A DNA stretch of 64,000 nucleotides, from contig JBGATG010000007.1 in the NCBI GenBank assembly GCA_044229315.1, positions 4,903 to 68,902 of the forward strand. The letters are read 5' to 3'. The notes beneath the pieces are model-generated. The model searched no databases, was not told where the DNA came from, and saw only the letters and a list, made by a program, of their open reading frames with translations. Source of the stretch: Bacteroidia bacterium. GTDB taxonomy: Bacteria; Bacteroidota; Bacteroidia; B-17B0; Aurantibacillaceae. Made by a program: the position numbers and the translations under genes. Numbering within the stretch: the first letter of the stretch is position 1; every line of letters begins with the position of its first letter. Shown here one piece after another: positions 1 to 64,000 of this stretch.

Positions 1-980
1 ATCGTTAATGAGTGCTTGCCAGCATATATTATTTCTAAGCGACCCTTTAAGTCCCTTAGACCAGTGCCTGTGCCCTCCTTTATTGGTAATTGTTTCTTTT
101 CGTTTTCAATTTCAAATCTAATTGAATCGTTTCTACTCAAGTCAAATATAATATTAATGCTAGACTTTGCTTCGGGTTCAGTTCCGTGCTTAAAGGCATT
201 TTCAACCAAAGAAATAAAAATACCGGGCTCTACCAACTGGTTTTCATTATCGCCATATTGTTCGAAATTAACCTGTACTTCGTTATCAGCATATTTCAGT
301 TGATTTAATTCGATAAAACTTTTAATAAACTCTATTTCCTTGCTAATGGGAACCCTTTCATTCTTGGATTCTTCAATAACATATCGCAATAATTGCGATA
401 ACTTCTGTATGGTTAATGCCAGTTGTGGCGTTTGTTTTTGATCCACCATCGCCAATAAATTGTTTAAAGCATTAAACAAAAAGTGAGGTTGCAGCTGACT
501 TCTCAAAAGGGCCAATTCGGATTGCTTTTTCTCAAGAACAAGCATACTGTTAATCCTGTCATTTTGAATAACCATTCTAATCATAGCGTACATTAGAGTG
601 GCAATGTAGTAAAACAACGTGATCCCAAAACAAAGTACAACAGACACTTTACTTCTGCTTCCGATAGCGCTAAATATCATCCATTCCAGGCCAAAGGCTA
701 GTATAAATGAAATTAAGGTAAGAATAAAAAAACGAAACCTGTTTTGATCGAAAAGTGTTTTTCGCAAAAACAGAAAGCAAACCCAAAACAAAACTGCACA
801 AACGGCAATAATGATCATTAAAGCAGTTTGGACATCTTGATTTCGGGTAATTTTGACGCTTAATTTCCCATTTACTTCAACCTCATCAACGCCCGTTACC
901 GAAAAGCTTTGAACTATAAACCAACCAGTGACTAGCCAAAAGGCAGTCATTCCCAATATTTCAATTAGCCTTTTATTCAT
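1..980 (-). CDS. LytS/YehU-type membrane sensor histidine kinase, 3' end truncated by the window edge
   Basis: Missing from the ORF track because it has no stop in the window. Open from ATG at 980 (MNKRLIEILG...) to the edge. Hydrophobic N-terminal helices, then LLRSQLQPHFLFNALNN, LSQLLRY, LVENAFKHG and GTGTGLK motifs typical of His_kinase (PF06580)/HATPase. Confidence 0.88.
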   Translation of the reverse strand, partial: MNKRLIEILGMTAFWLVTGWFIVQSFSVTGVDEVEVNGKLSVKITRNQDVQTALMIIIAVCAVLFWVCFLFLRKTLFDQNRFRFFILTLISFILAFGLEWMIFSAIGSRSKVSVVLCFGITLFYYIATLMYAMIRMVIQNDRINSMLVLEKKQSELALLRSQLQPHFLFNALNNLLAMVDQKQTPQLALTIQKLSQLLRYVIEESKNERVPISKEIEFIKSFIELNQLKYADNEVQVNFEQYGDNENQLVEPGIFISLVENAFKHGTEPEAKSSINIIFDLSRNDSIRFEIENEKKQLPIKEGTGTGLRDLKGRLEIIYAGKHSLT

Positions 981-984
981 TACT

Positions 985-1051
985 CAAAGCTAGAATATTT
1001 ACATGTAATCTTCTCTTAAATTGGTATAAAACTGCTGAATTATGTTACAAA
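985..1051 (-). promoter_or_regulatory. Putative LytTR-type operator plus -7 box for the kinase gene
   Basis: Minus strand: TTTGTAACA (1051-1043), N12, TTTATACCA (1030-1022), then TAGCTTTG (992-985) matching the Bacteroidota TAnnTTTG element, 4 nt before the ATG. Confidence 0.7.
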
Positions 1052-1058
1052 ATGTGGA

Positions 1059-1123
1059 TTCATAACAAGAAACGGTGGGTTTGTAACATAAATCCTCTAA
1101 CAAGTCTGTTAAAGCTAATTTTG
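1059..1123 (+). promoter_or_regulatory. Putative LytTR-type operator plus -7 box for the first serine hydrolase
   Basis: TTCATAACA (1059-1067), N12, TTTGTAACA (1080-1088), then TAATTTTG (1116-1123). Confidence 0.7.
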
Positions 1124-1149
1124 ATTTACAAATAATTAAGATAGTAGAA

Positions 1150-2652
1150 ATGGTCAATCTAATAAAGTACATCATTTGCGATTTACAATATCAAATAAAA
1201 AAACTCATCTTAGGTATACTACTTTTATTTTCAGCTAATTTGGGACACTCTCAAGGTAAAGAAGCTCAAATTGATTCCATGTTGAGTTTATTTGTGGATC
1301 ACAAACACTTCAATGGTTCTATTCTTGTTGCAGAACATGGATCAGTTGTATATAAAAAAGGCTTTGGCTTCGCAAATATGGAATGGCAAATACCAAATAC
1401 AACGAATACCCGTTTTAAAATTGCTTCATTGGGCAAGCAGTTTACCGCGTTGATGATATTACAGCTTGTTCAGGAAGGAAAACTAGCACTTGAGGGTAAA
1501 ATATGTGATTACATACCGGAATACCCAAAAGAGAGCGGAAAAATAATCACCATTCACCAGTTGCTTACTCACACGTCAGGCATCCCAAACTATCATATTA
1601 TTCCAGATCAGGATGCAAATCAAAACCTTTCATATACACGTGAGGAATACATGGCCCTATTTAGTAGTAAGAAGCTAATGTTTAATCCAGGAACACACTA
1701 TTACTACTCCAACTTAGGGTATTATGTATTGGGATGCATATTGGAAAGGGTTAGTGGAAAATCATATATGCAATTAATAAAAGAAAAAATATTTGAACCT
1801 TCGGGGATGAATAACAGTTGTACCGAAGAAGAGAAATTGGTTATCCCAAATTTGGCTAGCGGTTACGAATTTATCTATTCCGGATATAAACCAGCCAGAC
1901 ATAGAAATTCTTCTCAAGTCTTCGGTGCAGGACATGTAATCACAACAGTGGAAGATTTTTTTAAGTATGACAAGGCATTACATAATAACATTTTACTATC
2001 TGATAAATACCAGAAACTAATAAATACACCTTTTATTAATAATTATGGCTACGGTTGGAATATTGAATATTATCCAAGGTCCAACATTGATTCAGTTACA
2101 TTAGCCAGTCACGATGGGGGCACATACGGATTTTCATCGGTAGCATATCGTTTTATTGAAGATAACAAGCTCATTGTGGCGCTCAGCAATACCTCTCCTT
2201 ATGACATGCACGGTATTGCAAGTTCAATCGGAAGAATCCTTTATGATCGAGAAAAAATATTCCCAAAGAAATCATACGTAGAAAGATTCGCCATTACCCT
2301 AAATGGCTTTGGTGTCGACTCGGCAATTAACCAGTATTATTATCTCAAAAAAAATGAGTCGGAACTATATGAATTGGACGGAGTGGAATTTAACCTTCTT
2401 GGCTATAATTATCTCAGGAACAAACAACTTAAGGAAGCCATGGCAGTCTTTAAAATTAATGTAGAAGCTTTTCCTAATGTTGGAGATCCCTACGACAGCT
2501 TAGCAGAAGCATATATGTTAATGAACGAAAAAGATTTAGCTATTTTGAACTATAATAAGGCCCTCAAACTTGATCCCAATAATTCTAACGCAAAAGTAAT
2601 GCTTAAGAAGCTTCAAGAGAAGGCACCGAAACCACCAACCAAGACCAATTGA
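1150..2652 (+). CDS. Serine hydrolase (AmpC/beta-lactamase-related family) with C-terminal TPR
   Basis: Signal-peptide-like N-terminus, SLGK (SxxK), LLTHTSG, YSN and HDGG motifs; C-terminal TPR (FPNVGDPYDSLAEAY...ALKLDPNN). Confidence 0.88.
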   Translation: MVNLIKYIICDLQYQIKKLILGILLLFSANLGHSQGKEAQIDSMLSLFVDHKHFNGSILVAEHGSVVYKKGFGFANMEWQIPNTTNTRFKIASLGKQFTALMILQLVQEGKLALEGKICDYIPEYPKESGKIITIHQLLTHTSGIPNYHIIPDQDANQNLSYTREEYMALFSSKKLMFNPGTHYYYSNLGYYVLGCILERVSGKSYMQLIKEKIFEPSGMNNSCTEEEKLVIPNLASGYEFIYSGYKPARHRNSSQVFGAGHVITTVEDFFKYDKALHNNILLSDKYQKLINTPFINNYGYGWNIEYYPRSNIDSVTLASHDGGTYGFSSVAYRFIEDNKLIVALSNTSPYDMHGIASSIGRILYDREKIFPKKSYVERFAITLNGFGVDSAINQYYYLKKNESELYELDGVEFNLLGYNYLRNKQLKEAMAVFKINVEAFPNVGDPYDSLAEAYMLMNEKDLAILNYNKALKLDPNNSNAKVMLKKLQEKAPKPPTKTN

Positions 2653-2717
2653 GGTTCAAATCTATCAAAAGTAGCGCCAAATAAATATATGCATTAAAGT
2701 CATATTAACAAGAAATT

Positions 2718-4162
2718 ATGAAGATCATTTTAGTTGCGCTCAATCTTTTATTAATTATTGCACATTCGTGTTCTCAGACATCTTCAGAGCAAAAGCAAGT
2801 ATTCTCTAAGGAAGAACTAAGACTAGACTTCAACATATTTCGTACGTCGTTAGAGGAGGGCCACCCTGCTTTGTACCATTACAAAACAAAGATAACGATG
2901 GATTCAATCTTCAACTCAAACATGGAGTCTATTAAAAGCGTAATGACTGATAGAGAATTTCTAATAATGCTAAGCAAGATTGTAAATCAGATCGGAGATG
3001 GACATTTGCGTGTTATTCTTCCCAAATTCCACAAGGATAAATTGGATATCGGCTCTACCGCTCTCCCGGTTTCACTGATTTACAGAAATAATAATTTATA
3101 TGTAGCTAGAAATCTATCACCTTACCCAGATAACGATTTGATAGGTGCACAAGTAGTTTCAATAAACGACAAAACTGTTTCTGAATTTCTTGTCAAATAT
3201 CTGGAGCTCTTTTCATCAGATGGCTCAAACGTTACTGCTAAATTTAAGCTCTATCGCGATTGCGAATAATTCCTAGATATTATAATATTCTTTATGGCTT
3301 TACGGAACAGTATAAGTTAACGTACATTCCATTTGGTGACGTTACCGCAAAGACCATTAATTTTAAAGGTATAACATACGATGAGTATTTTGAAGTGCTA
3401 TATAAGCGATATCCACCGCGCCCGGCATTGGAATTCATCCTGAAAAAGGATAGCAATTACGCTTATATGAAAATTAAGACCTTTGATAAAGATCAGTTAA
3501 AAGAAGAGAAGGCAAACTATGAGAAGTTTCTGCAAAATTCTTTCACTGCACTTCAAAAGAATAATATTGAAAATTTAGTACTTGATCTACGCGGAAATGG
3601 AGGTGGGACAGATGAATATGGCAAAATTCTCTTTTCCTATTTCACTGAGAAGCCATTTGAATATTACTCATCGATAACCATGAACAAAGAAAGTTTTGAT
3701 TTTTTCAAGTTCACAAGTAATCCCAACATTAAAGCACCAAACGGTATGTTAAAACCTAACACCCAAGGCACGTTTGATAATGTTAAACATCCAAATATTG
3801 GAAGGCAAAAACCTGGTGCACCTATTTTTAAAGGTAAAATTTACGTTCTTATCGACGGGGGTTGTTTTTCTACCACAAGTGAATTTTTATCTGTTCTTCA
3901 TTATAATACCCAGGCTATTTTCGTAGGCGAGGAAAGTGGCGGAGGATATTATGGCAATTGCTCTGGTCCAACGCCTGAGTTTGTTTTGCCTAATACGAAA
4001 GTCAGCGTGGCTATTCCTTTAATGAGATACAATATGGCAGTCGGCGGATACTTGCCGCATGACCGAGGAATAATACCAAACTACATAAAGGAATCCACAA
4101 TACTTGACATCATTGAAAATAACGATGTAGAGTTCAATTTTACAAAAAGTTTGATAAAATAA
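2718..4162 (+). pseudogene. S41-family peptidase (lipoprotein-like) split by a -1 frameshift near 3248-3268
   Basis: ORF 2718-3269 carries the S41 N-terminus (DFNIFRTSLEEGHPALY, GDGHL). ORF 3260-4162 carries LDLRGNGGG, GGCFST and VGEESGGG. They overlap by 10 bp in adjacent frames and join to about 480 aa. True pseudogene versus sequencing indel cannot be distinguished here. Confidence 0.75.
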
Positions 4163-4199
4163 ACTGAGCTAATCTATGATTCTTTTTAGATCCTGCCTG

Positions 4200-4265
4200 T
4201 TCATACCAATTCTATACGGTTTCATACCATTCTTCAGATCATCAGTTTTCTATATTTTAATTTTG
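4200..4265 (+). promoter_or_regulatory. Putative LytTR-type operator plus -7 box for the second transcription unit
   Basis: Perfect direct repeat TTCATACCA (4200-4208, 4221-4229) with a 12-bp spacer, then TAATTTTG (4258-4265) before the GTG at 4271. Confidence 0.72.
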
Positions 4266-4270
4266 CTTTA

Positions 4271-5395
4271 GTGAAATCTCAACTGGCATATTATATTATA
4301 CTACCAATGTACACTTTACTTTCCTGCCAGCAGGAAAGTAACAACAGTCATCAAGGGAAGTCGAATGAATCTGAGAATAAAATACTTGCATTTGTTGCTA
4401 GTCTTGATTCAACACTAAAGTCACATTATTTTAACGGAAGTGTACTCGTTCGAAAGGATGGCAAAACAATAATGAAGAGGAGTTATGGACTCTCAAATGT
4501 TGAGTTAAAAACACCTTTCACCGATTCCACATTTGCATGTATGGGTTCAATAACCAAGCACTTCACAACCATATTGGCCCTAAGATATCTGGATGAAGGA
4601 AAACTTAAATTAACAGACAGCTTAGGCAAGTATTTTCAAAATGTGCCTGATGACAAGAAAGGCATCACAATTCACCACTTGCTTTCTCATAGTTCCGGTT
4701 TGCCCGACTTTTTTGAGAATGATGGTGGAGATTACCTAAATATCGACAAACAAACCTTCCTTAAAAAATTACTCGGGGTAAGATTAAATTATGATCCGGG
4801 TGAAACAGCGGTCTACTCAAACATAGGTATGACGCTTATGGCCGCCATAATAGAAGAAGTATCCGGAGTTGAATTTGAGAGATGCATTACCAATGAACTT
4901 TTCAAGAACAACGGAATTGCGATCTCGTACAGCGATACCACATCGATGCAACAAATTGCTCAGGCATATAGAAACGGCAAACATTGGGGTACACTATTTG
5001 ATCAATACAAAATTAACTCGGGAGGACCGTTTTGGAATCTAATTGGAAATGGTGGCTTATATTGCTCAATTAACGAAATAGAGAAATGGTCAAACTTGAT
5101 TTGGCACAATAAAATTATTTCCCGAGAAACACTAAACTTGATGCATCAGCCAAAGGTAAGCGAACATGGCTCAAATAACGAATCATTCTTTGGTTATGGG
5201 TGTTTGATTGAACCAATTTCTTCGGGTGACACCATCATTAGCAATAATGGCAGTAATCAGGCTTATTACGCAACTTATAAGCGAATACCTACAAAGCAAA
5301 TAGAATTTTTCCTGATCACAAATCATTTCAGTAAGGGAATGATGGCAACTTATGAAGAACTGGCTTCAACTGCAGTAATGAGTTTAACAAAATGA
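4271..5395 (+). CDS. Serine hydrolase (beta-lactamase-related family), lipoprotein
   Basis: Lipobox-like LLSC, SITK (SxxK), LLSHSSG and YSN motifs. Confidence 0.87.
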   Translation: MKSQLAYYIILPMYTLLSCQQESNNSHQGKSNESENKILAFVASLDSTLKSHYFNGSVLVRKDGKTIMKRSYGLSNVELKTPFTDSTFACMGSITKHFTTILALRYLDEGKLKLTDSLGKYFQNVPDDKKGITIHHLLSHSSGLPDFFENDGGDYLNIDKQTFLKKLLGVRLNYDPGETAVYSNIGMTLMAAIIEEVSGVEFERCITNELFKNNGIAISYSDTTSMQQIAQAYRNGKHWGTLFDQYKINSGGPFWNLIGNGGLYCSINEIEKWSNLIWHNKIISRETLNLMHQPKVSEHGSNNESFFGYGCLIEPISSGDTIISNNGSNQAYYATYKRIPTKQIEFFLITNHFSKGMMATYEELASTAVMSLTK

Positions 5396-6810
5396 GATCT
5401 CATATCATTTTAATTTTGATACTAGTTGTTTTAAATCCGTTGAATTCCAGTGGTCAACTCGGCGATTCTATCAGCTCCAAAATTGACTCGTTACTTCATC
5501 AATTAGAAAAAGATGATGTCTTTTCGGGTAGTGTTCTTATTGGATATAATGGCTCCATCGTGTATTCAAAACATCTAGGGTATTCAACTAAAGAAAAACA
5601 CCTAAGGAATACTTCAAACACAAAATTTTACATCGGTTCGATTACAAAACTGTATACTAAAATTTTGATTTATCAACTCGTTGAAGAGAAAAAAATTAAG
5701 TTAAATGACAAGGTAGCTAAATACCTCAGCGGATTCAATAAAAACGTAGCTAATCATGTTACAGTGCAACACCTTCTAAATCATACCTCGGGCCTTGGTC
5801 AATACTACGATCATCCCGAATTTGAAAGCAGAAAAAAGAACATCTCATCAATAGATGACATTCTCTACTTTGTTAAAACGGAAGAGTTAATGTTTAAACC
5901 CGGTACTGAAGTAGAATATTCAAATTCGGGTTATGTTGTACTAGGTGCTATTATTGAAAAGGTGACCAATTTAACTTATGGAGAGGCTTTAAAGTCATAT
6001 ATCTTTCAAAAGATCGACGCTCGTAATTCATCGTATTCTATAATTAATACAGCAATGGATTCAACCGCCCAGGGTTACCTCACCAACCTATTAACAGGGG
6101 CTACAAATGCAGATCTTTTTCTCACCGGTGCTTCAGATGGTGGTATCATCACCACCGCTTACGACTTATTCAAACTCGACTCCGCCATCTTCCAAAGTGA
6201 TATTGTTCTAAATGAGAAAAGTAGGCTTCAGATTTTTAACCAGCGGGGAAACAATGAGCTAATTGCAACTTCTAAAAATGTGAAATTTGCAATTGCCGGA
6301 GGCGATCCAGGTTTAAGCACAATATACTCACGCAATATAGTGAAAGGATATACAATCATTGTGTTAAGCAACTATGATGAACCCGTTTCCGCTGAGGTTC
6401 TAAGGTCAGTCGTTAATATACTAAACGGAAATGCCCCTTCCAAGGTCATAGGTTCCATTGCTCGCCATTTAAGGAAATACATGAACGAACACGGAGGTGC
6501 AAGTTTTAAAACCTATTTGGATCAGAATATAGATGATCAACTCGTTGCGTTAAGGCAAAATGATATGCCTTTACTCTACTTAGGGAAATACCTAATCGAA
6601 AATGAAAGGCTATTTGATGCGCAATGTTTGTACGAAATATACACGAAGCACTTTCCAAAAATTGTTATTGCTTGGGAAGAACTGGCTTTGGTGTATACGC
6701 AACTCAACAAAACAAGTGATGCTAACTTCATTTATTTAAAACTTCAGGAACGTTTTCCTGAAAACGAAGAATACCGTCAAAATATAATAAAACCAAAAAC
6801 CAAAAATTAA
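5392..6810 (+). CDS. Serine hydrolase (beta-lactamase-related family) with C-terminal TPR-like region
   Basis: ATGA overlap with the previous gene, signal peptide, SITK, LLNHTSG, YSN; helical TPR-like tail. Confidence 0.87.
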   Translation: MRSHIILILILVVLNPLNSSGQLGDSISSKIDSLLHQLEKDDVFSGSVLIGYNGSIVYSKHLGYSTKEKHLRNTSNTKFYIGSITKLYTKILIYQLVEEKKIKLNDKVAKYLSGFNKNVANHVTVQHLLNHTSGLGQYYDHPEFESRKKNISSIDDILYFVKTEELMFKPGTEVEYSNSGYVVLGAIIEKVTNLTYGEALKSYIFQKIDARNSSYSIINTAMDSTAQGYLTNLLTGATNADLFLTGASDGGIITTAYDLFKLDSAIFQSDIVLNEKSRLQIFNQRGNNELIATSKNVKFAIAGGDPGLSTIYSRNIVKGYTIIVLSNYDEPVSAEVLRSVVNILNGNAPSKVIGSIARHLRKYMNEHGGASFKTYLDQNIDDQLVALRQNDMPLLYLGKYLIENERLFDAQCLYEIYTKHFPKIVIAWEELALVYTQLNKTSDANFIYLKLQERFPENEEYRQNIIKPKTKN

Positions 6811-6834
6811 ACCAAAAATTAAACCAAAAATTAT
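6792..6834 (+). repeat. 12-bp tandem repeat ACCAAAAATTAA x3 plus a partial copy
   Basis: Copies at 6799-6810, 6811-6822 and 6823-6834 (the last ends AT, the start of the next ATG); partial ACCAAAA at 6792-6798. Confidence 0.85.
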
Positions 6835-7264
6835 GAAAACAAAATTCATTAAAAGTCTTATTCTAGCACTGCTAGTTTTCAATTCGAACTCAATTTTTAG
6901 TCAAACTAAGTTCGTTACTCAAGAGGCGAATTTCATTTATGACTATGTTAAGTCAAAAGGTTCGGCCACTTTTGATAAAGAATTTGAGAAAACCTTTAAA
7001 GAAAAAGGCTTTGTTATTGATGATGACATGATATTCATTAACGTAGCAGAGGCTTTAAAAGAGGAGAAACTTGCTAATGAAGCAATTTCGGTATTTAAGG
7101 TTGGCACTAAGCATTTCCCTAAGATTATCATGTTGTGGAACGGCCTTGGCGAAGCTTATCTCATAAATCAAAATAAAAAGGACGCTAAGATATGCTTTGA
7201 AAAAGTACTTAAACTTAAACCGGGTAACCCCCGTGCACAAGAAGGGTTGAAAAAATGCGAGTAA
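6833..7264 (+). CDS. Exported tetratricopeptide-repeat protein
   Basis: Signal peptide followed by TPR (LWNGLGEAY...FEKVLKLKPGNPRA). Confidence 0.8.
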   Translation: MKTKFIKSLILALLVFNSNSIFSQTKFVTQEANFIYDYVKSKGSATFDKEFEKTFKEKGFVIDDDMIFINVAEALKEEKLANEAISVFKVGTKHFPKIIMLWNGLGEAYLINQNKKDAKICFEKVLKLKPGNPRAQEGLKKCE

Positions 7265-7326
7265 GCGTTCGATTATTTATTACGGCGATTATTTTTAGTT
7301 CTAAAGTAATTCACAGAGTAGTAAGA

Positions 7327-9498
7327 ATGAGTTTGTCGCTTGGACTTTGTTTGATATATTTATTAGCCTCCTGCAATTCTAATTCAAACGACAAAGATTC
7401 ACTATGCAGTAGCGGCAATCCTGGTGATCTTATGTTAAATTCAACTACACCTTCTGGATTAGTTTTTGAAACATTTTATCTGAAGCTCAGTACTGGCATA
7501 TTATGCACTTTGCTTTTTAGTTCAATAACATTAGTTCTCAAAGAAAATGCTTGGAAAAAGTTGCTTGCATTACCAATTTACGGGGCTTCAATGTTCGCTA
7601 ATTTATTCGTAAACAATACGCCAATTAACTCCTTCGGCAATATAGGCAAGTTTCATTATGAACTACCAAAAACTGAATGGAGGAAGGATTTAGAATATTT
7701 AAAAGTAGAGTTGCCTAAGCATCATCCTAATCTTTTTATGTATATGGAGAAGGATGAATTTTTGAGTGCAATTCAGCACCTGGAGGAAAGATTAAGCTTA
7801 CTTGATGATCAGCAAATAACTTTTGAAATATGTCGAATTGTATCTATGATCAAAGATGGCCACACGCAAATTGTATCAATACCGTTTGGAACTCCTCCTT
7901 TTGTCAACAGTCAATTATATCCGTTACGAGTATACTTCTTTGCAGATGGATTGTATGTGATAGATGGTGGACGAGATCATAAGGACTTGGTAGGGAAGAG
8001 AATCGATAAAATTGACAAAACACCAATCAAAGAGGTTGTAGAACGAATTAGTCAGTATGCACCTGGCGAAAACTCTTTCTACAAGATGCAATGGTCTTTC
8101 CCATACCTACTCAATGCCTCTTTGCTAGAGCATTTAAAAATTGCTAACAGTGTTAACGAGATTCAACTTACTTTAAGCGACGTATCAGGAGTTCAAGTAT
8201 CAAAAACTTTAAAGCCTTTTCATTCCACTCTTTATCTTAAATGGTATGAAGAAACAAAGGACTTGGATGATTTGTCAAGAAAAGGCAAACTAGAGAAAAA
8301 CTATTGGTATAAATATAATGAAGCAACCAACGATCTATACTTTCAGATCAATCAGGTTAAAGATCAACCTGGCGAAAAATCTATAAAGGAATTCGCATCG
8401 GAACTTACACAAATTATTAAAGAACGCGAAATTAATAAGCTAATTATCGATGCAAGAAATTGTAATGGTGGAGACAATACTTTAGTACACTACTTAATTG
8501 ATGCTATATCCGCCTCTGAAAAAGTAAATAAGTATGGTAAATTGTTTACCCTAATTGGAAGAAATACATTTTCAGGCGGCGTCTCATTTGTTTCCGCAAT
8601 TGAAAGAAATACTCCAGTGATCTTTGTTGGAGAACCTTCAGGAAGCGGGCCAAATCAATGTGGAGATGTTCAAACATTTACATTGCCGCATTCTCAACTT
8701 CGTTTAAAAGTATCTTCCAAATTTCATCAGCAGAGCCACTATAAAGACAATAGATTACAAATCACTCCCCATATCCGGGTAAATTACGACTACAATTCTT
8801 GGAAGAATAACATTGATCCTGCTATACTGACTGTCCTGTCATTCACCGACCAAATTCAAAAGCGTGACACTTTAAAGCTACCTTTTTACAAACCATATCT
8901 TGGTACATATAACTTTGATACGGAAAAGATCTTAAAAATTAGCAGTAGTAATTCTAGATTAGTATTTACAATTAGCGATTATCAAGTTTTCTCAAACGGT
9001 GATCTCTTCAGTTTAGGAACTGATTCTTTTATTGGTAACAACGGAAGTGTTAAGTTGAGATTCACTAATTGCAAAGATAGTTTCTTTCAGAGTATAATTA
9101 TCAATTATGGTAATGCGGTTGACACACTTCATAGACTACCAACTGACTTCCAATTACCATATCAATTATTGGCGCTGGCGAGGTTAAATGAAGTTTCTAA
9201 GATTTATCGCAAAGCAATTTCATATGGTATTACATTGCCTGCTTCAACTGAAGAACTAATAAATTATTACGCGTACAAATTTATGGTGGATAAAAATATC
9301 GATAGAGCTATGCTTCTATTCAGACTTAATACTGAACTCTTTCCTTTCTCGGCAAATGCTTGGGACAGGCTAGCCGAAGCCTGTCTAACAAACGGCCTTA
9401 AGGAGGAAGCAAAACTAAATTACCAGAAGGCATTGAGCATTGATCCGGATTATGGTAAAGCTATGCATGCGAAGTCAATAATTGAAAAAATAAAATAG
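7327..9498 (+). CDS. S41-family peptidase with N-terminal hydrophobic segments and C-terminal TPR
   Basis: WRKDLEYLKVELPKHHPNLF, IKDGHT, IIDARNCNGGD, GRNTFSG and VGEPSGS motifs; TPR tail. Start moved from 7255 to the ATG at 7327 (LLASC lipobox-like); start uncertain. Confidence 0.82.
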   Translation: MSLSLGLCLIYLLASCNSNSNDKDSLCSSGNPGDLMLNSTTPSGLVFETFYLKLSTGILCTLLFSSITLVLKENAWKKLLALPIYGASMFANLFVNNTPINSFGNIGKFHYELPKTEWRKDLEYLKVELPKHHPNLFMYMEKDEFLSAIQHLEERLSLLDDQQITFEICRIVSMIKDGHTQIVSIPFGTPPFVNSQLYPLRVYFFADGLYVIDGGRDHKDLVGKRIDKIDKTPIKEVVERISQYAPGENSFYKMQWSFPYLLNASLLEHLKIANSVNEIQLTLSDVSGVQVSKTLKPFHSTLYLKWYEETKDLDDLSRKGKLEKNYWYKYNEATNDLYFQINQVKDQPGEKSIKEFASELTQIIKEREINKLIIDARNCNGGDNTLVHYLIDAISASEKVNKYGKLFTLIGRNTFSGGVSFVSAIERNTPVIFVGEPSGSGPNQCGDVQTFTLPHSQLRLKVSSKFHQQSHYKDNRLQITPHIRVNYDYNSWKNNIDPAILTVLSFTDQIQKRDTLKLPFYKPYLGTYNFDTEKILKISSSNSRLVFTISDYQVFSNGDLFSLGTDSFIGNNGSVKLRFTNCKDSFFQSIIINYGNAVDTLHRLPTDFQLPYQLLALARLNEVSKIYRKAISYGITLPASTEELINYYAYKFMVDKNIDRAMLLFRLNTELFPFSANAWDRLAEACLTNGLKEEAKLNYQKALSIDPDYGKAMHAKSIIEKIK

Positions 9499-9551
9499 TT
9501 CGATAATTAAATTAGAGATCTGAATCCATAATACTTTAAAAGAAATAAACT

Positions 9552-10754
9552 ATGAAATACACAAAAACAATCTTGGTAGGTGCATTTTTACTCTTTGTAA
9601 AGCTCATCAATGCACAATGGATAACCCAGACTAGCGGCACAACCGAAACCCTTTTGGGCATTTCTGGTGTCAGCCCATACAATGCTTATGCTGTCGGAAC
9701 AAACGGCACGATTAAGCACACCAACAACGCCGGTACAACTTGGGTCAGTCAAGCCAGTGGGACAACAAGTTTTTTAAGAGATATATTCTTCTCTGATTCG
9801 CTCAATGGGTGCGTTGTTGGCCAAATGGGTTTAGTATTAACTACAACCAATACGGGAACAACATGGTCGAATAATGCAAGCGGAACAATTGAACACCTTG
9901 TGCATGTTCATTTTGCAAATTCCTCTATCGGTATGGCAGGTGGTCAGAACGGTGTACTCATAAAAACCAATAATTCTGGCGTAAACTGGTCTACAATGAC
10001 AAGTGGCGTTAGTGTTGAGCTTGCGGGAATTTACATGTGCAACAGCAATATAGCCTATGCTGTTGGATTCAATGGAACAATATTGAAAACAATAAATGGT
10101 GGTATTACCTGGACACCACAAACAAGTGGTACCTCCAACGATTTAAGAAGCGTGGCATTTGTTGGATTAGATACTGGTGTTGTGGTGGGCATTAATGGTA
10201 CAATTCTCAGAACAACGGATGGTGGAACAAATTGGCAAACCTTAACAAGTGGCGTGTCATCAAATCTTTATGGAATTGAGATGATTAGCACTTTCACTAA
10301 TAATGCAGCCGGTACCGGAAAAATACTTAGAAGTATCAATAGCGGAACAACATGGCCGCAACAAGCCATTGGTACTTATACAAATGATCTGTACGATATT
10401 GATTTTGTCAATAATACTGTTGGTTGGGCTGTTGGTCAAATTGGTAAGATATTTTATACGAGTAATGGAGGAATTGCAACTCGTATTAACGATGAAGAGG
10501 CTATGGATAATATCCTTAAGGTTTATCCTAATCCCACCGGTGGGATTGTTTATATAGTCGAAGAAAAGGAATGTTTGCCAACTTCTTATGAAGTGACCGA
10601 TTGCACAGGTACACTATTCTATAAAGGGACACTTCTTGCAGATCAGCATTGCATAGATATCTGTTCAATACCTCAAGGAATATATTTACTAAAAGTTCTT
10701 TATAAGTATAGGCCCCCAAGAACCTGTAAGGTGATAGTTCAACAGAAAGATTGA
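9552..10754 (+). CDS. YCF48/BNR-like beta-propeller protein with T9SS C-terminal sorting domain
   Basis: Repeated VG.NGTILKT.NGG.TW..QTSG units; C-terminal VYPNP...GIYLLKV. Confidence 0.85.
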   Translation: MKYTKTILVGAFLLFVKLINAQWITQTSGTTETLLGISGVSPYNAYAVGTNGTIKHTNNAGTTWVSQASGTTSFLRDIFFSDSLNGCVVGQMGLVLTTTNTGTTWSNNASGTIEHLVHVHFANSSIGMAGGQNGVLIKTNNSGVNWSTMTSGVSVELAGIYMCNSNIAYAVGFNGTILKTINGGITWTPQTSGTSNDLRSVAFVGLDTGVVVGINGTILRTTDGGTNWQTLTSGVSSNLYGIEMISTFTNNAAGTGKILRSINSGTTWPQQAIGTYTNDLYDIDFVNNTVGWAVGQIGKIFYTSNGGIATRINDEEAMDNILKVYPNPTGGIVYIVEEKECLPTSYEVTDCTGTLFYKGTLLADQHCIDICSIPQGIYLLKVLYKYRPPRTCKVIVQQKD

Positions 10755-10978
10755 TACAACCCAATAATTATAGCTTTTTTTGAATAAAGTTTTGAACTTT
10801 ATTGGAATTCCTTAGATTTTAAGCCTCGCTACCGCCCAGGCATACCTGGCAAAGTCTTCCAAGGCTAATAGGTCTTTCTCGAGTCGGTTCAGGATTGCCA
10901 TTCTTTGTGCTATATTTGTGTCTGAGGGGCACAAAGATCGGGTAAATGTCGTCGCAAATGATGATATTTTGCCTACCA

Positions 10979-11006
10979 AAAAAACCTCAGGATACTGGGG
11001 TTTTTT
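10979..11006. terminator. Bidirectional intrinsic-terminator-like hairpin
   Basis: AAAAAACCTCAG-GATA-CTGGGGTTTTTT. Confidence 0.65.
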
Positions 11007-11012
11007 CATTTC

Positions 11013-11288
11013 ATGGAATTTGTTGTCTACATAATGTATTCAAATAGTAGTAAGCGTAATTATACTGGTTACACGTCTAATCTGATAGAGCGATTTCGTT
11101 CACATAATATTTACGGAAAAGATAGTACAAGACTTTACAGACCTTGGACAGTAGTGCATGTTGAATTTTTTCGAACCAAAGAAGAGGCGATGAAACGAGA
11201 AAAGTACTTTAAGGCCGGGCGTGGATCAATTTTGAAGAATTCAATTGTCTCTGAATTCATGGCTCGTTGGGCTCATACCCTTCCCTAA
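11013..11288 (+). CDS. Small stand-alone GIY-YIG nuclease family protein
   Basis: VYIMYS...YTGYT...RFRSHN...EAMKREK (GIY-YIG, Arg and Glu motifs). The C-terminal ARWAHT is translated tRNA sequence. Confidence 0.85.
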   Translation: MEFVVYIMYSNSSKRNYTGYTSNLIERFRSHNIYGKDSTRLYRPWTVVHVEFFRTKEEAMKREKYFKAGRGSILKNSIVSEFMARWAHTLP

Positions 11289-11326
11289 AGGGAAGGGCGG
11301 AAGTTCGAATCTTCCTCCCGCTACCA
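11262..11326 (+). pseudogene. 3' fragment of tRNA-fMet (CAT) with an inserted hairpin
   Basis: GCTCGTTGGG-CTCATA-CCC (GGG/CCC initiator anticodon stem), insert TTCCCTAAAGGGAA, perfect T-arm GGAAG-TTCGAAT-CTTCC, acceptor 3' strand TCCCGCT-A-CCA. No D-arm or 5' acceptor strand upstream. Confidence 0.8.
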
Positions 11327-11354
11327 AAAAAACCACCTGAAATGGTGGTTTTTT
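11327..11354 (+). terminator. Intrinsic terminator after the tRNA fragment
   Basis: AAAAAACCACC-TGAAAT-GGTGGTTTTTT. Confidence 0.7.
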
Positions 11355-11468
11355 ATTTTGTTTTCGGTCATCTACTCATTCCTACTAAACACTCGCTCAG
11401 TTCCCCGGAATTAAATTTGGTTTGGATACGTCGTAAAAAGTACTTTCATACACGTAAAACTTTATGTT

Positions 11469-13682
11469 ATGAAATTATCCTCTTCTTCGATCTCAAAAAT
11501 AACGTTGGCACTCTGTTTGATCCTCGCCGGTTTTACCGCGAAGGCCCAAGTGACAAAAACATTCACGATCATTCCATTTGCAGATACAAACAATAACTGC
11601 GTTTATGATTTTGGTGAAGACACGCTTGTGAGTTTCAAGATACAAGCGGTAGATCCCATGAATTTTTATGGAACCGCCGGAGTAACAAATGCAAATGGAA
11701 GACTAGCTCTTTCATTACCGGTTCCTGCCGCAAGTAATAGTTATTCAATCGCGCTGCTATCCGGGCTTATAGAACCTTGTGCGGTTTCTGCAGCAACAGC
11801 CGTTCCATACTATTCATTATATTATCTGCCTATCAAACCTGTGATCCTAAATGCGCCGGTAGGTTATGGAAGTACTTTTTTTTGGGGACAAACTGCACAA
11901 GGCAAACTTTTCAAATATGCCCCAATGGACACGCTAAGGAATTGTAGCGCTCCTCTTTATTCCGGAAACTTCAATTGTTTTTTTGAGTTACATAACAATG
12001 TGAATTCAATGCCGGGGTTTTATACCGGTACAATGACAGTTAAATTGGATGCGGCAACGGTTGATACTTACTCTTTCGGTTTTGTCAACACATCAACCTC
12101 ATTCACTTCGGCAAGTTCAACAGGCACGATATTGTCAAATCAAAATGATCAAGCTCTAATGGTCATGTATAATTTGCCGAATACTCTGGTAACCGCGGGT
12201 ATCCACACATTGTCGGTGATCTTTACACCATTTACAGGATATTCACAAAATTCAGTAATGAATATAATATTGAGCGCTGATAGTTGCGGAAGCATAAATG
12301 GTCAAGCGTACATGGACTGTAATAATAACTGCGCGTTTGATGCCTGGGAAACCTATGGAGGCAACAACATTAGCGCCGTGGTTGTTACGAATGCCACAAA
12401 TACGCTTTCCTGTTATCCGAGCGCAAATGGTTCTTATAATTTAAGCGCGCCGGTTGGAATTTATACGGTTACTGCAGTTGGAACAAATAGCAGCTATTCA
12501 GTTTGCCCGGTTACTTCATTCACAACAAATATTTCTTATCTTTCTTCTTACACCTTGAATTATGGTGTACAAGAACTTAATCCAAATTCGGTTGATTACA
12601 AAACATTCTTAAACATGAGCGGAGCAAATCCTGGTCCGGGTGCTGTGCCGGGTGGAACCTTGGCGATCAATGCATACAACATTAAAACCGGTGGTCCATT
12701 ATGTACAGTGAATCCAACTTTAGTTCCAACTGCTTTAAAAATCGTGTTGCCAATTGAAATGACCTATTCATATGTTATCGGTACAACGCCGCTTCCTTCG
12801 TCGGTTATTCCATGCGCAACAGGGGATACTATTGTTTGGAATTATCCGGGGGCAAACGCCTTGCATCAAATTGGAGTGTTCACTGCAACTAACGCTACTA
12901 TTGGAAATTCTTATTGCATTAAAAGCATTGTGAATCCACAAAACGATAATGACCCAAGCAATAACATTTATACACGATGTACCACATTTGGTGGACCTTT
13001 TGATCCAAACGAGAAAACTGCGGAGGCGCTGAACATGTTCCCTAACGGAAATATCTTGCCGGGCACACAGGATATTACTTACACTATTGAATTCCAAAAT
13101 TTGGGCAACGGTCAAGCTGTGAATATAAATATCAACGATACTATTAGTTCTTATTTGGATCTTTCTTCACTACAGGTGATCTCGTCAAGTTTCCCGGTTC
13201 AAACAATTGTGAATGCCGGTACCAGAGTTGTTGATTTTAAATTCAAAGGAATTAATTTACCTGCTTCAAGTGTTAACGAGCCTGCCAGTCATGGCTACGT
13301 GAGATATAAGCTCAACTTAAATCCAAGTTTACCTTTGGGCACAAGTATTAAGAACAGAGCGCACATCTATTTTGATTATAATTCAGCGGTGTCAACTAAC
13401 CAAACTATAAATACAATAGCTTTAACTACCGGCATCAATCAAAATGCATTAAATAGCATGGTGATCATGTATCCTAACCCTACAAAAGATAATGTGAATA
13501 TTAATTCTTCAGTTATTATTTCGAGAATTGAGGTGATGAATTTAGTAGGCCAGGTGATCACGGCGAAAGATGTAAATTCCTTTAATACGAATATTGATCT
13601 TAGCATGTTGAATAAAGGAGTGTATTTGGTTCAGATGCATACAGCATCCGGCCCGATCATTAAAAAACTGGTAAAAGAGTAG
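11469..13682 (+). CDS. T9SS-secreted surface protein with DUF7619/DUF11-like domain
   Basis: Signal peptide; PFDPNEK...YTIEFQNLG...HGYVRYK...RAHIYFDYN; C-terminal MYPNP...GVYLVQ...IKKLVKE sorting domain. Confidence 0.85.
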   Translation: MKLSSSSISKITLALCLILAGFTAKAQVTKTFTIIPFADTNNNCVYDFGEDTLVSFKIQAVDPMNFYGTAGVTNANGRLALSLPVPAASNSYSIALLSGLIEPCAVSAATAVPYYSLYYLPIKPVILNAPVGYGSTFFWGQTAQGKLFKYAPMDTLRNCSAPLYSGNFNCFFELHNNVNSMPGFYTGTMTVKLDAATVDTYSFGFVNTSTSFTSASSTGTILSNQNDQALMVMYNLPNTLVTAGIHTLSVIFTPFTGYSQNSVMNIILSADSCGSINGQAYMDCNNNCAFDAWETYGGNNISAVVVTNATNTLSCYPSANGSYNLSAPVGIYTVTAVGTNSSYSVCPVTSFTTNISYLSSYTLNYGVQELNPNSVDYKTFLNMSGANPGPGAVPGGTLAINAYNIKTGGPLCTVNPTLVPTALKIVLPIEMTYSYVIGTTPLPSSVIPCATGDTIVWNYPGANALHQIGVFTATNATIGNSYCIKSIVNPQNDNDPSNNIYTRCTTFGGPFDPNEKTAEALNMFPNGNILPGTQDITYTIEFQNLGNGQAVNININDTISSYLDLSSLQVISSSFPVQTIVNAGTRVVDFKFKGINLPASSVNEPASHGYVRYKLNLNPSLPLGTSIKNRAHIYFDYNSAVSTNQTINTIALTTGINQNALNSMVIMYPNPTKDNVNINSSVIISRIEVMNLVGQVITAKDVNSFNTNIDLSMLNKGVYLVQMHTASGPIIKKLVKE

Positions 13683-13700
13683 TAATTAGGTTTGAAAATG

Positions 13701-13730
13701 AAGACCCCGCTTCGGCGGGGTTTTTTGTTT
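13701..13730 (+). terminator. Intrinsic terminator
   Basis: ACCCCGC-TTCG-GCGGGGT followed by a T-tract, between convergent genes. Confidence 0.85.
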
Positions 13731-14595
13731 AACGATGTTCCTTGCTAAATGCCAGGGGTGTTATGCCCTCCTGTTTTTTGAAGAAGCGAATGAAGTAGGA
13801 GGGATCACTGAAGCCAAGCTCATCTGAGATCTCAGTAATATTCAACTTGGAACTTAGTAAGAGTCGTTTTGCTTCAAGAGTAACGCGTTCTGCAATCAAT
13901 TGTGAACTTGTTTTATTAACGCACGAACGAGTGATCCGATTCAAATGCTTTTCAGTAATATGCAATTTTGAAGCGTATTCGCTTGGATACTTCAGCGTTT
14001 TATAATGGTGTTCAACGAGATCTTCAAAATTTTGTACCTGGTTCAAGTAAGTTTCATTTTCCGGATCGGCAACAGGTGTGTGAACGCGTGAGAGTTCTAT
14101 GTAGGCAATATTTACCAGGGAATGGATCTTTTGTGCAGAATTTAATTTTTTTTGTTTGAATTCATCCTTGATCTCCCGCATGAGCGACTGGATCCTAATG
14201 AGAACTGTTGAACTAAGTTGAGTGAGAACGGCGCTGCCGAATGAACTAAAGAATGGAAAGTTCTTTAGTTTCTCATTCGTAAAACTTTCTTCGTAAAAAC
14301 TCTTCGAATGAAAGAATACGTAACCGTCAGTATCATTTGATAAATTCCAACTATGCATTTGTCCGGGTTTTAATGTGAACAATGAACCGGGTTTAACTTT
14401 GTATTTGGTAAAATCTACTTCATGTGTGCCACTTCCCTTTGTAAAAAGTACAGTGAGGTAAAAATTATGCTTATGCGGATGATTCGTGAATTGATGCTCC
14501 TTTAAATGGGTAGGAAGGTCGTTGGCGTAAAAATGATCGCTGGGATTTTCTTGTTTAAAATCCAGTATCCGATATATGGGTAGGTTTTTAGCCAC
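13729..14595 (-). CDS. AraC-family transcriptional regulator
   Basis: Cupin-like HPHKHNFY N-domain; C-terminal HTH (ITEISDELGFSDPSYFIRFFKK). Confidence 0.92.
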   Translation of the reverse strand: MAKNLPIYRILDFKQENPSDHFYANDLPTHLKEHQFTNHPHKHNFYLTVLFTKGSGTHEVDFTKYKVKPGSLFTLKPGQMHSWNLSNDTDGYVFFHSKSFYEESFTNEKLKNFPFFSSFGSAVLTQLSSTVLIRIQSLMREIKDEFKQKKLNSAQKIHSLVNIAYIELSRVHTPVADPENETYLNQVQNFEDLVEHHYKTLKYPSEYASKLHITEKHLNRITRSCVNKTSSQLIAERVTLEAKRLLLSSKLNITEISDELGFSDPSYFIRFFKKQEGITPLAFSKEHR

Positions 14596-14685
14596 TGGTC
14601 AAAGGTAGTAAAAATGTCCGAATTGTGCTATTTTAAGGGTAATTGGTGAATCGCTAGGTGAAGAGACTTGTCGTACCTTCGGTAT

Positions 14686-15063
14686 ATGGAAGATCTAAAA
14701 CTCGCACAAAGCAAGAAGAGTTCAATGATGAGAAGTATTCTTGGAGAAAAATGTCCTAATTGTGGTCAAAGCCATGTGTTCGAGCCTTCAAAGAAGATCT
14801 TTGCTATGCCGGTGATGAAAGATAAATGTGAAACTTGTAACTACGCATTTGATCGCGAGCCGGGATACTTTATCGGCGCTTTATATATCAGCTATGGATT
14901 GGCTGTTGCACAAGCGATAGCGACATTCTTGCTGTGTTATTTTTTATTTCCGGCGATGGAAACATTTTGGATCCCGATCATGATCTTGGGCGTTTTATGT
15001 TTACTGGCAAAAAAGAACTACAAATTAGCGAGGATCATTTACATCCATATTTTCCCCTGGTAG
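14686..15063 (+). CDS. DUF983-like Cys-motif membrane protein
   Basis: CPNCG...CETC, REPGYFIGALYISY; start reassigned to the ATG at 14686. Confidence 0.75.
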   Translation: MEDLKLAQSKKSSMMRSILGEKCPNCGQSHVFEPSKKIFAMPVMKDKCETCNYAFDREPGYFIGALYISYGLAVAQAIATFLLCYFLFPAMETFWIPIMILGVLCLLAKKNYKLARIIYIHIFPW

Positions 15064-15064
15064 A

Positions 15065-16267
15065 TCAGGCTAGTTTAGCCTTATTCGTGAAGAATCTCAC
15101 AGGATAAAGCGCGGCAAAAAATCCAATGAGCATAATGAGTAAAAAGATCCAAACAAAATCCTTGAACTGTAACTCCATTGGCCAGTAAGGGATGATGTAT
15201 TCATCTCCAAATTTTACCAGGTGAAATTGGATCTGTAACCAACACACAAATAATCCGATCGCTAATCCAAGCGTTGCGCCCACGGCAGTGATCAAAAATC
15301 CTTCTCGCATAAAAATATTTCTTACCAAGGCAAGATCAGCACCCAAACTAAATAAGGTCTTGATGTCTTTTTTCTTTTCAATGATCAACATGGTTAATGC
15401 TCCAATGATATTGAAGGTTGCAATGATCAAAATAAAGGCCAGGATAATGAAAGTGGCTAATTTTTCTGTTTCGAGCGTTTTAAATAATACGTCATTCAGC
15501 TGATTGCGATTCTTTACCGTGTAATCATCACCAAACGCGGCTATTAGTTTTTCCTGCACCTGTTCAACGTTTCTACATTTTATTTCTAAAGAACTTACGC
15601 GGGTACTATCTCCAAATAATTCGCGTGCTGTTCTTAAACTTACAAATACCAATTGAAAATCAAGATCATCATTTCCGGCAAATACTCCGTTTGGAGTTAA
15701 AAATAGTTGGGTGAAATTATCTTCGGCATTTAAACTTGTGGTCTTCCCTTTGGTTGGACTCAATAAGCTTAATTCACTGGAGATCTCCATGATATTCACG
15801 CCAAGGGTATTCGCAACGCCGCGACCAAGCACGATGTATTTCTTTTTATCAGATATACTGAATCCACCCTCAACTATGGAAGAATCGATATTTGTAACCT
15901 TTAAAAAATTATCGTCAACGCCTTTAACCGAAACAAGCGTTTGTTTTTCATTGTTTTTGATCAAAGCCTTATCAAAATAGGTTTCAGAAACACTTTCTAT
16001 TTCAGGAATACTTTTAATAAGAGTGTATAGCGTTGAGTTTGGTTCAAACGTTTTTCCCTTCGCGGCATTGATCTTAAGATCGGGTTCGAATGTATTATAC
16101 AAACTTGCAATGGCCCCGGTTAATCCATTCATTGCTGAAAGGATCACAATAAGCGCGCCGGTTGTAATGGCAATGGCAATAATGCTTATCCAACTGATAA
16201 CATTAATAGCATTGCTGGATTTTTTTGAGATAAGGTAACGGCGTGCTATGAAAAAACTAAGATTCAA
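15065..16267 (-). CDS. LolC/E (FtsX-like) ABC transporter permease
   Basis: FFIARRYL, SAMNG and IIEKKKDIKTLFSLGA motifs with four TM segments. Confidence 0.88.
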   Translation of the reverse strand: MNLSFFIARRYLISKKSSNAINVISWISIIAIAITTGALIVILSAMNGLTGAIASLYNTFEPDLKINAAKGKTFEPNSTLYTLIKSIPEIESVSETYFDKALIKNNEKQTLVSVKGVDDNFLKVTNIDSSIVEGGFSISDKKKYIVLGRGVANTLGVNIMEISSELSLLSPTKGKTTSLNAEDNFTQLFLTPNGVFAGNDDLDFQLVFVSLRTARELFGDSTRVSSLEIKCRNVEQVQEKLIAAFGDDYTVKNRNQLNDVLFKTLETEKLATFIILAFILIIATFNIIGALTMLIIEKKKDIKTLFSLGADLALVRNIFMREGFLITAVGATLGLAIGLFVCWLQIQFHLVKFGDEYIIPYWPMELQFKDFVWIFLLIMLIGFFAALYPVRFFTNKAKLA

Positions 16268-16269
16268 TT

Positions 16270-16608
16270 TTATTTTTTTAACAGGCTGTCAATTTTCATG
16301 GCGTAATCCAAAGAATCATCCAGATAAAACTGCAGATCGGGCACAACGCGTAACTGCTTTCCTACAGCAATTCCCAAACGTTTACGAATAGGCGCGGTTT
16401 GATCACCAACCAATCTAAATATAGCATCCCTGTCTTTTGTGGCCATGATACTGATATACACTTTCGCTAGGCCCAGATCCGGACTCACTCTTACCTGCGT
16501 AACGGTGATAAAAGCCCCGCCAAAAAGGTTGCGCGACTCGCTTCTGAAGATCTCGGCCAGTTCTTTTTGTACCAATTTGTTTATTTTCTGCTGTCTAACG
16601 CTTTCCAT
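16270..16608 (-). CDS. rbfA: 30S ribosome-binding factor A
   Basis: RQQKINKLVQKELAEI, VRVSPDL, LRVVPDLQFYLD. Confidence 0.96.
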   Translation of the reverse strand: MESVRQQKINKLVQKELAEIFRSESRNLFGGAFITVTQVRVSPDLGLAKVYISIMATKDRDAIFRLVGDQTAPIRKRLGIAVGKQLRVVPDLQFYLDDSLDYAMKIDSLLKK

Positions 16609-16704
16609 GGGCTAAAGGTAAGCATTTTCAACATAATAATAGGGATAATATGGCGTTGTATAAGGCCTCGCTAAGGCATATTAATTAGTATATTCGTCCA
16701 GGCA

Positions 16705-18546
16705 ATGCGTAAGCTTTTCTCCGCTTTAAAATACATTAAGAATTATAAGGGAAATACAACCCTTAATATCCTATTCAATATCCTTTTTGCCGTTTTCAAT
16801 GCGGCAGTGTTCGCGCTTATTTCGCCTTTCCTGGATCTTTTATTTAAGAACGATTCTCTAAAGGTTCACGATATCATTTTAAAAGGGGAACCACATTTCT
16901 CTTTCTCTTCTTCGTATTTCTCGGAGGTGACCAACTATCATTTGGCGAGTTTGGTAATGATAAAGGGAAAGGTGGGAGCGCTCATCACCATTTGTTTTTT
17001 GGTGGTACTTGTTACTTTATTCAAGAATATTTGCCGTTACATGGCTATGTTCTTTATTGCACCCATTCGCAATGGTGTAGTTCGCGATCTAAGAAATAAA
17101 ATGCATAAAAAAGCATTGGATCTTCCACTGAGCTATTATAGCGAAGAGAAAAAGGGGGATCTCATGAGCAGGATGACAACAGATGTGATGGAGATCGAAT
17201 GGAGCATCATGCAAACACTGGAGATGATCTTCAGAGAACCTTTAACGGTTGTGATCATTTTTACAGTGATGTTGTTGATCAGTGTGAAGCTTACGCTTTA
17301 TATTTTACTACTTCTTCCCATTGCGGCTCTGTTCATCGTATTAATTTCAAAGAGTCTGAAGAATTCTGCAAGGAAAGCTAAAGAAACGCTTGGGAGTTTA
17401 ATTAGTTTGATAGAAGAGACCTTGGGAAGTATTAAAGTGATCAAGGCCTTTAATGCCGAGAAACATTTACAAGATAAATTTGAGGCAACTAATGAGAAGT
17501 TCTATAAGCAATCAGTAAAAGTATATCGTCAAACCGATCTTGGTTCTCCGCTTACCGAAACAATTGTTACCGCTATTTTAATGTTGGTGTTGTTCATTGG
17601 TGGAGGAATGGTATTTAGAAAAGAACTTGAGCCGGCATTATTTATTACTTATTTTGGATTGGCTTCACAATTAGTACCACCGATCAAACAGATCACACAA
17701 TCCTATAATAATATTCAAAAAGGAATTGCCAGCGAAGAGCGTATTGATAAAATTATTGGTGCTAGTTTAGAGATCCACGATGCTCCAAACGCAAAAGAGA
17801 TCAAGAGCTTGGATTCTACCATTGAATATAAAAATGTGTCGTTCATGTATCATAAAGGCGGCGCAGGTTATGTGCTGAAAGACGTGAATTTGAAAATTGC
17901 GAAGGGCAAAACCGTTGCGCTGGTAGGGCAGAGCGGAAGCGGAAAAACAACTATGGCGGATATGCTGCCGCGTTTTTATGATACGGATAAAGGCGAGATC
18001 CAGATCGATGGAGTGAATATCAAAGAAGTAAGTACAAAATCATTAAGAAATATTATTGGTGTTGTTACTCAGGAAAGTATTTTGTTCAATGATTCCATTT
18101 ATAATAACATTGTATTTGGTATTGAAGGAAAAACCGAAGCCGACGTGATCAATGCCGCTAAAATTGCGAATGCGCATAGCTTTATTGCTGAAATGCCTCA
18201 GGGATATCACACTAATATTGGCGATAGAGGAAGTAGGTTAAGTGGTGGACAAAGACAACGTATTAACATTGCCCGTGCAGTATTGAAAAATCCTGATATT
18301 TTAATTTTGGATGAAGCAACCTCTGCTTTAGATACAGAAAGCGAAAAATTAGTTCAGGAAGCTTTACAAAAGCTAATGCACAGTAGAACCAGTATCGTGA
18401 TCGCTCACCGTTTATCTACTATTATGAGCGCCGATGAGATCATTGTTTTAAATAAAGGGGAAATTGTTGAGCGCGGTAATCACCAACAGTTATTGGCTCT
18501 TAATGGCCAGTATAAAAAGCTGTGTGATATGCAGAATATTGCTTAA
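16705..18546 (+). CDS. ABC exporter, fused permease/ATPase (MsbA-like)
   Basis: TM domain plus GQSGSGKT, LSGGQRQR and LILDEATSALD. Confidence 0.92.
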   Translation: MRKLFSALKYIKNYKGNTTLNILFNILFAVFNAAVFALISPFLDLLFKNDSLKVHDIILKGEPHFSFSSSYFSEVTNYHLASLVMIKGKVGALITICFLVVLVTLFKNICRYMAMFFIAPIRNGVVRDLRNKMHKKALDLPLSYYSEEKKGDLMSRMTTDVMEIEWSIMQTLEMIFREPLTVVIIFTVMLLISVKLTLYILLLLPIAALFIVLISKSLKNSARKAKETLGSLISLIEETLGSIKVIKAFNAEKHLQDKFEATNEKFYKQSVKVYRQTDLGSPLTETIVTAILMLVLFIGGGMVFRKELEPALFITYFGLASQLVPPIKQITQSYNNIQKGIASEERIDKIIGASLEIHDAPNAKEIKSLDSTIEYKNVSFMYHKGGAGYVLKDVNLKIAKGKTVALVGQSGSGKTTMADMLPRFYDTDKGEIQIDGVNIKEVSTKSLRNIIGVVTQESILFNDSIYNNIVFGIEGKTEADVINAAKIANAHSFIAEMPQGYHTNIGDRGSRLSGGQRQRINIARAVLKNPDILILDEATSALDTESEKLVQEALQKLMHSRTSIVIAHRLSTIMSADEIIVLNKGEIVERGNHQQLLALNGQYKKLCDMQNIA

Positions 18547-18590
18547 CTTTTTTTGGGACAATAGATCTTTATTGTTGCCGTTGATTTAGC

Positions 18591-18785
18591 ATGAGAGTAT
18601 TCTTAATTTTGGTTGGATCTTTAATATTACTTTCCTGTAAAAAGGACCATGTTTGCGAGTGCACGGTTGAGATCGGTAGCAGCGCCCCAACAAAGGCCGT
18701 TATTCACGATACAAAAAGGAAAGCAAAGGAACAATGCTCTGGGAAAATGACATTTGTTACGGAGCATTGCGAAATCAAGAATTGA
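18591..18785 (+). CDS. Small Cys-rich lipoprotein
   Basis: Lipobox LLSC-KK followed by CxC...C...C. Confidence 0.7.
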   Translation: MRVFLILVGSLILLSCKKDHVCECTVEIGSSAPTKAVIHDTKRKAKEQCSGKMTFVTEHCEIKN

Positions 18786-18815
18786 ACCGGGTTTTAATTC
18801 CAATGATAGCAATCG

Positions 18816-19544
18816 GATTAAATCGAACTGCTCTAAGTGTCACCCTGAGCGAAGTCGAAGGGTGCAGCGTTAAGTTGTGTAATTTTTAAACATCGCACAC
18901 AGGTTTCGACTCCGCTCAACCTGACACGCCAAACAGAAGGCTGATCTCGCTCAAGGGCAATGCCGTGATTAAATCGAACTGCTATGCGTGTCACCCTGAG
19001 CGGAGTCGAAGGGTGCGGTAGTAAGTCTGGGGATAGCGCTGGTATCATTCATGCACTTTGAAAATTCTTTTAATTTATCCCACTCACCATTAATAAGCGC
19101 TTCCTTTTTTCTTCTCGTCCAGCCTTTAATACGTTTTTCCCATTCGATCGCTTTTAAATATTCAGTGAACATTTCACAATACACCAACTTTACGGGTTTT
19201 CGGTGACAAGTATAAGAATCGGTTACCGTTCCGCTGTTATGCTGCGCGACGCGCAATTCGATATTATTTGTTAAACCTGTATAATAAGAATCGTCCGAAC
19301 ATTTTAAAATGTATACATATAATACTTTTGATCGCGATAAATAAGTTTCAGAAAAAGCCATGATACAAAACTACATTTGGGTTGAAAAAATCCTTGCTAC
19401 AAATTGTAGTAATTTTAGATTTCGCCACAGGCTTCGACTTCGCTCAGCCTGACACGGCCGACAGAAGGCTGATTACGTCAAAATAAGATACGTAAAGTAA
19501 AACCCTGTTGCTAGGCGTGTCACCCTGAGCGGAGTAGAAGGGTG
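18816..19544. mobile_element. REP-like palindrome array enclosing a GIY-YIG nuclease gene (REPtron-like)
   Basis: TGTCACCCTGAGCG(G/A)AGT(C/A)GAAGGGTG-type copies at 18838-18864(+), 18904-18926(-), 18989-19015(+), 19432-19454(-) and 19518-19544(+), with longer flanking direct repeats. Confidence 0.7.
18969..19361 (-). CDS. Small stand-alone GIY-YIG nuclease family protein
   Basis: YVYILKCSDDSYYTGLTNNIELRVAQHNSG...AIEWEKRIKGWTRRKKEALI; TAGTTTTG -7-like box at 19373-19366. Confidence 0.9.
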   Translation of the reverse strand: MAFSETYLSRSKVLYVYILKCSDDSYYTGLTNNIELRVAQHNSGTVTDSYTCHRKPVKLVYCEMFTEYLKAIEWEKRIKGWTRRKKEALINGEWDKLKEFSKCMNDTSAIPRLTTAPFDSAQGDTHSSSI

Positions 19545-19588
19545 ATGCGCAAATTCGTGTAATCTGTGGCATTGAGCGCGGTATTAGT

Positions 19589-20203
19589 TTACTTCCAATG
19601 ATAACACTTCGACGTATTTCTCTTCCTCTTCCAAATATCCCAACCTCCAACATAAAAGATCCTTTTCAATTGTTTATGAAAGGCAGTATGTTTTTTGCGT
19701 TTACCTTTCCAGTGTTTCGTTGTAGAATAACGTTTTATAACGTAGGAGGACCCGGAACGTCCCATCTTTTGCTCACTCAAAATGAGTTCTCCCGGTTCAT
19801 ATTTAATTTTTCCCAGAACATCCTCACCTTCGGCAATATTTATTCTCATCAGATCATCCGAGCTTACTCCGCCAAATTTTGATTGGTTGATTGGATTTAG
19901 AATGGTGTGTGCAATAGAATTGTGGTGCTTGTTCCCTAAAGCATCGTCACTCACGCCAACAAATTTTTTGTCATCGTTCAACTTGATCTCTTTATTATTG
20001 TTTACGGCGCTATTTTGTGCCAACAATTGCTTGTATTCCTCTTCTGCCTGCTGTTGGTATTTATGACAAGGACATTTCGGATTTCTCGGATCATTGATCG
20101 GATATTCACCTTGTGCTTTTGCAGAGGTAACAAAAAGGAAAATAAGAGCGATCAAAAGACCGCCCTTATTCCCCTTGTGTTTATTTACTCTGCTAAGGTT
20201 CAA
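19589..20203 (-). CDS. Hypothetical exported protein
   Basis: Hydrophobic signal-like segment, DPRNPKCPCHKY motif, basic C-terminus; abuts the macroglobulin stop. Start uncertain. Confidence 0.6.
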   Translation of the reverse strand: MNLSRVNKHKGNKGGLLIALIFLFVTSAKAQGEYPINDPRNPKCPCHKYQQQAEEEYKQLLAQNSAVNNNKEIKLNDDKKFVGVSDDALGNKHHNSIAHTILNPINQSKFGGVSSDDLMRINIAEGEDVLGKIKYEPGELILSEQKMGRSGSSYVIKRYSTTKHWKGKRKKHTAFHKQLKRIFYVGGWDIWKRKRNTSKCYHWK

Positions 20204-23200
20204 TTAGGATGCTTTTTTAATAGTGATCTTATTTAATCCACACCATGTTTTGAATTCATTTGTGTAATATAAGTATGCTGTAGAAGCAGGAGCATCGTAT
20301 TCGCCTGGCATTTCTGCTTTAAGATCCAAATTGATCTCTTTCACAGCTTTTGAAGCCATGCCGCGGTAATATACAGCCAGGTTATTTCCTTTGATCTCGT
20401 AGTAATCAAATACTCCTTTTTCTTGCAATTCTTTTAATTGCCAAGGTTGAATAGAGAAACCTGCCGGTACGCCTATGATAGCCATTGTACTTGGAACTTC
20501 CTCATTTTTTTTGTTTGAGATGGTTGCGGTTAAACGAACCGTTTCGCCCACATTTGCTGTTGTGCTTGCGATCTTCGTCTTAAGATCAATATTACACTCT
20601 GCATCACTTTGAGGTAGTGAAGTACTCCAATTAACAGCAATAGAGTAAGGGAGAGGCGTTTTTACACCAACGTATTTTACTTTTACCGTGTGTTTTCCTT
20701 CACCTTTAATAAATTCCTCTAAACCTTCGACGGTGATCGCGTTTTTATCTCCTGCTTTGTATTCTTTCTCAATTACTTTTTTACCGTCAACATAAATTGC
20801 TATTGTTCCGTCTTCGCTGGTTTTTTTGCTTGCTTTAGCATATTCTGTTAAAGCTTTTAATGCTAAGATCGTGCCTTGAGTTGAACTGAACACACCTGAA
20901 CCCTGACGCGTACTTACTAAGTATTGTACGGCTTTTGTCAATTCCCCTGCTTGTTTTCCTGATTTCAACATGGCCATAATTCCTAAGGATGTTGTTTCGA
21001 TCAACAGCGATTGTCCTTGCGAATAAGTGATCGAATGAGTTAGTCCTTTAAAGCTTCCGTCTTTTTCTTGTTTGCTCATCAAAACTTTCATCGCTTCATC
21101 ACCTTTGCCGGTTTCTTTTAGAGAATATGCAGCGTTTGCCATCATCGCTAACATGTATGGATCTTTACTGTCCATTGCTTTTTCAAATGAGGTAGTAAAC
21201 TCTTTTTTGAAATCGCTGTATCCACCTTCTGCTAAAGCATACACAATGTAAGCGTTCAAAATATCATCACTAATTCTTCCAAAGTCATGGTATGCGTGTT
21301 TCTCTCTTGCAAAACCACCTTTTCCGTCTTTATGACTCAATAACCAGTTCGATGTACGGGCCAACATCGTTGCATCTACATCTTGTCCGGCTTTTTTCAT
21401 ATCATTGAACTCCATCAAGCCGTAAGCAGTTAAACCTTCATGACCAGGATTCGATCCAAACCACTCGTAACCTTTTTGCGAAGCTTCAAAACCGATCAAA
21501 CGTTTGTAACCTCTTTCTAAAAGATCTGTAGCGCGAGCTAAAGTTTTTGTGTCTTTGCTATCTGTTGTTTTCAAATAATCCAACACCATCGCGTTTGGAT
21601 AAGCTGTACATGAAGTTTGCTCAAAACAACCGTAAGGCTCTTGTAAAATTCCTTCAACACCTTTCATTAAGTCGTTTACAACATTCGGATATGCATTGAA
21701 CGTTGCTTTCAGTGAACCATTCACCATTTTATTGATCTCAAATTCGTATTCCTTTTCAACCTCCTGTGCCGAGAACGAAGCCTCAACCGGGAAACCTTTA
21801 GGAACAATACGAATAGTTTGAGTGAATGCATCAGATAAACCGCAGGCTTTAAAACTGATAGTGAAATCGCCATATCCAATTTTGTCAAGCACTTTGTAAT
21901 CCAAATAGATCACTTTTGCTTTGCCCGGCATCACGGTTTGTACCATTGGAATTTGAGCAACTTCTTTCAATCCATCGGGAGCAATAATGGAGATCACGCC
22001 GCCTAAAGGACCGTCAGTATTATTCTTTAACGTCAAAGGAATCGAAACAAAATCTTCTGTTGCCACTTCTACCGGAATTTTGGTACTCATGGCAAAAGGT
22101 AATTGCGAGAAGAAATTCTTTTCTGTTCTTCCGATGCTACCATCAGTTCCAATTCCTTCTAAGGTTGTGCGGAATGAAGTGATATCATCCGACGCGTAGA
22201 ATTCGATGGTTTTCTTTCCGCTGTAACCAACTTCTACATTCGGATTCCAATAAATGGTATTACGGAAATCGGTGCGATTCTCAACTGCTTCTTGCTTTTC
22301 ATACTTTGGAGCATAATACGTACGGGCGCGATAGTAAACATTGTGCGCGATATTCGGTTGATCGAAGCCACCATCAAAGTCACCCATCTCATCATCCATA
22401 GCAAATCCGTTTGCTCGGCGATCTTCTGCTCTAGCCATTTTCTTTTTGCCTGCTATGGAAGCTTGCGCTTTTTCTTCTTTTTGTTCTGCCTTAACAACAG
22501 CTTTAATATCGGCAACTTTAGGACCATTGGCCTTTACCCCTAGTTCTACTTTACTTTTATCTCTTTCAGCATCTTTGCTTTTTACGTTGTTGTTCGCTAA
22601 AGCCGGTTTATCTTCTTTAGCTTTTACAGCTTTGAACATAGGGGCTTTTTCGTTCACCATTTTACCTTCTCCACCGCCCATGCCGGCTGAGGCTGGAATA
22701 GCCATGTCGGCTTCTGCAAAATTTCCTCCGGCCTTTGAACGATTTGAACCTTTGTTATAGCCATAATAGTTATTATGCATCTTGTAAAGATAGATCACCA
22801 TATTTTGGTTATAGTCTCTTACATACTGTACCTGTGGATAATATCCTTCAGCAAGAAATTGCAAATTCACTTGATCAACAAGGTCTAGTTTTTTGAACGT
22901 GAATTTTCCGCTCTCGTCAGTTGTGATCTCTGTTCCGTTATTTGCTTTGATCTTTACGTCATTAAACGGTTTTCCGGTTTCGGAATTATAAACTACACCC
23001 GAAACGATCGCCTTTTCTCCAAAATAAGTGATCACTGGCATTTCTTCTTCAATGATCTTCTCCCAAGTAAAACGTCTCCAACCTGAGGTCATTAATACAT
23101 AATCCAAAGCTTTATCAGCTTTTTCTTCTTTCTTATTGAAATAAAACGCCGGTTCTTCCACTTTTCCGTGAATGTCTTGCTCCAATAGCATTTGAGATAA

Positions 23201-24703
23201 GATATTTCCGGATTTATCATCAGCAAAACTTAAGAACTGATCATTTACAACAGCCATTGATAAATTTGCAGGCATTGGTAGACCACGCTCGTCTTTTACC
23301 GAGATCGTCATTTTTACTTTCTCACGTGGTAAATATTTTTCTTTTTCTGTTTCCACAGAGATGGTCATTTGTTTGTCTTTATTCACAAAAGCTAAACGCT
23401 CGCAACGCGCAATTCCTTTAGCATCAAACAAAGTAATTTGCGAAACACCAATTGGAAAATCTTCGGTGTTAAACGTGATCTTATTGCTTCCCGGCTTGGT
23501 ATTCATCACTGTTGTGTAATAAATTTTACCACGAACTTGTGCAACTAAGCTCAATTCTTCTTTTTCCGTTGTATTCACACAAACGTCAACTTCGTTCTTC
23601 TTGTTTTGCTCTACATGTAAAGCATAACCGCGCTCAAATGGCTCAGGTAACTTATAGGTTTCTTTAATACCTTCAGGTTTTGTGATCTTCACCACATAAT
23701 TCTCTCCCGTTTGAGGAATGATCTTGAATGATCCCATCCCTTGATGAAAGCTGCTGAATGAAGCTACTTTACTACCTTTTTCAGTTAACACAACACCTTC
23801 AATATCGGCTGGTTTTCCAAATTCGTTCAACGCCTTAAATGCAACCGTATTCTCAACATTATTCAACATGTCTCCACCCTCAGGGAAAAGTGTCATCCCG
23901 ATCTTATTTAATACAATTGGAATGGAACGGGAGATACTTTCTGTACTTCCGTTATAATCGATCATTACGTTCAATAATCCATCATTTGTTTTTAATTCTT
24001 TTGGAAGAGAGAACTTAATGTATTTCAAACCTTCTTCGTCGGTTACTTCCGTAAGGTCTAACAATTTCGCTCCATCTAAGTTTGCTACACATTTTATTTT
24101 GTAATTCGCTAATGGTTTATTTTCGTTTGTATTCAATTCTAGCTTCGCGATCACTTCATCGCCGGCGCCAAATGCTTTGCGTTCAAAATCCAATTTCATT
24201 TTTAAATTAGGAAGGATCACCTCTTGCACCTGAAGATCTTTTTCAAACGCGTTATCCTTACTTTCATTCTTCATCCATTTGGTGTAAGCACGAATTTTGT
24301 ACAAACCACCAAGCGCTTCTTTGTCTAGATTAAAATCCCCGGCTGCCTTGCCGTTCTTGGCGATCAAACTAATTTTCTTTTCTACTGTTCCTTTTGGATT
24401 GATCAATTCAACATGAATGATGTCACTTTTATCGGATGGTTTTAAACTTATTCCGTCTCTTATATACGCGGCGATCCAAATATCATCACCCGGTTCATAC
24501 ATGGGTTTATCTAATTGTAAATACACGCGATCTTCCGGCGCGGTCTTATTATAAAGCGCTATCTTTTCTTTAAGCCCTTTTATAAAATCATTTTCCATGG
24601 CAGCCTGGTAGTAGCTGTTTGGAGTAAGATACGCCAGCGTACTAATGCCCATGGCACCTACAACCGACAAATACGATAATTTCCTGTTAATTTTCCTTTC
24701 CAT
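20204..24703 (-). CDS. Alpha-2-macroglobulin family protein with thioester motif
   Basis: MG-domain motifs (VYLQLDKPMYEPGD), FRNTIYWNP, PYGCFEQTS (CxEQ), GYEWFG, receptor-binding-like C-terminus. Start reassigned to the ATG at 24703 because the upstream extension is repeat-derived. Confidence 0.9.
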   Translation of the reverse strand: MERKINRKLSYLSVVGAMGISTLAYLTPNSYYQAAMENDFIKGLKEKIALYNKTAPEDRVYLQLDKPMYEPGDDIWIAAYIRDGISLKPSDKSDIIHVELINPKGTVEKKISLIAKNGKAAGDFNLDKEALGGLYKIRAYTKWMKNESKDNAFEKDLQVQEVILPNLKMKLDFERKAFGAGDEVIAKLELNTNENKPLANYKIKCVANLDGAKLLDLTEVTDEEGLKYIKFSLPKELKTNDGLLNVMIDYNGSTESISRSIPIVLNKIGMTLFPEGGDMLNNVENTVAFKALNEFGKPADIEGVVLTEKGSKVASFSSFHQGMGSFKIIPQTGENYVVKITKPEGIKETYKLPEPFERGYALHVEQNKKNEVDVCVNTTEKEELSLVAQVRGKIYYTTVMNTKPGSNKITFNTEDFPIGVSQITLFDAKGIARCERLAFVNKDKQMTISVETEKEKYLPREKVKMTISVKDERGLPMPANLSMAVVNDQFLSFADDKSGNILSQMLLEQDIHGKVEEPAFYFNKKEEKADKALDYVLMTSGWRRFTWEKIIEEEMPVITYFGEKAIVSGVVYNSETGKPFNDVKIKANNGTEITTDESGKFTFKKLDLVDQVNLQFLAEGYYPQVQYVRDYNQNMVIYLYKMHNNYYGYNKGSNRSKAGGNFAEADMAIPASAGMGGGEGKMVNEKAPMFKAVKAKEDKPALANNNVKSKDAERDKSKVELGVKANGPKVADIKAVVKAEQKEEKAQASIAGKKKMARAEDRRANGFAMDDEMGDFDGGFDQPNIAHNVYYRARTYYAPKYEKQEAVENRTDFRNTIYWNPNVEVGYSGKKTIEFYASDDITSFRTTLEGIGTDGSIGRTEKNFFSQLPFAMSTKIPVEVATEDFVSIPLTLKNNTDGPLGGVISIIAPDGLKEVAQIPMVQTVMPGKAKVIYLDYKVLDKIGYGDFTISFKACGLSDAFTQTIRIVPKGFPVEASFSAQEVEKEYEFEINKMVNGSLKATFNAYPNVVNDLMKGVEGILQEPYGCFEQTSCTAYPNAMVLDYLKTTDSKDTKTLARATDLLERGYKRLIGFEASQKGYEWFGSNPGHEGLTAYGLMEFNDMKKAGQDVDATMLARTSNWLLSHKDGKGGFAREKHAYHDFGRISDDILNAYIVYALAEGGYSDFKKEFTTSFEKAMDSKDPYMLAMMANAAYSLKETGKGDEAMKVLMSKQEKDGSFKGLTHSITYSQGQSLLIETTSLGIMAMLKSGKQAGELTKAVQYLVSTRQGSGVFSSTQGTILALKALTEYAKASKKTSEDGTIAIYVDGKKVIEKEYKAGDKNAITVEGLEEFIKGEGKHTVKVKYVGVKTPLPYSIAVNWSTSLPQSDAECNIDLKTKIASTTANVGETVRLTATISNKKNEEVPSTMAIIGVPAGFSIQPWQLKELQEKGVFDYYEIKGNNLAVYYRGMASKAVKEINLDLKAEMPGEYDAPASTAYLYYTNEFKTWCGLNKITIKKAS

Positions 24704-24784
24704 GACAGTGGTTTTCTTTTTAGATGCGGAAAGGTTTGGGATTCCATAAACAGAACTGGAATTGTTAAAATTATTTGGGCGCCC

Positions 24785-24888
24785 GCCCTTCGCCGGTGGA
24801 GATCGGAGCTCAGGGCGCCGGGCTTTTCGCTGCAAGTCCTCGCACCATGAACGGTGGAAGCTGCGGGCTTTCCGCTGCAATCCCTGGC
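24785..24888. repeat. GC-rich composite repeat: REP variant plus two CGGGCTTTYCGCTGCAA copies
   Basis: 24785-24817 reverse complement is CGCCCTGAGCT[CCGATCTCCACCGG]CGAAGGGC; direct copies CGGGCTTTTCGCTGCAAGTCCTCGC (24819-24843) and CGGGCTTTCCGCTGCAATCCCTGGC (24864-24888). Confidence 0.65.
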
Positions 24889-24992
24889 GCGGCAGGTTGG
24901 AAAGTTGGAGTGTAAATGAGTTTTAAACGGGACATTTTGTCTCGCACCGAAATAAAAAAGCAGGACTAAAAACTCGTCTGCGTACTTTGCGG

Positions 24993-26330
24993 TTAAATGG
25001 GAAGATGCTTTCTGTATAAATATCGGAATCTAAAAAATAGGGCTACTCCAACGGAAACAAGACCGATAAGCAATCCTATCCAAACGCCGATCACCTCCAT
25101 TTTCAAGTAGAATGCAAGTAAATAACAAACACCTAAAGTAATTAGCCAATAACCCACAAAGGTTACATAAGTAGAAACTTTTACATCTTCGAGTCCTCTC
25201 AGTATTCCTATAACCGTTACTTGCAATCCATCAAATAACTGGAACAAAGCAGCAATCAATAATAACTGCGATGCTAATTCAACGACGGCCTTTTCGCTGC
25301 TGAAGATCAACGGTAAGTAATTGTTGAGTAGTAAAAATACTAAACCACATGCTCCCATAGTGATCAGTACGAGTTTAATGGACGTGAGTCCGGCGTTTTT
25401 AACTTCTGCCCAATTGTTTTGCGCTTTATATATTCCAACGCGAATTGTTGCGGCACTAGCAATCCCACTCCCAAACATATAAGTGAAAGCGGCAAGATGC
25501 AAGGATACCCCATGCGCGTCAATCTGCTCTTTTCCAAACGACCCTGCCATTAAACCCGCCACAACAAATGCCGCAACTTCAAACGTGAACTGCATGGCTG
25601 AATTGAAACCTATCTTAGCTAATTCGCGCAAGTGTTTCAAGTTCACTTTTGCTTTTTTGTAAACGGTAAATATGGCATTAAGAGCCGGAGTTTTGTACAT
25701 GAGGTATAAAAATCCAAACCCCATGAAGCATCGCGCAATGAATGTGGCCCAGGCCGAACCCAGGTATCCCATTTTTGGCAGCCCGCAGTATCCATTAATG
25801 AGTAAATAATTTAAAACTATATTCAAAAGGTTTCCGCTGATGCTTATAATAAGAGCGGCACGGGTGTTGCTCAAACCTTCGCAATATTGTTTACAAACAA
25901 AAAACAAAGAGAGTGGAAGTAATGAGAAGATCAGAACTTCATAGAACGGAATGGCCAGCGTAACAACTTCATCAGGTTGCTGAAGGTGTTTTAGCAAGGG
26001 AGCAGAGAAAAATAAAATGAGGAACAAAATGATCGAGGTGCCAAAATTCAAGAATAAAGAATTTTTAAAAAGCGCGGCTTTTGTTTCAAGATTGTTATTT
26101 TCATTTGCTGTTGTTACTAAAGGTGTGGTGGCGTAACTCAATCCAATTCCAAACACAAGTAGTAATACGTAAATATTGTTCGCGAAAATACCTGCTGCTT
26201 GTTCAGCAACGCCTATCTGCCCCAAAAAAATGGTATCCACCATCCCGGTAATGATATGACCAACCTGAGTTAGTATTAAAGGCCAGGCAAGATCGAACGT
26301 TTCTTTATAATGTTGTTTAGAACTCAGCAT
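24993..26330 (-). CDS. MATE-family efflux transporter
   Basis: LAWPLILTQ...MVDTIFLG, about 12 TM segments, FQLFDGLQV; start at ATG 26330, preceded by a TATCTTTG box. Confidence 0.92.
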   Translation of the reverse strand: MLSSKQHYKETFDLAWPLILTQVGHIITGMVDTIFLGQIGVAEQAAGIFANNIYVLLLVFGIGLSYATTPLVTTANENNNLETKAALFKNSLFLNFGTSIILFLILFFSAPLLKHLQQPDEVVTLAIPFYEVLIFSLLPLSLFFVCKQYCEGLSNTRAALIISISGNLLNIVLNYLLINGYCGLPKMGYLGSAWATFIARCFMGFGFLYLMYKTPALNAIFTVYKKAKVNLKHLRELAKIGFNSAMQFTFEVAAFVVAGLMAGSFGKEQIDAHGVSLHLAAFTYMFGSGIASAATIRVGIYKAQNNWAEVKNAGLTSIKLVLITMGACGLVFLLLNNYLPLIFSSEKAVVELASQLLLIAALFQLFDGLQVTVIGILRGLEDVKVSTYVTFVGYWLITLGVCYLLAFYLKMEVIGVWIGLLIGLVSVGVALFFRFRYLYRKHLPI

Positions 26331-26380
26331 TTGCGGCTGCAAAGATACTCTTTTAGTCGTAAGTCGAAAGAGGAGAGTCG

Positions 26381-27598
26381 TTAGTCCCGATGATTTATAA
26401 CGATCTTTTTGTTCATAATACAATTCTTAGTGAAAATACTAAGTGTGTAAACACCAGAAGGGAAATCAGAAACAGTTATCTGTTTGCTGTTACTCTCTGA
26501 AACTACTTTTCCGAGCGGGCAGCGCATGATTGCTTTGATCAATTCATCTTCAGTTTCGATGTTTAGCTCATTGGAAGCGGGATTCGGATAAATTTTTATT
26601 TCTATTTCGGTAACCGAATTTTCTTTTACTCCAATAAAGGCGTCATTTTTCCAGGTTTCTTTGGTGCGTGCCGGGGAAGAGTCGACTCCTGTTGTGATGT
26701 AAAAAATATTATTTAAGGAAAATGCCATTTCTCCCTTACGACCCAAAGCCGGAATTCCGGGATAAACCGTTACGGTTCCGGTAACTGGATCGAATAGTCT
26801 CACATCATTTGTTATTTGAGTGGTGGAGTCTTGTCCCCCATAAAAAAATGCCTTACCACTTGTAACTCCGCAACCAACATAATTGCGCGCAGGTAAACTC
26901 ACATTTGGAATTTGTGTCCATTGATCATTCAATTGGTCATATTGATAAATATAGCGGTTGAAGTTATTGCCGTTAGTTAATCCATAAGCAATATAACCAA
27001 CTCCATTGATCACAAATGCCGAGCCGCGGAACATTCCCGCAAAGGGTAAGTTGTTTTTTTGTGTCCAGGTTGAGCTTGTGATATCATATTCCCACACATC
27101 ACTAAAAACTGTTCCTCCAACGCCAACCGATCTTCCGCTAATAATGTACGCTTTGTTTCCCAAAACAAAATTACACGGACCTTGTCGAGGATTTCCCGGA
27201 AAATTCGCGAGTGCGCTCCATGTGTTTGTGGCACTGTTGTACATATACATGTCGTTCAAACAAACATTGACGCAATTGATACCGCACAACACATAGCCGG
27301 TGTTTGAATAGGAGAACGCAGTAGCATATTGTCGTTCAGTTCCGGCAGGCATGCCGGCCATATTTCCCCAAATGTTGGTCACGCCATCATAAACGTAGCC
27401 GTCTAGCGCGCAGCCGCTGGTACTTAGTCCGCTAAAGCAATAGGCGCTATTTCCAATTGCGAATACACTCCCGTCATCGCGGGCAGTTCCGGGGAAATTA
27501 GCGACCTGAATCCAGGATTGAGCCTTTAGAACATAGGAGAAAATAAATAAACTATAAAGTAAATGTTTGATGAATGCAGAACGTACAAATGCCCCCAT
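26381..27598 (-). CDS. Kelch-repeat protein with T9SS sorting domain
   Basis: Repeated FPG.AR...F......Y..GG units; IYPNP...GVYTLSI...KKIVI. Confidence 0.85.
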   Translation of the reverse strand: MGAFVRSAFIKHLLYSLFIFSYVLKAQSWIQVANFPGTARDDGSVFAIGNSAYCFSGLSTSGCALDGYVYDGVTNIWGNMAGMPAGTERQYATAFSYSNTGYVLCGINCVNVCLNDMYMYNSATNTWSALANFPGNPRQGPCNFVLGNKAYIISGRSVGVGGTVFSDVWEYDITSSTWTQKNNLPFAGMFRGSAFVINGVGYIAYGLTNGNNFNRYIYQYDQLNDQWTQIPNVSLPARNYVGCGVTSGKAFFYGGQDSTTQITNDVRLFDPVTGTVTVYPGIPALGRKGEMAFSLNNIFYITTGVDSSPARTKETWKNDAFIGVKENSVTEIEIKIYPNPASNELNIETEDELIKAIMRCPLGKVVSESNSKQITVSDFPSGVYTLSIFTKNCIMNKKIVINHRD

Positions 27599-28518
27599 TA
27601 TTGCACTTCTTTTTTCAATCTTTTTATGAGATCATCCGTTTCCTCTATTTTTATCCACTCTATCTCCACGCCGTGTTTTTCCATTCGCCTGAACCAGGTC
27701 ATTTGACGCTTAGCAAACTGATGGATAGCGGTGCTTAATAGGGTGTAAAGTTCTTTTTTAGTGATCTGTTTTAAAAGATAAAATGAAATGAACTTATATT
27801 CGAGCCCTAAGAACTGCAAGCGCTCATGGGTGATCCCTTTTTTTAATAAGCCTTCCACTTCTTCAATTAAACCATGTTCCAAACGGTATTTTAAACGCGC
27901 GTCAATTTTTTTATTTCGCTCTTCCTTATCAATTTTAATTCCAATATATTTTGGGCGGTAACTTAATTCCCGCTTTTCCGGCGGAGGATTATCTTTTAAA
28001 TAATCTAATATTTCTAGTCCTCGTATAATTCTCTTTTTTGATGTAGGATCAATGAGTTTTACGTTTGGTCCTTTGATGTTGTAGATCAATTTTACCAATT
28101 CGGTATGCGATGCCTTTTGTAGTTTGTCCCGCAAGGCATGGTTTTCCGGAACCAAGGTCATGCTGTGATCCTTTTCCAAAGCTTCCAAATACAATCCAGT
28201 TCCCCCACAAATAATTGGTAAGTGACCGCGACCAGTGATCTCATCAAAGCTTTGTTTTAGCAAACGGATAAAATCGTGTAAATAAAATTGCTCATCGGGT
28301 TCGTTCACGTCGATCAAATGATAGTTGATCTTCTTGTTCTTTACCTTGTATTCATCCAGATCTTTTCCCGCGCCAATATTCAATCCTTTATAAACTTGTC
28401 GTGAATCAGCACTTATGATCTCTCCTTTTAAAGAATAGGCCAGTTGGCAAGCTAAATGCGTCTTACCGCTAGCGGTTGGACCAAGTACTACCAAACAATT
28501 ATGACTCGGTTTTATCAA
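27598..28518 (-). CDS. miaA: tRNA dimethylallyltransferase
   Basis: LGPTASGKT, ISADSRQVY, GGTGLY, FAKRQMTWFR. Confidence 0.93.
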   Translation of the reverse strand: MIKPSHNCLVVLGPTASGKTHLACQLAYSLKGEIISADSRQVYKGLNIGAGKDLDEYKVKNKKINYHLIDVNEPDEQFYLHDFIRLLKQSFDEITGRGHLPIICGGTGLYLEALEKDHSMTLVPENHALRDKLQKASHTELVKLIYNIKGPNVKLIDPTSKKRIIRGLEILDYLKDNPPPEKRELSYRPKYIGIKIDKEERNKKIDARLKYRLEHGLIEEVEGLLKKGITHERLQFLGLEYKFISFYLLKQITKKELYTLLSTAIHQFAKRQMTWFRRMEKHGVEIEWIKIEETDDLIKRLKKEVQ

Positions 28519-29306
28519 ATGCTGTAAACGAGTTTAATATTCCCTCCGTTCTGCGTCAAATAAAATTTTCTAGGATCGTAAGTTTCGCCTTTAAAATAAC
28601 TACGCTCAAAGGTTTTTTTGTCTACTAAGAATTCTTGCTTTTTGGTTTCACCGATTGATTTAAACCCACATTTTAAATAACCCGTGCCGTAGCTCCATTG
28701 CTTGTCAACGTAGGTCATTACATCACCAGGCTCTTTTTCCGAAATGAAATGTTTTAATAATTTGGAAAGGCCCCCGGTAACGGTTGTTCCTTCCTTGCAG
28801 CAGAAACGAACTAATTCAAACGAACGCTTGTGGGCAGGTAAACGGTCCATTTTTCTACCTTTTGAAAAAGCAGCTACCGCAATGAGTTCTTCATTTATAA
28901 AAAGTCCGTAATGAAACGCGGCTGTTGCGTATTCCATTAAATGATGAGCATCTAAAAAAAGTTTCGCGTAAGGTGCGTTGATCTTCTTCACCTCACATTT
29001 TCTGGCGAACACCTTACAGTTAAGTTGTAATTTCGAACGAATAATAGAGAACATCTGATGTTCTCTTCTTACTATTTGATCCAGGGCAACGCTGATGCTA
29101 ATGTCTGATAATTTATCGTCGGCCTCAATGCAGGATGTTGAATTGTATAATTCAAAGGTATTCTCTTTAAAAATGCCGATCTTCAAATGTTCTTTTGCAG
29201 TGCTAATATCCAGGATGTGCTTCTTATAAGACAGTTTTAATTCGTTATTAAAATGTCGTTGTAAGTTTTCTGTAAAGCGTGCAATTATTTTTTCGGGGGA
29301 ATTCAA
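28515..29306 (-). CDS. Uncharacterised protein with Mom-like/GNAT-like C-terminal domain
   Basis: FARKC...FLDAHHL...YGLF...ELVRFC...[13 protein letters not shown]...TYVD...GYLKCGF pattern; ATGA overlaps with obgE and miaA. Confidence 0.6.
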
Positions 29307-30319
29307 AAATCATAATGGTTTAATTTTTCCCACAATAGATCTTTTAATTGCATGATATTCTTATTAGCCACCGCCGAGATAAAAATGAAAGGAACTTTAT
29401 TTTTCCCTTTTAACCCCTTTGTTACTTCTTTTGTAAGTTCTGCTTCCAATTCCTCATCTAACATATCAGATTTAGTAATAGCTAAAACACGTTCCTTTTT
29501 TAGAAGTTCGGGATTGTAGGATTTAACTTCGTTAACCAAAATATTGTATTCTTCAATAATGTCTTTACTATCGCAGCTTACCATGAATAACAGAAGCGAG
29601 TTGCGCTCAATATGACGTAGGAAACGTAAGCCCAAACCTTTTCCTTCGCTTGCGCCTTCGATAATTCCGGGGATATCGGCCATCACAAAACTTTTGTAAT
29701 TGCGGTATTCTACAATTCCCAAATTCGGAACCAAAGTTGTAAAAGGATAATTGGCGATCTCCGGTTTTGCGGCGCTAACTACAGAAAGCAAAGTAGATTT
29801 TCCAGCGTTTGGAAAACCAACTAAACCAACATCAGCTAACACTTTTAATTCAAGGATCTTCCATTCGCTTTTTCCATCCTCGCCAGGTTGTGCATGACGC
29901 GGCGTTTGCATGGTGGATGATTTGAAATGTGTATTTCCCAAGCCACCACGACCACCGGCCACAATAATATGTTCTTCTCCGTCTTCTTTTATTTCAAAAA
30001 GTACTTCGCCGGTTTCCGCATCTTTTGCAATAGTACCAAGAGGAACTTCCAGATATTCATCTTTGCCTTGTTTTCCGCTGGAATTTGAACTTCCTCCGCT
30101 TTCACCTTCGGTGGCGATTACATGTTTACGATATTTTAAATGGATCAAGGTCCAAAGTTGTTTATTGCCACGCACAATGACGTGTCCGCCACGACCACCA
30201 TCACCACCGTCAGGCCCGCCCTTGGCCGTAAATACATCACGGTGCAAATGCCTTGAGCCGGGTCCGCCTTTTCCGCTTCTGCAGCAGATCTTTACATAAT
30301 CAACAAAGTTTGAGTCCAC
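29303..30319 (-). CDS. obgE: GTPase ObgE
   Basis: [33 protein letters not shown]. Confidence 0.97.
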
Positions 30320-30335
30320 AGTTTTTTAAAATAGA

Positions 30336-30360
30336 AAAGCCTGCGCACAAGGCACAGGCT
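30336..30360 (-). terminator. Terminator-like hairpin after adk
   Basis: Minus strand AGCCTGTGC-CTTGT-GCGCAGGCT followed by TTTT. Confidence 0.6.
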
Positions 30361-30375
30361 TATATGATCAATAAT

Positions 30376-31452
30376 TTATTTACGTTTTTTAGAAGATTTT
30401 TTGGCTGCTTTCTTGGCAACTTTTTTCTTCACTACTTTTTTAGTTGCTTTCTTTTTAGCAACCGATTTTTTCTTGGCAACTTTTTTTACCACTTTCTTCT
30501 TAGCTGGTTTTTTTGCAACCTTCTTTTTAGTGGCAGGTTTTTTCTTAGCTACTTTTTTAGCAGGCTTCGCTTTCTTCTTTTTGGTAGCCGAGCTTGTCGA
30601 AGCTTTTGCTTTCTTCACAGCAGTATTTTTCTTAATATTCGCCGCTTTCTTTTCACCGTGAGCGTGACCATTGCTTTTGGAATGATCTTTAGTAACTGTT
30701 GCTAAAGTTGATACCGCAGTTTTTCTTTCTTCTTCCTCTTCTGCTTCTACACGTTTGATCGCGTCGATCTCCAATAACAAATGCGGTTCAATTTCATCTG
30801 CAACCTCAAAATCATTTACAGTAAGATCTAAATGCTCAAGATCTGTTTCCAATTGCGTCAAGTCAACTTCCGCTTTAATAAAAGTGATGCGATCTACTAA
30901 ACTTTGGAAGATCTGATCAATGGTTCCGATACCATGAATGGAATGGAATTTCCCTTGCTCGCTATAGTAATTTTTTAAAGGAAGCGTTTTGTTATTGTAC
31001 TCGGCAATACGATTGCGAATTATCCCTTCGTTCTTATCATCTTCACGTCCGCTGTCTTGTCCGCGAAGCAGTAAACGCTTGGTCAATTCTTCATCGTCAA
31101 CTTCCAAAGCTAACATGGCGTGAATAGCTGTGCCTTTCTTTTGTAAAAGATCATCCAATGCCACCGCTTGCGCAGCAGTGCGTGGAAAACCATCAAAAAT
31201 AAATCCTTTAACGTTTGGATTCGCATCTAATTTTGATTCGATCATTCCAATAACGATCTCATCGCTAACAAGATCTCCGCGATCCATAATGGCTTTCGCT
31301 TGCAAACCAAGCTCTGTTCCTCTTGCAATTTCAGAGCGTAGTAAGTCGCCTGTGCTCAAATGCACTAATCCGTATTTATTGATCAGGTTCTCTGATTGAG
31401 TTCCTTTTCCTGCGCCCGGAGGACCAAATAAAACTAAATTCAATGTTTCCAT
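30376..31452 (-). CDS. adk: Adenylate kinase with acidic linker and histone-H1-like Lys/Ala-rich tail
   Basis: GPPGAGKGTQ, LSTGDLLR, FDGFPRT, short-LID GREDD; about 165 extra C-terminal residues in frame. Confidence 0.93.
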   Translation of the reverse strand: METLNLVLFGPPGAGKGTQSENLINKYGLVHLSTGDLLRSEIARGTELGLQAKAIMDRGDLVSDEIVIGMIESKLDANPNVKGFIFDGFPRTAAQAVALDDLLQKKGTAIHAMLALEVDDEELTKRLLLRGQDSGREDDKNEGIIRNRIAEYNNKTLPLKNYYSEQGKFHSIHGIGTIDQIFQSLVDRITFIKAEVDLTQLETDLEHLDLTVNDFEVADEIEPHLLLEIDAIKRVEAEEEEERKTAVSTLATVTKDHSKSNGHAHGEKKAANIKKNTAVKKAKASTSSATKKKKAKPAKKVAKKKPATKKKVAKKPAKKKVVKKVAKKKSVAKKKATKKVVKKKVAKKAAKKSSKKRK

Positions 31453-31468
31453 AGGTAGTGTTTTAATG

Positions 31469-31999
31469 TTATGCTAAAATGTATATATCTTTTAAATTTC
31501 TTCCCTGTCCGTTGTAATCCAAACCATAACCTATCACAAATTCATTCTTGATGGTCAATCCTACATAATCAACGCTATGCTTTTTTTTGTAGGCTTCCGG
31601 TTTAAACAACGCGGCGGCAACTTTTATTTTTTTTGTTTTGCTCAAAGAATCCATCAACTTTTCAAGCGTATTTCCCGAATCAACAATGTCCTCCACAATA
31701 ACAACAGTTCTTCCGCTTAGATCTTCGTTTAATCCTATAAGTTCGGAGACGGTTCCGCTGCTGGATGTTCCACTATAACTTGAAAGTTTAATAAAGGAGA
31801 TCTCACACGGAATGGTCACTTCTCTTAAAAGATCGGCGGCAAACATAAAAGAGCCATTTAAAACTACTAAAAATAATGGAAATTCATTGTTGAGTTCCGC
31901 ATTTATTTTTTGGGCAATATTTTTTACACCTTCGTGGATGGCCGCAGCGCTGATGTAGGGCTTGAACTGCTTGTCGTTTATAGTGATCAACTGGTTCAT
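31469..31999 (-). CDS. hpt: Hypoxanthine phosphoribosyltransferase
   Basis: VLNGSFMFAADL, VIVEDIVDSGNT, FVIGYGLDY. Confidence 0.94.
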   Translation of the reverse strand: MNQLITINDKQFKPYISAAAIHEGVKNIAQKINAELNNEFPLFLVVLNGSFMFAADLLREVTIPCEISFIKLSSYSGTSSSGTVSELIGLNEDLSGRTVVIVEDIVDSGNTLEKLMDSLSKTKKIKVAAALFKPEAYKKKHSVDYVGLTIKNEFVIGYGLDYNGQGRNLKDIYILA

Positions 32000-32009
32000 T
32001 ATGAGGGGG

Positions 32010-32037
32010 CAAATATACGGGTTTTAGCGTATATTTG
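32010..32037. promoter_or_regulatory. Back-to-back Bacteroidota -7 promoter boxes
   Basis: TATATTTG on the minus strand (32017-32010) for hpt and on the plus strand (32030-32037) for tsaC. Confidence 0.7.
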
Positions 32038-32042
32038 CGGCC

Positions 32043-33008
32043 TTGGCCACCATAGGAAAAGACATAATTAGAGCGAAAGACCTGCTTCAAAATGCCCAAT
32101 TGGTGGCTATTCCCACGGAAACAGTGTATGGATTGGGTGCTAACGCGCTTGATACCGCCGCTGTTTTGAAAGTTTATGAGGTAAAACAACGTCCGTTTTT
32201 CGACCCCTTGATCATTCATGTGGCAAGCATTTCTGACGCTGAAAAATATGCTTCTTTAAGTGAAACAAGGCTTCAAAAGCTCGCTAAAAAATTCTGGCCT
32301 GGGCCATTGACGCTTCTATTGCCAAAAAAAAGTAATGTTCCCGATCTTGTGACTTCGGGTTTGCCGCAAGTTGCTGTTCGTGTACCAAAAAATGATCTGA
32401 CTTTGGACCTGCTAAAGCAATTGGATTTTCCTTTGGCCGCGCCGAGTGCGAATCCATTTGGATATGTAAGTCCAACAGAACCGGAACATGTGAACAAGCA
32501 ACTAGGAGATAAGATCGGTTATATTTTGGATGGTGGAAAATGTGCGGTTGGAATTGAATCTACTATTGTAGGAATTGAAGATGATCAGGTGTGTGTTTAT
32601 CGTTTGGGTGGATTAGCAATTGAAGAAATAGAAAAGGAAATTGGAAAGGTAATTTTGCGGATCAATAACTCAAGCGATCCAAAGGCGCCGGGACAATTGA
32701 AGAATCACTACGCACCAAATAAACCGCTTTATATTGGGGATCTGGATCAACTGGCAGTGAAATTCAGTGGTAAAAAGATCGCAGCAATTTGTTATGGGAA
32801 GATTTCTTTGGATAAGAAGAACGTCACACTTTTTAATCTGTCTTCACGTGAAAACTTAGAACATGCTGCCTTGAATTTGTTCTCTTATTTGAGAGAAGCA
32901 GGGGAGGGTGATTTTGAAATTATTATTGCGCAAACCTTGCCCAACGAAGGATTAGGAAGAGCTATAAATGATCGATTAAGACGGGCTGAAGTAAAAACAA
33001 ACATTTAG
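32043..33008 (+). CDS. tsaC: L-threonylcarbamoyladenylate synthase (Sua5 type)
   Basis: AIPTETVYGLGA, KQRPFFDPLIIH, AAPSANPFG, APGQLKNHYAP, AINDRLRRA. Confidence 0.93.
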   Translation: MATIGKDIIRAKDLLQNAQLVAIPTETVYGLGANALDTAAVLKVYEVKQRPFFDPLIIHVASISDAEKYASLSETRLQKLAKKFWPGPLTLLLPKKSNVPDLVTSGLPQVAVRVPKNDLTLDLLKQLDFPLAAPSANPFGYVSPTEPEHVNKQLGDKIGYILDGGKCAVGIESTIVGIEDDQVCVYRLGGLAIEEIEKEIGKVILRINNSSDPKAPGQLKNHYAPNKPLYIGDLDQLAVKFSGKKIAAICYGKISLDKKNVTLFNLSSRENLEHAALNLFSYLREAGEGDFEIIIAQTLPNEGLGRAINDRLRRAEVKTNI

Positions 33009-33012
33009 TTGA

Positions 33013-33086
33013 ATTACGATTTACGAGTGACGAAGTACGATTCTGCGTTTAGATTCGTCAATCGTCAATCGTATTTCGTCAATCAT
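33013..33086. repeat. Inverted heptamer arrays between convergent genes
   Basis: ATTACGA-TTTACGA-GTGACGA-AGTACGA, then TCGTCAA-TCGTCAA-TCGTATT-TCGTCAA. Confidence 0.8.
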
Positions 33087-34445
33087 TTAGTAATTCACCC
33101 TCGCAATCTCGTTGTCAGCCTTCACATAAACCCATTCCAAAAATTTTAATTCAGAGATCTTTGTGGGAAAACTTTCGGGCGTATCGTCGTGCAACAATTC
33201 ATTGATAGGATACGCGTCATCAATTTTGGTTTTTCCTCTTGTTTTTGGCTTTAGATAGAAGCGATTGTTCATGCGTTCGTCCGAAAATTCTACCAGGTAA
33301 ACCGTTGTATCGCCGTCAAAAAATAGTTTGTCGCTTACTTTCACGGTTACATTTTTATGAAGAAATCCTTTTTTAGAGTTGATAGGACTTATCTCTATCA
33401 TTTGCCCCATTTTTGCTGTAAGAAAATATTCGTGTGAATTCTCGCCACGAATTTTAATGTCGATCAGATTAAATAAACTAAAATCCTCGTCGTTATTTTT
33501 TGTGATATAGAAAGGAAGTTTGAAGCCAAGAGTTTGGTAGAAATTCTTATAGATCTTAAATCGGCTGACTCGCAAGATCACAAGTGTAAATAAAAATCCG
33601 TTGCTGAATATCGCCGTGAAAGAATCGGACAAGGCGAACATAAATCCGTGGGTGTAAGTTTTGTAAAAGATGCCAATTACCATGGTGAAAAAGTACCAAA
33701 GCATCAATCTGTAAAAGATGCTACCGGAGTAATGGATCTTAGAATAATTGAAATAAGGGGAGAAGTTTACTGCGTTATTGAGCATGGTGATCCAGAAATT
33801 GATTCCGATCAAGTACACAACGATCACCAACAAAGGCGCAATATAGCGGAAGGTTGGATTCATGATAAAGTAGTCGAACAAGCCATGGGAGCAAATAGCA
33901 GTGATAAATGCCACAAGTGTATTGGTAAATTGATTCCCGCGTTTAAAGATCCTGAAACGACAATAGCCGTAGGTAATAATGCTGGTATTGATTATGTGTT
34001 CTAAAACGGAATAAAATGAACGGTCGGTAATAATGTCAATACCATAACGTCCAATGTACATGGTGTTTTCTACAAGAGCAAAACCCAAAGCAACCATTCC
34101 CGCATAGATCAAAAAATCTACCGATTCATTTACTTGCTTTTTGAGCAATTGAAACACAATGATCACTCCAACGATCTTACTGAGTTCTTCGGTTAATCCG
34201 ATTCCAAGAATAGAATATATAAGATCGTTCACAGGTTCGCCATTCAACGCAAATTGAATGGTATCATGAAGGTCATAAATAAGAATGCTTAAATAAGGTG
34301 TGCCGCAACCTATAAGGAGTGCGATAAATAAATAACGGATCCTTTCTGGTTCAAATACATCAATACGACGAAAATAATCGATCCAAACAATTACCGAAAC
34401 CAGTGCGGATAAGATAATGGCGGTTATGAGGACAACTGGACCCAT
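33087..34445 (-). CDS. PrsW-family intramembrane metalloprotease with C-terminal soluble domain
   Basis: GLTEELSK, GFALVEN, HIINT and HGLFD motifs. Confidence 0.87.
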   Translation of the reverse strand: MGPVVLITAIILSALVSVIVWIDYFRRIDVFEPERIRYLFIALLIGCGTPYLSILIYDLHDTIQFALNGEPVNDLIYSILGIGLTEELSKIVGVIIVFQLLKKQVNESVDFLIYAGMVALGFALVENTMYIGRYGIDIITDRSFYSVLEHIINTSIITYGYCRFRIFKRGNQFTNTLVAFITAICSHGLFDYFIMNPTFRYIAPLLVIVVYLIGINFWITMLNNAVNFSPYFNYSKIHYSGSIFYRLMLWYFFTMVIGIFYKTYTHGFMFALSDSFTAIFSNGFLFTLVILRVSRFKIYKNFYQTLGFKLPFYITKNNDEDFSLFNLIDIKIRGENSHEYFLTAKMGQMIEISPINSKKGFLHKNVTVKVSDKLFFDGDTTVYLVEFSDERMNNRFYLKPKTRGKTKIDDAYPINELLHDDTPESFPTKISELKFLEWVYVKADNEIARVNY

Positions 34446-34476
34446 TAAACAAATATATTGAAATTAGTTCAGATGG

Positions 34477-34539
34477 GTCCCTGAGCTCGTCGAAGGGTCT
34501 TTCCAAACTGTTAGAAACGCTTCGGCGAGCTCAGCGTCC
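34477..34539. repeat. Inverted pair of REP-like variants
   Basis: GTCCCTGAGCTCGTCGAAGGG (34477-34497,+) and CTTCGGCGAGCTCAGCGTCC (34520-34539,-). Confidence 0.7.
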
Positions 34540-34545
34540 AGGTTC

Positions 34546-35820
34546 TTACATTCTAATGGTCTGCGTTCTATCCGGTCCAACAGAAACAATTGAAATTGGA
34601 GTTTCCGTTGCCTTCTCAATGAATTTAATGTAATCTACTAATTCCTGAGGTAATTTGCCTTTTTCGGTAACGCCGGTAAGATCCACTTTCCAACCTTTTA
34701 CAGTGGTATAAACCGGTTGCAGATATGCAGGATCGATATTGTACGGAAGATAATCAATGGTTTTTCCGTTCAATGTGTAATGTGTACAGATCTTTAATTC
34801 ATCAAAGTCACTTAACACATCCGCTTTCATCATCATTAATTCCGTTGTACCGTTAATAGTGATGGCGTATTTCAATGCAGGAATATCTAACCAACCTGTG
34901 CGACGCGCGCGACCGGTCGTACTTCCAAATTCCCTCCCTATTTGACGGATCTTTTCTCCCGTTTCATCATTCAATTCAGTAGGGAATGGCCCGCTACCAA
35001 CGCGAGTGCAATAGGCTTTGAAAATTCCAATTACATTTCCAATTTTATTTGGTGCAATTCCTAATCCGTTGCACGCACCCGCACAAATAGTGTTTGAAGA
35101 AGTAACAAAAGGATACGAACCAAAATCAATATCCAGCAATGACCCTTGCGCGCCCTCCGCTAGAATTTTCTTTCCGTTTTTGATCGCGGTATTCACATAA
35201 TGTTCTGTATCTACAAACTGCAATTGCTTTAATTGTTCAATAGCCGCAAACCAAGCCGGCTCTAATTCAGCCAGGTTGTATTCAAAATTATGATACGCTA
35301 AAAGTTGTTTGTGTTTTTCTACAAGTGTATTATATTTTTCTTTGAATTCTTTTGTTTCAATATCGCCGATACGCAAGCCATTACGTCCGGTTTTATCCAT
35401 GTACGTTGGGCCAATACCTTTTAAAGTAGACCCAATTTTATTTTTTCCTTTAGCCGCTTCACTTGCCGCGTCTAATAAACGGTGTGTTGGTAAGATCAAA
35501 TGCGCGCGCTTGCTGATGATCAATTTACTTTTGTAATCTACTTTTAAAGCATCTAAAGCGTCCAGTTCTTTTTTAAAGATCACAGGATCGATCACAACAC
35601 CATTTCCAACTACGTTAATGGCAGTAGGATGAAAAATTCCACTCGGAATAGTGTGCAAAACGTGCTTTATTCCATTGAATTCAAGGGTATGTCCCGCGTT
35701 TGGTCCGCCCTGAAAACGGGCAATAATATCGTAAGCAGGGGTTAAAACGTCAACAATTTTCCCTTTTCCTTCGTCGCCCCACTGTAGGCCTAATAATACG
35801 TCAGCTTTATTCATTTTCAA
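34546..35820 (-). CDS. purA: Adenylosuccinate synthetase
   Basis: GLQWGDEGKGK, FQGGPNAGHT, GSTTGRARRTGW. Confidence 0.98.
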   Translation of the reverse strand: MKMNKADVLLGLQWGDEGKGKIVDVLTPAYDIIARFQGGPNAGHTLEFNGIKHVLHTIPSGIFHPTAINVVGNGVVIDPVIFKKELDALDALKVDYKSKLIISKRAHLILPTHRLLDAASEAAKGKNKIGSTLKGIGPTYMDKTGRNGLRIGDIETKEFKEKYNTLVEKHKQLLAYHNFEYNLAELEPAWFAAIEQLKQLQFVDTEHYVNTAIKNGKKILAEGAQGSLLDIDFGSYPFVTSSNTICAGACNGLGIAPNKIGNVIGIFKAYCTRVGSGPFPTELNDETGEKIRQIGREFGSTTGRARRTGWLDIPALKYAITINGTTELMMMKADVLSDFDELKICTHYTLNGKTIDYLPYNIDPAYLQPVYTTVKGWKVDLTGVTEKGKLPQELVDYIKFIEKATETPISIVSVGPDRTQTIRM

Positions 35821-35949
35821 TTAAAAGTAAAGGGCAAATATATCATTATTAGGATAGGAACTATGAGCATTTTATTAACTATTTAGACCCTTTTTTATAT
35901 TGGAAAATTATCAAATAAAACCCTAAATTAGCACCTCTTAAATCATATT

Positions 35950-37338
35950 ATGCAATACGATATCATAGTTATAGGCAGCGGTCCCGGAGGATATGTAACT
36001 GCCATTCGCGCGTCGCAATTGGGCTTTAAAACAGCAGTTGTTGAAAAGGAAAGTTTAGGTGGTGTGTGTTTGAACTGGGGTTGTATCCCAACCAAAGCGC
36101 TTTTAAAAAGTGCGCAAGTGTTCGAATATTTGAACCATGCGAAAGATTATGGAATTAGCGCGGATAATGTGAAAGCGGATTTTAGCGCTGTTGTAAAACG
36201 TAGTCGCGATGTTGCTGAAGGAATGAGCAAAGGTGTTCAATTCTTAATGAAGAAGAACAAGATCGACGTGATCATGGGAACTGCAAAAGTAAAAGCAGGG
36301 AAAAAGATCAGCGTAACAAATGCCGAAGGAAAAACGGAAGAACATTCAGCTAATCATATCATCATTGCAACTGGTGCGCGCTCGCGTGCATTACCGAATT
36401 TGCCACAAGACGGTAAAAAAATTATTGGTTACCGTGAAGCAATGGTGTTACCAAAATTACCAAAGACGATGGTAGTTGTTGGAAGCGGAGCTATTGGCGT
36501 GGAGTTCGCGTATTTTTATGCAACGATGGGAACAAAAGTTACCGTGGTTGAATTTTTACCGAACATTGTTCCGGTGGAAGATGAAGAAGTAAGTAAGCAG
36601 TTAGAAAAATCGTTCAAGAAAATTGGAATTGACGTGATGGTTGATTCTTCAGTTGAAAGCGTAGATACAAAGGGAACTGATTGCAAAGTGAACATTAAAA
36701 CCAAAACAGGAAATGTTACTTTAGATGCTGAGATCGTATTATCTGCGGTGGGAATTGAAGCGAACATTACGGGATTAGGTTTAGAAGAGGTTGGGATTAA
36801 AACCGACAAAGGAAAAATTGTTACAGATAAATTCTACGCGACAAATATTGCAGGATATTACGCTATAGGCGATTGTGTAGGCGGACAAGCCTTAGCTCAC
36901 GTAGCAAGCGCTGAGGGAATAACTTGCGTTGAGAAAATTAAAGGAACTCACGCTGAGCCTTTAGACTATAACAACATTCCTGGCTGTACCTATTGTCAAC
37001 CTGAAATTGCTTCTGTTGGATTTACTGAGAAGAAAGCGAAAGAAGCTGGTTATACTGTAAAAGTTGGGAAATTCCCTTTCACTGCATCGGGAAAAGCGAA
37101 AGCAGCCGGCGCAAGTGATGGATTCATTAAACTAATTTTTGACGCGAAATACGGAGAAGTATTAGGTGCTCACATGATCGGCGCGAACGTTACTGAAATG
37201 ATCGCTGAGATCGTAGCAATTCGTAAGCTGGAAACTACGGGACATGAATTGATCAAAACCGTTCACCCACATCCAACCATGAGCGAGGCAATTATGGAAG
37301 CTGCCGCTGCTGCGTATGGAGAGGTGATCCATTTGTAA
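35950..37338 (+). CDS. lpdA: Dihydrolipoyl dehydrogenase
   Basis: GSGPGGY, GGVCLNWGCIPTK, HPHPTMSE. Confidence 0.96.
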   Translation: MQYDIIVIGSGPGGYVTAIRASQLGFKTAVVEKESLGGVCLNWGCIPTKALLKSAQVFEYLNHAKDYGISADNVKADFSAVVKRSRDVAEGMSKGVQFLMKKNKIDVIMGTAKVKAGKKISVTNAEGKTEEHSANHIIIATGARSRALPNLPQDGKKIIGYREAMVLPKLPKTMVVVGSGAIGVEFAYFYATMGTKVTVVEFLPNIVPVEDEEVSKQLEKSFKKIGIDVMVDSSVESVDTKGTDCKVNIKTKTGNVTLDAEIVLSAVGIEANITGLGLEEVGIKTDKGKIVTDKFYATNIAGYYAIGDCVGGQALAHVASAEGITCVEKIKGTHAEPLDYNNIPGCTYCQPEIASVGFTEKKAKEAGYTVKVGKFPFTASGKAKAAGASDGFIKLIFDAKYGEVLGAHMIGANVTEMIAEIVAIRKLETTGHELIKTVHPHPTMSEAIMEAAAAAYGEVIHL

Positions 37339-37343
37339 CACCG

Positions 37344-37370
37344 CGTCACCCTGAGCGGAGTCGAAGGGTG
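37344..37370 (+). repeat. Single REP-like copy
   Basis: CGTCACCCTGAGCGGAGTCGAAGGGTG, identical over 26 of 27 nt to the copy at 18989. Confidence 0.85.
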
Positions 37371-37389
37371 TGGCGATAATATTGTAAGT

Positions 37390-37425
37390 AAAAAACCCCG
37401 ATCGTTTCGATCGGGGTTTCTTTTT
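37390..37425. terminator. Bidirectional terminator between lpdA and clpC
   Basis: AAAAAACCCCGATCG-TTT-CGATCGGGGTTTCTTTT. Confidence 0.85.
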
Positions 37426-37438
37426 GGAGTGTTTTATA

Positions 37439-39985
37439 TTAAGATTTATCCTCTTTCTTACTTTTCTTGCTGGCCTTAGGTTTTATCGTATTTACAACGA
37501 TCTCACCTTTTTCCTTATTGTAGTCAACTTCTATCTCGTCGCCTTCAGTGAGGTTGTTCTTGATCATTTCCTCAGCCATTGGATCTTCAAGATATTTTTG
37601 GATAGCGCGTTTTAATGGACGTGCACCATAATTCTCATCATATCCTTTTTCTACAATGAAGTCTTTAGCGGCATCGGTGATCTTGATCGCGAATCCTAAT
37701 TTTTGGATACGACTGAACAAGCTGCCCAATTCGATGTCGATGATCTTGTGGATATTGTCTTTTGATAAAGAGTTGAACATGATCACATCGTCAATACGAT
37801 TCAAGAACTCTGGAGCAAATGCTTTCTTCAAAGCATTCTCAATTACTCCTTTTGAGTGATCTTCGGCACCTTCTACTTTGGTAGAAGTTCCAAAACCAAC
37901 ACCTTGTCCAAAATCTTTTAACTGACGCGCACCAATATTAGAGGTCATAATAATGATCGTATTCTTGAAATCGATCTTACGACCTAAGCTATCAGTTAAC
38001 TGACCATCATCTAATACTTGTAACAACATATTAAATACGTCAGGATGCGCTTTTTCGATCTCATCTAAAAGAACAACCGCGTAAGGACGACGACGAACTT
38101 TTTCAGTTAATTGTCCACCTTCTTCGTATCCAACATATCCCGGAGGCGCTCCGATCAAACGAGTGATCGCGAATTTCTCCATGTATTCACTCATATCAAT
38201 GCGGATCAAAGCATCGTCGTTATCAAACAAATGACGGGCAAGGATCTTCGCTAATTGCGTTTTACCAACACCGGTAGGACCAAGGAATATAAATGAACCA
38301 ATTGGTTTATTAGGGTCTTTTAAACCGGCACGGTTACGTTGGATGGCTTTCACCACTTTTGCAACGGCAGGATCCTGACCAATAACTTTTCCTTTAAGCA
38401 ATTCGCCCATTTTCACAAGCTTATCGCTTTCATTTTGATTCACACGTTGAACAGGAACTCCACTCATCATACTTACAACTTCCGCAACATTTTCTTCGGT
38501 AACAGTAACACGATTTGCTTTTGTTTGTTCTTCCCATGCTTTTTTAGCAGTCTCTAATTCCGACTGCAAAGTTTTTTCGGTATCGCGTAAACGAGCAGCC
38601 TCTTCATATTTTTGACTGCGAACAACCTGATTCTTCAATTCTTTGATGTCTTCAATTTTCTTTTCGATATCAAGGATATTTTGAGGAACGTGAATGTTTG
38701 TAATGTGTACGCGACTTCCTGCCTCATCTAAAGCGTCAATAGCTTTATCCGGTAAGTGACGATCAGTAATGTAACGCGCTGTTAAGGTTACGCAAGCTTT
38801 TAAAGCTTCAGGCGTATAGGTTACATTATGATGATCTTCGTATTTTCCTTTAATATTATTCAAGATCTGCAATGATTCATCTTCGGTTGCAGGTTCTATT
38901 ATTACTTTTTGGAAACGACGCTCTAAAGCTCCGTCTTTTTCAATATACTGACGGTACTCATCCAAGGTAGTTGCACCAATACATTGTATCTCACCACGCG
39001 CTAAAGCCGGTTTGAACATATTGCTGGCATCCAAACTTCCACTAGCGCCACCGGCACCAATGATCGTGTGGATCTCGTCAATAAATAAAATAACATCGGG
39101 ACTCTTTTCCAATTCATTCATTACCGCTTTCATGCGTTCCTCAAACTGTCCACGGTATTTTGTTCCTGCTACTAAACTTGCAAGGTCCAACGTAACAACG
39201 CGTTTGTTGTAAAGAACACGGCTAACTTTTCTTTCTACAATACGTAAAGCTAAACCTTCGGCAATACTTGACTTACCTACACCAGGCTCACCAATTAAAA
39301 TTGGATTGTTCTTTTTACGGCGAGATAAGATCTGTGATACACGCTCAATTTCTTTTTCGCGTCCCACAACAGGATCCAATTTTCCATCTTCAGCCATTTT
39401 GGTAAGGTCGCGACCGAAATTATCTAATACCGGCGTTTTGCTCTTGTTCTCACCTTGTTTTTTCTGAGGAGAACTTGTTCCACCAAATGATGCTTCATCA
39501 TCCGCGTCGTCGTCATTTCCTGTAGCTGAATTCTCAATTTTATCAGGATTATCTACAAATCCTTCCAATTCTGCACGCACGGCATCGTAATCAACGCCAA
39601 AGCGCAATAAACTTTTTGTAACGATATTATCTGGGTCTTTTAAAACGCAAAGCAATAAATGTTCAGTTCCAATTTGAACTGATTTAAATGTCTTTGCTTC
39701 GAGGTAAGTTAATTTCAAAGTTTTTTCCGCTTGTTTTACCAAGGGAATATTGGCAAGATTATTGGATTTTTTCAATCCAGGGGTCAATCCTTGCTCTATC
39801 ATTTTACGTAGCTCTGCCGAATCCACACCAAGGTTCTTTAAGAGGCGCATTCCAACACCTTCACCATCTCGGATCATTCCAAGCATGAGGTGTTCTATGC
39901 CAATGTAGTCATGTCCTAAGCGCATGGCTTCTTCACGACTGTAAGTAATTACGTCCTTTACTCTGGGCGAGAATTTTGCTTCCAT
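37439..39985 (-). CDS. clpC: ATP-dependent Clp protease ATP-binding subunit (ClpC type)
   Basis: Clp_N domain, GEPGVGKS, short UVR coil ([11 protein letters not shown]), [15 protein letters not shown]. Confidence 0.93.
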
Positions 39986-40255
39986 ATCTGTACTGTTTCT
40001 AAATGGTTAAATTACACATACTGTGCCACAATCAAAAATATTATTTATAAACCGCCATTCCCAGTGTAACATTGGTAATTTTTAACAAAAAATTTGTTGA
40101 AAAGTTTTGATTCAATCTGCTGATTTTTCGGTACTTTCAGTCTCTGTTGCTTTTGTAAGGTTATACGAGGGAAATGAGCCATAGGTTTGTTTTTTTCACG
40201 TCAAAAAGCATAACAGTAAAAGACAAAAAGACAGATAAAATTATAACGAAGAACT

Positions 40256-42802
40256 ATGAATGAAGGAGAAAAAATAATTCCGATCAACATTGAGGATGAA
40301 ATGAAAACGGCTTATATCGATTATTCGATGTCGGTTATCGTATCCAGAGCATTGCCCGACGTTAGAGATGGTTTGAAACCTGTACACCGCCGTGTGCTTT
40401 ACGGGATGTTAGATCTAGGGGTATTGCACAATAGGCCTTACAAGAAATCAGCGCGTATTGTTGGGGAAGTATTAGGAAAGTATCACCCGCACGGAGATTC
40501 ATCCGTATACGACACTATGGTGCGTATGGCGCAGGATTGGAGTTTAAGGTATATGTTGGTAGACGGGCAGGGTAATTATGGTAGTATGGACGGAGATCCG
40601 CCTGCTGCGATGCGTTATACAGAGGCGCGTTTGCGTAAGATCACAGAGGAGATGTTAGCTGACATTGAAAAGGACACTGTAGATTTTCGTCCAAATTTTG
40701 ATGACTCTTTGACAGAGCCAACTGTACTTCCGTCACGTATTCCGAATTTGATCATTAATGGATCTTCCGGAATTGCGGTAGGTATGGCCACAAATATGGC
40801 ACCGCACAATTTACGCGAAACGGTGGATGCAACTATAGCTTACATTGATAACCGCGAAATTGATATCGCAGGATTAATGAAATTGATCAAAGCTCCCGAT
40901 TTCCCAACCGGAGGAATTATTTACGGTTATGAAGGAGTTCGCGAAGCATTTGAAACAGGACGTGGTCGCGTAGTGATGCGCGCAAAAGCGGTGATCGAAC
41001 AAGTGGGTGATCGCGAAAGAATTGTTGTAACAGAAGTTCCGTATCAGATCAACAAAGCGGAGATGATCAAGCGTCAATGGGAACTTTGCAACGAGAAAAA
41101 AATTGAAGGTATCTCCGAAATTCGCGACGAAAGTAATCGTGAAGGAATTCGTGTAGTTTACGAATTGAGAAGAGATGCGATCAGTAATGTTGTGTTGAAC
41201 AATCTTTACAAATTCACTTCATTGCAAACATCGTTCTCTATCAATAACGTTGTTCTTGTAAACGGACGTCCGGAGATATTGAACATCAAACAACAGATCC
41301 ATTATTTTGTTGAACATAGACACGAAGTAATTGTTCGTCGTACCAAATTTGAATTAGCGCAAGCAGAAAAGCGCGCGCATATCTTAGAAGGATTATTGAT
41401 CGCGATCGATAATCTTGACGCGGTGATCAAGATCATTCGTGAAAGCGAAACTCCTGATACGGCTCGCGAAGAGTTGATGAGCAAATTCCAGTTATCGGAT
41501 ATTCAGTCGCGCGCGATCTTAGACATGCGTTTAAGAGCGTTAACCGGACTTGAACGTGATAAATTAAAAGCGGAATACGATGAGTTAATGAATACCATTG
41601 CTCATTTGAAAGATATATTAAGTAATGAAGTTTTACGTTATAAGATCATTAAAGATGAATTGATCGAGATTCGGGAAAAATATGGCGATGAGCGCAGAAG
41701 CGAGATCGTTTATGTTGGAGATGACTTTAAAATGGAAGATATGATCGCTGATGAGAATGTAGTGATCACTATTTCTCACATGGGATATATTAAACGTACA
41801 GCACTAGATGAATACCGTGCGCAAGGGCGTGGTGGAAAAGGAAGTAAAGGATCATCAACTCGTGATGAAGACTTTATAGAGCACATGTTCATTGCATCTA
41901 CGCACAACTATTTATTATTGTTCACCGAAAAAGGACAATGTTATTGGTTACGTGCTTACGAAGTTCCTGAAGGAAACAAAACCAGCAAAGGAAGAGCCAT
42001 TCAGAATTTATTGAGTATTTCACCTGACGATAAAGTAAAAGCGTTCATTAACGTGAAAAATTTATCGGAAGAAGAGTACATCAATAATAACTTCATTGTG
42101 TTGTGTACTAAAAATGGTATCATTAAGAAGACCACGTTGGAAGCGTATTCTCGTCCAAGAGCAAACGGTATCAACGCCGTAACAATTCGCGAAGGCGATG
42201 TGTTGTTAGAAGCAGTTCTAACCAATGGTAAGAACGAGATCATGATTGCTACCAAAATGGGTAAGGTGTGTCGTTTCAATGAAGAAAAAGTTCGTCCGAT
42301 GGGAAGAAATGCTTCAGGTGTGATCGGCGTTGATCTTGCAGACGAAGAGGGTGGAAACAATGAAGTGATCGGAATGATCTGTATTGATAATCCAACCATG
42401 AACGTATTGGTTGTATCTGAGAAAGGATATGGCAAACGTAGTGATGTGGACGAATACCGTATCACCAATCGCGGTGGAAAAGGAGTGAAGACCATCAATA
42501 TCACTGATAAAACAGGCCACTTAGTTGCTATCAAATCTGTAACGGATGATAATGATCTTATGATCATGACCAAAGGCGGAATTACTATTCGTATCAAAGT
42601 TGCTGATCTTCGCGTTATGGGAAGAGCTACGCAAGGTGTGCGTTTGATCAATGTAGCGGATACTGATGCAATTGCGGCAGTAACCAAAGTAGATCACGAT
42701 GACGCGGAGGAAAGCGTTGCGCCGAGTGAACAAGCTGAAGGCGGATCAACTGACGCTTCTGAAGGTGATACAACCACGAATACCGACGAAACAAAAGAGT
42801 AA
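40256..42802 (+). CDS. gyrA: DNA gyrase subunit A
   Basis: [23 protein letters not shown], GyrA-box-like QGRGGKG, beta-pinwheel repeats. Confidence 0.97.
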
Positions 42803-42875
42803 AAATTGTTAAATAAAAGTATATGGCATGCAATTTGAAAAAATGCGTGTCATATACTCAACTAAAAGAACCCCT

Positions 42876-44228
42876 ATGAGATCACTAAGAATTATTGCAC
42901 TTGCAGCATTGCCTTTGTTCGGTATGTCGCAAAAAATGAAAGTTCAAACTGCCTGGAGAGCATTGAACGATTATGAATCAACTTTAAAAGACGGAAAACC
43001 GGATATCGCGTATTTGAATAAAGCGAAAGAAGCTATTGATATGGCTTTAACTAACGAGGATACAAAAAAACAAGGGAAAACCTGGGCTTACAAGGCGCGT
43101 ATCCATTACAACTATTATAACGCAGCGTTCATGGCGGAAGCTAAAAAACTGGAACCTACTGTAGCCGACAAAAAGGAACGTAATGATCTTGCATATGGTA
43201 ACACGCCAACAACAGAGTTTGAATTAGCAAACGAAGCTGTTGACAAGATCAAGGATGTGGATCCAAAATATATGGAAACGATCCAGGATGGTTTTACTAA
43301 AGGAACTTCTGAGTTAAGTGAGGATGATATAAAATTCACTTTGGTTGCAACGCAAATGAAAATGGAAGCGGGGAATATCGCTGCCGGAAAATACAAAGCA
43401 AAAAAATATGATGAGGCCGCGGATTATTTTTACAAGAACGCGTATTTGAATATGGCCATGACACGTAAAAAGGATACAGCTAATTTTTATAACGCCTGCG
43501 TTGCAGCGGGAAAATCAAAAATACCTGCAAAGATCCTTGAATACAATAAGAAAATGATAGATCTTAAGATATCTACACCGTACAACTTCCAATCGATGTA
43601 CAATGCTAATCTCTCAAAAGGAGATACAACTGCCGCAATGGAAATATTGAAGAAGGGACGTAGCACTTTCCCTCAGGATATGGATCTGTTGAATACAGAA
43701 ACAAACATCTTTCTTGCAAAAGGAAAACAACAGGAAGCTATCGGGAACTTGAGCGCATCAATTGACAAAGACCCAACGAATGCATTATTTTATTTGGTTC
43801 GTGGTAACATCTTTGATAACATGGCAAATCCAAAAGATCCTGCTACCGGAAAAGACAAAGACAAACCCGCTAATTTTGACGAACTATTTGTCAAAGCAGA
43901 AACCGATTACAAGAAAGTAATTGAACTGAATCCTGCTAATAAAGAGCATTTATATAACTCTTTATATAACCTTGGAGCTATGTACAATAATCTTGGTGGC
44001 TATTACCAGACAAAAGCAAGTAGCTTACCTTTAACTGAAGCGAAAACAAAAGGCAAAGAACTGGAAACAAAATCGCAGGACAATTACAAGAAAGCGATCC
44101 CGCATTTGGAACAAGCTTTAACCATTAAACCGGAAGATAAGGCAACCATGAGTGCTTTACGTAAGCTTTATATGCTTACCGGCGACCAGGCAAAAGCTAC
44201 AGAAATGAATAACAGAATGAAGAAGTAA
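42876..44228 (+). CDS. Tetratricopeptide-repeat protein
   Basis: Signal peptide at M17 (42876) and multiple TPR helices; follows gyrA as often seen in Bacteroidota. Confidence 0.82.
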   Translation: MRSLRIIALAALPLFGMSQKMKVQTAWRALNDYESTLKDGKPDIAYLNKAKEAIDMALTNEDTKKQGKTWAYKARIHYNYYNAAFMAEAKKLEPTVADKKERNDLAYGNTPTTEFELANEAVDKIKDVDPKYMETIQDGFTKGTSELSEDDIKFTLVATQMKMEAGNIAAGKYKAKKYDEAADYFYKNAYLNMAMTRKKDTANFYNACVAAGKSKIPAKILEYNKKMIDLKISTPYNFQSMYNANLSKGDTTAAMEILKKGRSTFPQDMDLLNTETNIFLAKGKQQEAIGNLSASIDKDPTNALFYLVRGNIFDNMANPKDPATGKDKDKPANFDELFVKAETDYKKVIELNPANKEHLYNSLYNLGAMYNNLGGYYQTKASSLPLTEAKTKGKELETKSQDNYKKAIPHLEQALTIKPEDKATMSALRKLYMLTGDQAKATEMNNRMKK

Positions 44229-44249
44229 TTTCTGATCGAAATAGTATCT

Positions 44250-44280
44250 AAGCCCTCTCTTTTAGAGGGCTTTTTTATTT
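44250..44280 (+). terminator. Intrinsic terminator
   Basis: AAGCCCTCT-CTTTT-AGAGGGCTT followed by TTTT. Confidence 0.8.
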
Positions 44281-44290
44281 CTCATAGGTT

Positions 44291-44412
44291 CAACATGACC
44301 ACCCCTAAAGGGGTTCGACAATTTTTTTAGTTTGGTTCTTATCAACATGTTGTCCCTACGGGACAATTGAATTCAAACTATTTTTATGTCCCGTAGGGAC
44401 ATAATATTGGTA
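44291..44412. repeat. Second REP-like family: inverted pair plus a variant
   Basis: TATCAACATGTTGTCCCTACGGGACA (44340-44365) and inverted TGTCCCGTAGGGACATAATATTGGTA (44387-44412) match 22/26; variant CAACATGACCACCCCTAAAGGGGT at 44291. Confidence 0.75.
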
Positions 44413-44446
44413 TATTCCGTAAATTAGTGGTCCAAAATTTTAGAAG

Positions 44447-46141
44447 ATGTCAGCAACACCAGAAGGAAGACAGATCATTTTTAGCATGGTGAATGTATCT
44501 AAGATACATCCTCCACAAAAGCAGGTTTTAAAAGATATTTACCTCTCATTTTATTACGGCGCCAAAATTGGCGTACTCGGTTTAAATGGATCGGGTAAAT
44601 CATCACTCTTAAGAATTATCGCGGGAGTTGATAAAGATTATATTGGCGAAGTGCATTTTTCTCCGGGATATTCTATTGGAATGTTGGAGCAAGAACCTCA
44701 AATGGACGAGAACAAGACTGTGATTGAGGTGGTGCGTGAAGGGGTGAAGCAATTCACAGATATTTTAAATGAGTTTGAAGAAGTAAATAATAAATTTGGT
44801 GACGAAGAGATCTTGAATGATCCTGATAAAATGGATAAATTAATTTCTCGTCAGGCACAATTACAAGAATTAATTGATCAACATGATCTTTGGAATTTAG
44901 ATAGTCGCCTGGAAAGAGCAATGGATGCATTGCGTTGCCCTGAAAGTAATGCTTCCGTAAAAGTATTATCAGGTGGTGAAAGACGTCGTGTAGCTTTATG
45001 CCGTTTGTTATTGCAAGAACCGGATGTATTATTATTAGATGAGCCAACCAACCACTTGGATGCGGAGAGCGTTGATTGGTTAGAACAACATTTGAAACAA
45101 TATAAAGGAACTATTATCGCCGTAACCCACGATCGCTATTTCTTAGATAACGTTGCCGGATGGATCTTAGAATTGGATAGAGGTGAAGGTATTCCTTGGA
45201 AAGGGAATTATTCTTCATGGCTGGAGCAAAAAGGTGCGCGTTTGAAACAAGAAGAGAAAACAGAAAGTAAACGTCAGAAAACTTTAGCGCGAGAGTTAGA
45301 GTGGGTGAGGAAAGGTCCGAAAGGCCGTAACGTGAAACAAAAGGCACGTATGGCAAATTACGAGAAGATGTTGCAGGAAGATGTGAAATCTAAGGAAGAG
45401 AACTTAGAGATCTTCATTCCAAATGGTCCGCGTTTGGGTAATGATGTTATTGAAGCGATCGATGTTTCGAAAGCGTACGGAGAAAGATTATTGTACGAAC
45501 ATTTAAATTTCAAGTTGCCTCCTGCAGGAATTGTTGGGATCATCGGTCCTAACGGTGCGGGTAAAACGACCTTATTCAAAATGATATTGAATCAAGAAAA
45601 ACCAACAAGTGGTGAATTTAAAGTTGGGCCAACGGTGAAGATCAGCTACGTTGATCAAACACACAAGGATATTGATCCAAATAAAACAGTTTACGATGTG
45701 ATCAGTGGAGGTTTGGATAATTTATTGGTGGAAGGACGTTCGTTGAATTCACGCGCATACATTTCGCGTTTCAATTTCAATGGAAGTGATCAGGGAAAAA
45801 AATGTTCTGTATTATCAGGTGGAGAGAGGAATCGTTTGCACTTAGCGTTGGCATTAAAAGAAGGCGGTAACGTGTTGTTGTTAGATGAGCCTACCAACGA
45901 TTTGGATGTAAACACACTTCGTGCCCTGGAAGAAGGTTTGGAAAGTTTTGCGGGTTGTGCCGTAATCATTTCCCACGACCGTTGGTTTCTCGACCGTGTG
46001 TGTACGCACATTCTGGCATTTGAAGGAGATAGTTCGGTGTATTGGTTCGAAGGCGGATACAGCGAATACGAAGAGAATCGCAAAAAACGTTTGGGTAATG
46101 TTGAACCAAAACGTCCGCGTTATAAAAAATTGGCTGTTTAG
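44447..46141 (+). CDS. ettA: Energy-dependent translational throttle protein (ABC-F)
   Basis: SFYYGAKIGVLGLNGSGKS, two ABC domains, GEGIPWKGNYSSWL. Confidence 0.94.
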   Translation: MSATPEGRQIIFSMVNVSKIHPPQKQVLKDIYLSFYYGAKIGVLGLNGSGKSSLLRIIAGVDKDYIGEVHFSPGYSIGMLEQEPQMDENKTVIEVVREGVKQFTDILNEFEEVNNKFGDEEILNDPDKMDKLISRQAQLQELIDQHDLWNLDSRLERAMDALRCPESNASVKVLSGGERRRVALCRLLLQEPDVLLLDEPTNHLDAESVDWLEQHLKQYKGTIIAVTHDRYFLDNVAGWILELDRGEGIPWKGNYSSWLEQKGARLKQEEKTESKRQKTLARELEWVRKGPKGRNVKQKARMANYEKMLQEDVKSKEENLEIFIPNGPRLGNDVIEAIDVSKAYGERLLYEHLNFKLPPAGIVGIIGPNGAGKTTLFKMILNQEKPTSGEFKVGPTVKISYVDQTHKDIDPNKTVYDVISGGLDNLLVEGRSLNSRAYISRFNFNGSDQGKKCSVLSGGERNRLHLALALKEGGNVLLLDEPTNDLDVNTLRALEEGLESFAGCAVIISHDRWFLDRVCTHILAFEGDSSVYWFEGGYSEYEENRKKRLGNVEPKRPRYKKLAV

Positions 46142-46148
46142 TCAAAGT

Positions 46149-46175
46149 AAAGGCACTCGAAAGAGTGCCTTTTTT
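46149..46175 (+). terminator. Intrinsic terminator
   Basis: AAAGGCACTC-GAAA-GAGTGCCTTT followed by TTT. Confidence 0.85.
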
Positions 46176-46196
46176 GTTACTTTTACTTATAGAGAT

Positions 46197-47015
46197 ATGA
46201 GACAGCTGTTTTTTATTCTTGCCTTGATTTGTTTTACCTCGTGTAATTCTCAAACAAGTCAATTAAGTATTCCGAGCGGAACAACTATTTCTTCGCGCTT
46301 TAATACGCCCGATGGTTTTATTCGTATGCCCGAAAATGGATATTCCTTTTCCACCTTTTTAGGAAAATTTCCTTTAAAAAAAGCGGGAACAAAAGTTTTG
46401 TTGTACAATGGAAACGAAAAAAACAGACAAGATGTTCACGAAGCAATTTTGGATATTGACGTTGGAACAAAGGATCTTCAGCAATGTGCCGATGCCGTGA
46501 TGCGTTTGCGTGCGGAATATCTCTATAAAACAAAACAGTACGATAAATTGCATTTTAATTTTACCAATGGATTTAACGCCGAGTTCAGCAAATGGGTAAA
46601 AGGATATCGCGTCAAAATAAAAGGGAATAGTACAACCTGGTATTTGGGCGCCAAACCTTCCGATGATGAAAAAGCATTTAAATCCTATTTGGAAATTGTT
46701 TTTTCTTATGCGGGAACGCTATCTCTTTCAAAAGAATTAAAAAAGAAATCAATTAAAGATATTGCAGCCGGCGATGTGTTTTTGGTTGGCGGATCTCCCG
46801 GTCACGCTGTAATTGTAGTAGATGTTGCGATGAATGTTGCGGGAACCGAACGCATATTCTGCGTGGCACAAAGTTATATGCCCGCACAAAATATTCATGT
46901 GCTTAAAAATCCAAACAACGCAAAGAATTCTCCTTGGTACAATTTAAAAGAAGGCGAAACGTTAGAAACTCCCGAATGGGATTTTCCACCAAACTCGCTT
47001 TACACATTCGATTGA
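46197..47015 (+). CDS. DUF4846-like lipoprotein
   Basis: Lipobox FTSC from ATG 46197; DLQQCADAVMRLRAEY, FSYAGTLSL, GGSPGHA, QSYMPAQ. Confidence 0.78.
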   Translation: MRQLFFILALICFTSCNSQTSQLSIPSGTTISSRFNTPDGFIRMPENGYSFSTFLGKFPLKKAGTKVLLYNGNEKNRQDVHEAILDIDVGTKDLQQCADAVMRLRAEYLYKTKQYDKLHFNFTNGFNAEFSKWVKGYRVKIKGNSTTWYLGAKPSDDEKAFKSYLEIVFSYAGTLSLSKELKKKSIKDIAAGDVFLVGGSPGHAVIVVDVAMNVAGTERIFCVAQSYMPAQNIHVLKNPNNAKNSPWYNLKEGETLETPEWDFPPNSLYTFD

Positions 47016-47824
47016 GGACGTTGAAGAAATGACGAATAATTTCCAAGATCGAAACTTGGTTCGGTTTTAAAGATCCCAAATACCGCGCTTCCGCTTCCAC
47101 TCATGCTCGCGTAAATAGCACCGTTTAAATACATTTTATCCTTCAACGCTTTTACTTGCGGTAAATTTTTAAATACTGTAGTCTCAAAATCATTTACCAA
47201 AACATCTTTCCATTTTTCGATGGCCACCGTTTCAATAATGGTTTTAATGTTTTGCTGAGGTATTTTTGGAATCACACCTTGATACGCAAGCCTGGTATCA
47301 CTGTGAACATTGGGGTGAACGATCAAAATAAAATAATTCGAAAGATCTATCTTCACCGGTTCAAACACATCTCCTTTTTCTCTGGCAAATACAGGTTGGT
47401 TCTTCACAAAGAACGCGCAATCGCTTCCAAGTACTTTCGCGTAATCGATCTTTTTAGCTTGAGGAATTTTCAGATTAAATTTTTTATCCATCAGCTCCAT
47501 AAAACTCACGGCGTTCGCACTTCCGCCGCCCAGCCCGGCTCCCATAGGTATGTTTTTATGCAAGTGTACTTTTACCGGCGGTACCGAACGATCTTTAGCG
47601 AGAAAACTGTAAGCCTTTGCTATGATATTGTCGGCCGAAGGACCTGAAATCGCAAGACCTGAAAAATCGAATCTAACACCGTGATTATCAATTGATTCTA
47701 ATACCTCAATGGCATCATTCCACTGAATGGGGTAAAAAACGGTTTCTATGTTGTGAAAACCGTCACTTCTTTTCTCTATGATATTGAGCCCTAGATTGAT
47801 CTTAGACCCACTGAATACTAGCAT
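47000..47824 (-). CDS. ispE: 4-diphosphocytidyl-2-C-methyl-D-erythritol kinase
   Basis: KINLGL, IPMGAGLGGGS, MSGSGSAVF. Confidence 0.94.
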   Translation of the reverse strand: MLVFSGSKINLGLNIIEKRSDGFHNIETVFYPIQWNDAIEVLESIDNHGVRFDFSGLAISGPSADNIIAKAYSFLAKDRSVPPVKVHLHKNIPMGAGLGGGSANAVSFMELMDKKFNLKIPQAKKIDYAKVLGSDCAFFVKNQPVFAREKGDVFEPVKIDLSNYFILIVHPNVHSDTRLAYQGVIPKIPQQNIKTIIETVAIEKWKDVLVNDFETTVFKNLPQVKALKDKMYLNGAIYASMSGSGSAVFGIFKTEPSFDLGNYSSFLQRPQSNV

Positions 47825-47889
47825 TTTAACGTTTTTTTGTAGAATCCCGAATTTTTTCTAAATTGCATCAATATTAATCTAAAAGATCT

Positions 47890-48948
47890 ATGAAAATGAA
47901 AAAATTTGCTACAAAATTTTCAGCAGTAGCTTTGGTCGCTTTAGCGTTGACTTCGTGTAAGAAAACAGCGAACACTCCGCCAGAGCAAGACAAGGAATTT
48001 CAAAGTTCCATTGACGCGTCTGCTGCAACATCTATTGCTTTTGATATAGATATGATGGTAGCACAATCAAGTGAATATGCAAACATGCAATTTTACGAAG
48101 AGTCGAGTTCAACCACTAACAATACAGTTACTGTGAACGATCTTCCTGCTTCTAAAATGCGTTATATTTATTTCAACAAGGCTCGTTGTTTAGATGGCGT
48201 TGTTAGAAATGGTACAATTGTGATCAATTACCAAGAATGTTCAACCGGTACACTTACGGCACCTGGTCAAGAGTTCATCCGTAATCCGACCCACAAGTCA
48301 GTTGTAACTTTCATCAATTTCTCTGTAGGGAAATACGTAGTGAAATCATCCGCTGCGCCTAACGATTCAAGTATCATCACTATCAAGAATACAACACCTG
48401 CTGGTTATACACGTTCAGTTACTCCATTAAGCTGGAGCATTGCAGGACATTTATATCTTGCTGATACAACTGATGCTGCTGGAAGTAAATCTGCGGACAT
48501 TCACTGGGATGGTCAATTCACAAAAACTTTAACCAACTCTACAAGTTCAACCATCCATCCATCGGCTACATTGCCTATCAAATGGATCACTGGTGTTGCC
48601 GGAATCCCAACGTCTTCAACTCAAGTTTCTTCAAACAAAGCACTTAATCCAAACGGTATCAACGGTATCATTAAATACACAGGTAGCGCAAAAGGTTTTG
48701 TTCCTGCCGGAGATTTCAAGTATGATGTTGTTTCTACAAACCCATTGTATCGTGATTTTGGTTGTTCTCCTGACTTCTATATCAGTCCTGAGCAACATCC
48801 TATCAACAGAGGAAAAGCAAGCTTTAAGATCGGTGATAAATCAACACGCATGATCTATTATGGCGATCAACAAGATAATCCTTATTGCGATAACAGCGGT
48901 ATTGTGTATATCAATAGTATCAGCTATAACATCGATTTCTGGAAATAA
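47890..48948 (+). CDS. Hypothetical lipoprotein
   Basis: Lipobox LTSC-KK; long ORF with host-like codon use, followed by a terminator. Confidence 0.75.
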   Translation: MKMKKFATKFSAVALVALALTSCKKTANTPPEQDKEFQSSIDASAATSIAFDIDMMVAQSSEYANMQFYEESSSTTNNTVTVNDLPASKMRYIYFNKARCLDGVVRNGTIVINYQECSTGTLTAPGQEFIRNPTHKSVVTFINFSVGKYVVKSSAAPNDSSIITIKNTTPAGYTRSVTPLSWSIAGHLYLADTTDAAGSKSADIHWDGQFTKTLTNSTSSTIHPSATLPIKWITGVAGIPTSSTQVSSNKALNPNGINGIIKYTGSAKGFVPAGDFKYDVVSTNPLYRDFGCSPDFYISPEQHPINRGKASFKIGDKSTRMIYYGDQQDNPYCDNSGIVYINSISYNIDFWK

Positions 48949-48965
48949 GATATTTTCAAAAAACG

Positions 48966-48997
48966 AAAAAACCCTTCCAATTCGGAAGGGTTTTTTT
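48966..48997. terminator. Bidirectional terminator
   Basis: AAAAAACCCTTCC-AATTC-GGAAGGGTTTTTTT. Confidence 0.85.
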
Positions 48998-49011
48998 ATT
49001 TGGTGTAATTT

Positions 49012-50526
49012 TTAATCTTCTAGTTTTTGAAATGCTCTGCCCAGCTTTCCTATAACATCTGTAGCTAATAAACTTTCTTTACTGATCTTCTTGATGGCAA
49101 GATCTGCAGCGAAACCGTGAACATATACGCCTATCAAAGCGGCTTGAGGCGCTCTGTAACCTCGCGCTAGTAAACCGGTAATGATTCCGGTTAAAGCATC
49201 GCCGCTGCCGCCTTTAGCAAGTCCTGAATTTCCCGTGCTATTAAAATAACGCGAACCATCCGGCATGCAAACGCAGGTGTAAGTTCCTTTAAGAACAACG
49301 ATCACTTTATGTTTGATAGCGAATTGAACCGCTGTAGACCAACGATCCATATCATGTTCGTGTTTCTCGGTTAAACGATCAAACTCTTTTGGATGCGGCG
49401 TTAAAATTGTTTCCGGAGGTAAAAAACTCAACCAGGTTTTGTTCTCCGCTAAAATATTCAAACCGTCGGCATCTACGATCAATGAACTTGAGTTGTAATT
49501 CAATAATTTTTTCAGCACATCGGCGGTTTCCTGTTCGGTACCAATACCCGGACCAAAGGCGATCACATTATATTTTTTAAGATCGGGTAATTCGCAAATA
49601 AATTCGGCATTAGAATCAATACTGCTCATAGCTTCAGGCAAGTGATGCATAAGCGTGTGAATTGTGTTTTCTACCGAATGCACGGTTAGTAAACCTGCAC
49701 CACTCTTTAAACATGCCATCGCCGTAATACTTGCTGCCCCACGCATGGAATTACTTCCAGCGATCAACAACGCATGACCAAAATCGCCTTTGTGCGCAAA
49801 TTTCGGACGTAGCTTAAGAAGAGGTTTGATATCATTTCCTTCAAGAAAGAAACTTCTTGCTTTGATGAGATGTTGGAGGTGCGGATGTAAACCAATATTC
49901 AAAACTTCAAACTCCGGAACGGCCCATTTGTTTTGCGCGGCCAGGAAAGAAAGTTTGGGATATTGAAACGTCAATGTTATTCCTGAATGGATCACACGGT
50001 CATCCGTATCGTTTGCTTTATCAATATATAAACCGCTTGGGCAATCAATACTTATGACTTGTGTAAAATTCTTATTTACAAATTCAACAACTTCACGCAA
50101 AAGCCCATCTAACGGTTTATTCAGTCCGGTTCCCAATAACGCATCAACTAAAACTCCCAGAGAAGTGAAGCGAGTAGATTCAAGATCTTTTTCCGAATTA
50201 ATTTCATAGATCGCTTCCGGTTTAATCTCTTTTAAACGCTCGTAATTTATTTTACAGTCGGTTGAGAATTCCGCCTTGTAATTAACCAATACTGCCGTAC
50301 AATTATAAGAGCGATCCAACAACATGCGCGCTATAGCAAAACCATCGCCTCCGTTATTCCCTTTTCCGCACAATACAAAAATAGGTGTGCTATCGTCAAC
50401 GCGTTTGATAATGTGCATCACGCAAGCGCGTGCCGCCCGTTCCATAAGATCTATTGAAGCAATGGGTTCATGTTGAATGGTGTATTCATCGGCGAACTTT
50501 ATTTCTTCTCTATTCAGAATTTGCAT
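49012..50526 (-). CDS. nnr: Bifunctional NAD(P)H-hydrate epimerase/dehydratase
   Basis: LMERAA, GKGNNGGDG, DCPSG, AHKGDFG, TPHPKEF, KGGSGD; start at MQIL (50526). Confidence 0.92.
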   Translation of the reverse strand: MQILNREEIKFADEYTIQHEPIASIDLMERAARACVMHIIKRVDDSTPIFVLCGKGNNGGDGFAIARMLLDRSYNCTAVLVNYKAEFSTDCKINYERLKEIKPEAIYEINSEKDLESTRFTSLGVLVDALLGTGLNKPLDGLLREVVEFVNKNFTQVISIDCPSGLYIDKANDTDDRVIHSGITLTFQYPKLSFLAAQNKWAVPEFEVLNIGLHPHLQHLIKARSFFLEGNDIKPLLKLRPKFAHKGDFGHALLIAGSNSMRGAASITAMACLKSGAGLLTVHSVENTIHTLMHHLPEAMSSIDSNAEFICELPDLKKYNVIAFGPGIGTEQETADVLKKLLNYNSSSLIVDADGLNILAENKTWLSFLPPETILTPHPKEFDRLTEKHEHDMDRWSTAVQFAIKHKVIVVLKGTYTCVCMPDGSRYFNSTGNSGLAKGGSGDALTGIITGLLARGYRAPQAALIGVYVHGFAADLAIKKISKESLLATDVIGKLGRAFQKLED

Positions 50527-50531
50527 AGCTT

Positions 50532-50651
50532 CTAATGGCAAGAACAATCATCGACGCAATCTGCTTTTGCCTTGGGTTTAAAGAAGAATTTCTTTGCGAG
50601 AAAAAAAACCGCACCAAGTAATAAAATTATCGCGATAATGTATTGGATCAC
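50532..50651 (-). CDS. Small Cys-rich membrane protein (FeoB-associated-like)
   Basis: Manual translation from GTG 50651: VIQYIIAIILLLGAVFFLAKKFFFKPKAKADCVDDCSCH*. One TM helix, a basic patch and a CxxxCxC tail; below the ORF-track cutoff. Confidence 0.7.
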   Translation of the reverse strand: MIQYIIAIILLLGAVFFLAKKFFFKPKAKADCVDDCSCH

Positions 50652-50670
50652 GATATAAAATTACGCTTTT

Positions 50671-52539
50671 TTACTTGATAACAGGTAGTTCTATATAAGA
50701 AGAATTGATCCGATCGTGATAGATCCAGATCTCGGAAGTGCGGAAATCGGTATCGTTACAGGTGTAAGGATTTACGAATTCCTGCGGATTGCGATCAAAT
50801 AGTGGGAACCAGCTGCTTTGGATCTGAACCATGATGCGATGCCCTTTTTGAAAGGTGTGCGCTACATCAGGTAATTCAAAATTCACATCTTCCACTTTCA
50901 TTGGGGTAAAGGCTTCAGGGAATTCAAAGTTTTTTCTATAACGCCCTCGCATGATCTCGCCACGCACTAACATTTGATAGCCCCCCATGGGTTGGTCAAA
51001 ATCTTCCTCCTTGCAGCAATATGTAGAGTCATACTTGAAGTCGTCAGGGAACACGTCAATTAATTTTACGACAAAATCCGCGTCGGTGGTAGAGATCGCT
51101 GTTTTAAGAAAGGCTTTTAGAACGCCACCGACCTTTACATCTTCGGTTAGAATTTCTGTTTGGAATGTAATAACGTCGGTTCTGCGAGACGCAAAACGTT
51201 GATCGTCGGTCATGTATTCTTTAGTTCTTCCCAAATGCACGCCGTCGGCATATGGAACAGGTTTGTTTGGATCGCTGATGTATTTGGTAAATGACTTGTC
51301 TCGAGTGGATCTATTAAGCGACAAACTTCCGCTTTCTCCAAGGTAAAATTGTTTTGGAGTTGAGGCCGGCGGCCAACTATTAAATGTATACCATTTATTT
51401 TCTCCCGAGAAAAAGACATTTGCAACTGCAAGATCATTAACGCTGCCTTTATTCTTCAAATAAAAATTAAAGAACTTCATCTCAATATTTTTTTGATACC
51501 ACTCCGAGTGTTTTGACCCAAATAAGATATTTCCAAGATTAGCGCCGGTTGCTCTGCCACCCCAACCGCCGTGCGACCAAGGACCGACTACTAAACGGCT
51601 ATTGGTTTGCGGTGACTGATCTTTTAAAGCTTTATACAAATTCCAGGCACCATAACAATCTTCGGCGTCAAATAAACCGCCAACTACCATCATCGCGGGT
51701 TTTACATTGTAACAGCCCGAGCGTGCGTTGCGGTCCTTCCAAAATTTATCGTAGTTAGGATGTTTGCTGAGCTCTCCCCAAAAGCGAATACTGTCGGTAA
51801 ATAATTTTTCGTAATTCTTGAAAGCTCCCATTCTCAAATGGAATGCGTAGTTATCTTCTATTGGAAATTTGTAACCCGGACTTCCAACTTTCGTGGGTTT
51901 AGGATGCGGCATTCCAAATGAATAATAAAAACCAAAAGCATCCATGATAGCCAAAGCACCATTGTGATGAAAATCATCTCCTAAGAACCATTCAGTAACC
52001 GGCGCTTGCGGACTTACCGCTTTTATAGCGGGATGATTACTTAACGCAGCTTCGGTAGCATAAAAGCCGGGGTATGAAATTCCGAACACACCCACATTTC
52101 CGTTATTGTTCTTCGTATTCTTTACCAACCAATCAACAGCATCATAAGTATCCGACGCTTCATCAATTTCTTTTCCTTTTTTTGCTTTATTAAAAGGGCG
52201 CACATCTTCAAACACGCCTTCACTCATCCAACGTCCGCGAACGTCCTGGATCACAAAAATGTAACCTTCTTTTAAGTATCCGAGTAAATACGTTTTCCAT
52301 AAACGCGTAGAGTATTCCTGTAAACCATAAGGGCTACAAGAGTAGGGTGTACGGATCATTAAAATAGGATGCTTTTCGTTTTGATCTTTTGGTTCGTAAA
52401 CAGCGGTAAACAAATTAATGCCATCACGCATTTTAATGTTCACTTCCTTTTTTGTGTAGTTATTGTAAAACCATACACTGTCGGCATTTTGTGCCGCAAC
52501 ACTAAAGGAAATAAAAATAAAAGCTACTAATAATCTCAT
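50671..52539 (-). CDS. CocE/NonD-family hydrolase
   Basis: IRTPY, QDVRGRWMSEG, GISYPG nucleophile motif, GPWSHG, VQIQSSWFP. Confidence 0.9.
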   Translation of the reverse strand: MRLLVAFIFISFSVAAQNADSVWFYNNYTKKEVNIKMRDGINLFTAVYEPKDQNEKHPILMIRTPYSCSPYGLQEYSTRLWKTYLLGYLKEGYIFVIQDVRGRWMSEGVFEDVRPFNKAKKGKEIDEASDTYDAVDWLVKNTKNNNGNVGVFGISYPGFYATEAALSNHPAIKAVSPQAPVTEWFLGDDFHHNGALAIMDAFGFYYSFGMPHPKPTKVGSPGYKFPIEDNYAFHLRMGAFKNYEKLFTDSIRFWGELSKHPNYDKFWKDRNARSGCYNVKPAMMVVGGLFDAEDCYGAWNLYKALKDQSPQTNSRLVVGPWSHGGWGGRATGANLGNILFGSKHSEWYQKNIEMKFFNFYLKNKGSVNDLAVANVFFSGENKWYTFNSWPPASTPKQFYLGESGSLSLNRSTRDKSFTKYISDPNKPVPYADGVHLGRTKEYMTDDQRFASRRTDVITFQTEILTEDVKVGGVLKAFLKTAISTTDADFVVKLIDVFPDDFKYDSTYCCKEEDFDQPMGGYQMLVRGEIMRGRYRKNFEFPEAFTPMKVEDVNFELPDVAHTFQKGHRIMVQIQSSWFPLFDRNPQEFVNPYTCNDTDFRTSEIWIYHDRINSSYIELPVIK

Positions 52540-52542
52540 AAA

Positions 52543-54120
52543 TTAAAACGGATCTTCGATATCGTTACGGGCAATATCAGATGAAGTATCATCCACATTA
52601 TTCCAATTCTTTGATTGTACGGTTTTTGTTCCATCCGCACCAAGGAAACCTTCATTTTGCGGCAACGCATTTGAATTACTTCCGCCTGATGTATAAATAC
52701 TATCGGCACCTTCGGTATAATCAAGATCAGCAAATTTAGCGTATTGACCAATGAAGCGAAGTTTTACAGTTTCTAAAGCACCATGACGGTTCTTGGCAAT
52801 GATGATCTCAGCTTTGTTACGCGTTGGTTCATTTTGCTCGTCAAATTCAATTCCATAATATTCCGGACGGTAAATGAACATTACCATATCCGCGTCCTGC
52901 TCAATTGCTCCCGATTCGCGGAGGTCACTTAATTGCGGACGTTTACTGCCACCCGGACGATTTTCTACCTGACGACTTAACTGCGATAGCGCGATGATTG
53001 GGATCTCTAATTCTTTTGATAAACTCTTTAATCCACGAGAGATATTACTGATCTCCTGTTCACGATTTCCTTTACTGTCTGGTCCGCCGCTCATTAATTG
53101 CAAATAATCGATAATGATCAGGGACACATTTTGATTTTCTTTTAAACGACGTGCTTTCGCGCGTAATTCAAAAATGGAAAGCGCAGGTGTATCATCAATA
53201 AATAAAGGCGCGGTGGCTAATTTTTTGATACGCTCGTGTAATTGCACGAATTCGTGATTATCTAAATTTCCTTTTAAGATCTTGTCTTGAGCAATTTCTG
53301 TTTCGCTGGAGATCAAACGTTTTACCAATTGCAAACTGCTCATCTCTAAAGAAAAGATGGCAACCGGTTTATTGAATTCAACTGCCGCGTTCTTTGCCAT
53401 GGTAACAACAAATGCCGTTTTACCCATACCCGGACGAGCAGCTAAAATAAGAAGATCTGATTTTTGCCAACCGCCGGTGATGCGATCCAAAGAAGTAAAT
53501 CCACTTGGTACACCTAACAATCCATCAGTTTTGTTAGCAGCGGTCTCAATTTCTTCAATAGCTTTTGAGATCAAGGTACTCATACGGTCGTGTTGTTTAC
53601 GAACGTTGCTATCTAGGATCTCGAAAATATTTTTGGTGGTCTCATCCAGCAATTCAAAAACGTCAGTACTGTCTTCGTATGCTGTTTTGATGGTATCCGT
53701 ACTAATGCGAATAAGCTCGCGTTGCAAATATTTTTGCGCAACAATACGGGCGTGAAACTCAATGTTAGCCGACGACGCAATTCGGTTCGTTAGTGAAGAA
53801 ACATAATAAGCGCCACCAACAAATTCCAGTTCTCCTGTGCGTTTTAATTCTTGCGTTACGGTAAGAATATCTACAGGCTCCGAACGGTTAAATAAAGCGA
53901 TCATCGCGCCAAATACTTTACCATTTTGTTCTTTGTAAAAAGCGTCGGGACTTAAAAGGTCAATAACTGTACTAAGTGCATCCTTTTCAAGCAACATGGC
54001 CCCTAGAACAGCTTCTTCGAGGTCAACCGCTTGTGGTTGGATCTTTCCTATATCTTGGTTACTTCCGGTTTGTAAGTTGTAAAGTCTTTTCTTGGTTTTA
54101 TTTTGATTGTCCTGGTTCAT
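52543..54120 (-). CDS. dnaB: Replicative DNA helicase
   Basis: PQAVDLEEAVLG, AARPGMGKT, IIIDYLQLM, DLRESGAIEQDAD. Confidence 0.97.
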   Translation of the reverse strand: MNQDNQNKTKKRLYNLQTGSNQDIGKIQPQAVDLEEAVLGAMLLEKDALSTVIDLLSPDAFYKEQNGKVFGAMIALFNRSEPVDILTVTQELKRTGELEFVGGAYYVSSLTNRIASSANIEFHARIVAQKYLQRELIRISTDTIKTAYEDSTDVFELLDETTKNIFEILDSNVRKQHDRMSTLISKAIEEIETAANKTDGLLGVPSGFTSLDRITGGWQKSDLLILAARPGMGKTAFVVTMAKNAAVEFNKPVAIFSLEMSSLQLVKRLISSETEIAQDKILKGNLDNHEFVQLHERIKKLATAPLFIDDTPALSIFELRAKARRLKENQNVSLIIIDYLQLMSGGPDSKGNREQEISNISRGLKSLSKELEIPIIALSQLSRQVENRPGGSKRPQLSDLRESGAIEQDADMVMFIYRPEYYGIEFDEQNEPTRNKAEIIIAKNRHGALETVKLRFIGQYAKFADLDYTEGADSIYTSGGSNSNALPQNEGFLGADGTKTVQSKNWNNVDDTSSDIARNDIEDPF

Positions 54121-54198
54121 AAAAATTTAAGGGACGATAAAAGTGCGATAATTTTGGCTTCTATTAAATTTACGAAATCGTACTTATGCTTTAAAAGA

Positions 54199-54307
54199 TG
54201 TGCATAACAATAATTGGTTCACGCTGTCAGGACTTTAGCTGATCCCGGGTGTTAATAACTGCCTTGGTCAATTGTTAACACACTACTTGTTGGGGAATTG
54301 TTAATTA
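54199..54307. promoter_or_regulatory. Cluster of DnaA-box-like motifs upstream of dnaB
   Basis: TGTGCATAA (54199-54207, reverse complement TTATGCACA), TGTTAATAA (54250), TGTTAACA (54273), TGTTAATTA (54299). Confidence 0.35.
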
Positions 54308-54569
54308 CATAATAAGCTTAAGGCTCAGGCGATTGATATTAAAAAAGAATTTTGGTATTGTTTATTTGTTTTTTTGTTGTACCCAATGTACATATATTTT
54401 TGTTCAAAGATGCGAAGTGATTTTTTGCCAAGACGATGAATAAAAACTCTTGCGTATAGGTTGTTACGGAAGAGTTTTTTGAAGAAGTATTGGCGAAAAA
54501 GAACGAGCATACTGGACCAAAATATACGTACATTTGGTACTCCCATGTTGGGAAAATTTTTAGATCTCA

Positions 54570-55511
54570 ATGAGAGTGCTGCTTGCAGATAGTAATCACC
54601 CTGTTTTACACGAAACCTTAATTGCGAATGGAATTGAGTGTGATCAGTTCTGGGATAAAACGAAGGAGGAGCTTGTTTCAATTCTCCCAAATTACCAGGC
54701 CATTGTTTTGCGTAGCAAATTTAAGATCAGTAAAGAGATCATAGATACTTGCCCGAATTTAAAATGCATTGGTAGAGTGGGCGCGGGCATGGAAAATATT
54801 GATGTTGCGTATGCGCAAAGCAAAGGAATTACGTGTGTTCATGCACCCGAAGGAAATATGGATGCGGTTGGAGAACAAACTTTGGGAATGTTGCTGATGC
54901 TTTTGAATAATTTAAAGAAAGCGGATGCTGAGGTGAGAAAAGGAATTTGGCTGCGTGCCGAAAATCGTGGGCGAGAATTAAAGCATATGTGTGTTGGAAT
55001 TATCGGCTACGGAAATATGGGTTCTTCGTTTGCGCAAAAACTCTCCGGAATGGGTTGCGAGATCTTAGCGTACGATAGATATAAGACCGGCTTCGGAAAT
55101 TCTTTAGTAAAAGAAGTGCAGATGAAAGATCTGTACGAAAAAGCAGATGTTGTGAGTTTGCATGTGCCGCTTACTGATGAAACTGCCTATATGGTGAATG
55201 CGGGATTCATTTCTAAATTCAAAAAACCAATTTACATAGTGAATACCGCGCGCGGGAAATGTTTAAATACGCATGACCTTGTAGAAGGAATGAAAACTGG
55301 AAAGGTATTAGGCGTGTGTTTAGATGTGCTGGAGTATGAAGCGGTTTCTTTTGAGGCATTAGATCACACAAAACTTCCTGAACCTTTTAAATACTTAATT
55401 GAAAGCGATAGAACTATTCTTACACCACATATTGCAGGATGGACGCATGACAGCAATTATAAAATGAGTAAGCTCATTGCTGAAAAAATGATAAACGTAT
55501 TGCTTAAGTGA
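54570..55511 (+). CDS. D-2-hydroxyacid dehydrogenase (phosphoglycerate dehydrogenase-like)
   Basis: GRVGAGMENID, GIIGYGNMG, NTARG, TPHIAG. Confidence 0.88.
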   Translation: MRVLLADSNHPVLHETLIANGIECDQFWDKTKEELVSILPNYQAIVLRSKFKISKEIIDTCPNLKCIGRVGAGMENIDVAYAQSKGITCVHAPEGNMDAVGEQTLGMLLMLLNNLKKADAEVRKGIWLRAENRGRELKHMCVGIIGYGNMGSSFAQKLSGMGCEILAYDRYKTGFGNSLVKEVQMKDLYEKADVVSLHVPLTDETAYMVNAGFISKFKKPIYIVNTARGKCLNTHDLVEGMKTGKVLGVCLDVLEYEAVSFEALDHTKLPEPFKYLIESDRTILTPHIAGWTHDSNYKMSKLIAEKMINVLLK

Positions 55512-56015
55512 TTACGGAGCGTAGATCTCGTCCGTCATAACCTCTTCGGTCTTATTTCCTTTTTGATCTACCATGTAGATCTTGTATTTGAAGTTCTTAT
55601 ACTTCGCGTCACTTCTCCATCCAACTAATGAAATAGTGATCTGGCCTTTGATAGATTGATCTTTTGAAAGTTCGCTTGGTCGGTATACAGTATAAGCGAG
55701 TGGTTGGTGATTATAAACAACCGTGTCAGGCGTGTATTTAGTGGGAAAATGCACCTCAGTTAAACCCGGCTTATAGGATCCATCAGTGTCTTTATAATAG
55801 AACCATGCGAAGAAATTATTGTCCTTAGTCTCTTTTTCCGCAAAAATATCGCCATCCCCATCAGTGTAATTAATAGTGAGGTAACCAATGTTCTCGTCCT
55901 GCGCAATAAAATTCTCATAAGAGATGGTTGGTACCGGATCGGTACTTTTGCGCTTTACACATCCAAATAACATCGCACTCAATCCTAAAAATAATATGGT
56001 CTTGTTAAACCTCAT
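55512..56015 (-). CDS. Hypothetical lipoprotein
   Basis: Lipobox LFGC; YTDGDGD motif. Confidence 0.7.
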   Translation of the reverse strand: MRFNKTILFLGLSAMLFGCVKRKSTDPVPTISYENFIAQDENIGYLTINYTDGDGDIFAEKETKDNNFFAWFYYKDTDGSYKPGLTEVHFPTKYTPDTVVYNHQPLAYTVYRPSELSKDQSIKGQITISLVGWRSDAKYKNFKYKIYMVDQKGNKTEEVMTDEIYAP

Positions 56016-56059
56016 TCCAATTAATACCTAAATTTACAAAATAAAACCTTTGTTCTAAA

Positions 56060-57043
56060 ATGTTTAAGGATATAACGGATATTTTTAAAATTAATTGTGA
56101 AGAGGACCTTATAAAAATGGCACTCAGCACCTTCCGTTATCAATTTCATAATAATCCTGTTTATAAGGCTTGGGCATCGGCTTTTGTTAAATCGGAAAGC
56201 GATGTTACAACATTAGAGCAAATACCGTTTCTCCCAATAGAATTCTTTAAAAGCCAAGACGTTATTTGTGAAGGAAATACACACGATGAGGTCTTTAGCA
56301 GCAGTTCAACAACGGGGCAAACACCGTCCAAACATTATGTAAAGGATCTTAGAGTTTATGAATCATCATTTTTAAAAAGCTTTCAATTGCTTTTTGGAGA
56401 ACCTAAAGATTATTGTGTTTTAGCACTTTTACCCGGGTATTTGGATAGAAAAGGCTCGTCGTTAGTTTACATGTGTAATAAACTTATTGAACTTTCGGCA
56501 CACGAAAAAAGTGGATTTTATTTACGAAACCTCGATGAGTTAGTTGAAGTGATCAAACAACTCAAAGGGCAAAAACAAAAAACAATTTTGATCGGCGTAT
56601 CGTATGCGTTAATGGATCTGGCCGAAAAAAACATTGAATTGGATCAAAACTTCCAAGTGATAGAAACCGGCGGAATGAAAGGGACGCGTAAAGAATTGTT
56701 GAAGGAAGAATTGCACGCGATTCTAAAACAGAAATTTAGGATCGATTCTATCGCGAGCGAGTACGGAATGACCGAACTATTGAGTCAAGCTTACGCACTT
56801 AAAGAAGGAAAATTCAAAAGTCCACCCTGGATGAAATTCATGATCAGAGACGTCAACGATCCGTTCACGTATTTGAAACAAAATAAAACAGGGGGTATTA
56901 ATGTCATCGATCTTGCCAATATTTATTCTTGTAGTTTTATTGCCACGCAAGATCTTGGTCAGTTGAATGAGCATGGCGAGTTAAAATTAATGGGACGTTT
57001 TGATAACAGTGACATTAGGGGATGCAATTTGCTGGTAAGTTAA
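56060..57043 (+). CDS. LuxE/PaaK-like acyl-protein synthetase family protein
   Basis: IPFLPIEFFK, FSSSSTTG, ETGGMKG, SEYGMTELLSQAY, GRFDNSDIRGC. Confidence 0.82.
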   Translation: MFKDITDIFKINCEEDLIKMALSTFRYQFHNNPVYKAWASAFVKSESDVTTLEQIPFLPIEFFKSQDVICEGNTHDEVFSSSSTTGQTPSKHYVKDLRVYESSFLKSFQLLFGEPKDYCVLALLPGYLDRKGSSLVYMCNKLIELSAHEKSGFYLRNLDELVEVIKQLKGQKQKTILIGVSYALMDLAEKNIELDQNFQVIETGGMKGTRKELLKEELHAILKQKFRIDSIASEYGMTELLSQAYALKEGKFKSPPWMKFMIRDVNDPFTYLKQNKTGGINVIDLANIYSCSFIATQDLGQLNEHGELKLMGRFDNSDIRGCNLLVS

Positions 57044-57051
57044 ACTAATTG

Positions 57052-57125
57052 TGAATGATGATTTACGAATGATGAATTGAGATCAGCATTTTTTATAGAT
57101 CATCAATCATAACTCATAATTATAA
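57052..57125. repeat. Degenerate inverted heptamer arrays
   Basis: GAATGAT-GATTTAC-GAATGAT-GAATTGA ... TCATCAA-TCATAAC-TCATAAT. Confidence 0.55.
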
Positions 57126-57127
57126 AC

Positions 57128-57475
57128 ATGGCGGAAAGAAAACTGGATAAAGACTTTTTTCAAATGGTTTACCAGGTTGCCAGGCTAATTCCTAAGGGGA
57201 GAGTAACTTCTTATGGCGCTATTGCAAAATATTTGGGTGCACCCGGAGCGGCACGTATTGTAGGTTATGCCATGAATGGCGCGCATTCTCAAAAGAAGAA
57301 AGTGCCCGCACATCGTGTGGTGAACAGTAAAGGTATTTTAAGCGGTAAGCATCATTTTGAAACGCCTTTTCAAATGCAAGCTCTGCTTGAAAAGGAAGGT
57401 ATCAAAGTAAAGAAGGATACGATCATTGATTTCGACGAATACTTTTGGGACCCCAGAACAGAATTGAAAATTTGA
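57128..57475 (+). CDS. Alkyltransferase-like (ATL/MGMT family) DNA base-flipping protein
   Basis: IPKGRVTSYGAIA...ARIVG...VPAHRVV; Ala in place of the catalytic Cys. Confidence 0.85.
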   Translation: MAERKLDKDFFQMVYQVARLIPKGRVTSYGAIAKYLGAPGAARIVGYAMNGAHSQKKKVPAHRVVNSKGILSGKHHFETPFQMQALLEKEGIKVKKDTIIDFDEYFWDPRTELKI

Positions 57476-57501
57476 ACTATATTTAATCCAAAATTAGCCA
57501 A

Positions 57502-57909
57502 ATGAAATCGAAAATTCGCGAACACTTAAATTTGAAAAATAAACACGTGAGCAAAAAAGTACTAATTGGGGCTATTGTGCTAGCCAATGTGTTTTTAGCC
57601 TGTAAGAAAGAAGACAGAACATGTACGTGTACTGTTTCTAAGATCGGAACTTCAACCACTAGAGCTGCGCTGACCTTTTCAATACCTATTGTGGGTAACG
57701 TTCCGGTGATCGACACCTCGTTTGTTACAACGGTGAGCGATGTATTCACTTATGATCGCGTAATAAAAAAGGTGACCAAGAAACAAGGCGAATACAACTG
57801 TTACAGTTATACCGAACCCTATAAGAACATCACAACTAACGATGCTCCGCCTTTAACCTTGATCACAACTGAGGAAGGAACCAAATCTTACGACTGCAAG
57901 CTAAAATAG
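57502..57909 (+). CDS. Cys-containing lipoprotein
   Basis: FLAC-KKEDRTCTC...C...C; start uncertain. Confidence 0.65.
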   Translation: MKSKIREHLNLKNKHVSKKVLIGAIVLANVFLACKKEDRTCTCTVSKIGTSTTRAALTFSIPIVGNVPVIDTSFVTTVSDVFTYDRVIKKVTKKQGEYNCYSYTEPYKNITTNDAPPLTLITTEEGTKSYDCKLK

Positions 57910-57961
57910 CACGGACGTAACGTTTTGTCTGTCAGTATATTACAAACTCTCTTATTGGGGC

Positions 57962-57992
57962 TTTGTGAGTCCCGATTTTATTTATATCTTTG
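57962..57992 (+). promoter_or_regulatory. Bacteroidota sigma-70-type promoter for rpmI-rplT
   Basis: TTTG (57962-57965), N19, TATCTTTG (57985-57992). Confidence 0.78.
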
Positions 57993-58017
57993 CCATCCTT
58001 AAAAAAACAAGTACACG

Positions 58018-58218
58018 ATGCCAAAAATGAAGACAAATTCCAGCGCTAAGAAACGCTTCAAGGTGACTGGAACAGGTAAGATCAAAAGAAAAAAGGCCTT
58101 TAAACGTCACATTTTAACGAAGAAGGAAAAAGATCGTAAACGCGCACTAGCAAAATCAGGCTTGGTGAGCAAGGAAGATCTTGGAAACGTTAAGATGTTA
58201 CTCTCAATAGGAAAATAA
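58018..58218 (+). CDS. rpmI: 50S ribosomal protein L35
   Basis: [21 protein letters not shown]...HILTKK. Confidence 0.97.
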
Positions 58219-58313
58219 ACCAAGAAATTACCGGTAGAAAAACAAATGTTTAACCAGAGCTTCAGCCAAAAAGATTCCTAAGGGAACGCTGAAGATCAAA
58301 AACGAAAAAAGAA

Positions 58314-58658
58314 ATGCCAAGATCAGTCAATCACGTAGCCAGTAAGGCTCGCAGAAAAAAGATCCTAAGACTTACAAAAGGTTATTGGGGAGCAAGAGGT
58401 AACGTACTTACCATTGCAAAGAACACATTAGAAAAAGGTTTAATTTACGCGTACCGCGATCGTAAGAACAAAAAACGCAATATGCGTGCTCTTTGGATTC
58501 AACGTATCAACGCGAGTGTTCGCGAAGAAGGATTAAGCTATTCTGAATTCATGGGTAAATTGAACGCTAAAGGTTTAAAATTGAACCGCAAAGTATTAGC
58601 GGATCTTGCTATGAATCATCCGGAAGCTTTTAAAGCTGTAATTAATCAGGTGAAATAA
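58314..58658 (+). CDS. rplT: 50S ribosomal protein L20
   Basis: [10 protein letters not shown]...[10 protein letters not shown]...LWIQRINA...[10 protein letters not shown]. Confidence 0.98.
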
Positions 58659-58678
58659 ATAGTATTTAAATAAGAATG

Positions 58679-58710
58679 AAGCCTCGCTAAAAAGCGGGGC
58701 TTTTTTATTT
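58679..58710 (+). terminator. Intrinsic terminator
   Basis: AAGCCTCGC-TAAAAA-GCGGGGCTT followed by TTTT. Confidence 0.8.
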
Positions 58711-58826
58711 ATTCCTTGTTAAAATGCAAATAATTTACCACTGAATAAACCAATGGGCTCATTTGCTCAACAAGAGCCCATTTTATGACAAAATTTTACT
58801 AAATTAGTGGGTCTTTTTACGGGCCA

Positions 58827-59816
58827 ATGTTAAAGAAAACGTATATCGCGTTAGGATTATTTTTGAGTCTGGGTTTAGTTGCCCAGGACAAAGTAAAATA
58901 CTTTACGCTTGAATACACCGGAGGAAAGGTTACCAATAGCCTGTTCAGCAACTTAAAATTTATCGATTCGCGTGAGGATACCAGTTGCTTTGGCTCAGTG
59001 CGTTTAGGCTTGTTGGACAAAGAAGCTAAGGTTGTTTCGGAAGGGAGTTTTGAAATGCAGTTAGGGGTGCTCCTCACAAAATTAAATGGCGAGAAGGTAG
59101 CGAACAATCAATTGATCTTTCAATTACGTCGCTTGAAATTCGTTGAGAAAGCCGATGCAGGAACTCAGTACGGCTATTGTTTTTTCAGAGCTAATATTTT
59201 TACACCGTACGGTACGGATTTTAAATTGGTATCGAGTATTGATACATTTATGGTGGTTGAATCTAAAAAAGAAGTTACCAAACAGATCATCAATAGCGCA
59301 AATGAATGCGTGATCAGTTTTTTAAAGAATGCGCTAAGTAAAAATGTTGGCTACGGTTTGAGTTTATCATATAATGATATGGTAAAGATCGATAGTATCG
59401 AGAAATCAAGAATTAAAGTTTATACAACTACAGAATATGTGAATGGTATTTATCGTTCATTTGAATCATTCAAAGAACAAACGCCCGAGTATTCTTTGTT
59501 CTCTATTACGTTTGAAGATGGTGAGATCACCGAGATCAAAGCGAAGAACGATAAAGGACGTTTAAGGAAGATCAACTCCGAAGAAGTTTACGCCATTGTG
59601 AATAACGGTAAACCTTACATCTCTGCCGAATTTGGATATTATCCTTTGGTGAAGAATAACAATGATTTCTATTTTATTGGAGATGATAAAGTAAATTATA
59701 TTAAAGGACAGGTTGTGAAGCAGTACGTTTATACACCGGTTCCTATCACCTCTCAATTTGAGATCAAGATCGACCACATGAACGGGCGTTTCATGCGTGT
59801 GAAAGAAATTAAATAG
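58827..59816 (+). CDS. Hypothetical exported protein
   Basis: Signal peptide and a 329-aa ORF with host-like codon use; no motif recognised. Confidence 0.7.
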   Translation: MLKKTYIALGLFLSLGLVAQDKVKYFTLEYTGGKVTNSLFSNLKFIDSREDTSCFGSVRLGLLDKEAKVVSEGSFEMQLGVLLTKLNGEKVANNQLIFQLRRLKFVEKADAGTQYGYCFFRANIFTPYGTDFKLVSSIDTFMVVESKKEVTKQIINSANECVISFLKNALSKNVGYGLSLSYNDMVKIDSIEKSRIKVYTTTEYVNGIYRSFESFKEQTPEYSLFSITFEDGEITEIKAKNDKGRLRKINSEEVYAIVNNGKPYISAEFGYYPLVKNNNDFYFIGDDKVNYIKGQVVKQYVYTPVPITSQFEIKIDHMNGRFMRVKEIK

Positions 59817-59991
59817 GATTCACACACCTTTTACTACACTTTTTTCACTTCACAACCCTAACTGTTAATTTAGAATTCCGTGGACTGTTAAATCCTGTTT
59901 TTTTTCCACAGTTTACCTTACAAAATCCTCATATAATTTCTCAAATCACGCTTCATTTTGGCTTATATTTGCGACACAAAAGGAATTAACC

Positions 59992-61920
59992 ATGAAGAAA
60001 ATCTTTACTCTTATCTTATCAATTTTTACAGGGATTAGCGCCATCAACGCGCAAACTGTATTATTAAATGAAACATTCATTTCTCCATCAACACTGCCAG
60101 GATGGTATATCCAAAATAATTCTAACCCTGTTGGTGGCACAAGTTGGGGGCAGGGAACTGGAACAGTTTTCCCTGCACTGAGTGGTGGCCCTAACGATTA
60201 TGCGGCTACGGGATTTAATGCTACCGGCGCTAATGGTGACATCAACTGTTTTTTAGTAACACCAACATTGAACTTAACTAATGGTGGCGTATTTCAATTT
60301 GCTACCCGCACGTACAGTAGCCCTACCGGGTATGCCGATCATCTTGAAGTGCGATTAGGTATTACAAGTTTATCTACAACTATTCTCTCTGGTACAACCG
60401 CGGTTGGGGCGTTTACTACTGTTTTGCATGACATTAATCCGGGTTTAACTTCAACCGGATATCCTGCTACGTGGACAATCTACACAACTACGCTAAGCAA
60501 CATTACCGGTACCCAAGTGGGACGTTTTGCATTTAGATACGTGGTACCCGATGGAGGTCTCAATGGAAACAATAGCGAATACATTGGAATTGATGATGTG
60601 AAATACACAACTCCTAATTGCCCTACCGCACCGGTTGTTATTAGTCCTGCATCAACTACAGTTTGTGCGGGTGGTTCTGTAACATTTACAGGTAGTGGTG
60701 CAACAACTTATACCTGGACGGGTGGACCTCAAGCTTCAACATATAGCGTGGCTCCGTCTGCTACTACAGTTTATACTTTATCAGGAACTAATCCGGGCGG
60801 ATGTCCGGGTGTTGCAACTTGTACAGTTGTGATCGGTCCTCCACCAAACGTTTCTGTTACAAACGCAACTGTGTGTGCTCAGCAAATGGCAACCATTACT
60901 GCGAGCGGCGCAAGTACCTATAGCTGGAGCAATGGTGGCACAAACGCTTCTATTGTTGTTCCGTCTCCTGTTGGATCAACTGTGGTTTATACTGTAACCG
61001 GATATAACGGACCAACATGTTCAAATACCAAAACAGTTTCAATTTATTCAAATACATTTTTAACTGTTCCAAACAACAGTGTCACAACTTGTCCTAATCA
61101 ATTGATCCTTCTTGGAGCAAATGGTGCAACATCATATTCATGGAGCTCCGGTCAATTAACGCAATCTATCGCTATCACACCAACAGCTAGCGGAATTTAT
61201 GTTGTTTATGGAACACAGGGTTCTTGTACAGAGTCGCAAATGATCACATTGACCATCGATCCGGATCTTGTTGCTCCAAGTTTGACGGTTTGTGCCGGAA
61301 TTTCGGCAACATTAGTTGCTACAGGCGCGCAAACATATAGCTGGAGTAATGGTGCAACAACATCTATCACCGTTGTGAGTCCAACAACAACTACCGTGTA
61401 TAATATTATGGGAACAAGCGGAGCTTGTAACGTAACAAAACAAGTTACAGTTACTATTGGAAATAATTTGTCTGTTGGCGCGTTACAAAAATGTATTGGC
61501 TTGTCAACCCTTCTTCAAGGTTACGGAGCAAATTCATATACTTGGCAACCGATCAATGATTTCAATCCAAGTGTATTGGTAAATCCTACCGGCCCAACTG
61601 TGTATACCTTAACCGGTGTTTCAGGAACTTGTACAGGAACTCGCACATTGCAAGTAACCTGGTGTGCGGGCTTACCTAACAATGGATCTATTAATGAGTC
61701 GGTGAGAGTGTATCCAAATCCATTTGGAACAGCTGTAACTATTAAAGATGCAATTGGCGATGTGAAAATTGTGAACGCTTTAGGACAAGTTGTACTTTCA
61801 ACTAAAGTGGACGGAACAACAACCATCAATACTGAAACATTTGAAAACGGGATCTATTTCATCATTATTACTGATCCTCAAAGCTCGAATAGAAAAGTTG
61901 TACGAGTGATCAAAAATTAA
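59992..61920 (+). CDS. T9SS-secreted protein with cleaved-adhesin (choice-of-anchor J)-like N-domain and Thr/Ser-rich Ig-like repeats
   Basis: GWYIQNNS...FLVTPTL...RFAFRY...IGIDDV; repeated C.G...TL.A.GA.TYSWS units; VYPNP...GIYF...RVIKN. Confidence 0.83.
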   Translation: MKKIFTLILSIFTGISAINAQTVLLNETFISPSTLPGWYIQNNSNPVGGTSWGQGTGTVFPALSGGPNDYAATGFNATGANGDINCFLVTPTLNLTNGGVFQFATRTYSSPTGYADHLEVRLGITSLSTTILSGTTAVGAFTTVLHDINPGLTSTGYPATWTIYTTTLSNITGTQVGRFAFRYVVPDGGLNGNNSEYIGIDDVKYTTPNCPTAPVVISPASTTVCAGGSVTFTGSGATTYTWTGGPQASTYSVAPSATTVYTLSGTNPGGCPGVATCTVVIGPPPNVSVTNATVCAQQMATITASGASTYSWSNGGTNASIVVPSPVGSTVVYTVTGYNGPTCSNTKTVSIYSNTFLTVPNNSVTTCPNQLILLGANGATSYSWSSGQLTQSIAITPTASGIYVVYGTQGSCTESQMITLTIDPDLVAPSLTVCAGISATLVATGAQTYSWSNGATTSITVVSPTTTTVYNIMGTSGACNVTKQVTVTIGNNLSVGALQKCIGLSTLLQGYGANSYTWQPINDFNPSVLVNPTGPTVYTLTGVSGTCTGTRTLQVTWCAGLPNNGSINESVRVYPNPFGTAVTIKDAIGDVKIVNALGQVVLSTKVDGTTTINTETFENGIYFIIITDPQSSNRKVVRVIKN

Positions 61921-61939
61921 TCGATTTTTTAAATAGTTT

Positions 61940-61972
61940 AAAAAGACCCTCCGAGATGAGGGTCTTTTTTTT
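61940..61972. terminator. Intrinsic terminator
   Basis: AAAAAGACCCTC-CGAGAT-GAGGGTCTTTTT. Confidence 0.85.
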
Positions 61973-62123
61973 GGCACTAAAATCTCACGCTTCAAAGTAC
62001 AAAGCAATTATTCAACAATTTATTAATGTTGCAGCGCTTCATTTCATGCGTATCCACAACAAAGATCTAAGGCAGAATGTACCGTAAAAGATGAAAAATC
62101 GGCGCAAGCGCGATCGGCAACTC

Positions 62124-63158
62124 CTAAACGGAAAATTGATCGGAATTAAGATCAGAGAATTTTTTCACACCTTTTATAAAGTGTGCGTAAACAATGCTAT
62201 TCTTGTACGTGTTTGAGAAACGCAATTGATATCCCGGCAATTGTTGGAGCGCTTTTCTTTTTTGTTTGATACTTCCTAATTGCGAGTAATACGAAAAATG
62301 CGCCCGTAAAATGGCCCAAATATGATTGAATTGCAAAGTAAAAAGCAATTTGATACCGGCTACTCCATCCAATATCAAACGCAAAAAGATCTTAGTGAAT
62401 AAACCGTTTGAGGGATGATTTTTTGTGAGTGTGATCAAGCTGTTTCTGAAATTCAAATATGTTTTTCGCGCGCTCTGTTTGTTCAGTGTTCCTCCGCCAA
62501 CGTGAAATACCTTGCTCGCGGGATTCACTACCACTTTGTGACCAAGATTTTGCATTCTCCAGCAAAGATCGATCTCTTCCATGTGCGCGAAATAGTCCGC
62601 GTCAAATCCGCCCACCTGCCAAAATACTTTTGAGCGCACAAGCAAACAAGCGCCACTCACCCAGAATACTTCGCGTACATCGTTGTATTGCCCTTTATCT
62701 TCTTCAATAAAGTCAAAGATCCTACCTCTGCAAAAAGGATAGCCATACGCATCCATAAATCCACCCGATGCGCCGGCGTATTCAAAAAGTGATCTATTCT
62801 TGTGATCAATTAATTTTGGTTGACTCGCAGCAATTTTTTCGTCCGACTCCATCAACTCCACTAAAGGTTGCAACCAGTTACTGCCAACTTCTACATCGTT
62901 GTTCAGCAACATGTAGTAGTTTGCTTCAACTTTTTTTAAGGCTTCATTATAACCTCCCGCGTAACCAAGGTTCTCCGAGTTCTGAATGAGTTTTACATTG
63001 GGAAAATTGGCCTTCAAATAAGCGATGGAATCATCCGTGCTGGCATTATCAGCAACAATAACTTCGTGAGGCGCGGAAGAGGTGATAACACCTGCCAGAA
63101 ATTGCTCTAAAAAACGTTTTCCGTTATAATTTAAAATTACGACCGCTAATGTTTGCAT
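62124..63158 (-). CDS. Glycosyltransferase family 2
   Basis: VVILNYNG, DNASTD, LLNNDVE, HMEEIDLCWR; start reassigned to the ATG at 63158. Confidence 0.9.
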   Translation of the reverse strand: MQTLAVVILNYNGKRFLEQFLAGVITSSAPHEVIVADNASTDDSIAYLKANFPNVKLIQNSENLGYAGGYNEALKKVEANYYMLLNNDVEVGSNWLQPLVELMESDEKIAASQPKLIDHKNRSLFEYAGASGGFMDAYGYPFCRGRIFDFIEEDKGQYNDVREVFWVSGACLLVRSKVFWQVGGFDADYFAHMEEIDLCWRMQNLGHKVVVNPASKVFHVGGGTLNKQSARKTYLNFRNSLITLTKNHPSNGLFTKIFLRLILDGVAGIKLLFTLQFNHIWAILRAHFSYYSQLGSIKQKRKALQQLPGYQLRFSNTYKNSIVYAHFIKGVKKFSDLNSDQFSV

Positions 63159-63159
63159 A

Positions 63160-64000
63160 TTATCTCGGACTGTTGAACAGATCGTCCGCTTGCTTACTTG
63201 AATTGTTGGGTGAGTTATTGTCGGAATTTTGAATGCCTTGAGTGTCATGCTTGGATACCTCGTATTGCCAGCGTGGATTATTAACCTCACCCTTCATGTC
63301 GCTGTGTTCTATTTTATAGCAATCGTCGGCAATATTCTTGTTCACAAAAATAAATTTACGGTTCGTGAAGAATTGCCCGTTGGTTTTATCAGTGATGCGA
63401 TAATATTGCCAGATCTCATACGGATAGGTATTTGGTTCATTCAATACTTGGCTGCGTTGATTTGGTTTCCCATATTGTAAATACACGCGCCCTCTGTCTG
63501 TGTAATAACCTTTTTGCTTTCCGCATTTGAACAATACTGCTACTTCATTCACACTCTTCAAATAGTCCATCCATAATTTCATTGGATTCACCGAGTCGCC
63601 CGCCAGATCTTTCCAGTATTTTATAAGGTAATTTCGCATCACGCTTGTATCACCCTTCAGTGAATGATTGATCTGGAATTCGCGCTCCTTCATATTGGAT
63701 ATTGGCCATAAGCATTCCAAATAGATCTTCAACGTGTCCTTACTTTTTACATGCTCAAAATAATTTTCTATAGAACCGATCTTATAATTTCCTGAATTGA
63801 ATGTGGTTGGAAGTGAATTCTTGCGCTGAAAAAAAACTTTTTCCTGGAGTTGGATGATGTTTTTGTCGTCGCGGATCTCTACCACTAAATTATAATTCCC
63901 CGACGGAAGATCAGTAATGTCTATCTGTGCAAGCAAAGGATTTACAGCCGCGGTTTGTAGTTTTTTGAAACCCGCGTAAGGATCAACCGGTTTTAAATTA
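63160..64000 (-). CDS. GWxTD-domain-like protein, 5' end truncated
   Basis: GYYTDRGRVYLQYGKP...YEIWQY; the frame stays open to the window edge. Confidence 0.78.
   Translation of the reverse strand, partial: NLKPVDPYAGFKKLQTAAVNPLLAQIDITDLPSGNYNLVVEIRDDKNIIQLQEKVFFQRKNSLPTTFNSGNYKIGSIENYFEHVKSKDTLKIYLECLWPISNMKEREFQINHSLKGDTSVMRNYLIKYWKDLAGDSVNPMKLWMDYLKSVNEVAVLFKCGKQKGYYTDRGRVYLQYGKPNQRSQVLNEPNTYPYEIWQYYRITDKTNGQFFTNRKFIFVNKNIADDCYKIEHSDMKGEVNNPRWQYEVSKHDTQGIQNSDNNSPNNSSKQADDLFNSPR

What the first reader, a model, noticed from the sequence alone, without database searches (positions are those of the whole stretch)
1..9498. Sensor-controlled battery of five exported peptidase-fold enzymes: candidate peptide sensing and destruction system
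Seen: three SxxK/YSN serine hydrolases, two S41 peptidases and a TPR protein, all with signal or lipoprotein leaders, lie divergent from a multi-TM kinase lacking a large soluble sensor domain. Established: the AmpC-fold family includes D-stereospecific peptidases, and the S41 family includes the nisin-resistance protease. Inference: an inducible envelope module that detects and cleaves antimicrobial, D-amino-acid-containing or signalling peptides, with TPR tails for substrate capture or assembly. The substrate cannot be read from sequence.
Basis: partly seen in the sequence, partly recalled or inferred. Interest (0 to 1): 0.72.

Follow-up and report, generated by a model that had tools for sequence, protein, structure and literature searches.

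The report
Kinase-controlled exported peptidase gene cluster
A membrane sensor kinase and its LytTR DNA-binding partner appear to switch on a neighbouring set of exported peptide-cutting enzymes through a readable DNA operator; the kinase-enzyme-operator core recurs in bacteria of at least three phyla and I found no paper describing it, but what the enzymes cut is still unknown.

Summary
Three PF00144 (S12-type, SxxK/YSN) hydrolases, two S41 peptidases and a TPR protein, all with export leaders, lie divergent from a 4-TM PF06580 kinase. Three corrections apply: one S41 gene is split by a 1-nt frameshift, the LytTR regulator lies just outside the window, and the cluster runs on to 10754.

Sensor control now has direct sequence support. 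TTYRTAMCA-N12-TTYRTAMCA occurs three times in the 4.0-Mb genome, all in this cluster. The sites lie upstream of the kinase, of bla1 and of bla2, each 27-29 nt before a TAnnTTTG -7 box.

All 9 loci with a kinase of this subfamily (37-65% identity; Bacteroidota, Ignavibacteria, Calditrichota) have a PF00144 gene next to the kinase-LytTR pair. It is usually about 472 aa with a TPR tail, and 7 of the 9 loci carry the same operator. Among generic PF06580 kinase loci, 6 of 80 have a PF00144 neighbour and none has the operator.

One metagenomic contig carries the orthologous battery between an integrase and RteC. Here the cluster is low-GC and absent from congeners.

The enzymes resemble D-stereospecific and DD-peptidases, not class C beta-lactamases. 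The signal and substrate are unknown. The verdict is an autoregulated, horizontally mobile LytTR regulon of exported peptidases, a new variant of a known kind.

The parts
3..980 (-). Sensor histidine kinase, LytS/YehU type. The window holds its N-terminal 326 aa; the full gene is 342 aa at G000:C2:4854-5882. Its LytTR response regulator (223 aa) follows at C2:4186-4857, just outside the window.
   Evidence: PF06580, 78.9 bits. The regulator has PF00072 + PF04397. Four hydrophobic segments and a 25-aa loop. The loop and TM1 are conserved in 120 homologues.
985..992 (-). -7 promoter box TAGCTTTG of the kinase operon. The start codon follows 4 nt after it, so the mRNA is probably leaderless or nearly so.
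   Evidence: Read. The same spacing is seen in 6 homologous loci.
1022..1051 (-). Operator 1, TTTGTAACA-N12-TTTATACCA, upstream of the kinase gene. It implies autoregulation.
   Evidence: One of only three exact matches to TTYRTAMCA-N12-TTYRTAMCA in the 4.0-Mb genome. It lies 29 nt upstream of the -7 box.
1059..1088 (+). Operator 2, TTCATAACA-N12-TTTGTAACA, upstream of bla1. The -7 box TAATTTTG is at 1116-1123.
   Evidence: It lies 27 nt upstream of the -7 box.
1150..2652 (+). bla1: exported S12/PF00144 serine hydrolase (SLGK, YSN, HDG) with a C-terminal TPR tail.
   Evidence: Pfam 196.8 bits plus TPR. PDB sequence hits are Pab87 at 2.8e-37, alkaline D-peptidase at 5.9e-31 and dHy1 at 1.3e-29. 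It scores 69 bits against the class C beta-lactamase model, whose cut-off is 415.
2718..4162 (+). S41a: S41 peptidase gene split into two ORFs (2718-3269 and 3260-4162) by a 1-nt frameshift near 3250. No separate operator precedes it, so it is probably co-transcribed with bla1.
   Evidence: Pfam S41, 67.9 bits. tblastn against the intact 523-aa orthologue of L034 matches at 64% and 69% identity in two frames that abut at residues 210/211.
4200..4229 (+). Operator 3, a perfect TTCATACCA-N12-TTCATACCA, upstream of bla2. The -7 box TAATTTTG is at 4258-4265.
   Evidence: The exact repeat is unique in the genome. It lies 28 nt upstream of the -7 box. The orthologous site in L034 is TTCATACCA-N12-TTCGTACCA.
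4271..5395 (+). bla2: lipoprotein-type PF00144 serine hydrolase (SITK, YSN) without a TPR tail.
   Evidence: Pfam 150.7 bits. 69% identical to the L034 orthologue.
5392..6810 (+). bla3: exported PF00144 serine hydrolase with a TPR-like tail. It belongs to the ~472-aa family that partners this kinase subfamily. Its start overlaps the bla2 stop.
   Evidence: Pfam 166.2 bits. Alignment with partner proteins shows invariant Ser83, Tyr176 and Ser177. AF2 model pLDDT is 92.9. Top Foldseek hits are 3tg9, Pab87, FmtA, dHy1, R61, ClbP and DltE.
6833..7264 (+). Small exported TPR protein (143 aa). Its repeats resemble the tails of bla1, bla3 and S41b.
   Evidence: Pfam TPR. 86% identical to the L034 orthologue. 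A small TPR gene also follows a PF00144-TPR gene in L042.
7255..9498 (+). S41b: S41 peptidase of the tricorn/CPAF-like type, with a beta-sandwich domain, a C-terminal TPR tail and an N-terminal lipobox or hydrophobic helices.
   Evidence: Pfam S41, 31.3 bits. His203, Ser440 and Glu460 are invariant in 53 homologues. AF2 pLDDT is 88.3. Foldseek hits are 4ghn, CPAF, CtpA-LbcA and Prc-NlpI.
9552..10754 (+). Ycf48/BNR-like beta-propeller protein with a type IX secretion sorting tail. It is probably the last gene of the operon.
   Evidence: Pfam PSII_BNR + Por_Secre_tail. 60% identical to the equivalent gene in the orthologous L034 cluster.

Best explanation
This is an autoregulated LytTR two-component regulon, probably acquired horizontally. 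Its only targets in this genome are its own operon and two operons of exported peptidases.

**Proposed mechanism**
1. The 4-TM kinase senses an envelope-associated cue. It has no large sensor domain, only conserved membrane helices and a conserved 25-aa outer loop.
2. The kinase phosphorylates the LytTR regulator.
3. The regulator binds pairs of 9-bp direct repeats 21 bp apart (TTYRTAMCA-N12-TTYRTAMCA). The repeats lie just upstream of the -7 box, where a -33 element would otherwise sit.
4. Binding activates three promoters: P(kinase-regulator), P(bla1-S41a) and P(bla2-bla3-TPR-S41b-BNR).

**Output**
- The conserved core output is a TPR-tailed S12-family serine hydrolase of the D-stereospecific or DD-peptidase type.
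- Here, and in one orthologue, that core has been enlarged into a battery with further S12 paralogues, S41 peptidases and a TPR adaptor-like protein.
- The battery most likely hydrolyses peptides containing D-amino acids or resembling cell-wall peptides, outside the cytoplasm, on demand.

**Status of each step**
- Shown: gene content, catalytic motifs, the operator and its conservation, the synteny.
- Inferred: activation rather than repression, the signal, the substrate.
For: **Operator in this genome**
- There are exactly three matches in 4.0 Mb, all at this cluster's promoters.
- Allowing one mismatch adds only one further hit, inside a gene.

**Independent validation of the operator in other loci**
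- With at most one mismatch there are 10 hits, in 7 of the 9 module loci. Every hit lies in a kinase/partner promoter region.
- There are no hits in 94 kb of loci that hold enzyme homologues without the kinase.
- There are no hits in 590 kb of generic PF06580 kinase loci.
- Spacing to the TAnnTTTG box is 27-29 nt in 11 of the 15 promoters printed (one of those rows was cut out of register). The kinase start codon lies 39-41 nt after the operator in 7 loci.
- The decayed congener locus G029 keeps the same architecture.

**Synteny**
- 9 of 9 kinase-subfamily loci have an adjacent PF00144 gene, against 6 of 80 controls. Fisher p = 8e-9.
- The orthologous cluster L034 has the order S41, bla, bla-TPR, TPR, peptidase, BNR, at 60-86% identity.

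**Enzyme class**
-.

**Accessory or mobile nature**
- L034 is flanked by an integrase, RteC and HTH_17.
- The cluster is 34.4-35.5% GC against 39.2% for the genome.
- Only 1 of 36 congeners has a copy, and it is decayed. Only 1 of 400 sampled genomes of the phylum has a match.

**Established knowledge**
- LytTR regulators such as AgrA and ComE bind 9-bp direct repeats separated by 12 bp and autoregulate.
Against: - There are no expression, binding or enzyme data.
- The direction of regulation, activation or repression, is inferred only from the operator's position.
- The operator consensus was drawn from these same three sites. Its genome-wide uniqueness is therefore partly circular, and only the cross-locus test is independent.
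- S41a is frameshifted here. In the congener G029 the kinase and regulator are decayed. The system may be partly non-functional.
- The third active-site motif is not conserved (HDG, NNG, AGG), so the chemistry could be esterase-like.
- Many PF00144-TPR genes occur without this kinase.
- The partner in Aquimarina pacifica lacks the catalytic Lys and the YSN motif. This suggests catalysis is not always the point.
Confidence: 0.62

Rival explanations
1. Dedicated defence. The module senses membrane-active or cell-wall-active peptide antibiotics, such as lipopeptides, D-amino-acid-containing non-ribosomal peptides or beta-lactam-like compounds, and destroys them outside the cell.
For: - The structural and sequence neighbours are D-stereospecific peptidases.
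- D-stereospecific peptidases of this fold are known to inactivate non-ribosomal peptide antibiotics (papers listed, e.g. PMC9541196 and PMC12516957).
- The kinase has no ligand-binding domain, as in intramembrane-sensing kinases.
- No uptake transporter lies in any of the loci.
- The distribution is patchy and one copy is mobile-element-borne.
- A LytTR regulator and its kinase acquired parallel mutations in Flavobacterium johnsoniae co-evolved with an antibiotic producer (PMC10197871). Orthology to this system is untested.
Against: - No substrate is known.
- The scores lie far below every curated resistance model.
- The orthology of the F. johnsoniae system is untested.
- S41 proteases with TPR adaptors normally act on proteins, not on small antibiotics.
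Confidence: 0.25
2. Envelope or peptidoglycan remodelling response. The regulon answers cell-wall stress. DD-peptidase-like S12 enzymes trim stem peptides, and S41 + TPR proteases degrade wall hydrolases, as Prc-NlpI and CtpA-LbcA do.
For: - The S41b model matches CtpA-LbcA and Prc-NlpI complexes among others, and S41b has a fused TPR tail with a separate TPR protein encoded next to it.
- NCBIfam partial hits include AmpH and PBP4B.
- R61 DD-peptidase is among the fold neighbours.
- The arrangement parallels divergent ampR-ampC and two-component control of AmpC in other bacteria (established knowledge).
Against: - A wall-maintenance function would be expected to be conserved within a lineage. 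This module is absent from 35 of 36 congeners and rare across the phylum.
- It sits on a mobile element at least once.
- The S41 proteins lack the Ser/Lys dyad of Prc and CtpA and look tricorn/CPAF-like.
Confidence: 0.2
3. Nutrient scavenging. This would be an inducible secreted peptidase set for feeding on peptides, including cell-wall peptides from dead or prey bacteria.
For: - Several peptidase classes are combined: S12, S41, and S15/S9 in L034.
- One product is secreted by the type IX system.
- M1, M28, S9 and DUF885 genes lie near some loci.
Against: - None of the operons contains a SusC/SusD-type or other transporter.
- In most loci the core is a single enzyme.
- Bacteroidota nutrient loci normally use other regulator types.
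Confidence: 0.15
4. Chance neighbours. The kinase-regulator pair is unrelated to the hydrolase genes, which are constitutive housekeeping esterases or processing proteases.
For: - This genome has about 15 LytS-type kinases, so some chance adjacency is expected.
- Close homologues of S41b and bla1 occur without any kinase.
Against: - The shared operator lies at all three promoters and nowhere else.
- The pairing is conserved in 9 of 9 loci across phyla, against 6 of 80 controls.
Confidence: 0.03

Closest known systems
LytTR two-component systems with direct-repeat operators (AgrCA, ComDE, BlpRH, PlnBCD)
   Same: - The response regulator has a LytTR DNA-binding domain.
- The operator consists of two 9-bp direct repeats separated by 12 bp, next to the promoter.
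- The regulator's own operon carries the operator, giving positive autoregulation.
   Different: - The kinase belongs to PF06580 (LytS/YehU type), not the HPK10 peptide-pheromone receptor type.
- None of the 9 loci has a pheromone precursor, AgrB or an ABC exporter.
- The targets are exported hydrolases.
LytSR / BtsSR / YpdAB (PF06580 kinase + LytTR regulator)
   Same: The kinase catalytic family and the regulator family are the same. The regulator gives a partial match to BtsR: 100.6 bits against a cut-off of 246.
   Different: - These kinases have a 5TM-Lyt sensor and a GAF domain, and they control holin-like or transporter genes.
- The kinase here has only four helices and a short conserved loop, and the target is a PF00144 enzyme.
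ampR-ampC and two-component control of AmpC-type enzymes (BlrAB, CreBC)
   Same: A regulator gene is divergently transcribed from an inducible PF00144-fold enzyme gene.
   Different: - The regulator is a LytTR two-component system, not LysR or OmpR type.
- The enzymes are not class C beta-lactamases: they score 62-74 bits against a cut-off of 415 and have no KTG motif.
- They carry TPR tails.
S12 D-stereospecific peptidases and DD-peptidases (Pab87/CubicO, Bacillus alkaline D-peptidase, dHy1, R61, ClbP, FmtA, DltE)
   Same: They share the fold and the SxxK and YxN motifs, and they are the best sequence and structure matches. Sources label the family 'CubicO group peptidase'.
   Different: - Identity is only 20-28%.
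- The third motif is variable.
- The tail is TPR rather than lipocalin or transmembrane.
- Stereospecificity is untested.
Prc-NlpI and CtpA-LbcA (S41 protease with TPR adaptor)
   Same: An S41 fold is combined with TPR repeats in the envelope.
   Different: - Here the TPR is fused to the protease and also encoded separately.
- The catalytic set is Ser/His/Glu-like, as in tricorn and CPAF, with no conserved Lys.
- No PDZ domain was detected by Pfam.
Three-component systems with a divergently encoded secreted accessory protein (HbpS-SenS-SenR); BlaR1/MecR1 acyl-enzyme sensors
   Same: - A secreted protein gene is divergent from, or in L112 lies inside, the operon of a kinase that lacks a sensor domain.
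- The PF00144 fold can form acyl-enzymes with ligands, as BlaR1 does.
   Different: There is no evidence of interaction. Most partners keep a full catalytic set.

Membership tests
PF06580-type histidine kinase + LytTR response regulator | His_kinase (PF06580) domain with the conserved His box; regulator with receiver + LytTR domains | tested here: met
   PF06580 at 78.8 bits (cut-off 25.2). PF00072 at 77.1 bits and PF04397 at 59.9 bits. The QPHFLFN box is invariant in 46 homologues.
LytTR operator architecture | Two 9-bp direct repeats separated by 12 bp, adjacent to the promoter, and also upstream of the regulator's own operon | tested here: met
   Three sites in the genome, all here. The sites are conserved in 7 of the 9 homologous loci. 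Binding itself was not tested.
Agr/Com-type peptide quorum sensing | Pheromone precursor gene and a processing or export gene in the locus; HPK10 kinase | tested here: not met
   The only conserved neighbour in 9 loci is PF00144. No ABC exporter or AgrB was found, and the kinase is PF06580.
MEROPS S12 / Pfam PF00144 serine hydrolases | Pfam score above the gathering cut-off; SxxK nucleophile motif; YxN motif | tested here: met
   Scores of 196.8, 150.7 and 166.2 bits against a cut-off of 27. Motifs are SLGK/SITK/SITK and YSN in all three.
MEROPS S12 / Pfam PF00144 serine hydrolases | Third motif (K/H)-(T/S)-G | tested here: inconclusive
   The aligned position reads HDG (bla1), NNG (bla2) and AGG (bla3). 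It varies among the partner proteins.
Class C beta-lactamase | NCBIfam bla_class_C equivalog score of at least 415 bits; KTG motif | tested here: not met
   Scores of 69, 61.6 and 74 bits. No KTG motif. AmpC structures rank below the D-peptidases.
D-stereospecific peptidase activity | Cleavage next to D-amino acids | not testable with these tools
   Only homology to Pab87, ADP, dHy1, ClbP and Lip3 is available.
Peptidase family S41 | Pfam PF03572 above the cut-off; conserved nucleophile Ser | tested here: met
   S41a scores 67.9 bits and S41b 31.3 bits (cut-off 24). The Ser aligns with the nucleophile region of 4ghn. S440 is invariant in 53 homologues. The fold matches 4ghn, CPAF and CtpA.
Prc/CtpA-type C-terminal processing peptidase (S41A) | Ser/Lys dyad, PDZ domain, TIGR00225 score of at least 218.6 bits | tested here: not met
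   TIGR00225 scores 34.9 bits. At the usual Lys position the motif is GE(E/P)SG with no Lys. Pfam finds no PDZ domain.
Bacteroidota polysaccharide/nutrient utilisation locus | SusC/SusD-like transporter pair in the operon | tested here: not met
   No such pair lies in the window cluster or in the operons of 8 homologous loci.

The most novel reading that the evidence does not exclude
The TPR-tailed PF00144 protein may be more than an output of the system. It could be its extracytoplasmic receptor: a penicillin-binding-type protein that captures a D-Ala-D-Ala-like, beta-lactam-like or peptide ligand as an acyl-enzyme or complex. It would then signal through its TPR tail to the conserved outer loop of a kinase that has no sensor domain of its own. 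That would be a split, BlaR1-like three-component system spread across the Bacteroidota, Ignavibacteria and Calditrichota.

Hints:
- The pairing is obligate (9 of 9 loci).
- In one metagenomic variant the PF00144 gene sits between the kinase and regulator genes (L112).
- In two cases the partner has lost the catalytic Lys and the YSN motif yet stays paired: Aquimarina pacifica and the paralogous locus on contig C7.
- The same TPR tail is attached to unrelated catalytic domains in this cluster.
Probability: 0.2. Interest if true: 0.8.

Novelty: new variant of a known kind. Interest (0 to 1): 0.6.

Why it matters
LytS-type kinase and LytTR regulator pairs are among the most numerous signalling systems in Bacteroidota, with about 15 in this genome. 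Almost none has a known target or signal.

This subfamily now has three things that can be read directly from sequence:
- an operator;
- a complete predicted regulon;
- a partner enzyme conserved across three phyla.

That makes it directly testable. Reporter fusions to a 30-bp operator could be used to screen for the inducing signal.

If the enzymes prove to degrade peptide antibiotics or beta-lactam-like compounds, this would be an inducible and at least occasionally mobile resistance module in environmental bacteria. If the PF00144-TPR protein is a co-sensor, it would be a new way of coupling a penicillin-binding fold to two-component signalling.

Tried and rejected
**Tried, with little or no yield**
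2. Synteny starting from S41b. Its closest homologues (43-46% identity) are stand-alone genes without a kinase or PF00144 neighbour.
3. Synteny starting from bla1. The genome-collection scan gave only 4 loci. Three are Ignavibacteria or Bacteroidetes MAGs with tandem PF00144 genes and no kinase.
4. Metagenome scan with a kinase alignment. The patterns chosen were generic to PF06580, so the 80 loci are mostly non-orthologous. I used them as a control set.
5. Phylum-wide genome search. Only 5 candidates per genome were scored, so the 1 in 400 frequency is a lower bound.
6. Plasmid collection. No kinase homologue at 1e-40.
7. Terminator scan. Nothing convincing inside the cluster.
8. Literature. 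Six searches found no description of this module.

**Readings rejected**
- Class C beta-lactamase.
- Agr-like quorum sensing, because there are no pheromone or export genes.
- A nutrient locus of the Sus type, because there is no transporter.
- Chance adjacency.

**Other checks**
- The fourth near-match to the operator, at C1:1567976, lies inside a gene on the opposite strand and is taken as chance.
- An island boundary at a tRNA was not supported. ARAGORN finds no tRNA in 9000-14000.

Full report
**What is there**

The window is G000:C2:4903-68902 of a 4.0-Mb, 7-contig Bacteroidota genome. ObgE cluster-mates are labelled 'Bacteroidota bacterium' or 'Sphingobacteriaceae bacterium' MAGs.

On the minus strand at 3..980 lies a PF06580 histidine kinase. 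The full gene is 342 aa. It is followed, outside the window, by a 223-aa receiver + LytTR regulator. The kinase has four hydrophobic segments and one loop of about 25 aa, with no soluble sensor domain. TM1 and that loop are conserved across 120 homologues.

Divergent from the kinase, on the plus strand, lie these genes:

| Gene | Coordinates | Description |
|---|---|---|
| bla1 | 1150-2652 | PF00144 + TPR |
| S41a | 2718-4162 | S41 peptidase, split |
| bla2 | 4271-5395 | PF00144, lipobox |
| bla3 | 5392-6810 | PF00144 + TPR-like tail |
| TPR | 6833-7264 | 143-aa TPR protein |
| S41b | 7255-9498 | S41 + beta-sandwich + TPR |
| BNR | 9552-10754 | Ycf48/BNR-like protein with a type IX secretion tail |

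All of the products begin with a signal peptide, a lipobox or hydrophobic helices, as read.

- The three PF00144 proteins keep SxxK and YSN.
- S41a is interrupted by a 1-nt frameshift near 3250 relative to an intact 523-aa orthologue. The reads needed to verify this could not be reached.
- The genome has only 6 PF00144-like and 3 S41-like genes, so the clustering is not chance.

**The regulatory link**

I tested it.

- TTYRTAMCA-N12-TTYRTAMCA has exactly three matches in the genome and none at other spacings. They are 1022-1051(-) before the kinase, 1059-1088(+) before bla1 and 4200-4229(+) before bla2.
- The bla2 site is a perfect TTCATACCA repeat that is unique in the genome.
- Allowing one mismatch adds a single intragenic hit.
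- Each site lies 27-29 nt upstream of a Bacteroidota-type -7 box (TAnnTTTG). The kinase start codon follows 41 nt after its operator.

The consensus was drawn from these three sites, so the independent test is in other genomes (below).

No operator precedes S41a, bla3, the TPR gene, S41b or the BNR gene. Their gaps or overlaps are short and no terminator was found. I therefore infer three transcription units: kinase-regulator, bla1-S41a, and bla2-bla3-TPR-S41b-BNR.

**Conservation**

Homologues of the kinase at about 40% identity over the full length are numerous in metagenomes and occur in several phyla.

I looked at nine loci of this subfamily:
- Seven were fetched by exact protein look-up.
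- One came from a phylum-wide genome search.
- One is a congener, G029.

All nine have a PF00144 gene next to the kinase-LytTR pair. It is divergently transcribed, about 200 bp away in most, and usually 472-474 aa with a TPR tail. The carriers are Aquimarina pacifica, Ekhidna, a Saprospiraceae MAG, a Melioribacteraceae MAG (Ignavibacteria), a Calditrichota MAG and unnamed metagenome or genome contigs.

As a control I used 80 generic PF06580 kinase loci from metagenomes. Six have a PF00144 ORF within the flanks, which gives Fisher p = 8e-9. Some of those six are themselves related pairings. One has the PF00144 gene between the kinase and regulator genes (L112).

The operator, allowing at most one mismatch, gives these counts:

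| Sequence set | Size | Hits |
|---|---|---|
| Module loci (9 loci) | about 124 kb | 10, in 7 loci, all in kinase/partner promoter regions |
| Loci with homologues of S41b or bla1 but no kinase | 94 kb | 0 |
| Generic PF06580 kinase control loci | 590 kb | 0 |

Operator-to-box spacing and operator-to-start spacing are conserved across phyla. In G029 the kinase is frameshifted and the regulator is truncated, yet phased half-sites remain on both sides.

**The orthologous battery and mobility**

A Logan contig (L034) carries a kinase 65% identical to this one. Its gene order is:

integrase | regulator, kinase <> S41 (intact), bla (374 aa), bla-TPR (471 aa), TPR (134 aa), S15/S9-type hydrolase, BNR-T9SS, ankyrin, RteC, HTH_17.

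- Its proteins are 60-86% identical to those here.
- The internal operator before the 374-aa bla gene is conserved.
- Compared with L034, this genome has an extra bla1 next to the kinase, and it has S41b where L034 has an alpha/beta-hydrolase peptidase.
- The integrase, RteC and excisionase-like genes place L034 on a Bacteroidota integrative element.

In this genome the cluster is 34.4-35.5% GC against 39.2% overall. Of 36 congeners, 35 lack the cluster and one holds a decayed remnant. Only 1 of 400 sampled genomes of the phylum has a match, and that is a lower bound because of the scoring cap.

The reverse implication fails. PF00144-TPR genes are a large family labelled 'serine hydrolase' or 'CubicO group peptidase', and many lack the kinase. 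Close homologues of S41b are stand-alone genes.

**What the enzymes look like**

- bla1, bla2 and bla3 score far below every curated NCBIfam model. For class C beta-lactamase they reach 62-74 bits against a cut-off of 415.
- The best solved relatives of bla1 by sequence are Pab87 (the CubicO octameric D-specific protease), a Bacillus halodurans PBP, alkaline D-peptidase, dHy1, Flp, LACTB, R61, FmtA and ClbP.
- An AlphaFold model of bla3 (pLDDT 92.9) gives the same neighbours by fold, and AmpC ranks lower.
- The third active-site motif is variable.
- S41b (model pLDDT 88.3) matches a Bacteroides putative protease (4ghn), CPAF, D1-processing protease, CtpA-LbcA, Prc-NlpI and tricorn.
- The S41b family keeps invariant His203, Ser440 and Glu460 and has no Lys at the dyad position. 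It is therefore tricorn/CPAF-like rather than Prc-like.
- The TPR tails of bla1, bla3 and S41b and the separate TPR protein resemble one another.

**Interpretation**

The regulatory design is well supported. The system is a LytTR two-component system with positive feedback, and its whole predicted regulon is this cluster.

The output is a set of exported serine peptidases. The conserved member is a TPR-tailed S12 enzyme of the D-stereospecific or DD-peptidase type.

Several features argue for an episodic, accessory function directed at an external or envelope peptide substrate:
- the distribution is patchy, one copy is mobile-element-borne and the local GC is low;
- gene decay is visible (S41a here, the kinase and regulator in G029);
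- there is no uptake transporter;
- the autoregulated design keeps the system off until it is induced.

I cannot separate three readings:
- processing of cell-wall peptides or envelope remodelling, for which S41 + TPR has the Prc-NlpI and CtpA-LbcA precedents;
- scavenging of peptides as nutrients.

A more novel possibility is that the PF00144-TPR protein is the receptor of the system. The evidence is the L112 operon, the catalytically degenerate partners in Aquimarina pacifica and in the paralogous C7 locus, and the obligate pairing.

**Literature**

Six full-text searches found no description of this module. One paper reports parallel mutations in a LytTR regulator and its kinase in Flavobacterium johnsoniae co-evolved with Burkholderia thailandensis, with reduced antibiotic susceptibility (PMC10197871). 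Whether that pair belongs to this subfamily could not be tested.

**Verdict**

- This is a new variant of a known kind, a two-component-controlled hydrolase operon.
- Its value lies in giving a large orphan class of Bacteroidota signalling systems a readable operator, a defined regulon and a conserved partner.

Noticed in passing
G000:C2:1042-2815 (upstream of the window): A second PF06580-type kinase (362 aa) and LytTR regulator (239 aa) lie 1.4 kb beyond the regulator of this cluster, followed by an SRPBCC/polyketide-cyclase-like gene. This stretch is also low in GC (34.7%).
   Followed up: partly
G000:C7:127519-134561: A paralogous locus carries, on one strand: a 153-aa exported protein; a 364-aa PF00144 protein that lacks the SxxK lysine and the YSN motif; a 1195-aa lipoprotein whose C-terminal region aligns by eye with that of a 1271-aa protein encoded near the congener module (L023 8304-12119; neither was profile-scanned); and the closest paralogue of the kinase-regulator pair.
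   Followed up: partly
L112 (metagenome contig QQTW01010495.1) 1532-5367: A variant architecture in which a 514-aa PF00144 gene sits between a 514-aa PF06580 kinase gene and the LytTR regulator gene, all on one strand.
   Followed up: partly
L035 6410-7801 (Aquimarina pacifica JACC01000039.1): The PF00144 partner of the kinase in this species has SRSI instead of SxxK and HSH instead of YSN. It also has a ~100-aa N-terminal extension and no TPR tail. It may be a non-catalytic member.
   Followed up: no
L023 (G029:C25) 1996-3310: In the only congener with a related module, the kinase N-terminus is in a different frame from the rest, and the regulator ORF stops after the receiver domain (96 aa). 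The two-component system is decayed while the PF00144 gene and the operator remain.
   Followed up: partly
window 11013-11288: A small GIY-YIG nuclease ORF (91 aa; Pfam 56.3 bits) lies just beyond the cluster.
   Followed up: partly
window 11469-13682 and 9552-10754: Two genes with type IX secretion sorting tails (DUF7619 and the Ycf48/BNR-like protein) flank the GIY-YIG region. The BNR gene belongs to the cluster. The DUF7619 gene has normal GC and probably does not.
   Followed up: no
L042 (GCA_038229375.1 JBBRON010000018.1) 2826-7851: A kinase-free locus reads PF00144, amidohydrolase, PF00144-TPR and a 144-aa TPR protein. The pairing of a PF00144-TPR gene with a small TPR gene therefore recurs independently of the two-component system.
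   Followed up: no

What the first reader, a model, noticed from the sequence alone, without database searches (positions are those of the whole stretch)
985..4265. Three promoters share a 9-bp/N12/9-bp operator at fixed distance from the -7 box: a readable LytTR-type regulon with autoregulation
Seen: direct-repeat pairs with a 21-bp period and consensus TTYRTAMCA occur at 1051/1030 (minus strand, kinase gene), 1059/1080 (plus, first hydrolase) and 4200/4221 (plus, second unit). Each is followed 29, 27 and 28 bp later by a TAnnTTTG box. The 1043 and 1080 copies also form a perfect 11-bp inverted repeat across the divergent promoter. Established: LytTR domains bind 9-bp direct repeats separated by about 12 bp, and LytS/YehU kinases pair with LytTR regulators. 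Inference: a LytTR regulator, probably just beyond the left edge, activates its own kinase and both peptidase units.
Basis: partly seen in the sequence, partly recalled or inferred. Interest (0 to 1): 0.8.

Follow-up and report, generated by a model that had tools for sequence, protein, structure and literature searches.

The report
LytTR regulator binding sites, three promoters
Three promoters at this locus carry the same paired DNA repeat, very likely the binding site of the LytTR regulator encoded next door, which would switch on its own sensor operon and two sets of exported peptidase genes; this is a solid but conventional regulon that had not been described.

Summary
TTYRTAMCA-N12-TTYRTAMCA occurs at 1051-1022(-), 1059-1088(+) and 4200-4229(+). 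Each pair lies 29, 27 or 28 nt upstream of a Bacteroidetes -7 box. These are the only three exact matches in the 4.0-Mb genome, where about 0.03 are expected.

The predicted regulator exists. A 223-aa REC-LytTR gene lies just left of the window and overlaps the kinase stop codon by 4 nt.

Thirteen loci from other genomes and metagenomes encode regulators 50-76% identical to this one. All carry the same repeat pair at the same distance from a -7 box in front of the kinase (or regulator) gene. Spacers and flanks are not conserved. In 11 of 12 informative loci the kinase-regulator operon is divergent from a PF00144 (S12-type) serine hydrolase gene, and 9 of 11 have a second operator facing that gene.

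Best reading (about 0.85): the phosphorylated regulator binds as a tandem dimer at about -70 to -40 and activates promoters that lack a -33 element. This gives positive autoregulation plus induction of exported S12 and S41 peptidases. The kinase mRNA is probably leaderless.

The signal and the enzymes' substrates are unknown. I rate it a new member of a known kind, of moderate interest.

The parts
3..980 (-). Sensor histidine kinase, 342 aa. The gene runs on to window -48. It has four N-terminal hydrophobic segments, H-box PHFLFN (H166), N-box ENAFKH and G-box GTGTGL. The REC-LytTR regulator follows at window -716..-45, outside the window.
985..992 (-). -7 box TAGCTTTG of the kinase-regulator promoter. 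The ATG at 980 starts 4 nt after it, so a leaderless mRNA is predicted.
   Evidence: box position -12..-5 from PMC9723704
1022..1051 (-). Operator O-hk: TTTGTAACA (1051-1043), N12, TTTATACCA (1030-1022). It lies 29 nt upstream of the -7 box.
   Evidence: conserved in 13 orthologous loci
1059..1088 (+). Operator O-1: TTCATAACA, N12, TTTGTAACA. It sits back to back with O-hk (7 bp apart) and 27 nt upstream of the -7 box.
   Evidence: an equivalent operator faces the hydrolase gene in 9 of 11 loci
1116..1123 (+). -7 box TAATTTTG of promoter P1. The predicted start site is about 1128, giving a 22-nt leader.
1150..2652 (+). Exported PF00144 (S12-type) serine hydrolase with a C-terminal TPR. Motifs present: SxxK at S93, YSN at 186, HDG at 321.
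2718..4162 (+). S41 peptidase gene split by a frameshift near 3251 into ORFs 2718-3269 and 3260-4162. The 76%-regulator locus L026 has it intact.
4200..4229 (+). Operator O-2: TTCATACCA, N12, TTCATACCA. It lies 28 nt upstream of the -7 box.
   Evidence: conserved in L026 before the orthologous PF00144 gene
4258..4265 (+). -7 box TAATTTTG of promoter P2. The predicted start site is about 4270, 1 nt before the GTG at 4271.
4271..9498 (+). Second unit: PF00144 lipoprotein (4271-5395), PF00144 (5392-6810), TPR protein (6833-7264) and S41+TPR peptidase (7255-9498). The genes are tightly packed or overlapping, and no terminator-like site was found between them on the plus strand except a weak one at 6863-6875.

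Best explanation
The three repeat pairs are operators of the REC-LytTR response regulator encoded directly downstream of the kinase. An unknown envelope or peptide signal is sensed by the 4-TM kinase, which phosphorylates the regulator at Asp53. The regulator then binds as a tandem (head-to-tail) dimer to the two 9-bp half-sites. These are 21 bp apart, about two helical turns, so both lie on the same face of the DNA. With the -7 box at -12..-5, the half-sites lie at about -71..-63 and -50..-40. None of the promoters has a -33 TTG element, so the bound dimer probably recruits RNA polymerase and activates transcription. The outputs are (i) the kinase-regulator operon itself, giving positive feedback through a probably leaderless mRNA, (ii) the divergent S12-TPR and S41 peptidase unit, and (iii) the second S12/S12/TPR/S41-TPR unit. 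Shown here: the sites, their uniqueness in the genome, the adjacent regulator, and their conservation across orthologous loci. Inferred: binding, direction of regulation, start sites, the signal, and the enzymes' substrates.
For: (1) The sites are exact and unique in the genome: 3 observed against about 0.03 expected, and they are the top three PWM hits. No credible weaker site was found elsewhere. (2) The REC-LytTR gene is translationally coupled to the kinase. Pfam REC and LytTR score above cut-off. D7, D8, D53, T77/T78 and K98 are invariant in 38 orthologs. The AlphaFold model (pLDDT 87) best matches full-length ComE, 4cbv, at E 1e-14. (3) Phylogenetic footprint: 13 of 13 loci with regulators 50-76% identical carry a pair 27-29 nt upstream of a TAnnTT[TG][GA] box before the kinase or regulator gene. 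Twelve of these pairs have at most 2 mismatches; the Polaribacter one has 3. The background rate of pairs with at most 2 mismatches is 3.1e-6 per position, or about 0.0016 per intergenic region. Information content is 1.0-1.1 bit per column in the half-sites, 0.29 in the spacer and about 0.2 in the flanks. (4) The kinase-regulator operon is divergent from a PF00144 gene in 11 of 12 informative loci. A significant operator faces that gene in 9 of 11. (5) The genome has about 13 PF06580 kinases and about 17 LytTR-like regulators, yet the motif occurs only at this one system. (6) The 9-N12-9 layout and autoregulation match ComE and AgrA (PMC4005675, PMC4227749).
Against: The consensus was derived from the same sites it is scored on, although the cross-locus test is independent of that. 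The regulator ortholog is rare: 2 of 400 genomes of the class and none of 60 close relatives. Conservation therefore rests mostly on metagenome contigs. One target gene, the first S41 peptidase, is frameshifted. Activation rather than repression is inferred only from operator position and the missing -33 element.
Confidence: 0.85

Rival explanations
1. The sites are real operators, but the regulator represses these promoters, or both represses and activates them, and phosphorylation relieves the repression.
For: Nothing in the sequence fixes the sign of regulation. The two back-to-back operators, only 7 bp apart, could form a higher-order complex that closes the divergent promoter.
Against: The operators lie wholly upstream of the core promoter, at about -71 to -40, and do not overlap the -7 box or start site. 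No promoter has a -33 TTG at the right spacing, which is typical of activator-dependent promoters. Characterised LytTR regulators with this layout (AgrA, ComE) activate.
Confidence: 0.08
2. The repeats are bound by a different protein: another of the roughly 17 LytTR-like regulators of the genome (for example the second kinase-LytTR pair 2-4 kb to the left) or a regulator of another family.
For: The genome holds many paralogous systems. A second kinase-LytTR pair lies at C2:1042-2815. The 50-76% regulator relatives are sparse among reference genomes.
Against: In 13 other loci the motif travels with this regulator's relatives, and none of those loci has the second pair. In Runella the kinase and regulator genes are separated, yet each keeps its own site. 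The 21-bp period of 9-bp direct repeats fits LytTR domains, not winged-helix or HTH dimers.
Confidence: 0.05
3. The repeats are chance matches or leftovers of a duplication of the promoter region, with no regulatory role.
For: P1 and P2 both precede PF00144 genes, so a segmental duplication could have copied a promoter.
Against: About 0.03 matches are expected by chance and 3 are seen. Only the half-sites and -7 boxes are shared between the three promoters; spacers and flanks differ. The same architecture recurs in 13 loci whose proteins are only 38-76% identical.
Confidence: 0.02

Closest known systems
Staphylococcus aureus AgrA at the divergent agr P2/P3 promoters
   Same: A REC-LytTR regulator binds as a dimer to pairs of direct repeats in a divergent intergenic region. 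One promoter drives its own operon, including the kinase (positive feedback). The other drives the output (PMC4227749).
   Different: The kinase here has a PF06580 core, not AgrC-type, and I noticed no candidate autoinducer-peptide or AgrB-like gene next to it. The promoters are of the Bacteroidetes sigma-A type (-7 box TAnnTTTG). The outputs are exported peptidases, not a regulatory RNA. The half-site sequence also differs.
Streptococcus pneumoniae ComE (comCDE, comAB, comX promoters)
   Same: Two imperfect 9-bp direct repeats are separated by a 12-nt linker upstream of several promoters, including the regulator's own operon (PMC4005675). ComE is the best structural match of the modelled regulator.
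   Different: Sequence identity is only 21-23%. ComE has a different kinase family and a peptide pheromone signal. It belongs to a different phylum with different promoter elements.
Escherichia coli BtsS/BtsR (YehU/YehT) and YpdA/YpdB
   Same: The kinase has the same catalytic family (PF06580) and is paired with a LytTR regulator. BtsR is the best NCBIfam hit of the regulator, over residues 1-211. The regulons are small and local, recognised through conserved direct-repeat motifs (PMC5552118).
   Different: The BtsR score is 100.6 against a cut-off of 246, so this is not an ortholog. The kinase lacks the 5TMR_LYT and GAF sensor. The E. coli systems target carbon-starvation and pyruvate transporter genes, not peptidases. 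From my own knowledge, their repeat spacers are 13 and 11 bp rather than 12.
Staphylococcus aureus / Bacillus LytSR
   Same: A LytS-family kinase with a LytTR regulator is linked to cell-wall hydrolase biology. The receiver domain resembles that of S. aureus LytR (6m8o).
   Different: LytSR controls the holin/antiholin-like lrgAB genes, not S12/S41 peptidases. The sensor domain also differs.

Membership tests
LytTR-family response regulator (REC + LytTR) | C-terminal LytTR DNA-binding domain (PF04397) | tested here: met
   PF04397 at E 2.9e-16, 59.9 bits against a cut-off of 22.6, residues 135-220
LytTR-family response regulator (REC + LytTR) | Receiver domain with acidic pocket, phospho-acceptor Asp, Thr and Lys | tested here: met
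   PF00072 at E 1.5e-21. D7, D8, D53, T77/T78 and K98 are invariant in 38 orthologs.
LytTR-family response regulator (REC + LytTR) | Fold like solved REC-LytTR proteins | tested here: met
   The AlphaFold2 model has pLDDT 87.2. The top five Foldseek hits are chains of full-length ComE, 4cbv, at E about 1e-14 over about 245 columns.
LytTR-family response regulator (REC + LytTR) | Target promoters carry two roughly 9-bp direct repeats about 12 bp apart, bound by the protein | tested here: inconclusive
   The cis-elements are present, unique in the genome and conserved. Physical binding cannot be tested with these tools.
LytS/YehU(BtsS)/YpdA-type sensor kinase | PF06580 His_kinase dimerisation/phospho-acceptor domain with H-box, plus an ATPase N-box and G-box | tested here: met
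   PF06580 at E 3.8e-22, residues 155-232. PHFLFN at 165, ENAFKH at 260 and GTGTGL at 303.
LytS/YehU(BtsS)/YpdA-type sensor kinase | N-terminal 5TMR_LYT membrane sensor and GAF domain | tested here: not met
   No Pfam hit other than PF06580 at E up to 0.01. There are only four hydrophobic segments in residues 5-138 and the protein is 342 aa.
Agr/Com/Blp-type peptide quorum-sensing cassette | AgrC/ComD-type kinase, a precursor-peptide gene and a processing or export gene in the locus | tested here: not met
   The kinase is PF06580. Neighbouring genes in the window and in 13 related loci are peptidases and hydrolases, and no processing or export gene recurs next to the kinase. Small peptide genes were not searched for.
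Class C (AmpC) beta-lactamase | Score above the NCBIfam bla_class_C cut-off | tested here: not met
   The three PF00144 proteins score 61.6-74 bits against a cut-off of 415. Their nearest solved relatives are S12 peptidases: Pab87 (2qmi), alkaline D-peptidase (4y7p) and R61 DD-peptidase.
PF00144 / MEROPS S12-type serine hydrolase | PF00144 domain with SxxK and YxN catalytic motifs | tested here: met
   PF00144 at E 7e-58, 7e-44 and 1e-48. SxxK and YSN are present in all three proteins.
Bacteroidetes sigma-A promoter | -7 box TAnnTTTG at -12..-5, and a -33 TTG element | tested here: inconclusive
   All three -7 boxes match perfectly (box position from PMC9723704). No TTG lies at a suitable distance upstream, which fits activator dependence. 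Start sites are not mapped.

The most novel reading that the evidence does not exclude
This locus would be one copy of an undescribed, horizontally spreading sense-and-degrade module of Bacteroidota and Ignavibacteria. A small 4-TM LytS-core kinase would detect a cell-wall-derived or D-amino-acid-containing peptide, or a beta-lactam or peptide antibiotic, in the envelope. Through its LytTR partner it would induce exported S12-TPR peptidases together with a variable second peptidase (S41, M23, trypsin-like or PD40). That would make it an inducible system for peptide or antibiotic destruction, or for lysing other bacteria, with a self-amplifying leaderless sensor operon.
Probability: 0.2. Interest if true: 0.7.

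Novelty: new member of a known kind. Interest (0 to 1): 0.45.

Why it matters
My four searches of the paper library found no study that describes a LytTR operator in Bacteroidota. Here the regulator, its operator and its whole regulon of three promoters can be read directly from the sequence. The layout is confirmed by comparison across 13 other loci. This gives a ready-made test system of defined half-sites, spacing and promoter geometry. It also links a sporadically distributed kinase-regulator pair to a conserved S12-TPR peptidase partner, which suggests where to look for the unknown signal. The conserved 4-5 nt gap between the -7 box and the start codon predicts a leaderless, self-amplifying sensor operon. 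Leaderless mRNAs are uncommon in flavobacteria, about 5.5% of mRNAs in F. psychrophilum (PMC9723704). The mechanism itself, a LytTR tandem dimer on 9-N12-9 repeats with autoregulation, is textbook.

Tried and rejected
(1) A search for the exact paired pattern in 60 relatives gave 9 hits outside this genome. Most lie inside coding regions and none is next to a LytTR system, so I treated them as chance matches. One is a 9.6-copy 21-bp tandem array (L009) that looks unrelated.

(2) The 60 closest genomes have no ortholog of the regulator. The best intact match is 39% identical, apart from one decaying copy. Footprinting within the genus was therefore impossible, and I used metagenome orthologs instead.

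(3) The search for related loci with the kinase returned only one 28% relative.

(4) My phylum-wide pattern scan used a mistyped reverse complement, TKGTAYRAA instead of TGKTAYRAA. It is uninformative and should be ignored.

(5) I looked for further regulon members at 1-4 mismatches with a -7 box at the right distance. There were 4 and 8 hits at 3 and 4 mismatches against about 1.7 and 5.6 expected. Nearly all lie inside long ORFs, so I rejected them.

(6) The second kinase-LytTR pair left of the window has no comparable repeats upstream.

(7) Rfam found nothing in 1-12000.

(9) NCBIfam gave no equivalog-level name for any protein of the locus.
Full report
**Observation.**
- Minus strand: TTTGTAACA (1051-1043) and TTTATACCA (1030-1022).
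- Plus strand: TTCATAACA (1059-1067) and TTTGTAACA (1080-1088); TTCATACCA (4200-4208) and TTCATACCA (4221-4229).
- Each pair has a 12-nt spacer, so the period is 21 bp.
- Each pair is followed after 29, 27 or 28 nt by TAGCTTTG (992-985, minus), TAATTTTG (1116-1123) or TAATTTTG (4258-4265).
- The 11-bp inverted repeat 1041-1051 / 1080-1090 is exact. It follows from two divergent operators that both contain TTTGTAACA.

The window holds 3 matches at up to 1 mismatch against 0.03 expected, and 0 of 100 shuffles reached 3. In the whole 4.01-Mb assembly the exact paired pattern occurs only at these three places and only with spacer 12. There are 458 single half-sites, so about 0.03 pairs are expected. 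A PWM scan ranks the three sites first genome-wide.

**The regulator.** The window is C2:4903-68902 of its assembly. In the 4.9 kb to the left, the kinase ORF continues to 342 aa. A 223-aa ORF follows it directly, overlapping in ATGA. That ORF has a receiver domain (PF00072, E 1.5e-21) and a LytTR domain (PF04397, E 2.9e-16), both above Pfam's cut-offs. D7, D8, D53, T77/T78 and K98 are invariant among 38 orthologs. An AlphaFold2 model (pLDDT 87) finds full-length ComE (4cbv) as its five best structural matches.

The kinase has the PF06580 core with H-box PHFLFN, N-box ENAFKH and G-box GTGTGL. It has only four hydrophobic segments and no 5TMR_LYT or GAF domain. It therefore shares the catalytic core of LytS/YehU kinases but not their sensor.

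**Specificity within the genome.** The genome has about 13 PF06580 kinases and about 17 LytTR-like regulators, but the motif is found only at this system. At 3-4 mismatches with a -7 box at the right distance there are 4 and 8 hits against about 1.7 and 5.6 expected. Almost all lie inside long ORFs. The regulon therefore appears to be local, with three promoters.

**Comparative evidence.** None of 60 close relatives has an ortholog of the regulator; the best intact match is 39% identical. Only 2 of 400 genomes of the class have one at 50% identity or more. The large protein collection holds one relative at 76% and many at 50-57%.

I examined 13 loci:
- Seven are metagenome or MAG contigs (L026-L032).
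- Two come from reference genomes (L037, L038).
- One is a decaying copy in a same-genus genome, with a truncated kinase and stops in the regulator (L039).
- Three are named records: Runella sp., a Polaribacter MAG and a Melioribacteraceae MAG (L040-L042).

In 11 of 12 informative loci the kinase-regulator operon is divergent from a PF00144 gene, usually with a C-terminal TPR. A variable second peptidase or beta-propeller protein often follows it: S41, M23, trypsin-like or PD40.

All 13 loci carry a TTYRTAMCA-like pair with a 12-nt spacer, 27-29 nt upstream of a TAnnTT[TG][GA] box, in front of the kinase gene. In Runella the kinase and regulator genes are separated and each has its own site. 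Pairs with at most 2 mismatches occur at 3.1e-6 per position in this genome, or about 0.0016 per intergenic region. Twelve of the 13 loci meet that threshold; the Polaribacter site has 3 mismatches, all in one half.

In the 11 aligned kinase promoters, information content is 1.0-1.1 bit per column in the half-sites, 0.29 in the spacer and about 0.2 in the flanks. T1, T2, T5, C8 and A9 are nearly invariant. A significant operator (pair score 12 or more; background 5e-6 per position) faces the PF00144 gene in 9 of 11 loci. In the 76% locus L026 all three operators are conserved, including the one before the orthologous second PF00144 gene.

**Promoter geometry.** In flavobacteria the sigma-A box TAnnTTTG occupies -12 to -5 (PMC9723704). 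That places the proximal half-site at about -50 to -40 and the distal one at about -71 to -63. None of the promoters has a TTG at the usual -33 position. This arrangement is typical of activator-dependent promoters.

The kinase start codon lies 4-5 nt after the box here and in most orthologous loci. The predicted +1 is therefore the A of the ATG, giving a leaderless mRNA. The second unit starts 5 nt after its box (GTG at 4271; ATG 6 nt after the box in L026). P1 has a leader of about 22 nt.

**Targets.**
- The three PF00144 proteins have signal or lipoprotein leaders and intact SxxK and YSN motifs.
- Their nearest solved relatives are S12 peptidases: Pab87, alkaline D-peptidase and R61 DD-peptidase.
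- They score far below NCBIfam's class C beta-lactamase cut-off.
- The first S41 gene is split by a frameshift near 3251, whereas the L026 ortholog is intact.
- The second unit ends with an S41-TPR protein.

**Mechanism and rivals.** The best-supported reading is a LytTR tandem dimer that activates three promoters, with positive autoregulation (confidence about 0.85).
- Repression is unlikely, because the operators lie upstream of the core promoter.
- Binding by another regulator is unlikely, because the motif travels with this regulator's relatives through 13 loci and is absent from the other LytTR systems of the genome.
- Chance or a promoter duplication is excluded by the statistics and by the unconserved spacers.

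**Comparison with known systems.** The layout is that of ComE, with 9-bp repeats, a 12-nt linker and an autoregulated comCDE (PMC4005675). It also matches AgrA at the divergent P2/P3 promoters (PMC4227749). The kinase core is that of BtsS/YpdA (PMC5552118).

This system differs in several ways:
- It is in a different phylum with a different promoter type.
- The sensor is a small 4-TM domain.
- No quorum-sensing processing or export gene recurs next to the kinase.
- The outputs are exported peptidases.
- The kinase mRNA is probably leaderless.

Four library searches found no description of a LytTR operator in Bacteroidota. That agrees in kind but is not independent evidence. My regulator shares no look-alike stretch with any noted window.

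**Limits.** No binding, start-site or expression data exist. My scan used a mistyped pattern and should be disregarded.

Noticed in passing
window 2718-4162 (junction near 3251): The first S41 peptidase gene is split into 183-aa and 300-aa ORFs by a single frameshift. The ortholog in L026 is intact and collinear. No homopolymer lies at the junction, so this could be a real pseudogene or an assembly error.
   Followed up: partly
left of the window, C2:1042-2815 (window -3860..-2087): A second PF06580 kinase and LytTR regulator pair lies on the plus strand, with the regulator 33% identical to this one. No comparable 21-bp-period repeats lie upstream of it.
   Followed up: partly
L039 (G029:C25:1-9000), about 1634-3600: A same-genus genome holds a decaying copy of the module. 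The kinase lacks its first 60 residues and the regulator has two TAA stops and a frame change. Both operators and the PF00144 gene are still recognisable.
   Followed up: partly
window 980-992 and 4258-4273; L026, L027, L028, L030, L032, L038: The start codon lies only 4-5 nt after the -7 box in most kinase genes of this family. This predicts leaderless mRNAs, which are a minority class in flavobacteria (5.5% in F. psychrophilum, PMC9723704).
   Followed up: partly
L026 7684-8931: A tyrosine integrase gene (Phage_integrase, Arm-DNA-bind_5) lies directly after the regulator in the closest locus. Together with the sporadic distribution (2 of 400 genomes), this hints that the module moves horizontally.
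   Followed up: no
L040 (Runella sp.) 51-5172: The kinase and regulator genes are separated by an FtsX/ABC transporter pair on the opposite strand. The regulator gene has a full operator pair. The kinase gene, at the edge of the fetched DNA, shows the proximal half-site and a -7 box.
   Followed up: partly
L009 (G049:C15) 1477-1678: A 21-bp unit (CCTTGGTATACATGCGTGAAA) is repeated 9.6 times in tandem and contains a half-site-like TGTATACCA. It lies next to a 332-aa ORF with no Pfam hit. It looks more like a replication-origin iteron array than a LytTR operator.
   Followed up: partly
window 9552-10754 and 11469-13682: Downstream of the second unit lie two proteins with type IX secretion C-terminal sorting domains. 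One has a BNR/YCF48-like propeller and the other has DUF7619. It is unclear whether the first is co-transcribed with the peptidase unit.
   Followed up: no

What the first reader, a model, noticed from the sequence alone, without database searches (positions are those of the whole stretch)
10973..11354. GIY-YIG gene fused into a tRNA-fMet 3' half and bracketed by a 14-bp direct repeat: candidate tRNA-targeting mini mobile element
Seen: CTACCAAAAAAACC occurs at 10973-10986 and 11321-11334, each starting a terminator hairpin, and encloses a 348-bp unit. The nuclease ORF reads through the tRNA anticodon arm (ARWAHT) and stops inside a perfect hairpin, CCCTTCCCTAAAGGGAAGGG, that interrupts the anticodon-variable region. 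The T-arm and CCA end are intact. Established: GIY-YIG domains serve as homing endonucleases. Inference: a minimal element that inserts at tRNA 3' ends without integrase or transposase, with the inserted hairpin possibly protecting its own copy from recutting.
Basis: partly seen in the sequence, partly recalled or inferred. Interest (0 to 1): 0.72.

Follow-up and report, generated by a model that had tools for sequence, protein, structure and literature searches.

The report
Mini nuclease cassette split from tRNA
A tiny nuclease gene that normally sits just behind the initiator tRNA gene, with a hairpin-tagged partial copy of that tRNA, stands alone here, most likely because a genomic island of about 30 kb was inserted between the tRNA and the cassette; this cassette type is widespread, I found no published description, and in this lineage it is inherited vertically rather than jumping.

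Summary
A 91-aa GIY-YIG ORF (11013-11288) reads into a copy of the 3' 55 nt of the genome's own initiator tRNA-Met. It stops in the loop of a 20-nt hairpin that replaces the 3' half of the anticodon arm. CTACCAAAAAAACC occurs only twice in the 4-Mb genome, once on each side of the unit.

It is one member of a recurrent layout: tRNA, terminator, small GIY-YIG ORF, hairpin-substituted tRNA 3' copy, terminator. In relatives, 23 of 29 homologue loci hold an intact tRNA within 460 nt.

The mobile-element reading is only partly supported.
- Synonymous divergence of the cassette tracks that of the neighbouring era gene.
- The ORF is under purifying selection.
- No plasmid carries a homologue, and phages give one weak partial hit.
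- The tRNA-derived part stays identical to each host's own tRNA.

This copy lacks an adjacent tRNA probably because an island with a large serine recombinase integrated at the tRNA-fMet 3' end (core CTACCA). Three relatives show the same arrangement on single contigs, and one of them was predicted before it was found.

The closest published system is the Ssn family of hairpin-directed single-strand DNA nucleases. By analogy, the hairpin is the enzyme's site rather than a shield. Ssn membership could not be tested.

The parts
1..10972 (.). Probable right-hand part of a genomic island of about 30 kb, whose left end is at tRNA-fMet on contig C7. Genes include LytS/LytTR pairs, beta-lactamase-family hydrolases, S41-like peptidases and T9SS-secreted proteins.
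   Evidence: - GC is 0.34-0.36 over C2:1-14000, against a genome value of 0.392 +/- 0.021.
- The other end, in C7, carries a large serine recombinase beside tRNA-fMet.
- The immediate upstream gene has no orthologue in 60 relatives.
- Contiguity of the C2 head and the C7 head is inferred, not shown.
10860..10972 (+). Island-side arm of the attR junction, including the hairpin CTTTGTGC...GCACAAAG (10902-10937). It ends where homology to the tRNA begins.
   Evidence: - It is homologous to the left arm of the tRNA-less copy in L037 and resembles that of G027/L009.
- Flavobacterium tRNA-less copies carry the related arm GGTTAGATATTTG....
- The hairpin folds at -7.9 kcal/mol, z -2.8.
10973..10978 (+). 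CTACCA: the last 6 nt of tRNA-fMet. It is the sequence shared by both island junctions (att core).
   Evidence: - attL on C7 reads ...TCCCG|CTACCA|CGAGAGACTCCTCAG....
- attR in the window reads ...TTTTGC|CTACCA|AAAAAACCTCAG....
- The break falls at the same point in L037 and G027.
10979..11006 (+). Terminator 1 (AAAAAACCTCAG-GATA-CTGGGGTTTTTT). In relatives it is the terminator of the upstream tRNA gene. The ORF's ATG follows 6 nt later.
   Evidence: - It folds as a strong hairpin with a T-run.
- Its stem CCTCAG/CTGGGG is the same as in the terminator after tRNA-fMet on C7 and close to the one after tRNA-fMet copy 1 of G047.
- It holds the same position in G013, L037 and others.
11013..11288 (+). 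A 91-aa single-domain GIY-YIG nuclease gene. The last 9 codons are read from the tRNA copy and the hairpin arm.
   Evidence: - Pfam PF01541, E 4e-15.
- AlphaFold2 model pLDDT 91. The nearest solved folds are UPF0213 BH0048 and Slx1.
- Y6, Y17 and R27 are invariant and E63 is at least 90% conserved in 61 relatives.
- dN/dS is about 0.07 or lower.
11262..11277 (+). Copy of tRNA-fMet positions 21-36: the D-stem 3' strand, the anticodon-stem 5' strand, and the loop through CAT-A.
   Evidence: - It matches the tRNA 16/16.
- Third-codon-position identity among relatives is 0.95 here, against 0.45 in the ORF body.
11278..11297 (+). Hairpin CCCTTCCC-TAAA-GGGAAGGG, which replaces the 3' half of the anticodon arm and the variable loop. 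The stop codon lies in its loop. It is the candidate recognition site of the nuclease.
   Evidence: - The stem sequence is conserved in all Sphingobacteriia-type copies.
- All 27 distinct Met/fMet copies share the layout ...TCATA | palindrome | C + T stem.
- There is no second copy of this hairpin in a tRNA-fragment setting; the other CCCTTCC...GGAAGGG stems in the genome (C1:1584806, C2:53874, C5:39343) look like ordinary terminators.
11298..11326 (+). Copy of tRNA-fMet positions 47-75: C, T arm, acceptor 3' strand, ACCA.
   Evidence: - It is 29/29 identical to this genome's own tRNA-fMet.
- In every relative the fragment carries that host's own T-stem variant.
11327..11354 (+). Terminator 2 (AAAAAACCACC-TGAAAT-GGTGGTTTTTT).
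   Evidence: It is supported by the terminator scan and by folding.

Best explanation
The unit is a resident copy of a widespread cassette. The usual layout is: tRNA gene, its terminator, a minimal GIY-YIG nuclease gene of about 85-91 aa, then a 5'-truncated copy of the same tRNA in which a GC-rich palindrome replaces part of the anticodon arm, then a second terminator.

**Shown**
- This architecture recurs at tRNA-fMet and at other tRNA genes.
- The protein is under purifying selection.
- The hairpin and its 5' flank are constrained at the DNA level.
- The T-arm part of the fragment always equals the host's own tRNA, which indicates concerted evolution.
- Where it could be measured, the cassette co-diverges with the chromosome.

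**Inferred by analogy with Ssn nucleases (PMC11893778)**
- The protein binds its neighbouring hairpin when that DNA is single-stranded.
- It nicks a few nucleotides 5' of the hairpin, inside the tRNA-derived stretch.
- Repair of such nicks from the nearby tRNA gene would keep the two copies identical and could produce the tandem arrays.
- Expression is probably by read-through of the tRNA terminator, because the ATG follows the T-run by 6 nt.

**Why this copy has no tRNA (well supported)**
An island of about 30 kb with a large serine recombinase integrated at the 3' end of tRNA-fMet, with crossover inside CTACCA. The tRNA and recombinase are now on contig C7, and the cassette lies at the far junction (attR) in this window. 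So the 14-bp repeat is the att core plus terminator on the left, and the fragment's 3' end plus terminator on the right.
For: **Architecture**
- 17 of 29 relatives' loci have an intact same-strand tRNA at most 160 nt upstream. Two more have one about 400-450 nt upstream, and four have one directly downstream.
- The types include Met, fMet, Val, Phe, Arg and Ser. My estimate of the chance expectation for a tRNA within 1 kb is about 1%.
- Close homologues (62-79% identity) repeat the exact layout, including the RWAHTLP tail and the stop codon in the hairpin loop.

**Selection**
- In the ORF body pS is 0.70-1.0 (saturated) and pN is 0.12-0.21.
- Third-position identity is 0.95 in the tail against 0.45 in the body.

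**Vertical descent**
- dS of the cassette against era is 0.36/0.36, 0.93/0.71, 0.99/1.06 and 1.89/2.24 in Flavobacterium pairs.
- There are no plasmid hits and one weak partial phage hit.

**Concerted evolution**
- The fragment's T stem is GGAAG, GGGTG, GGATG, GTTGG or GTCCG, matching each host's tRNA.

**Hairpin as a site**
- The flanks TCATA| and |C are the same in 27 of 27 copies.
- SsnA has a comparable size and catalytic positions: 94 aa with Y6, Y17 and E64, against 91 aa with Y6, Y17 and E63 here.

**Island**
- The recombinase at C7 12819-14459 overlaps the tRNA's 3' end.
- Homologous recombinases sit beside units in G027 (42-kb island) and in G103, which is Flavobacterium sp. C3NV (37.6 kb).
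- In G186 I predicted a tRNA-fMet plus recombinase upstream of a tRNA-less copy, and found them 23.7 kb away.
- Both contig ends are low in GC.
- No other CTACCA-plus-terminator site exists in C7 1-14418.
Against: - No biochemical data exist for this protein.
- The published degenerate Ssn-related motif finds nothing in the window and only 2 sites in the genome.
- Membership of the Ssn clade (cd10448) could not be tested.
- The hairpin occurs in a tRNA-fragment setting only once in this genome, unlike the hundreds of NTS copies in Neisseria.
- Adjacency of contigs C2 and C7 is not proven. The in-frame join of their end genes is shared with two other contig ends.
- The cassette is patchy, in 8 of 61 and 14 of 121 species, and some copies are pseudogenes. 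That would also fit a decaying selfish element.
- The nick-and-convert step is inference.
Confidence: 0.55

Rival explanations
1. This is an active tRNA-targeting mini mobile element. The GIY-YIG enzyme cuts tRNA-fMet gene DNA. The unit is copied into the break, duplicating the tRNA 3' half. The hairpin protects the resident copy from recutting.
For: - The tRNA association is tight and partial tRNA duplications occur at many tRNA types.
- There are tandem arrays of identical units.
- The distribution among species is patchy.
- Some copies carry frameshifts or stop codons.
- No recombinase lies inside the unit.
Against: - The cassette's dS equals that of the adjacent era gene.
- There is one copy per genome apart from tandem or island-split copies.
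- There are no plasmid copies and one weak partial phage hit.
- This tRNA-less copy is explained by an island, not by transposition.
- The intact tRNA next to resident cassettes would remain cleavable.
- A 91-aa domain without a DNA-binding module is unlikely to read a double-stranded target. The characterised small relatives, the Ssn nucleases, do not cut double-stranded DNA.
Confidence: 0.17
2. The function is at the RNA level. The tRNA-derived tail is a tRNA-like 3' end of the nuclease mRNA, serving as a processing, stability or termination signal, and the gene is an ordinary co-transcribed housekeeping nuclease.
For: - The ORF starts 6 nt after a tRNA terminator, so co-transcription with the tRNA is likely.
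- The tail is conserved at the nucleotide level.
- The cassette is inherited vertically under purifying selection.
Against: - The fragment lacks the 5' acceptor strand and the D arm.
- Four relatives (L008, L037, L038, L040) carry a second hairpin inside the T loop, which would destroy a T-arm RNA.
- Exact identity to the host's tRNA, rather than mere stem maintenance, points to DNA-level conversion.
- SsnA does not bind RNA.
Confidence: 0.1
3. This is a scar of integrase-mediated integration, similar to an integrase-less cis-mobilisable element. On this view the tRNA-derived repeats are attL/attR remnants of a decayed island, and the GIY-YIG gene is surviving cargo.
For: - tRNA 3' halves as direct repeats are the hallmark of islands that integrate at tRNA genes (established knowledge).
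- Recombinase islands do use this very site.
Against: - The only cargo is always the same small nuclease, at many different tRNA types.
- The ORF is under purifying selection.
- Conserved palindromes replace the tRNA loops.
- Serine recombinases leave only a short core, not a 55-nt repeat.
Confidence: 0.05

Closest known systems
Ssn family of site-specific single-stranded DNA nucleases with their hairpin repeats (SsnA/NTS of Neisseria meningitidis; CDD cd10448; Chenal et al., Nat Commun 2025, PMC11893778)
   Same: - Both are single-domain GIY-YIG proteins of about 90 aa. SsnA has 94 aa with catalytic Y6, Y17 and E64. The protein here has 91 aa with Y6, Y17 and E63.
- In both, the gene sits next to a conserved hairpin of 20-30 nt.
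- In both, the sequence, not just the structure, of the hairpin is conserved.
- A C directly follows the palindrome here, and that C is the base most important for SsnA binding.
- The authors themselves note that the gene-plus-hairpin layout looks like a small mobile element.
   Different: - The published degenerate motif does not match here.
- There is one hairpin in a tRNA-fragment setting rather than hundreds of dispersed repeats.
- The hairpin is embedded in a partial tRNA copy. The paper never mentions tRNA (0 occurrences).
- Clade membership and activity were not tested.
Bacterial Slx1-like / UPF0213 minimal GIY-YIG proteins (BH0048, PDB 1zg2; EF2693, PDB 1ywl) and eukaryotic Slx1
   Same: - They are the best structural and sequence matches among solved structures. 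Foldseek gives E 2e-4 to 1zg2, and Slx1 aligns with TM 0.60-0.64 and rmsd 2.1-2.9 A. phmmer gives E 8e-4 to 1ywl.
- Both are minimal domains without an extra DNA-binding module.
   Different: - Identity is only 25-34%.
- The paper I checked on these proteins (PMC1564403) reports no tRNA or hairpin association.
- Slx1 works with Slx4 on branched DNA.
Free-standing GIY-YIG homing endonuclease SegB in the tRNA gene cluster of phage T4 (PMC2330249)
   Same: A GIY-YIG gene lies among or next to tRNA genes, and it is proposed to act on tRNA-gene DNA.
   Different: - From my own knowledge, SegB is larger and has a DNA-binding region, whereas this protein is a bare 91-aa domain.
- SegB cuts double-stranded DNA and spreads in phage co-infection.
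- The cassette here is chromosomal and vertically inherited.
- The family is absent from phages apart from one weak partial hit.
Free-standing endonuclease ORFs in fungal mitochondria that insert at the 3' end of a host gene and bring a replacement 3' end, leaving the old end as a downstream fragment (recalled from memory, e.g. Allomyces atp6; not checked here)
   Same: The geometry is the same: an intact gene, then the endonuclease ORF, then a displaced partial 3' copy of the gene.
   Different: - The target there is a protein-coding gene and the system is organellar.
- There is no palindrome replacing part of the displaced copy.
- In that system the displaced copy decays, whereas here it stays identical to the gene.
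Genomic islands that integrate at tRNA gene 3' ends by large serine recombinases
   Same: This accounts for the flanking context. A recombinase with Resolvase, Recombinase and Zn-ribbon domains converges on the tRNA. A short core is shared at both junctions. The cargo is low in GC and includes a C5 methylase.
   Different: This is not the cassette itself. It only explains why the cassette is detached from its tRNA in this genome.

Membership tests
GIY-YIG nuclease superfamily (Pfam PF01541) | Significant match to the GIY-YIG domain profile | tested here: met
   E 4.1e-15, 56.3 bits against a cut-off of 22.6, residues 3-68.
GIY-YIG nuclease superfamily (Pfam PF01541) | Catalytic residues present: the two motif tyrosines, the arginine and the metal-binding glutamate | tested here: met
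   Y6, Y17 and R27 are invariant and E63 is at least 90% conserved in 61 aligned relatives.
GIY-YIG nuclease superfamily (Pfam PF01541) | GIY-YIG alpha/beta fold | tested here: met
   AlphaFold2 pLDDT 91.2, with a three-stranded sheet plus helices. The top Foldseek hits are UPF0213 BH0048 and the Slx1 nuclease domains.
Ssn family (cd10448) | Single-domain GIY-YIG protein shorter than 150 aa | tested here: met
   91 aa with one domain.
Ssn family (cd10448) | Assignment to CDD cd10448, or blastp E<1e-10 with at least 75% coverage to N. meningitidis SsnA (CAX49033.1) | not testable with these tools
   Neither the CDD models nor the SsnA sequence is available here, and the paper's supplements are not held. 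The NCBIfam library gives no hit.
Ssn family (cd10448) | Ssn-related motif (published degenerate pattern HGTCWY..YYVSBRH..WNVSBRG..RNCYNB) within 500 bp on both sides of the gene | tested here: not met
   0 matches in the window and 2 in the whole genome.
Ssn family (cd10448) | A sequence-conserved hairpin next to the gene, with a conserved 5' flank and a C after the palindrome | tested here: met
   27 of 27 distinct Met/fMet copies show ...TCATA | palindrome | C. The stem sequence is conserved across saturated synonymous divergence.
Ssn family (cd10448) | Cleavage of single-stranded DNA only, a few nt 5' of the hairpin | not testable with these tools
   This needs purified protein.
Homing endonuclease gene (free-standing GIY-YIG type) | Additional DNA-binding domain giving a long double-stranded target | tested here: not met
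   The protein is 91 aa, all of it nuclease domain. Some Flavobacterium relatives have only 84 aa.
Homing endonuclease gene (free-standing GIY-YIG type) | Horizontal spread: element divergence decoupled from host divergence | tested here: not met
   The cassette's dS tracks era's dS in 10 Flavobacterium pairs and 3 Sphingobacteriaceae pairs.
Insertion sequence or transposon with target-site duplication | Short direct repeat created from target DNA at both ends, plus a transposase | tested here: not met
   The 14-bp repeat is the tRNA 3' end plus the start of a terminator. In relatives it extends to 55-75 nt of tRNA or to a whole unit. There is no transposase.
tRNA-integrating island with large serine recombinase (context of this copy) | Recombinase with Resolvase, Recombinase and Zn-ribbon domains at one junction | tested here: met
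   C7 12819-14459 carries all three domains and its C-terminus overlaps the tRNA-fMet 3' end.
tRNA-integrating island with large serine recombinase (context of this copy) | Both junctions on one molecule, sharing a short core | tested here: inconclusive
   The core CTACCA is present at both junctions, but the junctions lie on two contigs. The join is compatible but not unique. The feature is met on single contigs in G027, G103 and G186.

The most novel reading that the evidence does not exclude
The nuclease-hairpin pair may be a domesticated system that works on an essential, single-copy tRNA gene. By nicking single-stranded DNA beside its hairpin, it would drive continual gene conversion between the tRNA gene and its hairpin-tagged spare copy. 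That would keep a repair template, or a second landing pad for islands that target tRNA genes, right next to the gene. In two of the four islands seen here, the recombinase used the spare copy instead of the tRNA.
Probability: 0.12. Interest if true: 0.85.

Novelty: new variant of a known kind. Interest (0 to 1): 0.58.

Why it matters
Small GIY-YIG genes are among the commonest unexplained genes in Bacteroidota. The only biochemically characterised small relatives, the Ssn nucleases, were described in 2025 without any link to tRNA genes.

The arrangement seen here is a nuclease gene wedged behind a tRNA, with a partial tRNA copy whose loop is replaced by the presumed recognition hairpin. It recurs at many tRNA types, and I did not find it in the searchable literature.

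This window adds three testable points:
1. The cassette can be a long-term, vertically inherited resident under purifying selection, which argues against a simple jumping-gene picture.
2. Its tRNA-derived part evolves in concert with the real tRNA gene.
3. Copies without a tRNA arise when serine-recombinase islands integrate at the tRNA or at its spare copy.

It also supplies a defined pair, a 91-aa protein and a 20-nt hairpin, for testing a new single-strand DNA cleavage specificity.

Tried and rejected
- **Exact-protein look-up.** It found no other contig, so no strain-level presence/absence comparison was possible.
- **Synteny of the window's flanks.** The upstream gene has no orthologue in 60 relatives. 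Synteny around tRNA-fMet is scrambled, so no precise empty site could be aligned.
- **Published Ssn-related motif.** It gave no match.
- **Multi-copy hairpin.** I rejected this idea. The other CCCTTCC...GGAAGGG stems in the genome sit between A- and T-runs and look like ordinary terminators.
- **Upstream 38 nt as a decayed tRNA 3' half.** By eye, about 18 of 38 positions match in register including the CTACCA anchor, and about 12 of 32 without it. I judge this not significant, and the attR reading replaces it.
- **A promoter in the left arm.** There are TAnnTTTG-like boxes, but this remains unresolved because a terminator lies between them and the ATG.
- **In-frame join of the C2 and C7 contig ends.** This first looked like proof of adjacency. 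It is not unique, because the C2 head also joins in frame with the C4 head and the C3 tail. Only GC content favours C7.
- **G186.** It first seemed to contradict the island model, because the tRNA-less copy lies upstream of the tRNA-linked units. Fetching more sequence revealed a second tRNA-fMet with a recombinase.
- **G027's 42-kb contig as a circular plasmid or phage.** Rejected. It joins contig C41 at tRNA-fMet and carries chromosomal sensor-kinase genes.
Full report
**1.
- The window is C2:4903-68902 of a 4.01-Mb, 7-contig Bacteroidota genome. Its relatives are labelled Sphingobacteriaceae.
- CTACCAAAAAAACC lies at 10973-10986 and 11321-11334. It occurs nowhere else on either strand of the genome.
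- Each copy runs into a strong hairpin followed by a T-run.
- Between the two copies lies one ORF, 11013-11288, of 91 aa. It is a GIY-YIG domain (Pfam E 4e-15).
- ARAGORN finds no tRNA in the window.
- The stretch 11262-11326 is nevertheless a copy of the 3' 55 nt of the genome's own initiator-type tRNA-Met, whose gene lies on another contig (C7 c[14419,14493]). Positions 21-36 match 16/16 and positions 42-75 match 33/34. The 20-nt hairpin CCCTTCCC-TAAA-GGGAAGGG stands in place of ACCCAAAGGT.
- The ORF reads through this copy (ARWAHTLP) and stops at a TAA in the hairpin loop.

**2. It is one member of a recurrent architecture.**
- Close homologues (62-79% identity) in related genomes show the same layout: intact tRNA-fMet, its terminator, an ATG 4-10 nt after the T-run, the ORF, the tRNA copy with the same hairpin and an in-loop stop codon, the T arm and CCA, and a second terminator.
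- Of 29 loci from relatives, 17 have an intact same-strand tRNA at most 160 nt upstream. Two have one about 400-450 nt upstream, as second units of tandem arrays. Four have one directly downstream. Three of the remaining six hold tRNA fragments.
- More distant members sit at elongator Met, Val, Phe, Arg and Ser tRNAs. In these copies the anticodon arm or the T loop is replaced by palindromes such as TCCGCCGCGGCGGA or TCCCGCC-TAAA-GGCGGGA.
- In all 27 distinct Met/fMet copies the layout is ...TCATA | palindrome | C + T stem.
- About 55 protein clusters in public data end in RWAHTLP.
- Some Flavobacterium relatives stop just before the tRNA part and have 84 aa. In the structure model the last three residues of the tail have low confidence. 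So the tail is a by-product of the overlap rather than a needed part of the fold.

**3. What kind of constraint acts on it.**
- Among five full-length copies the ORF body has saturated synonymous differences (pS 0.70-1.0) but pN of only 0.12-0.21. Where dS can be estimated, dN/dS is about 0.07-0.08, so purifying selection is strong.
- The last eight codons have third-position identity of 0.95, against 0.45 in the body. That shows constraint on the DNA itself.
- The T-arm part of the fragment always carries the T-stem variant of that host's own tRNA-fMet: GGAAG here, GGGTG in G013, GGATG in L040, GTCCG in L038 and GTTGG in G027, G049 and G018.
- The fragment cannot work as a tRNA, and the hosts are separated by saturated dS. 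This identity therefore requires concerted evolution (gene conversion) or repeated re-creation.
- Four relatives (L008, L037, L038, L040) carry a second hairpin inside the fragment's T loop. This argues against an RNA role for the T arm.

**4. Mobile or resident?**
- I compared the cassette with era, the conserved gene just upstream of tRNA-fMet.
- In Flavobacterium pairs, dS of the cassette against era is 0.36/0.36, 0.93/0.71, 0.99/1.06, 1.26/1.55 and 1.89/2.24. Cassette dN/dS is about 0.06-0.19, against 0.02-0.03 for era.
- The cassette has therefore co-diverged with the chromosome. There is no sign of recent horizontal transfer and none of deep paralogy.
- The family is absent from 72,556 plasmids. 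Among 50,697 phage records it gives one weak partial hit.
- The own genome has a single copy.
- Distribution is patchy: 8 of 61 species in the host genus and 14 of 121 Flavobacterium species. Nearly all genomes have tRNA-fMet.
- Frameshifted or stop-containing copies occur, and identical tandem copies occur.
- Overall this looks like an old insertion that persists and is often lost, with local amplification, rather than an element that currently jumps.

**5. Why this copy has no tRNA.**
- In G000, tRNA-fMet on C7 is followed at once by a converging 547-aa large serine recombinase with Resolvase, Recombinase and Zn-ribbon domains. Its C-terminus overlaps the tRNA's 3' end. A C5 DNA methylase and other low-GC genes follow.
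- The junction on C7 reads ...TCCCG|CTACCA|CGAGAGACTCCTCAG.... The window reads ...TTTTGC|CTACCA|AAAAAACCTCAG....
- Joining the tRNA side of the first to the right side of the second recreates exactly the tRNA-terminator-ORF junction seen in G013.
- Homologous recombinases sit beside cassettes in two relatives. In G027 a 42-kb island lies between the fragment of a tRNA-linked unit and a tRNA-less unit with the same break at CTACC. In Flavobacterium sp. C3NV the two are 37.6 kb apart.
- As a test, I predicted that a tRNA-less unit in the complete chromosome G186 should have a tRNA-fMet plus recombinase upstream. Fetching 60 kb found both, 23.7 kb away.
- The left arms of tRNA-less copies resemble each other (GGTTrGATATTTG...), as expected if they are island ends.
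- In G000 the two junctions lie on different contigs.
  - The C2 head and the C7 head are both low in GC (0.33-0.36, against 0.392 +/- 0.021), unlike the other candidate ends.
  - Their truncated end genes join in frame, but that also holds for two other ends.
  - C7 1-14418 has no alternative CTACCA-plus-terminator site.
- I put the island explanation at about 0.85, and the specific C2-C7 join at about 0.65.
- It follows that the left copy of the 14-bp repeat is the att core plus the tRNA's terminator. It is not a target-site duplication.

**6. How it most likely works.**
- The protein is a bare GIY-YIG domain (pLDDT 91). Its nearest solved relatives are the minimal UPF0213 proteins and the Slx1 nuclease domains.
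- The closest published system is the Ssn family (PMC11893778). Its features are:
  - GIY-YIG proteins of about 94 aa, flanked by sequence-conserved hairpins;
  - binding to the hairpin only when it is single-stranded DNA, with a cut a few nt 5' of it;
  - no activity on double-stranded DNA or RNA;
  - a C after the palindrome that is critical for binding.
- The cassette here shares the protein size, the catalytic positions (Y6, Y17, E63), an adjacent sequence-conserved hairpin and the following C.
- It does not match the published degenerate motif, and clade membership could not be tested. That paper never mentions tRNA.
- By analogy, I infer that the hairpin is the enzyme's site. Nicks would fall in the tRNA-derived stretch 5' of the hairpin, and their repair from the tRNA gene would explain the concerted evolution and the tandem arrays. 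These steps are inference.

**7. Comparison and novelty.**
- In four literature searches, which turned up the Ssn paper, and in the 2006 GIY-YIG survey I read directly (PMC1564403), I found no description of tRNA-nested GIY-YIG-hairpin cassettes. A fifth search (YhbQ plus GIY-YIG) returned no papers.
- Earlier notes of this scan report the same layout in many genomes and link it to Ssn. I treated them as leads.
- My own tests agree with the architecture. They add the dS evidence for vertical descent, the concerted evolution, and the island explanation for tRNA-less copies.
- I class this as a new variant of a known kind: an Ssn-like nuclease-hairpin module in a tRNA-nested setting.

Noticed in passing
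window 18969-19361 (-), with repeats at about 18837, 18988 and 19517 (C2:23739, 23890, 24419): A second, different GIY-YIG gene (130 aa, Pfam E 1.7e-17) is flanked on both sides by a 28-nt hairpin repeat, GTGTCACCCTGAGCGGAGTCGAAGGGTG. The repeat occurs 34 times in the genome. The C-terminal tail of the ORF reads through one copy. This looks like a more classical Ssn-type gene with dispersed repeats.
   Followed up: partly
own genome C6:177680-177730 (-), outside the window: An isolated tRNA-Val 3' fragment (ACAAGCAGGGGGTCACTG|TCCGCCGCGGCGGA|CGAACCCAGTAGTTCCCAC plus terminator) carries the palindrome in its T loop. The Pfam scan found no GIY-YIG domain near it. It lies about 19 kb from the real tRNA-Val and is probably a relic of a lost cassette. 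Three further copies of this palindrome family (two TCCGCCGCGGCGGA, one TCCGCCGTGGCGGA) lie at C1:789801, C1:1501291 and C6:92706.
   Followed up: partly
own genome C5:24464-26109 and C6:822656-824205: Two further paralogues of the large serine recombinase (30-32% identity) converge on tRNA-Ser(TGA) and tRNA-Pro(TGG). This genome therefore seems to hold three tRNA-anchored islands of the same recombinase family.
   Followed up: no
own genome C6:790655-793982 and 824132-824733: There are two dense clusters of 17 and 6 tRNA genes with unusually short tRNAs, including second copies of many types. They look like mobile-element or phage-type tRNA arrays.
   Followed up: no
L076 (G047:C47:797-871 and 9510-9584): Two identical tRNA-fMet genes share an identical 70-nt upstream flank and bracket 8.6 kb. 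The first is followed by a terminator very like terminator 1 of the window's cassette, but by no ORF.
   Followed up: no
own genome C5:121402-121620 (-): A third small GIY-YIG gene, of the same subfamily as the window's second one, is interrupted by an in-frame TAG.
   Followed up: no
L037, L038, L040 and L008 (fragments of relatives): Secondary hairpins are inserted in the T loop of the tRNA fragment. In L037, L038 and L040 they resemble the primary one (CCTTC...GAAGG); L008 carries a different palindrome (TGCCGATAGCTATCGGCA). This suggests that hairpins get copied into loop positions.
   Followed up: partly
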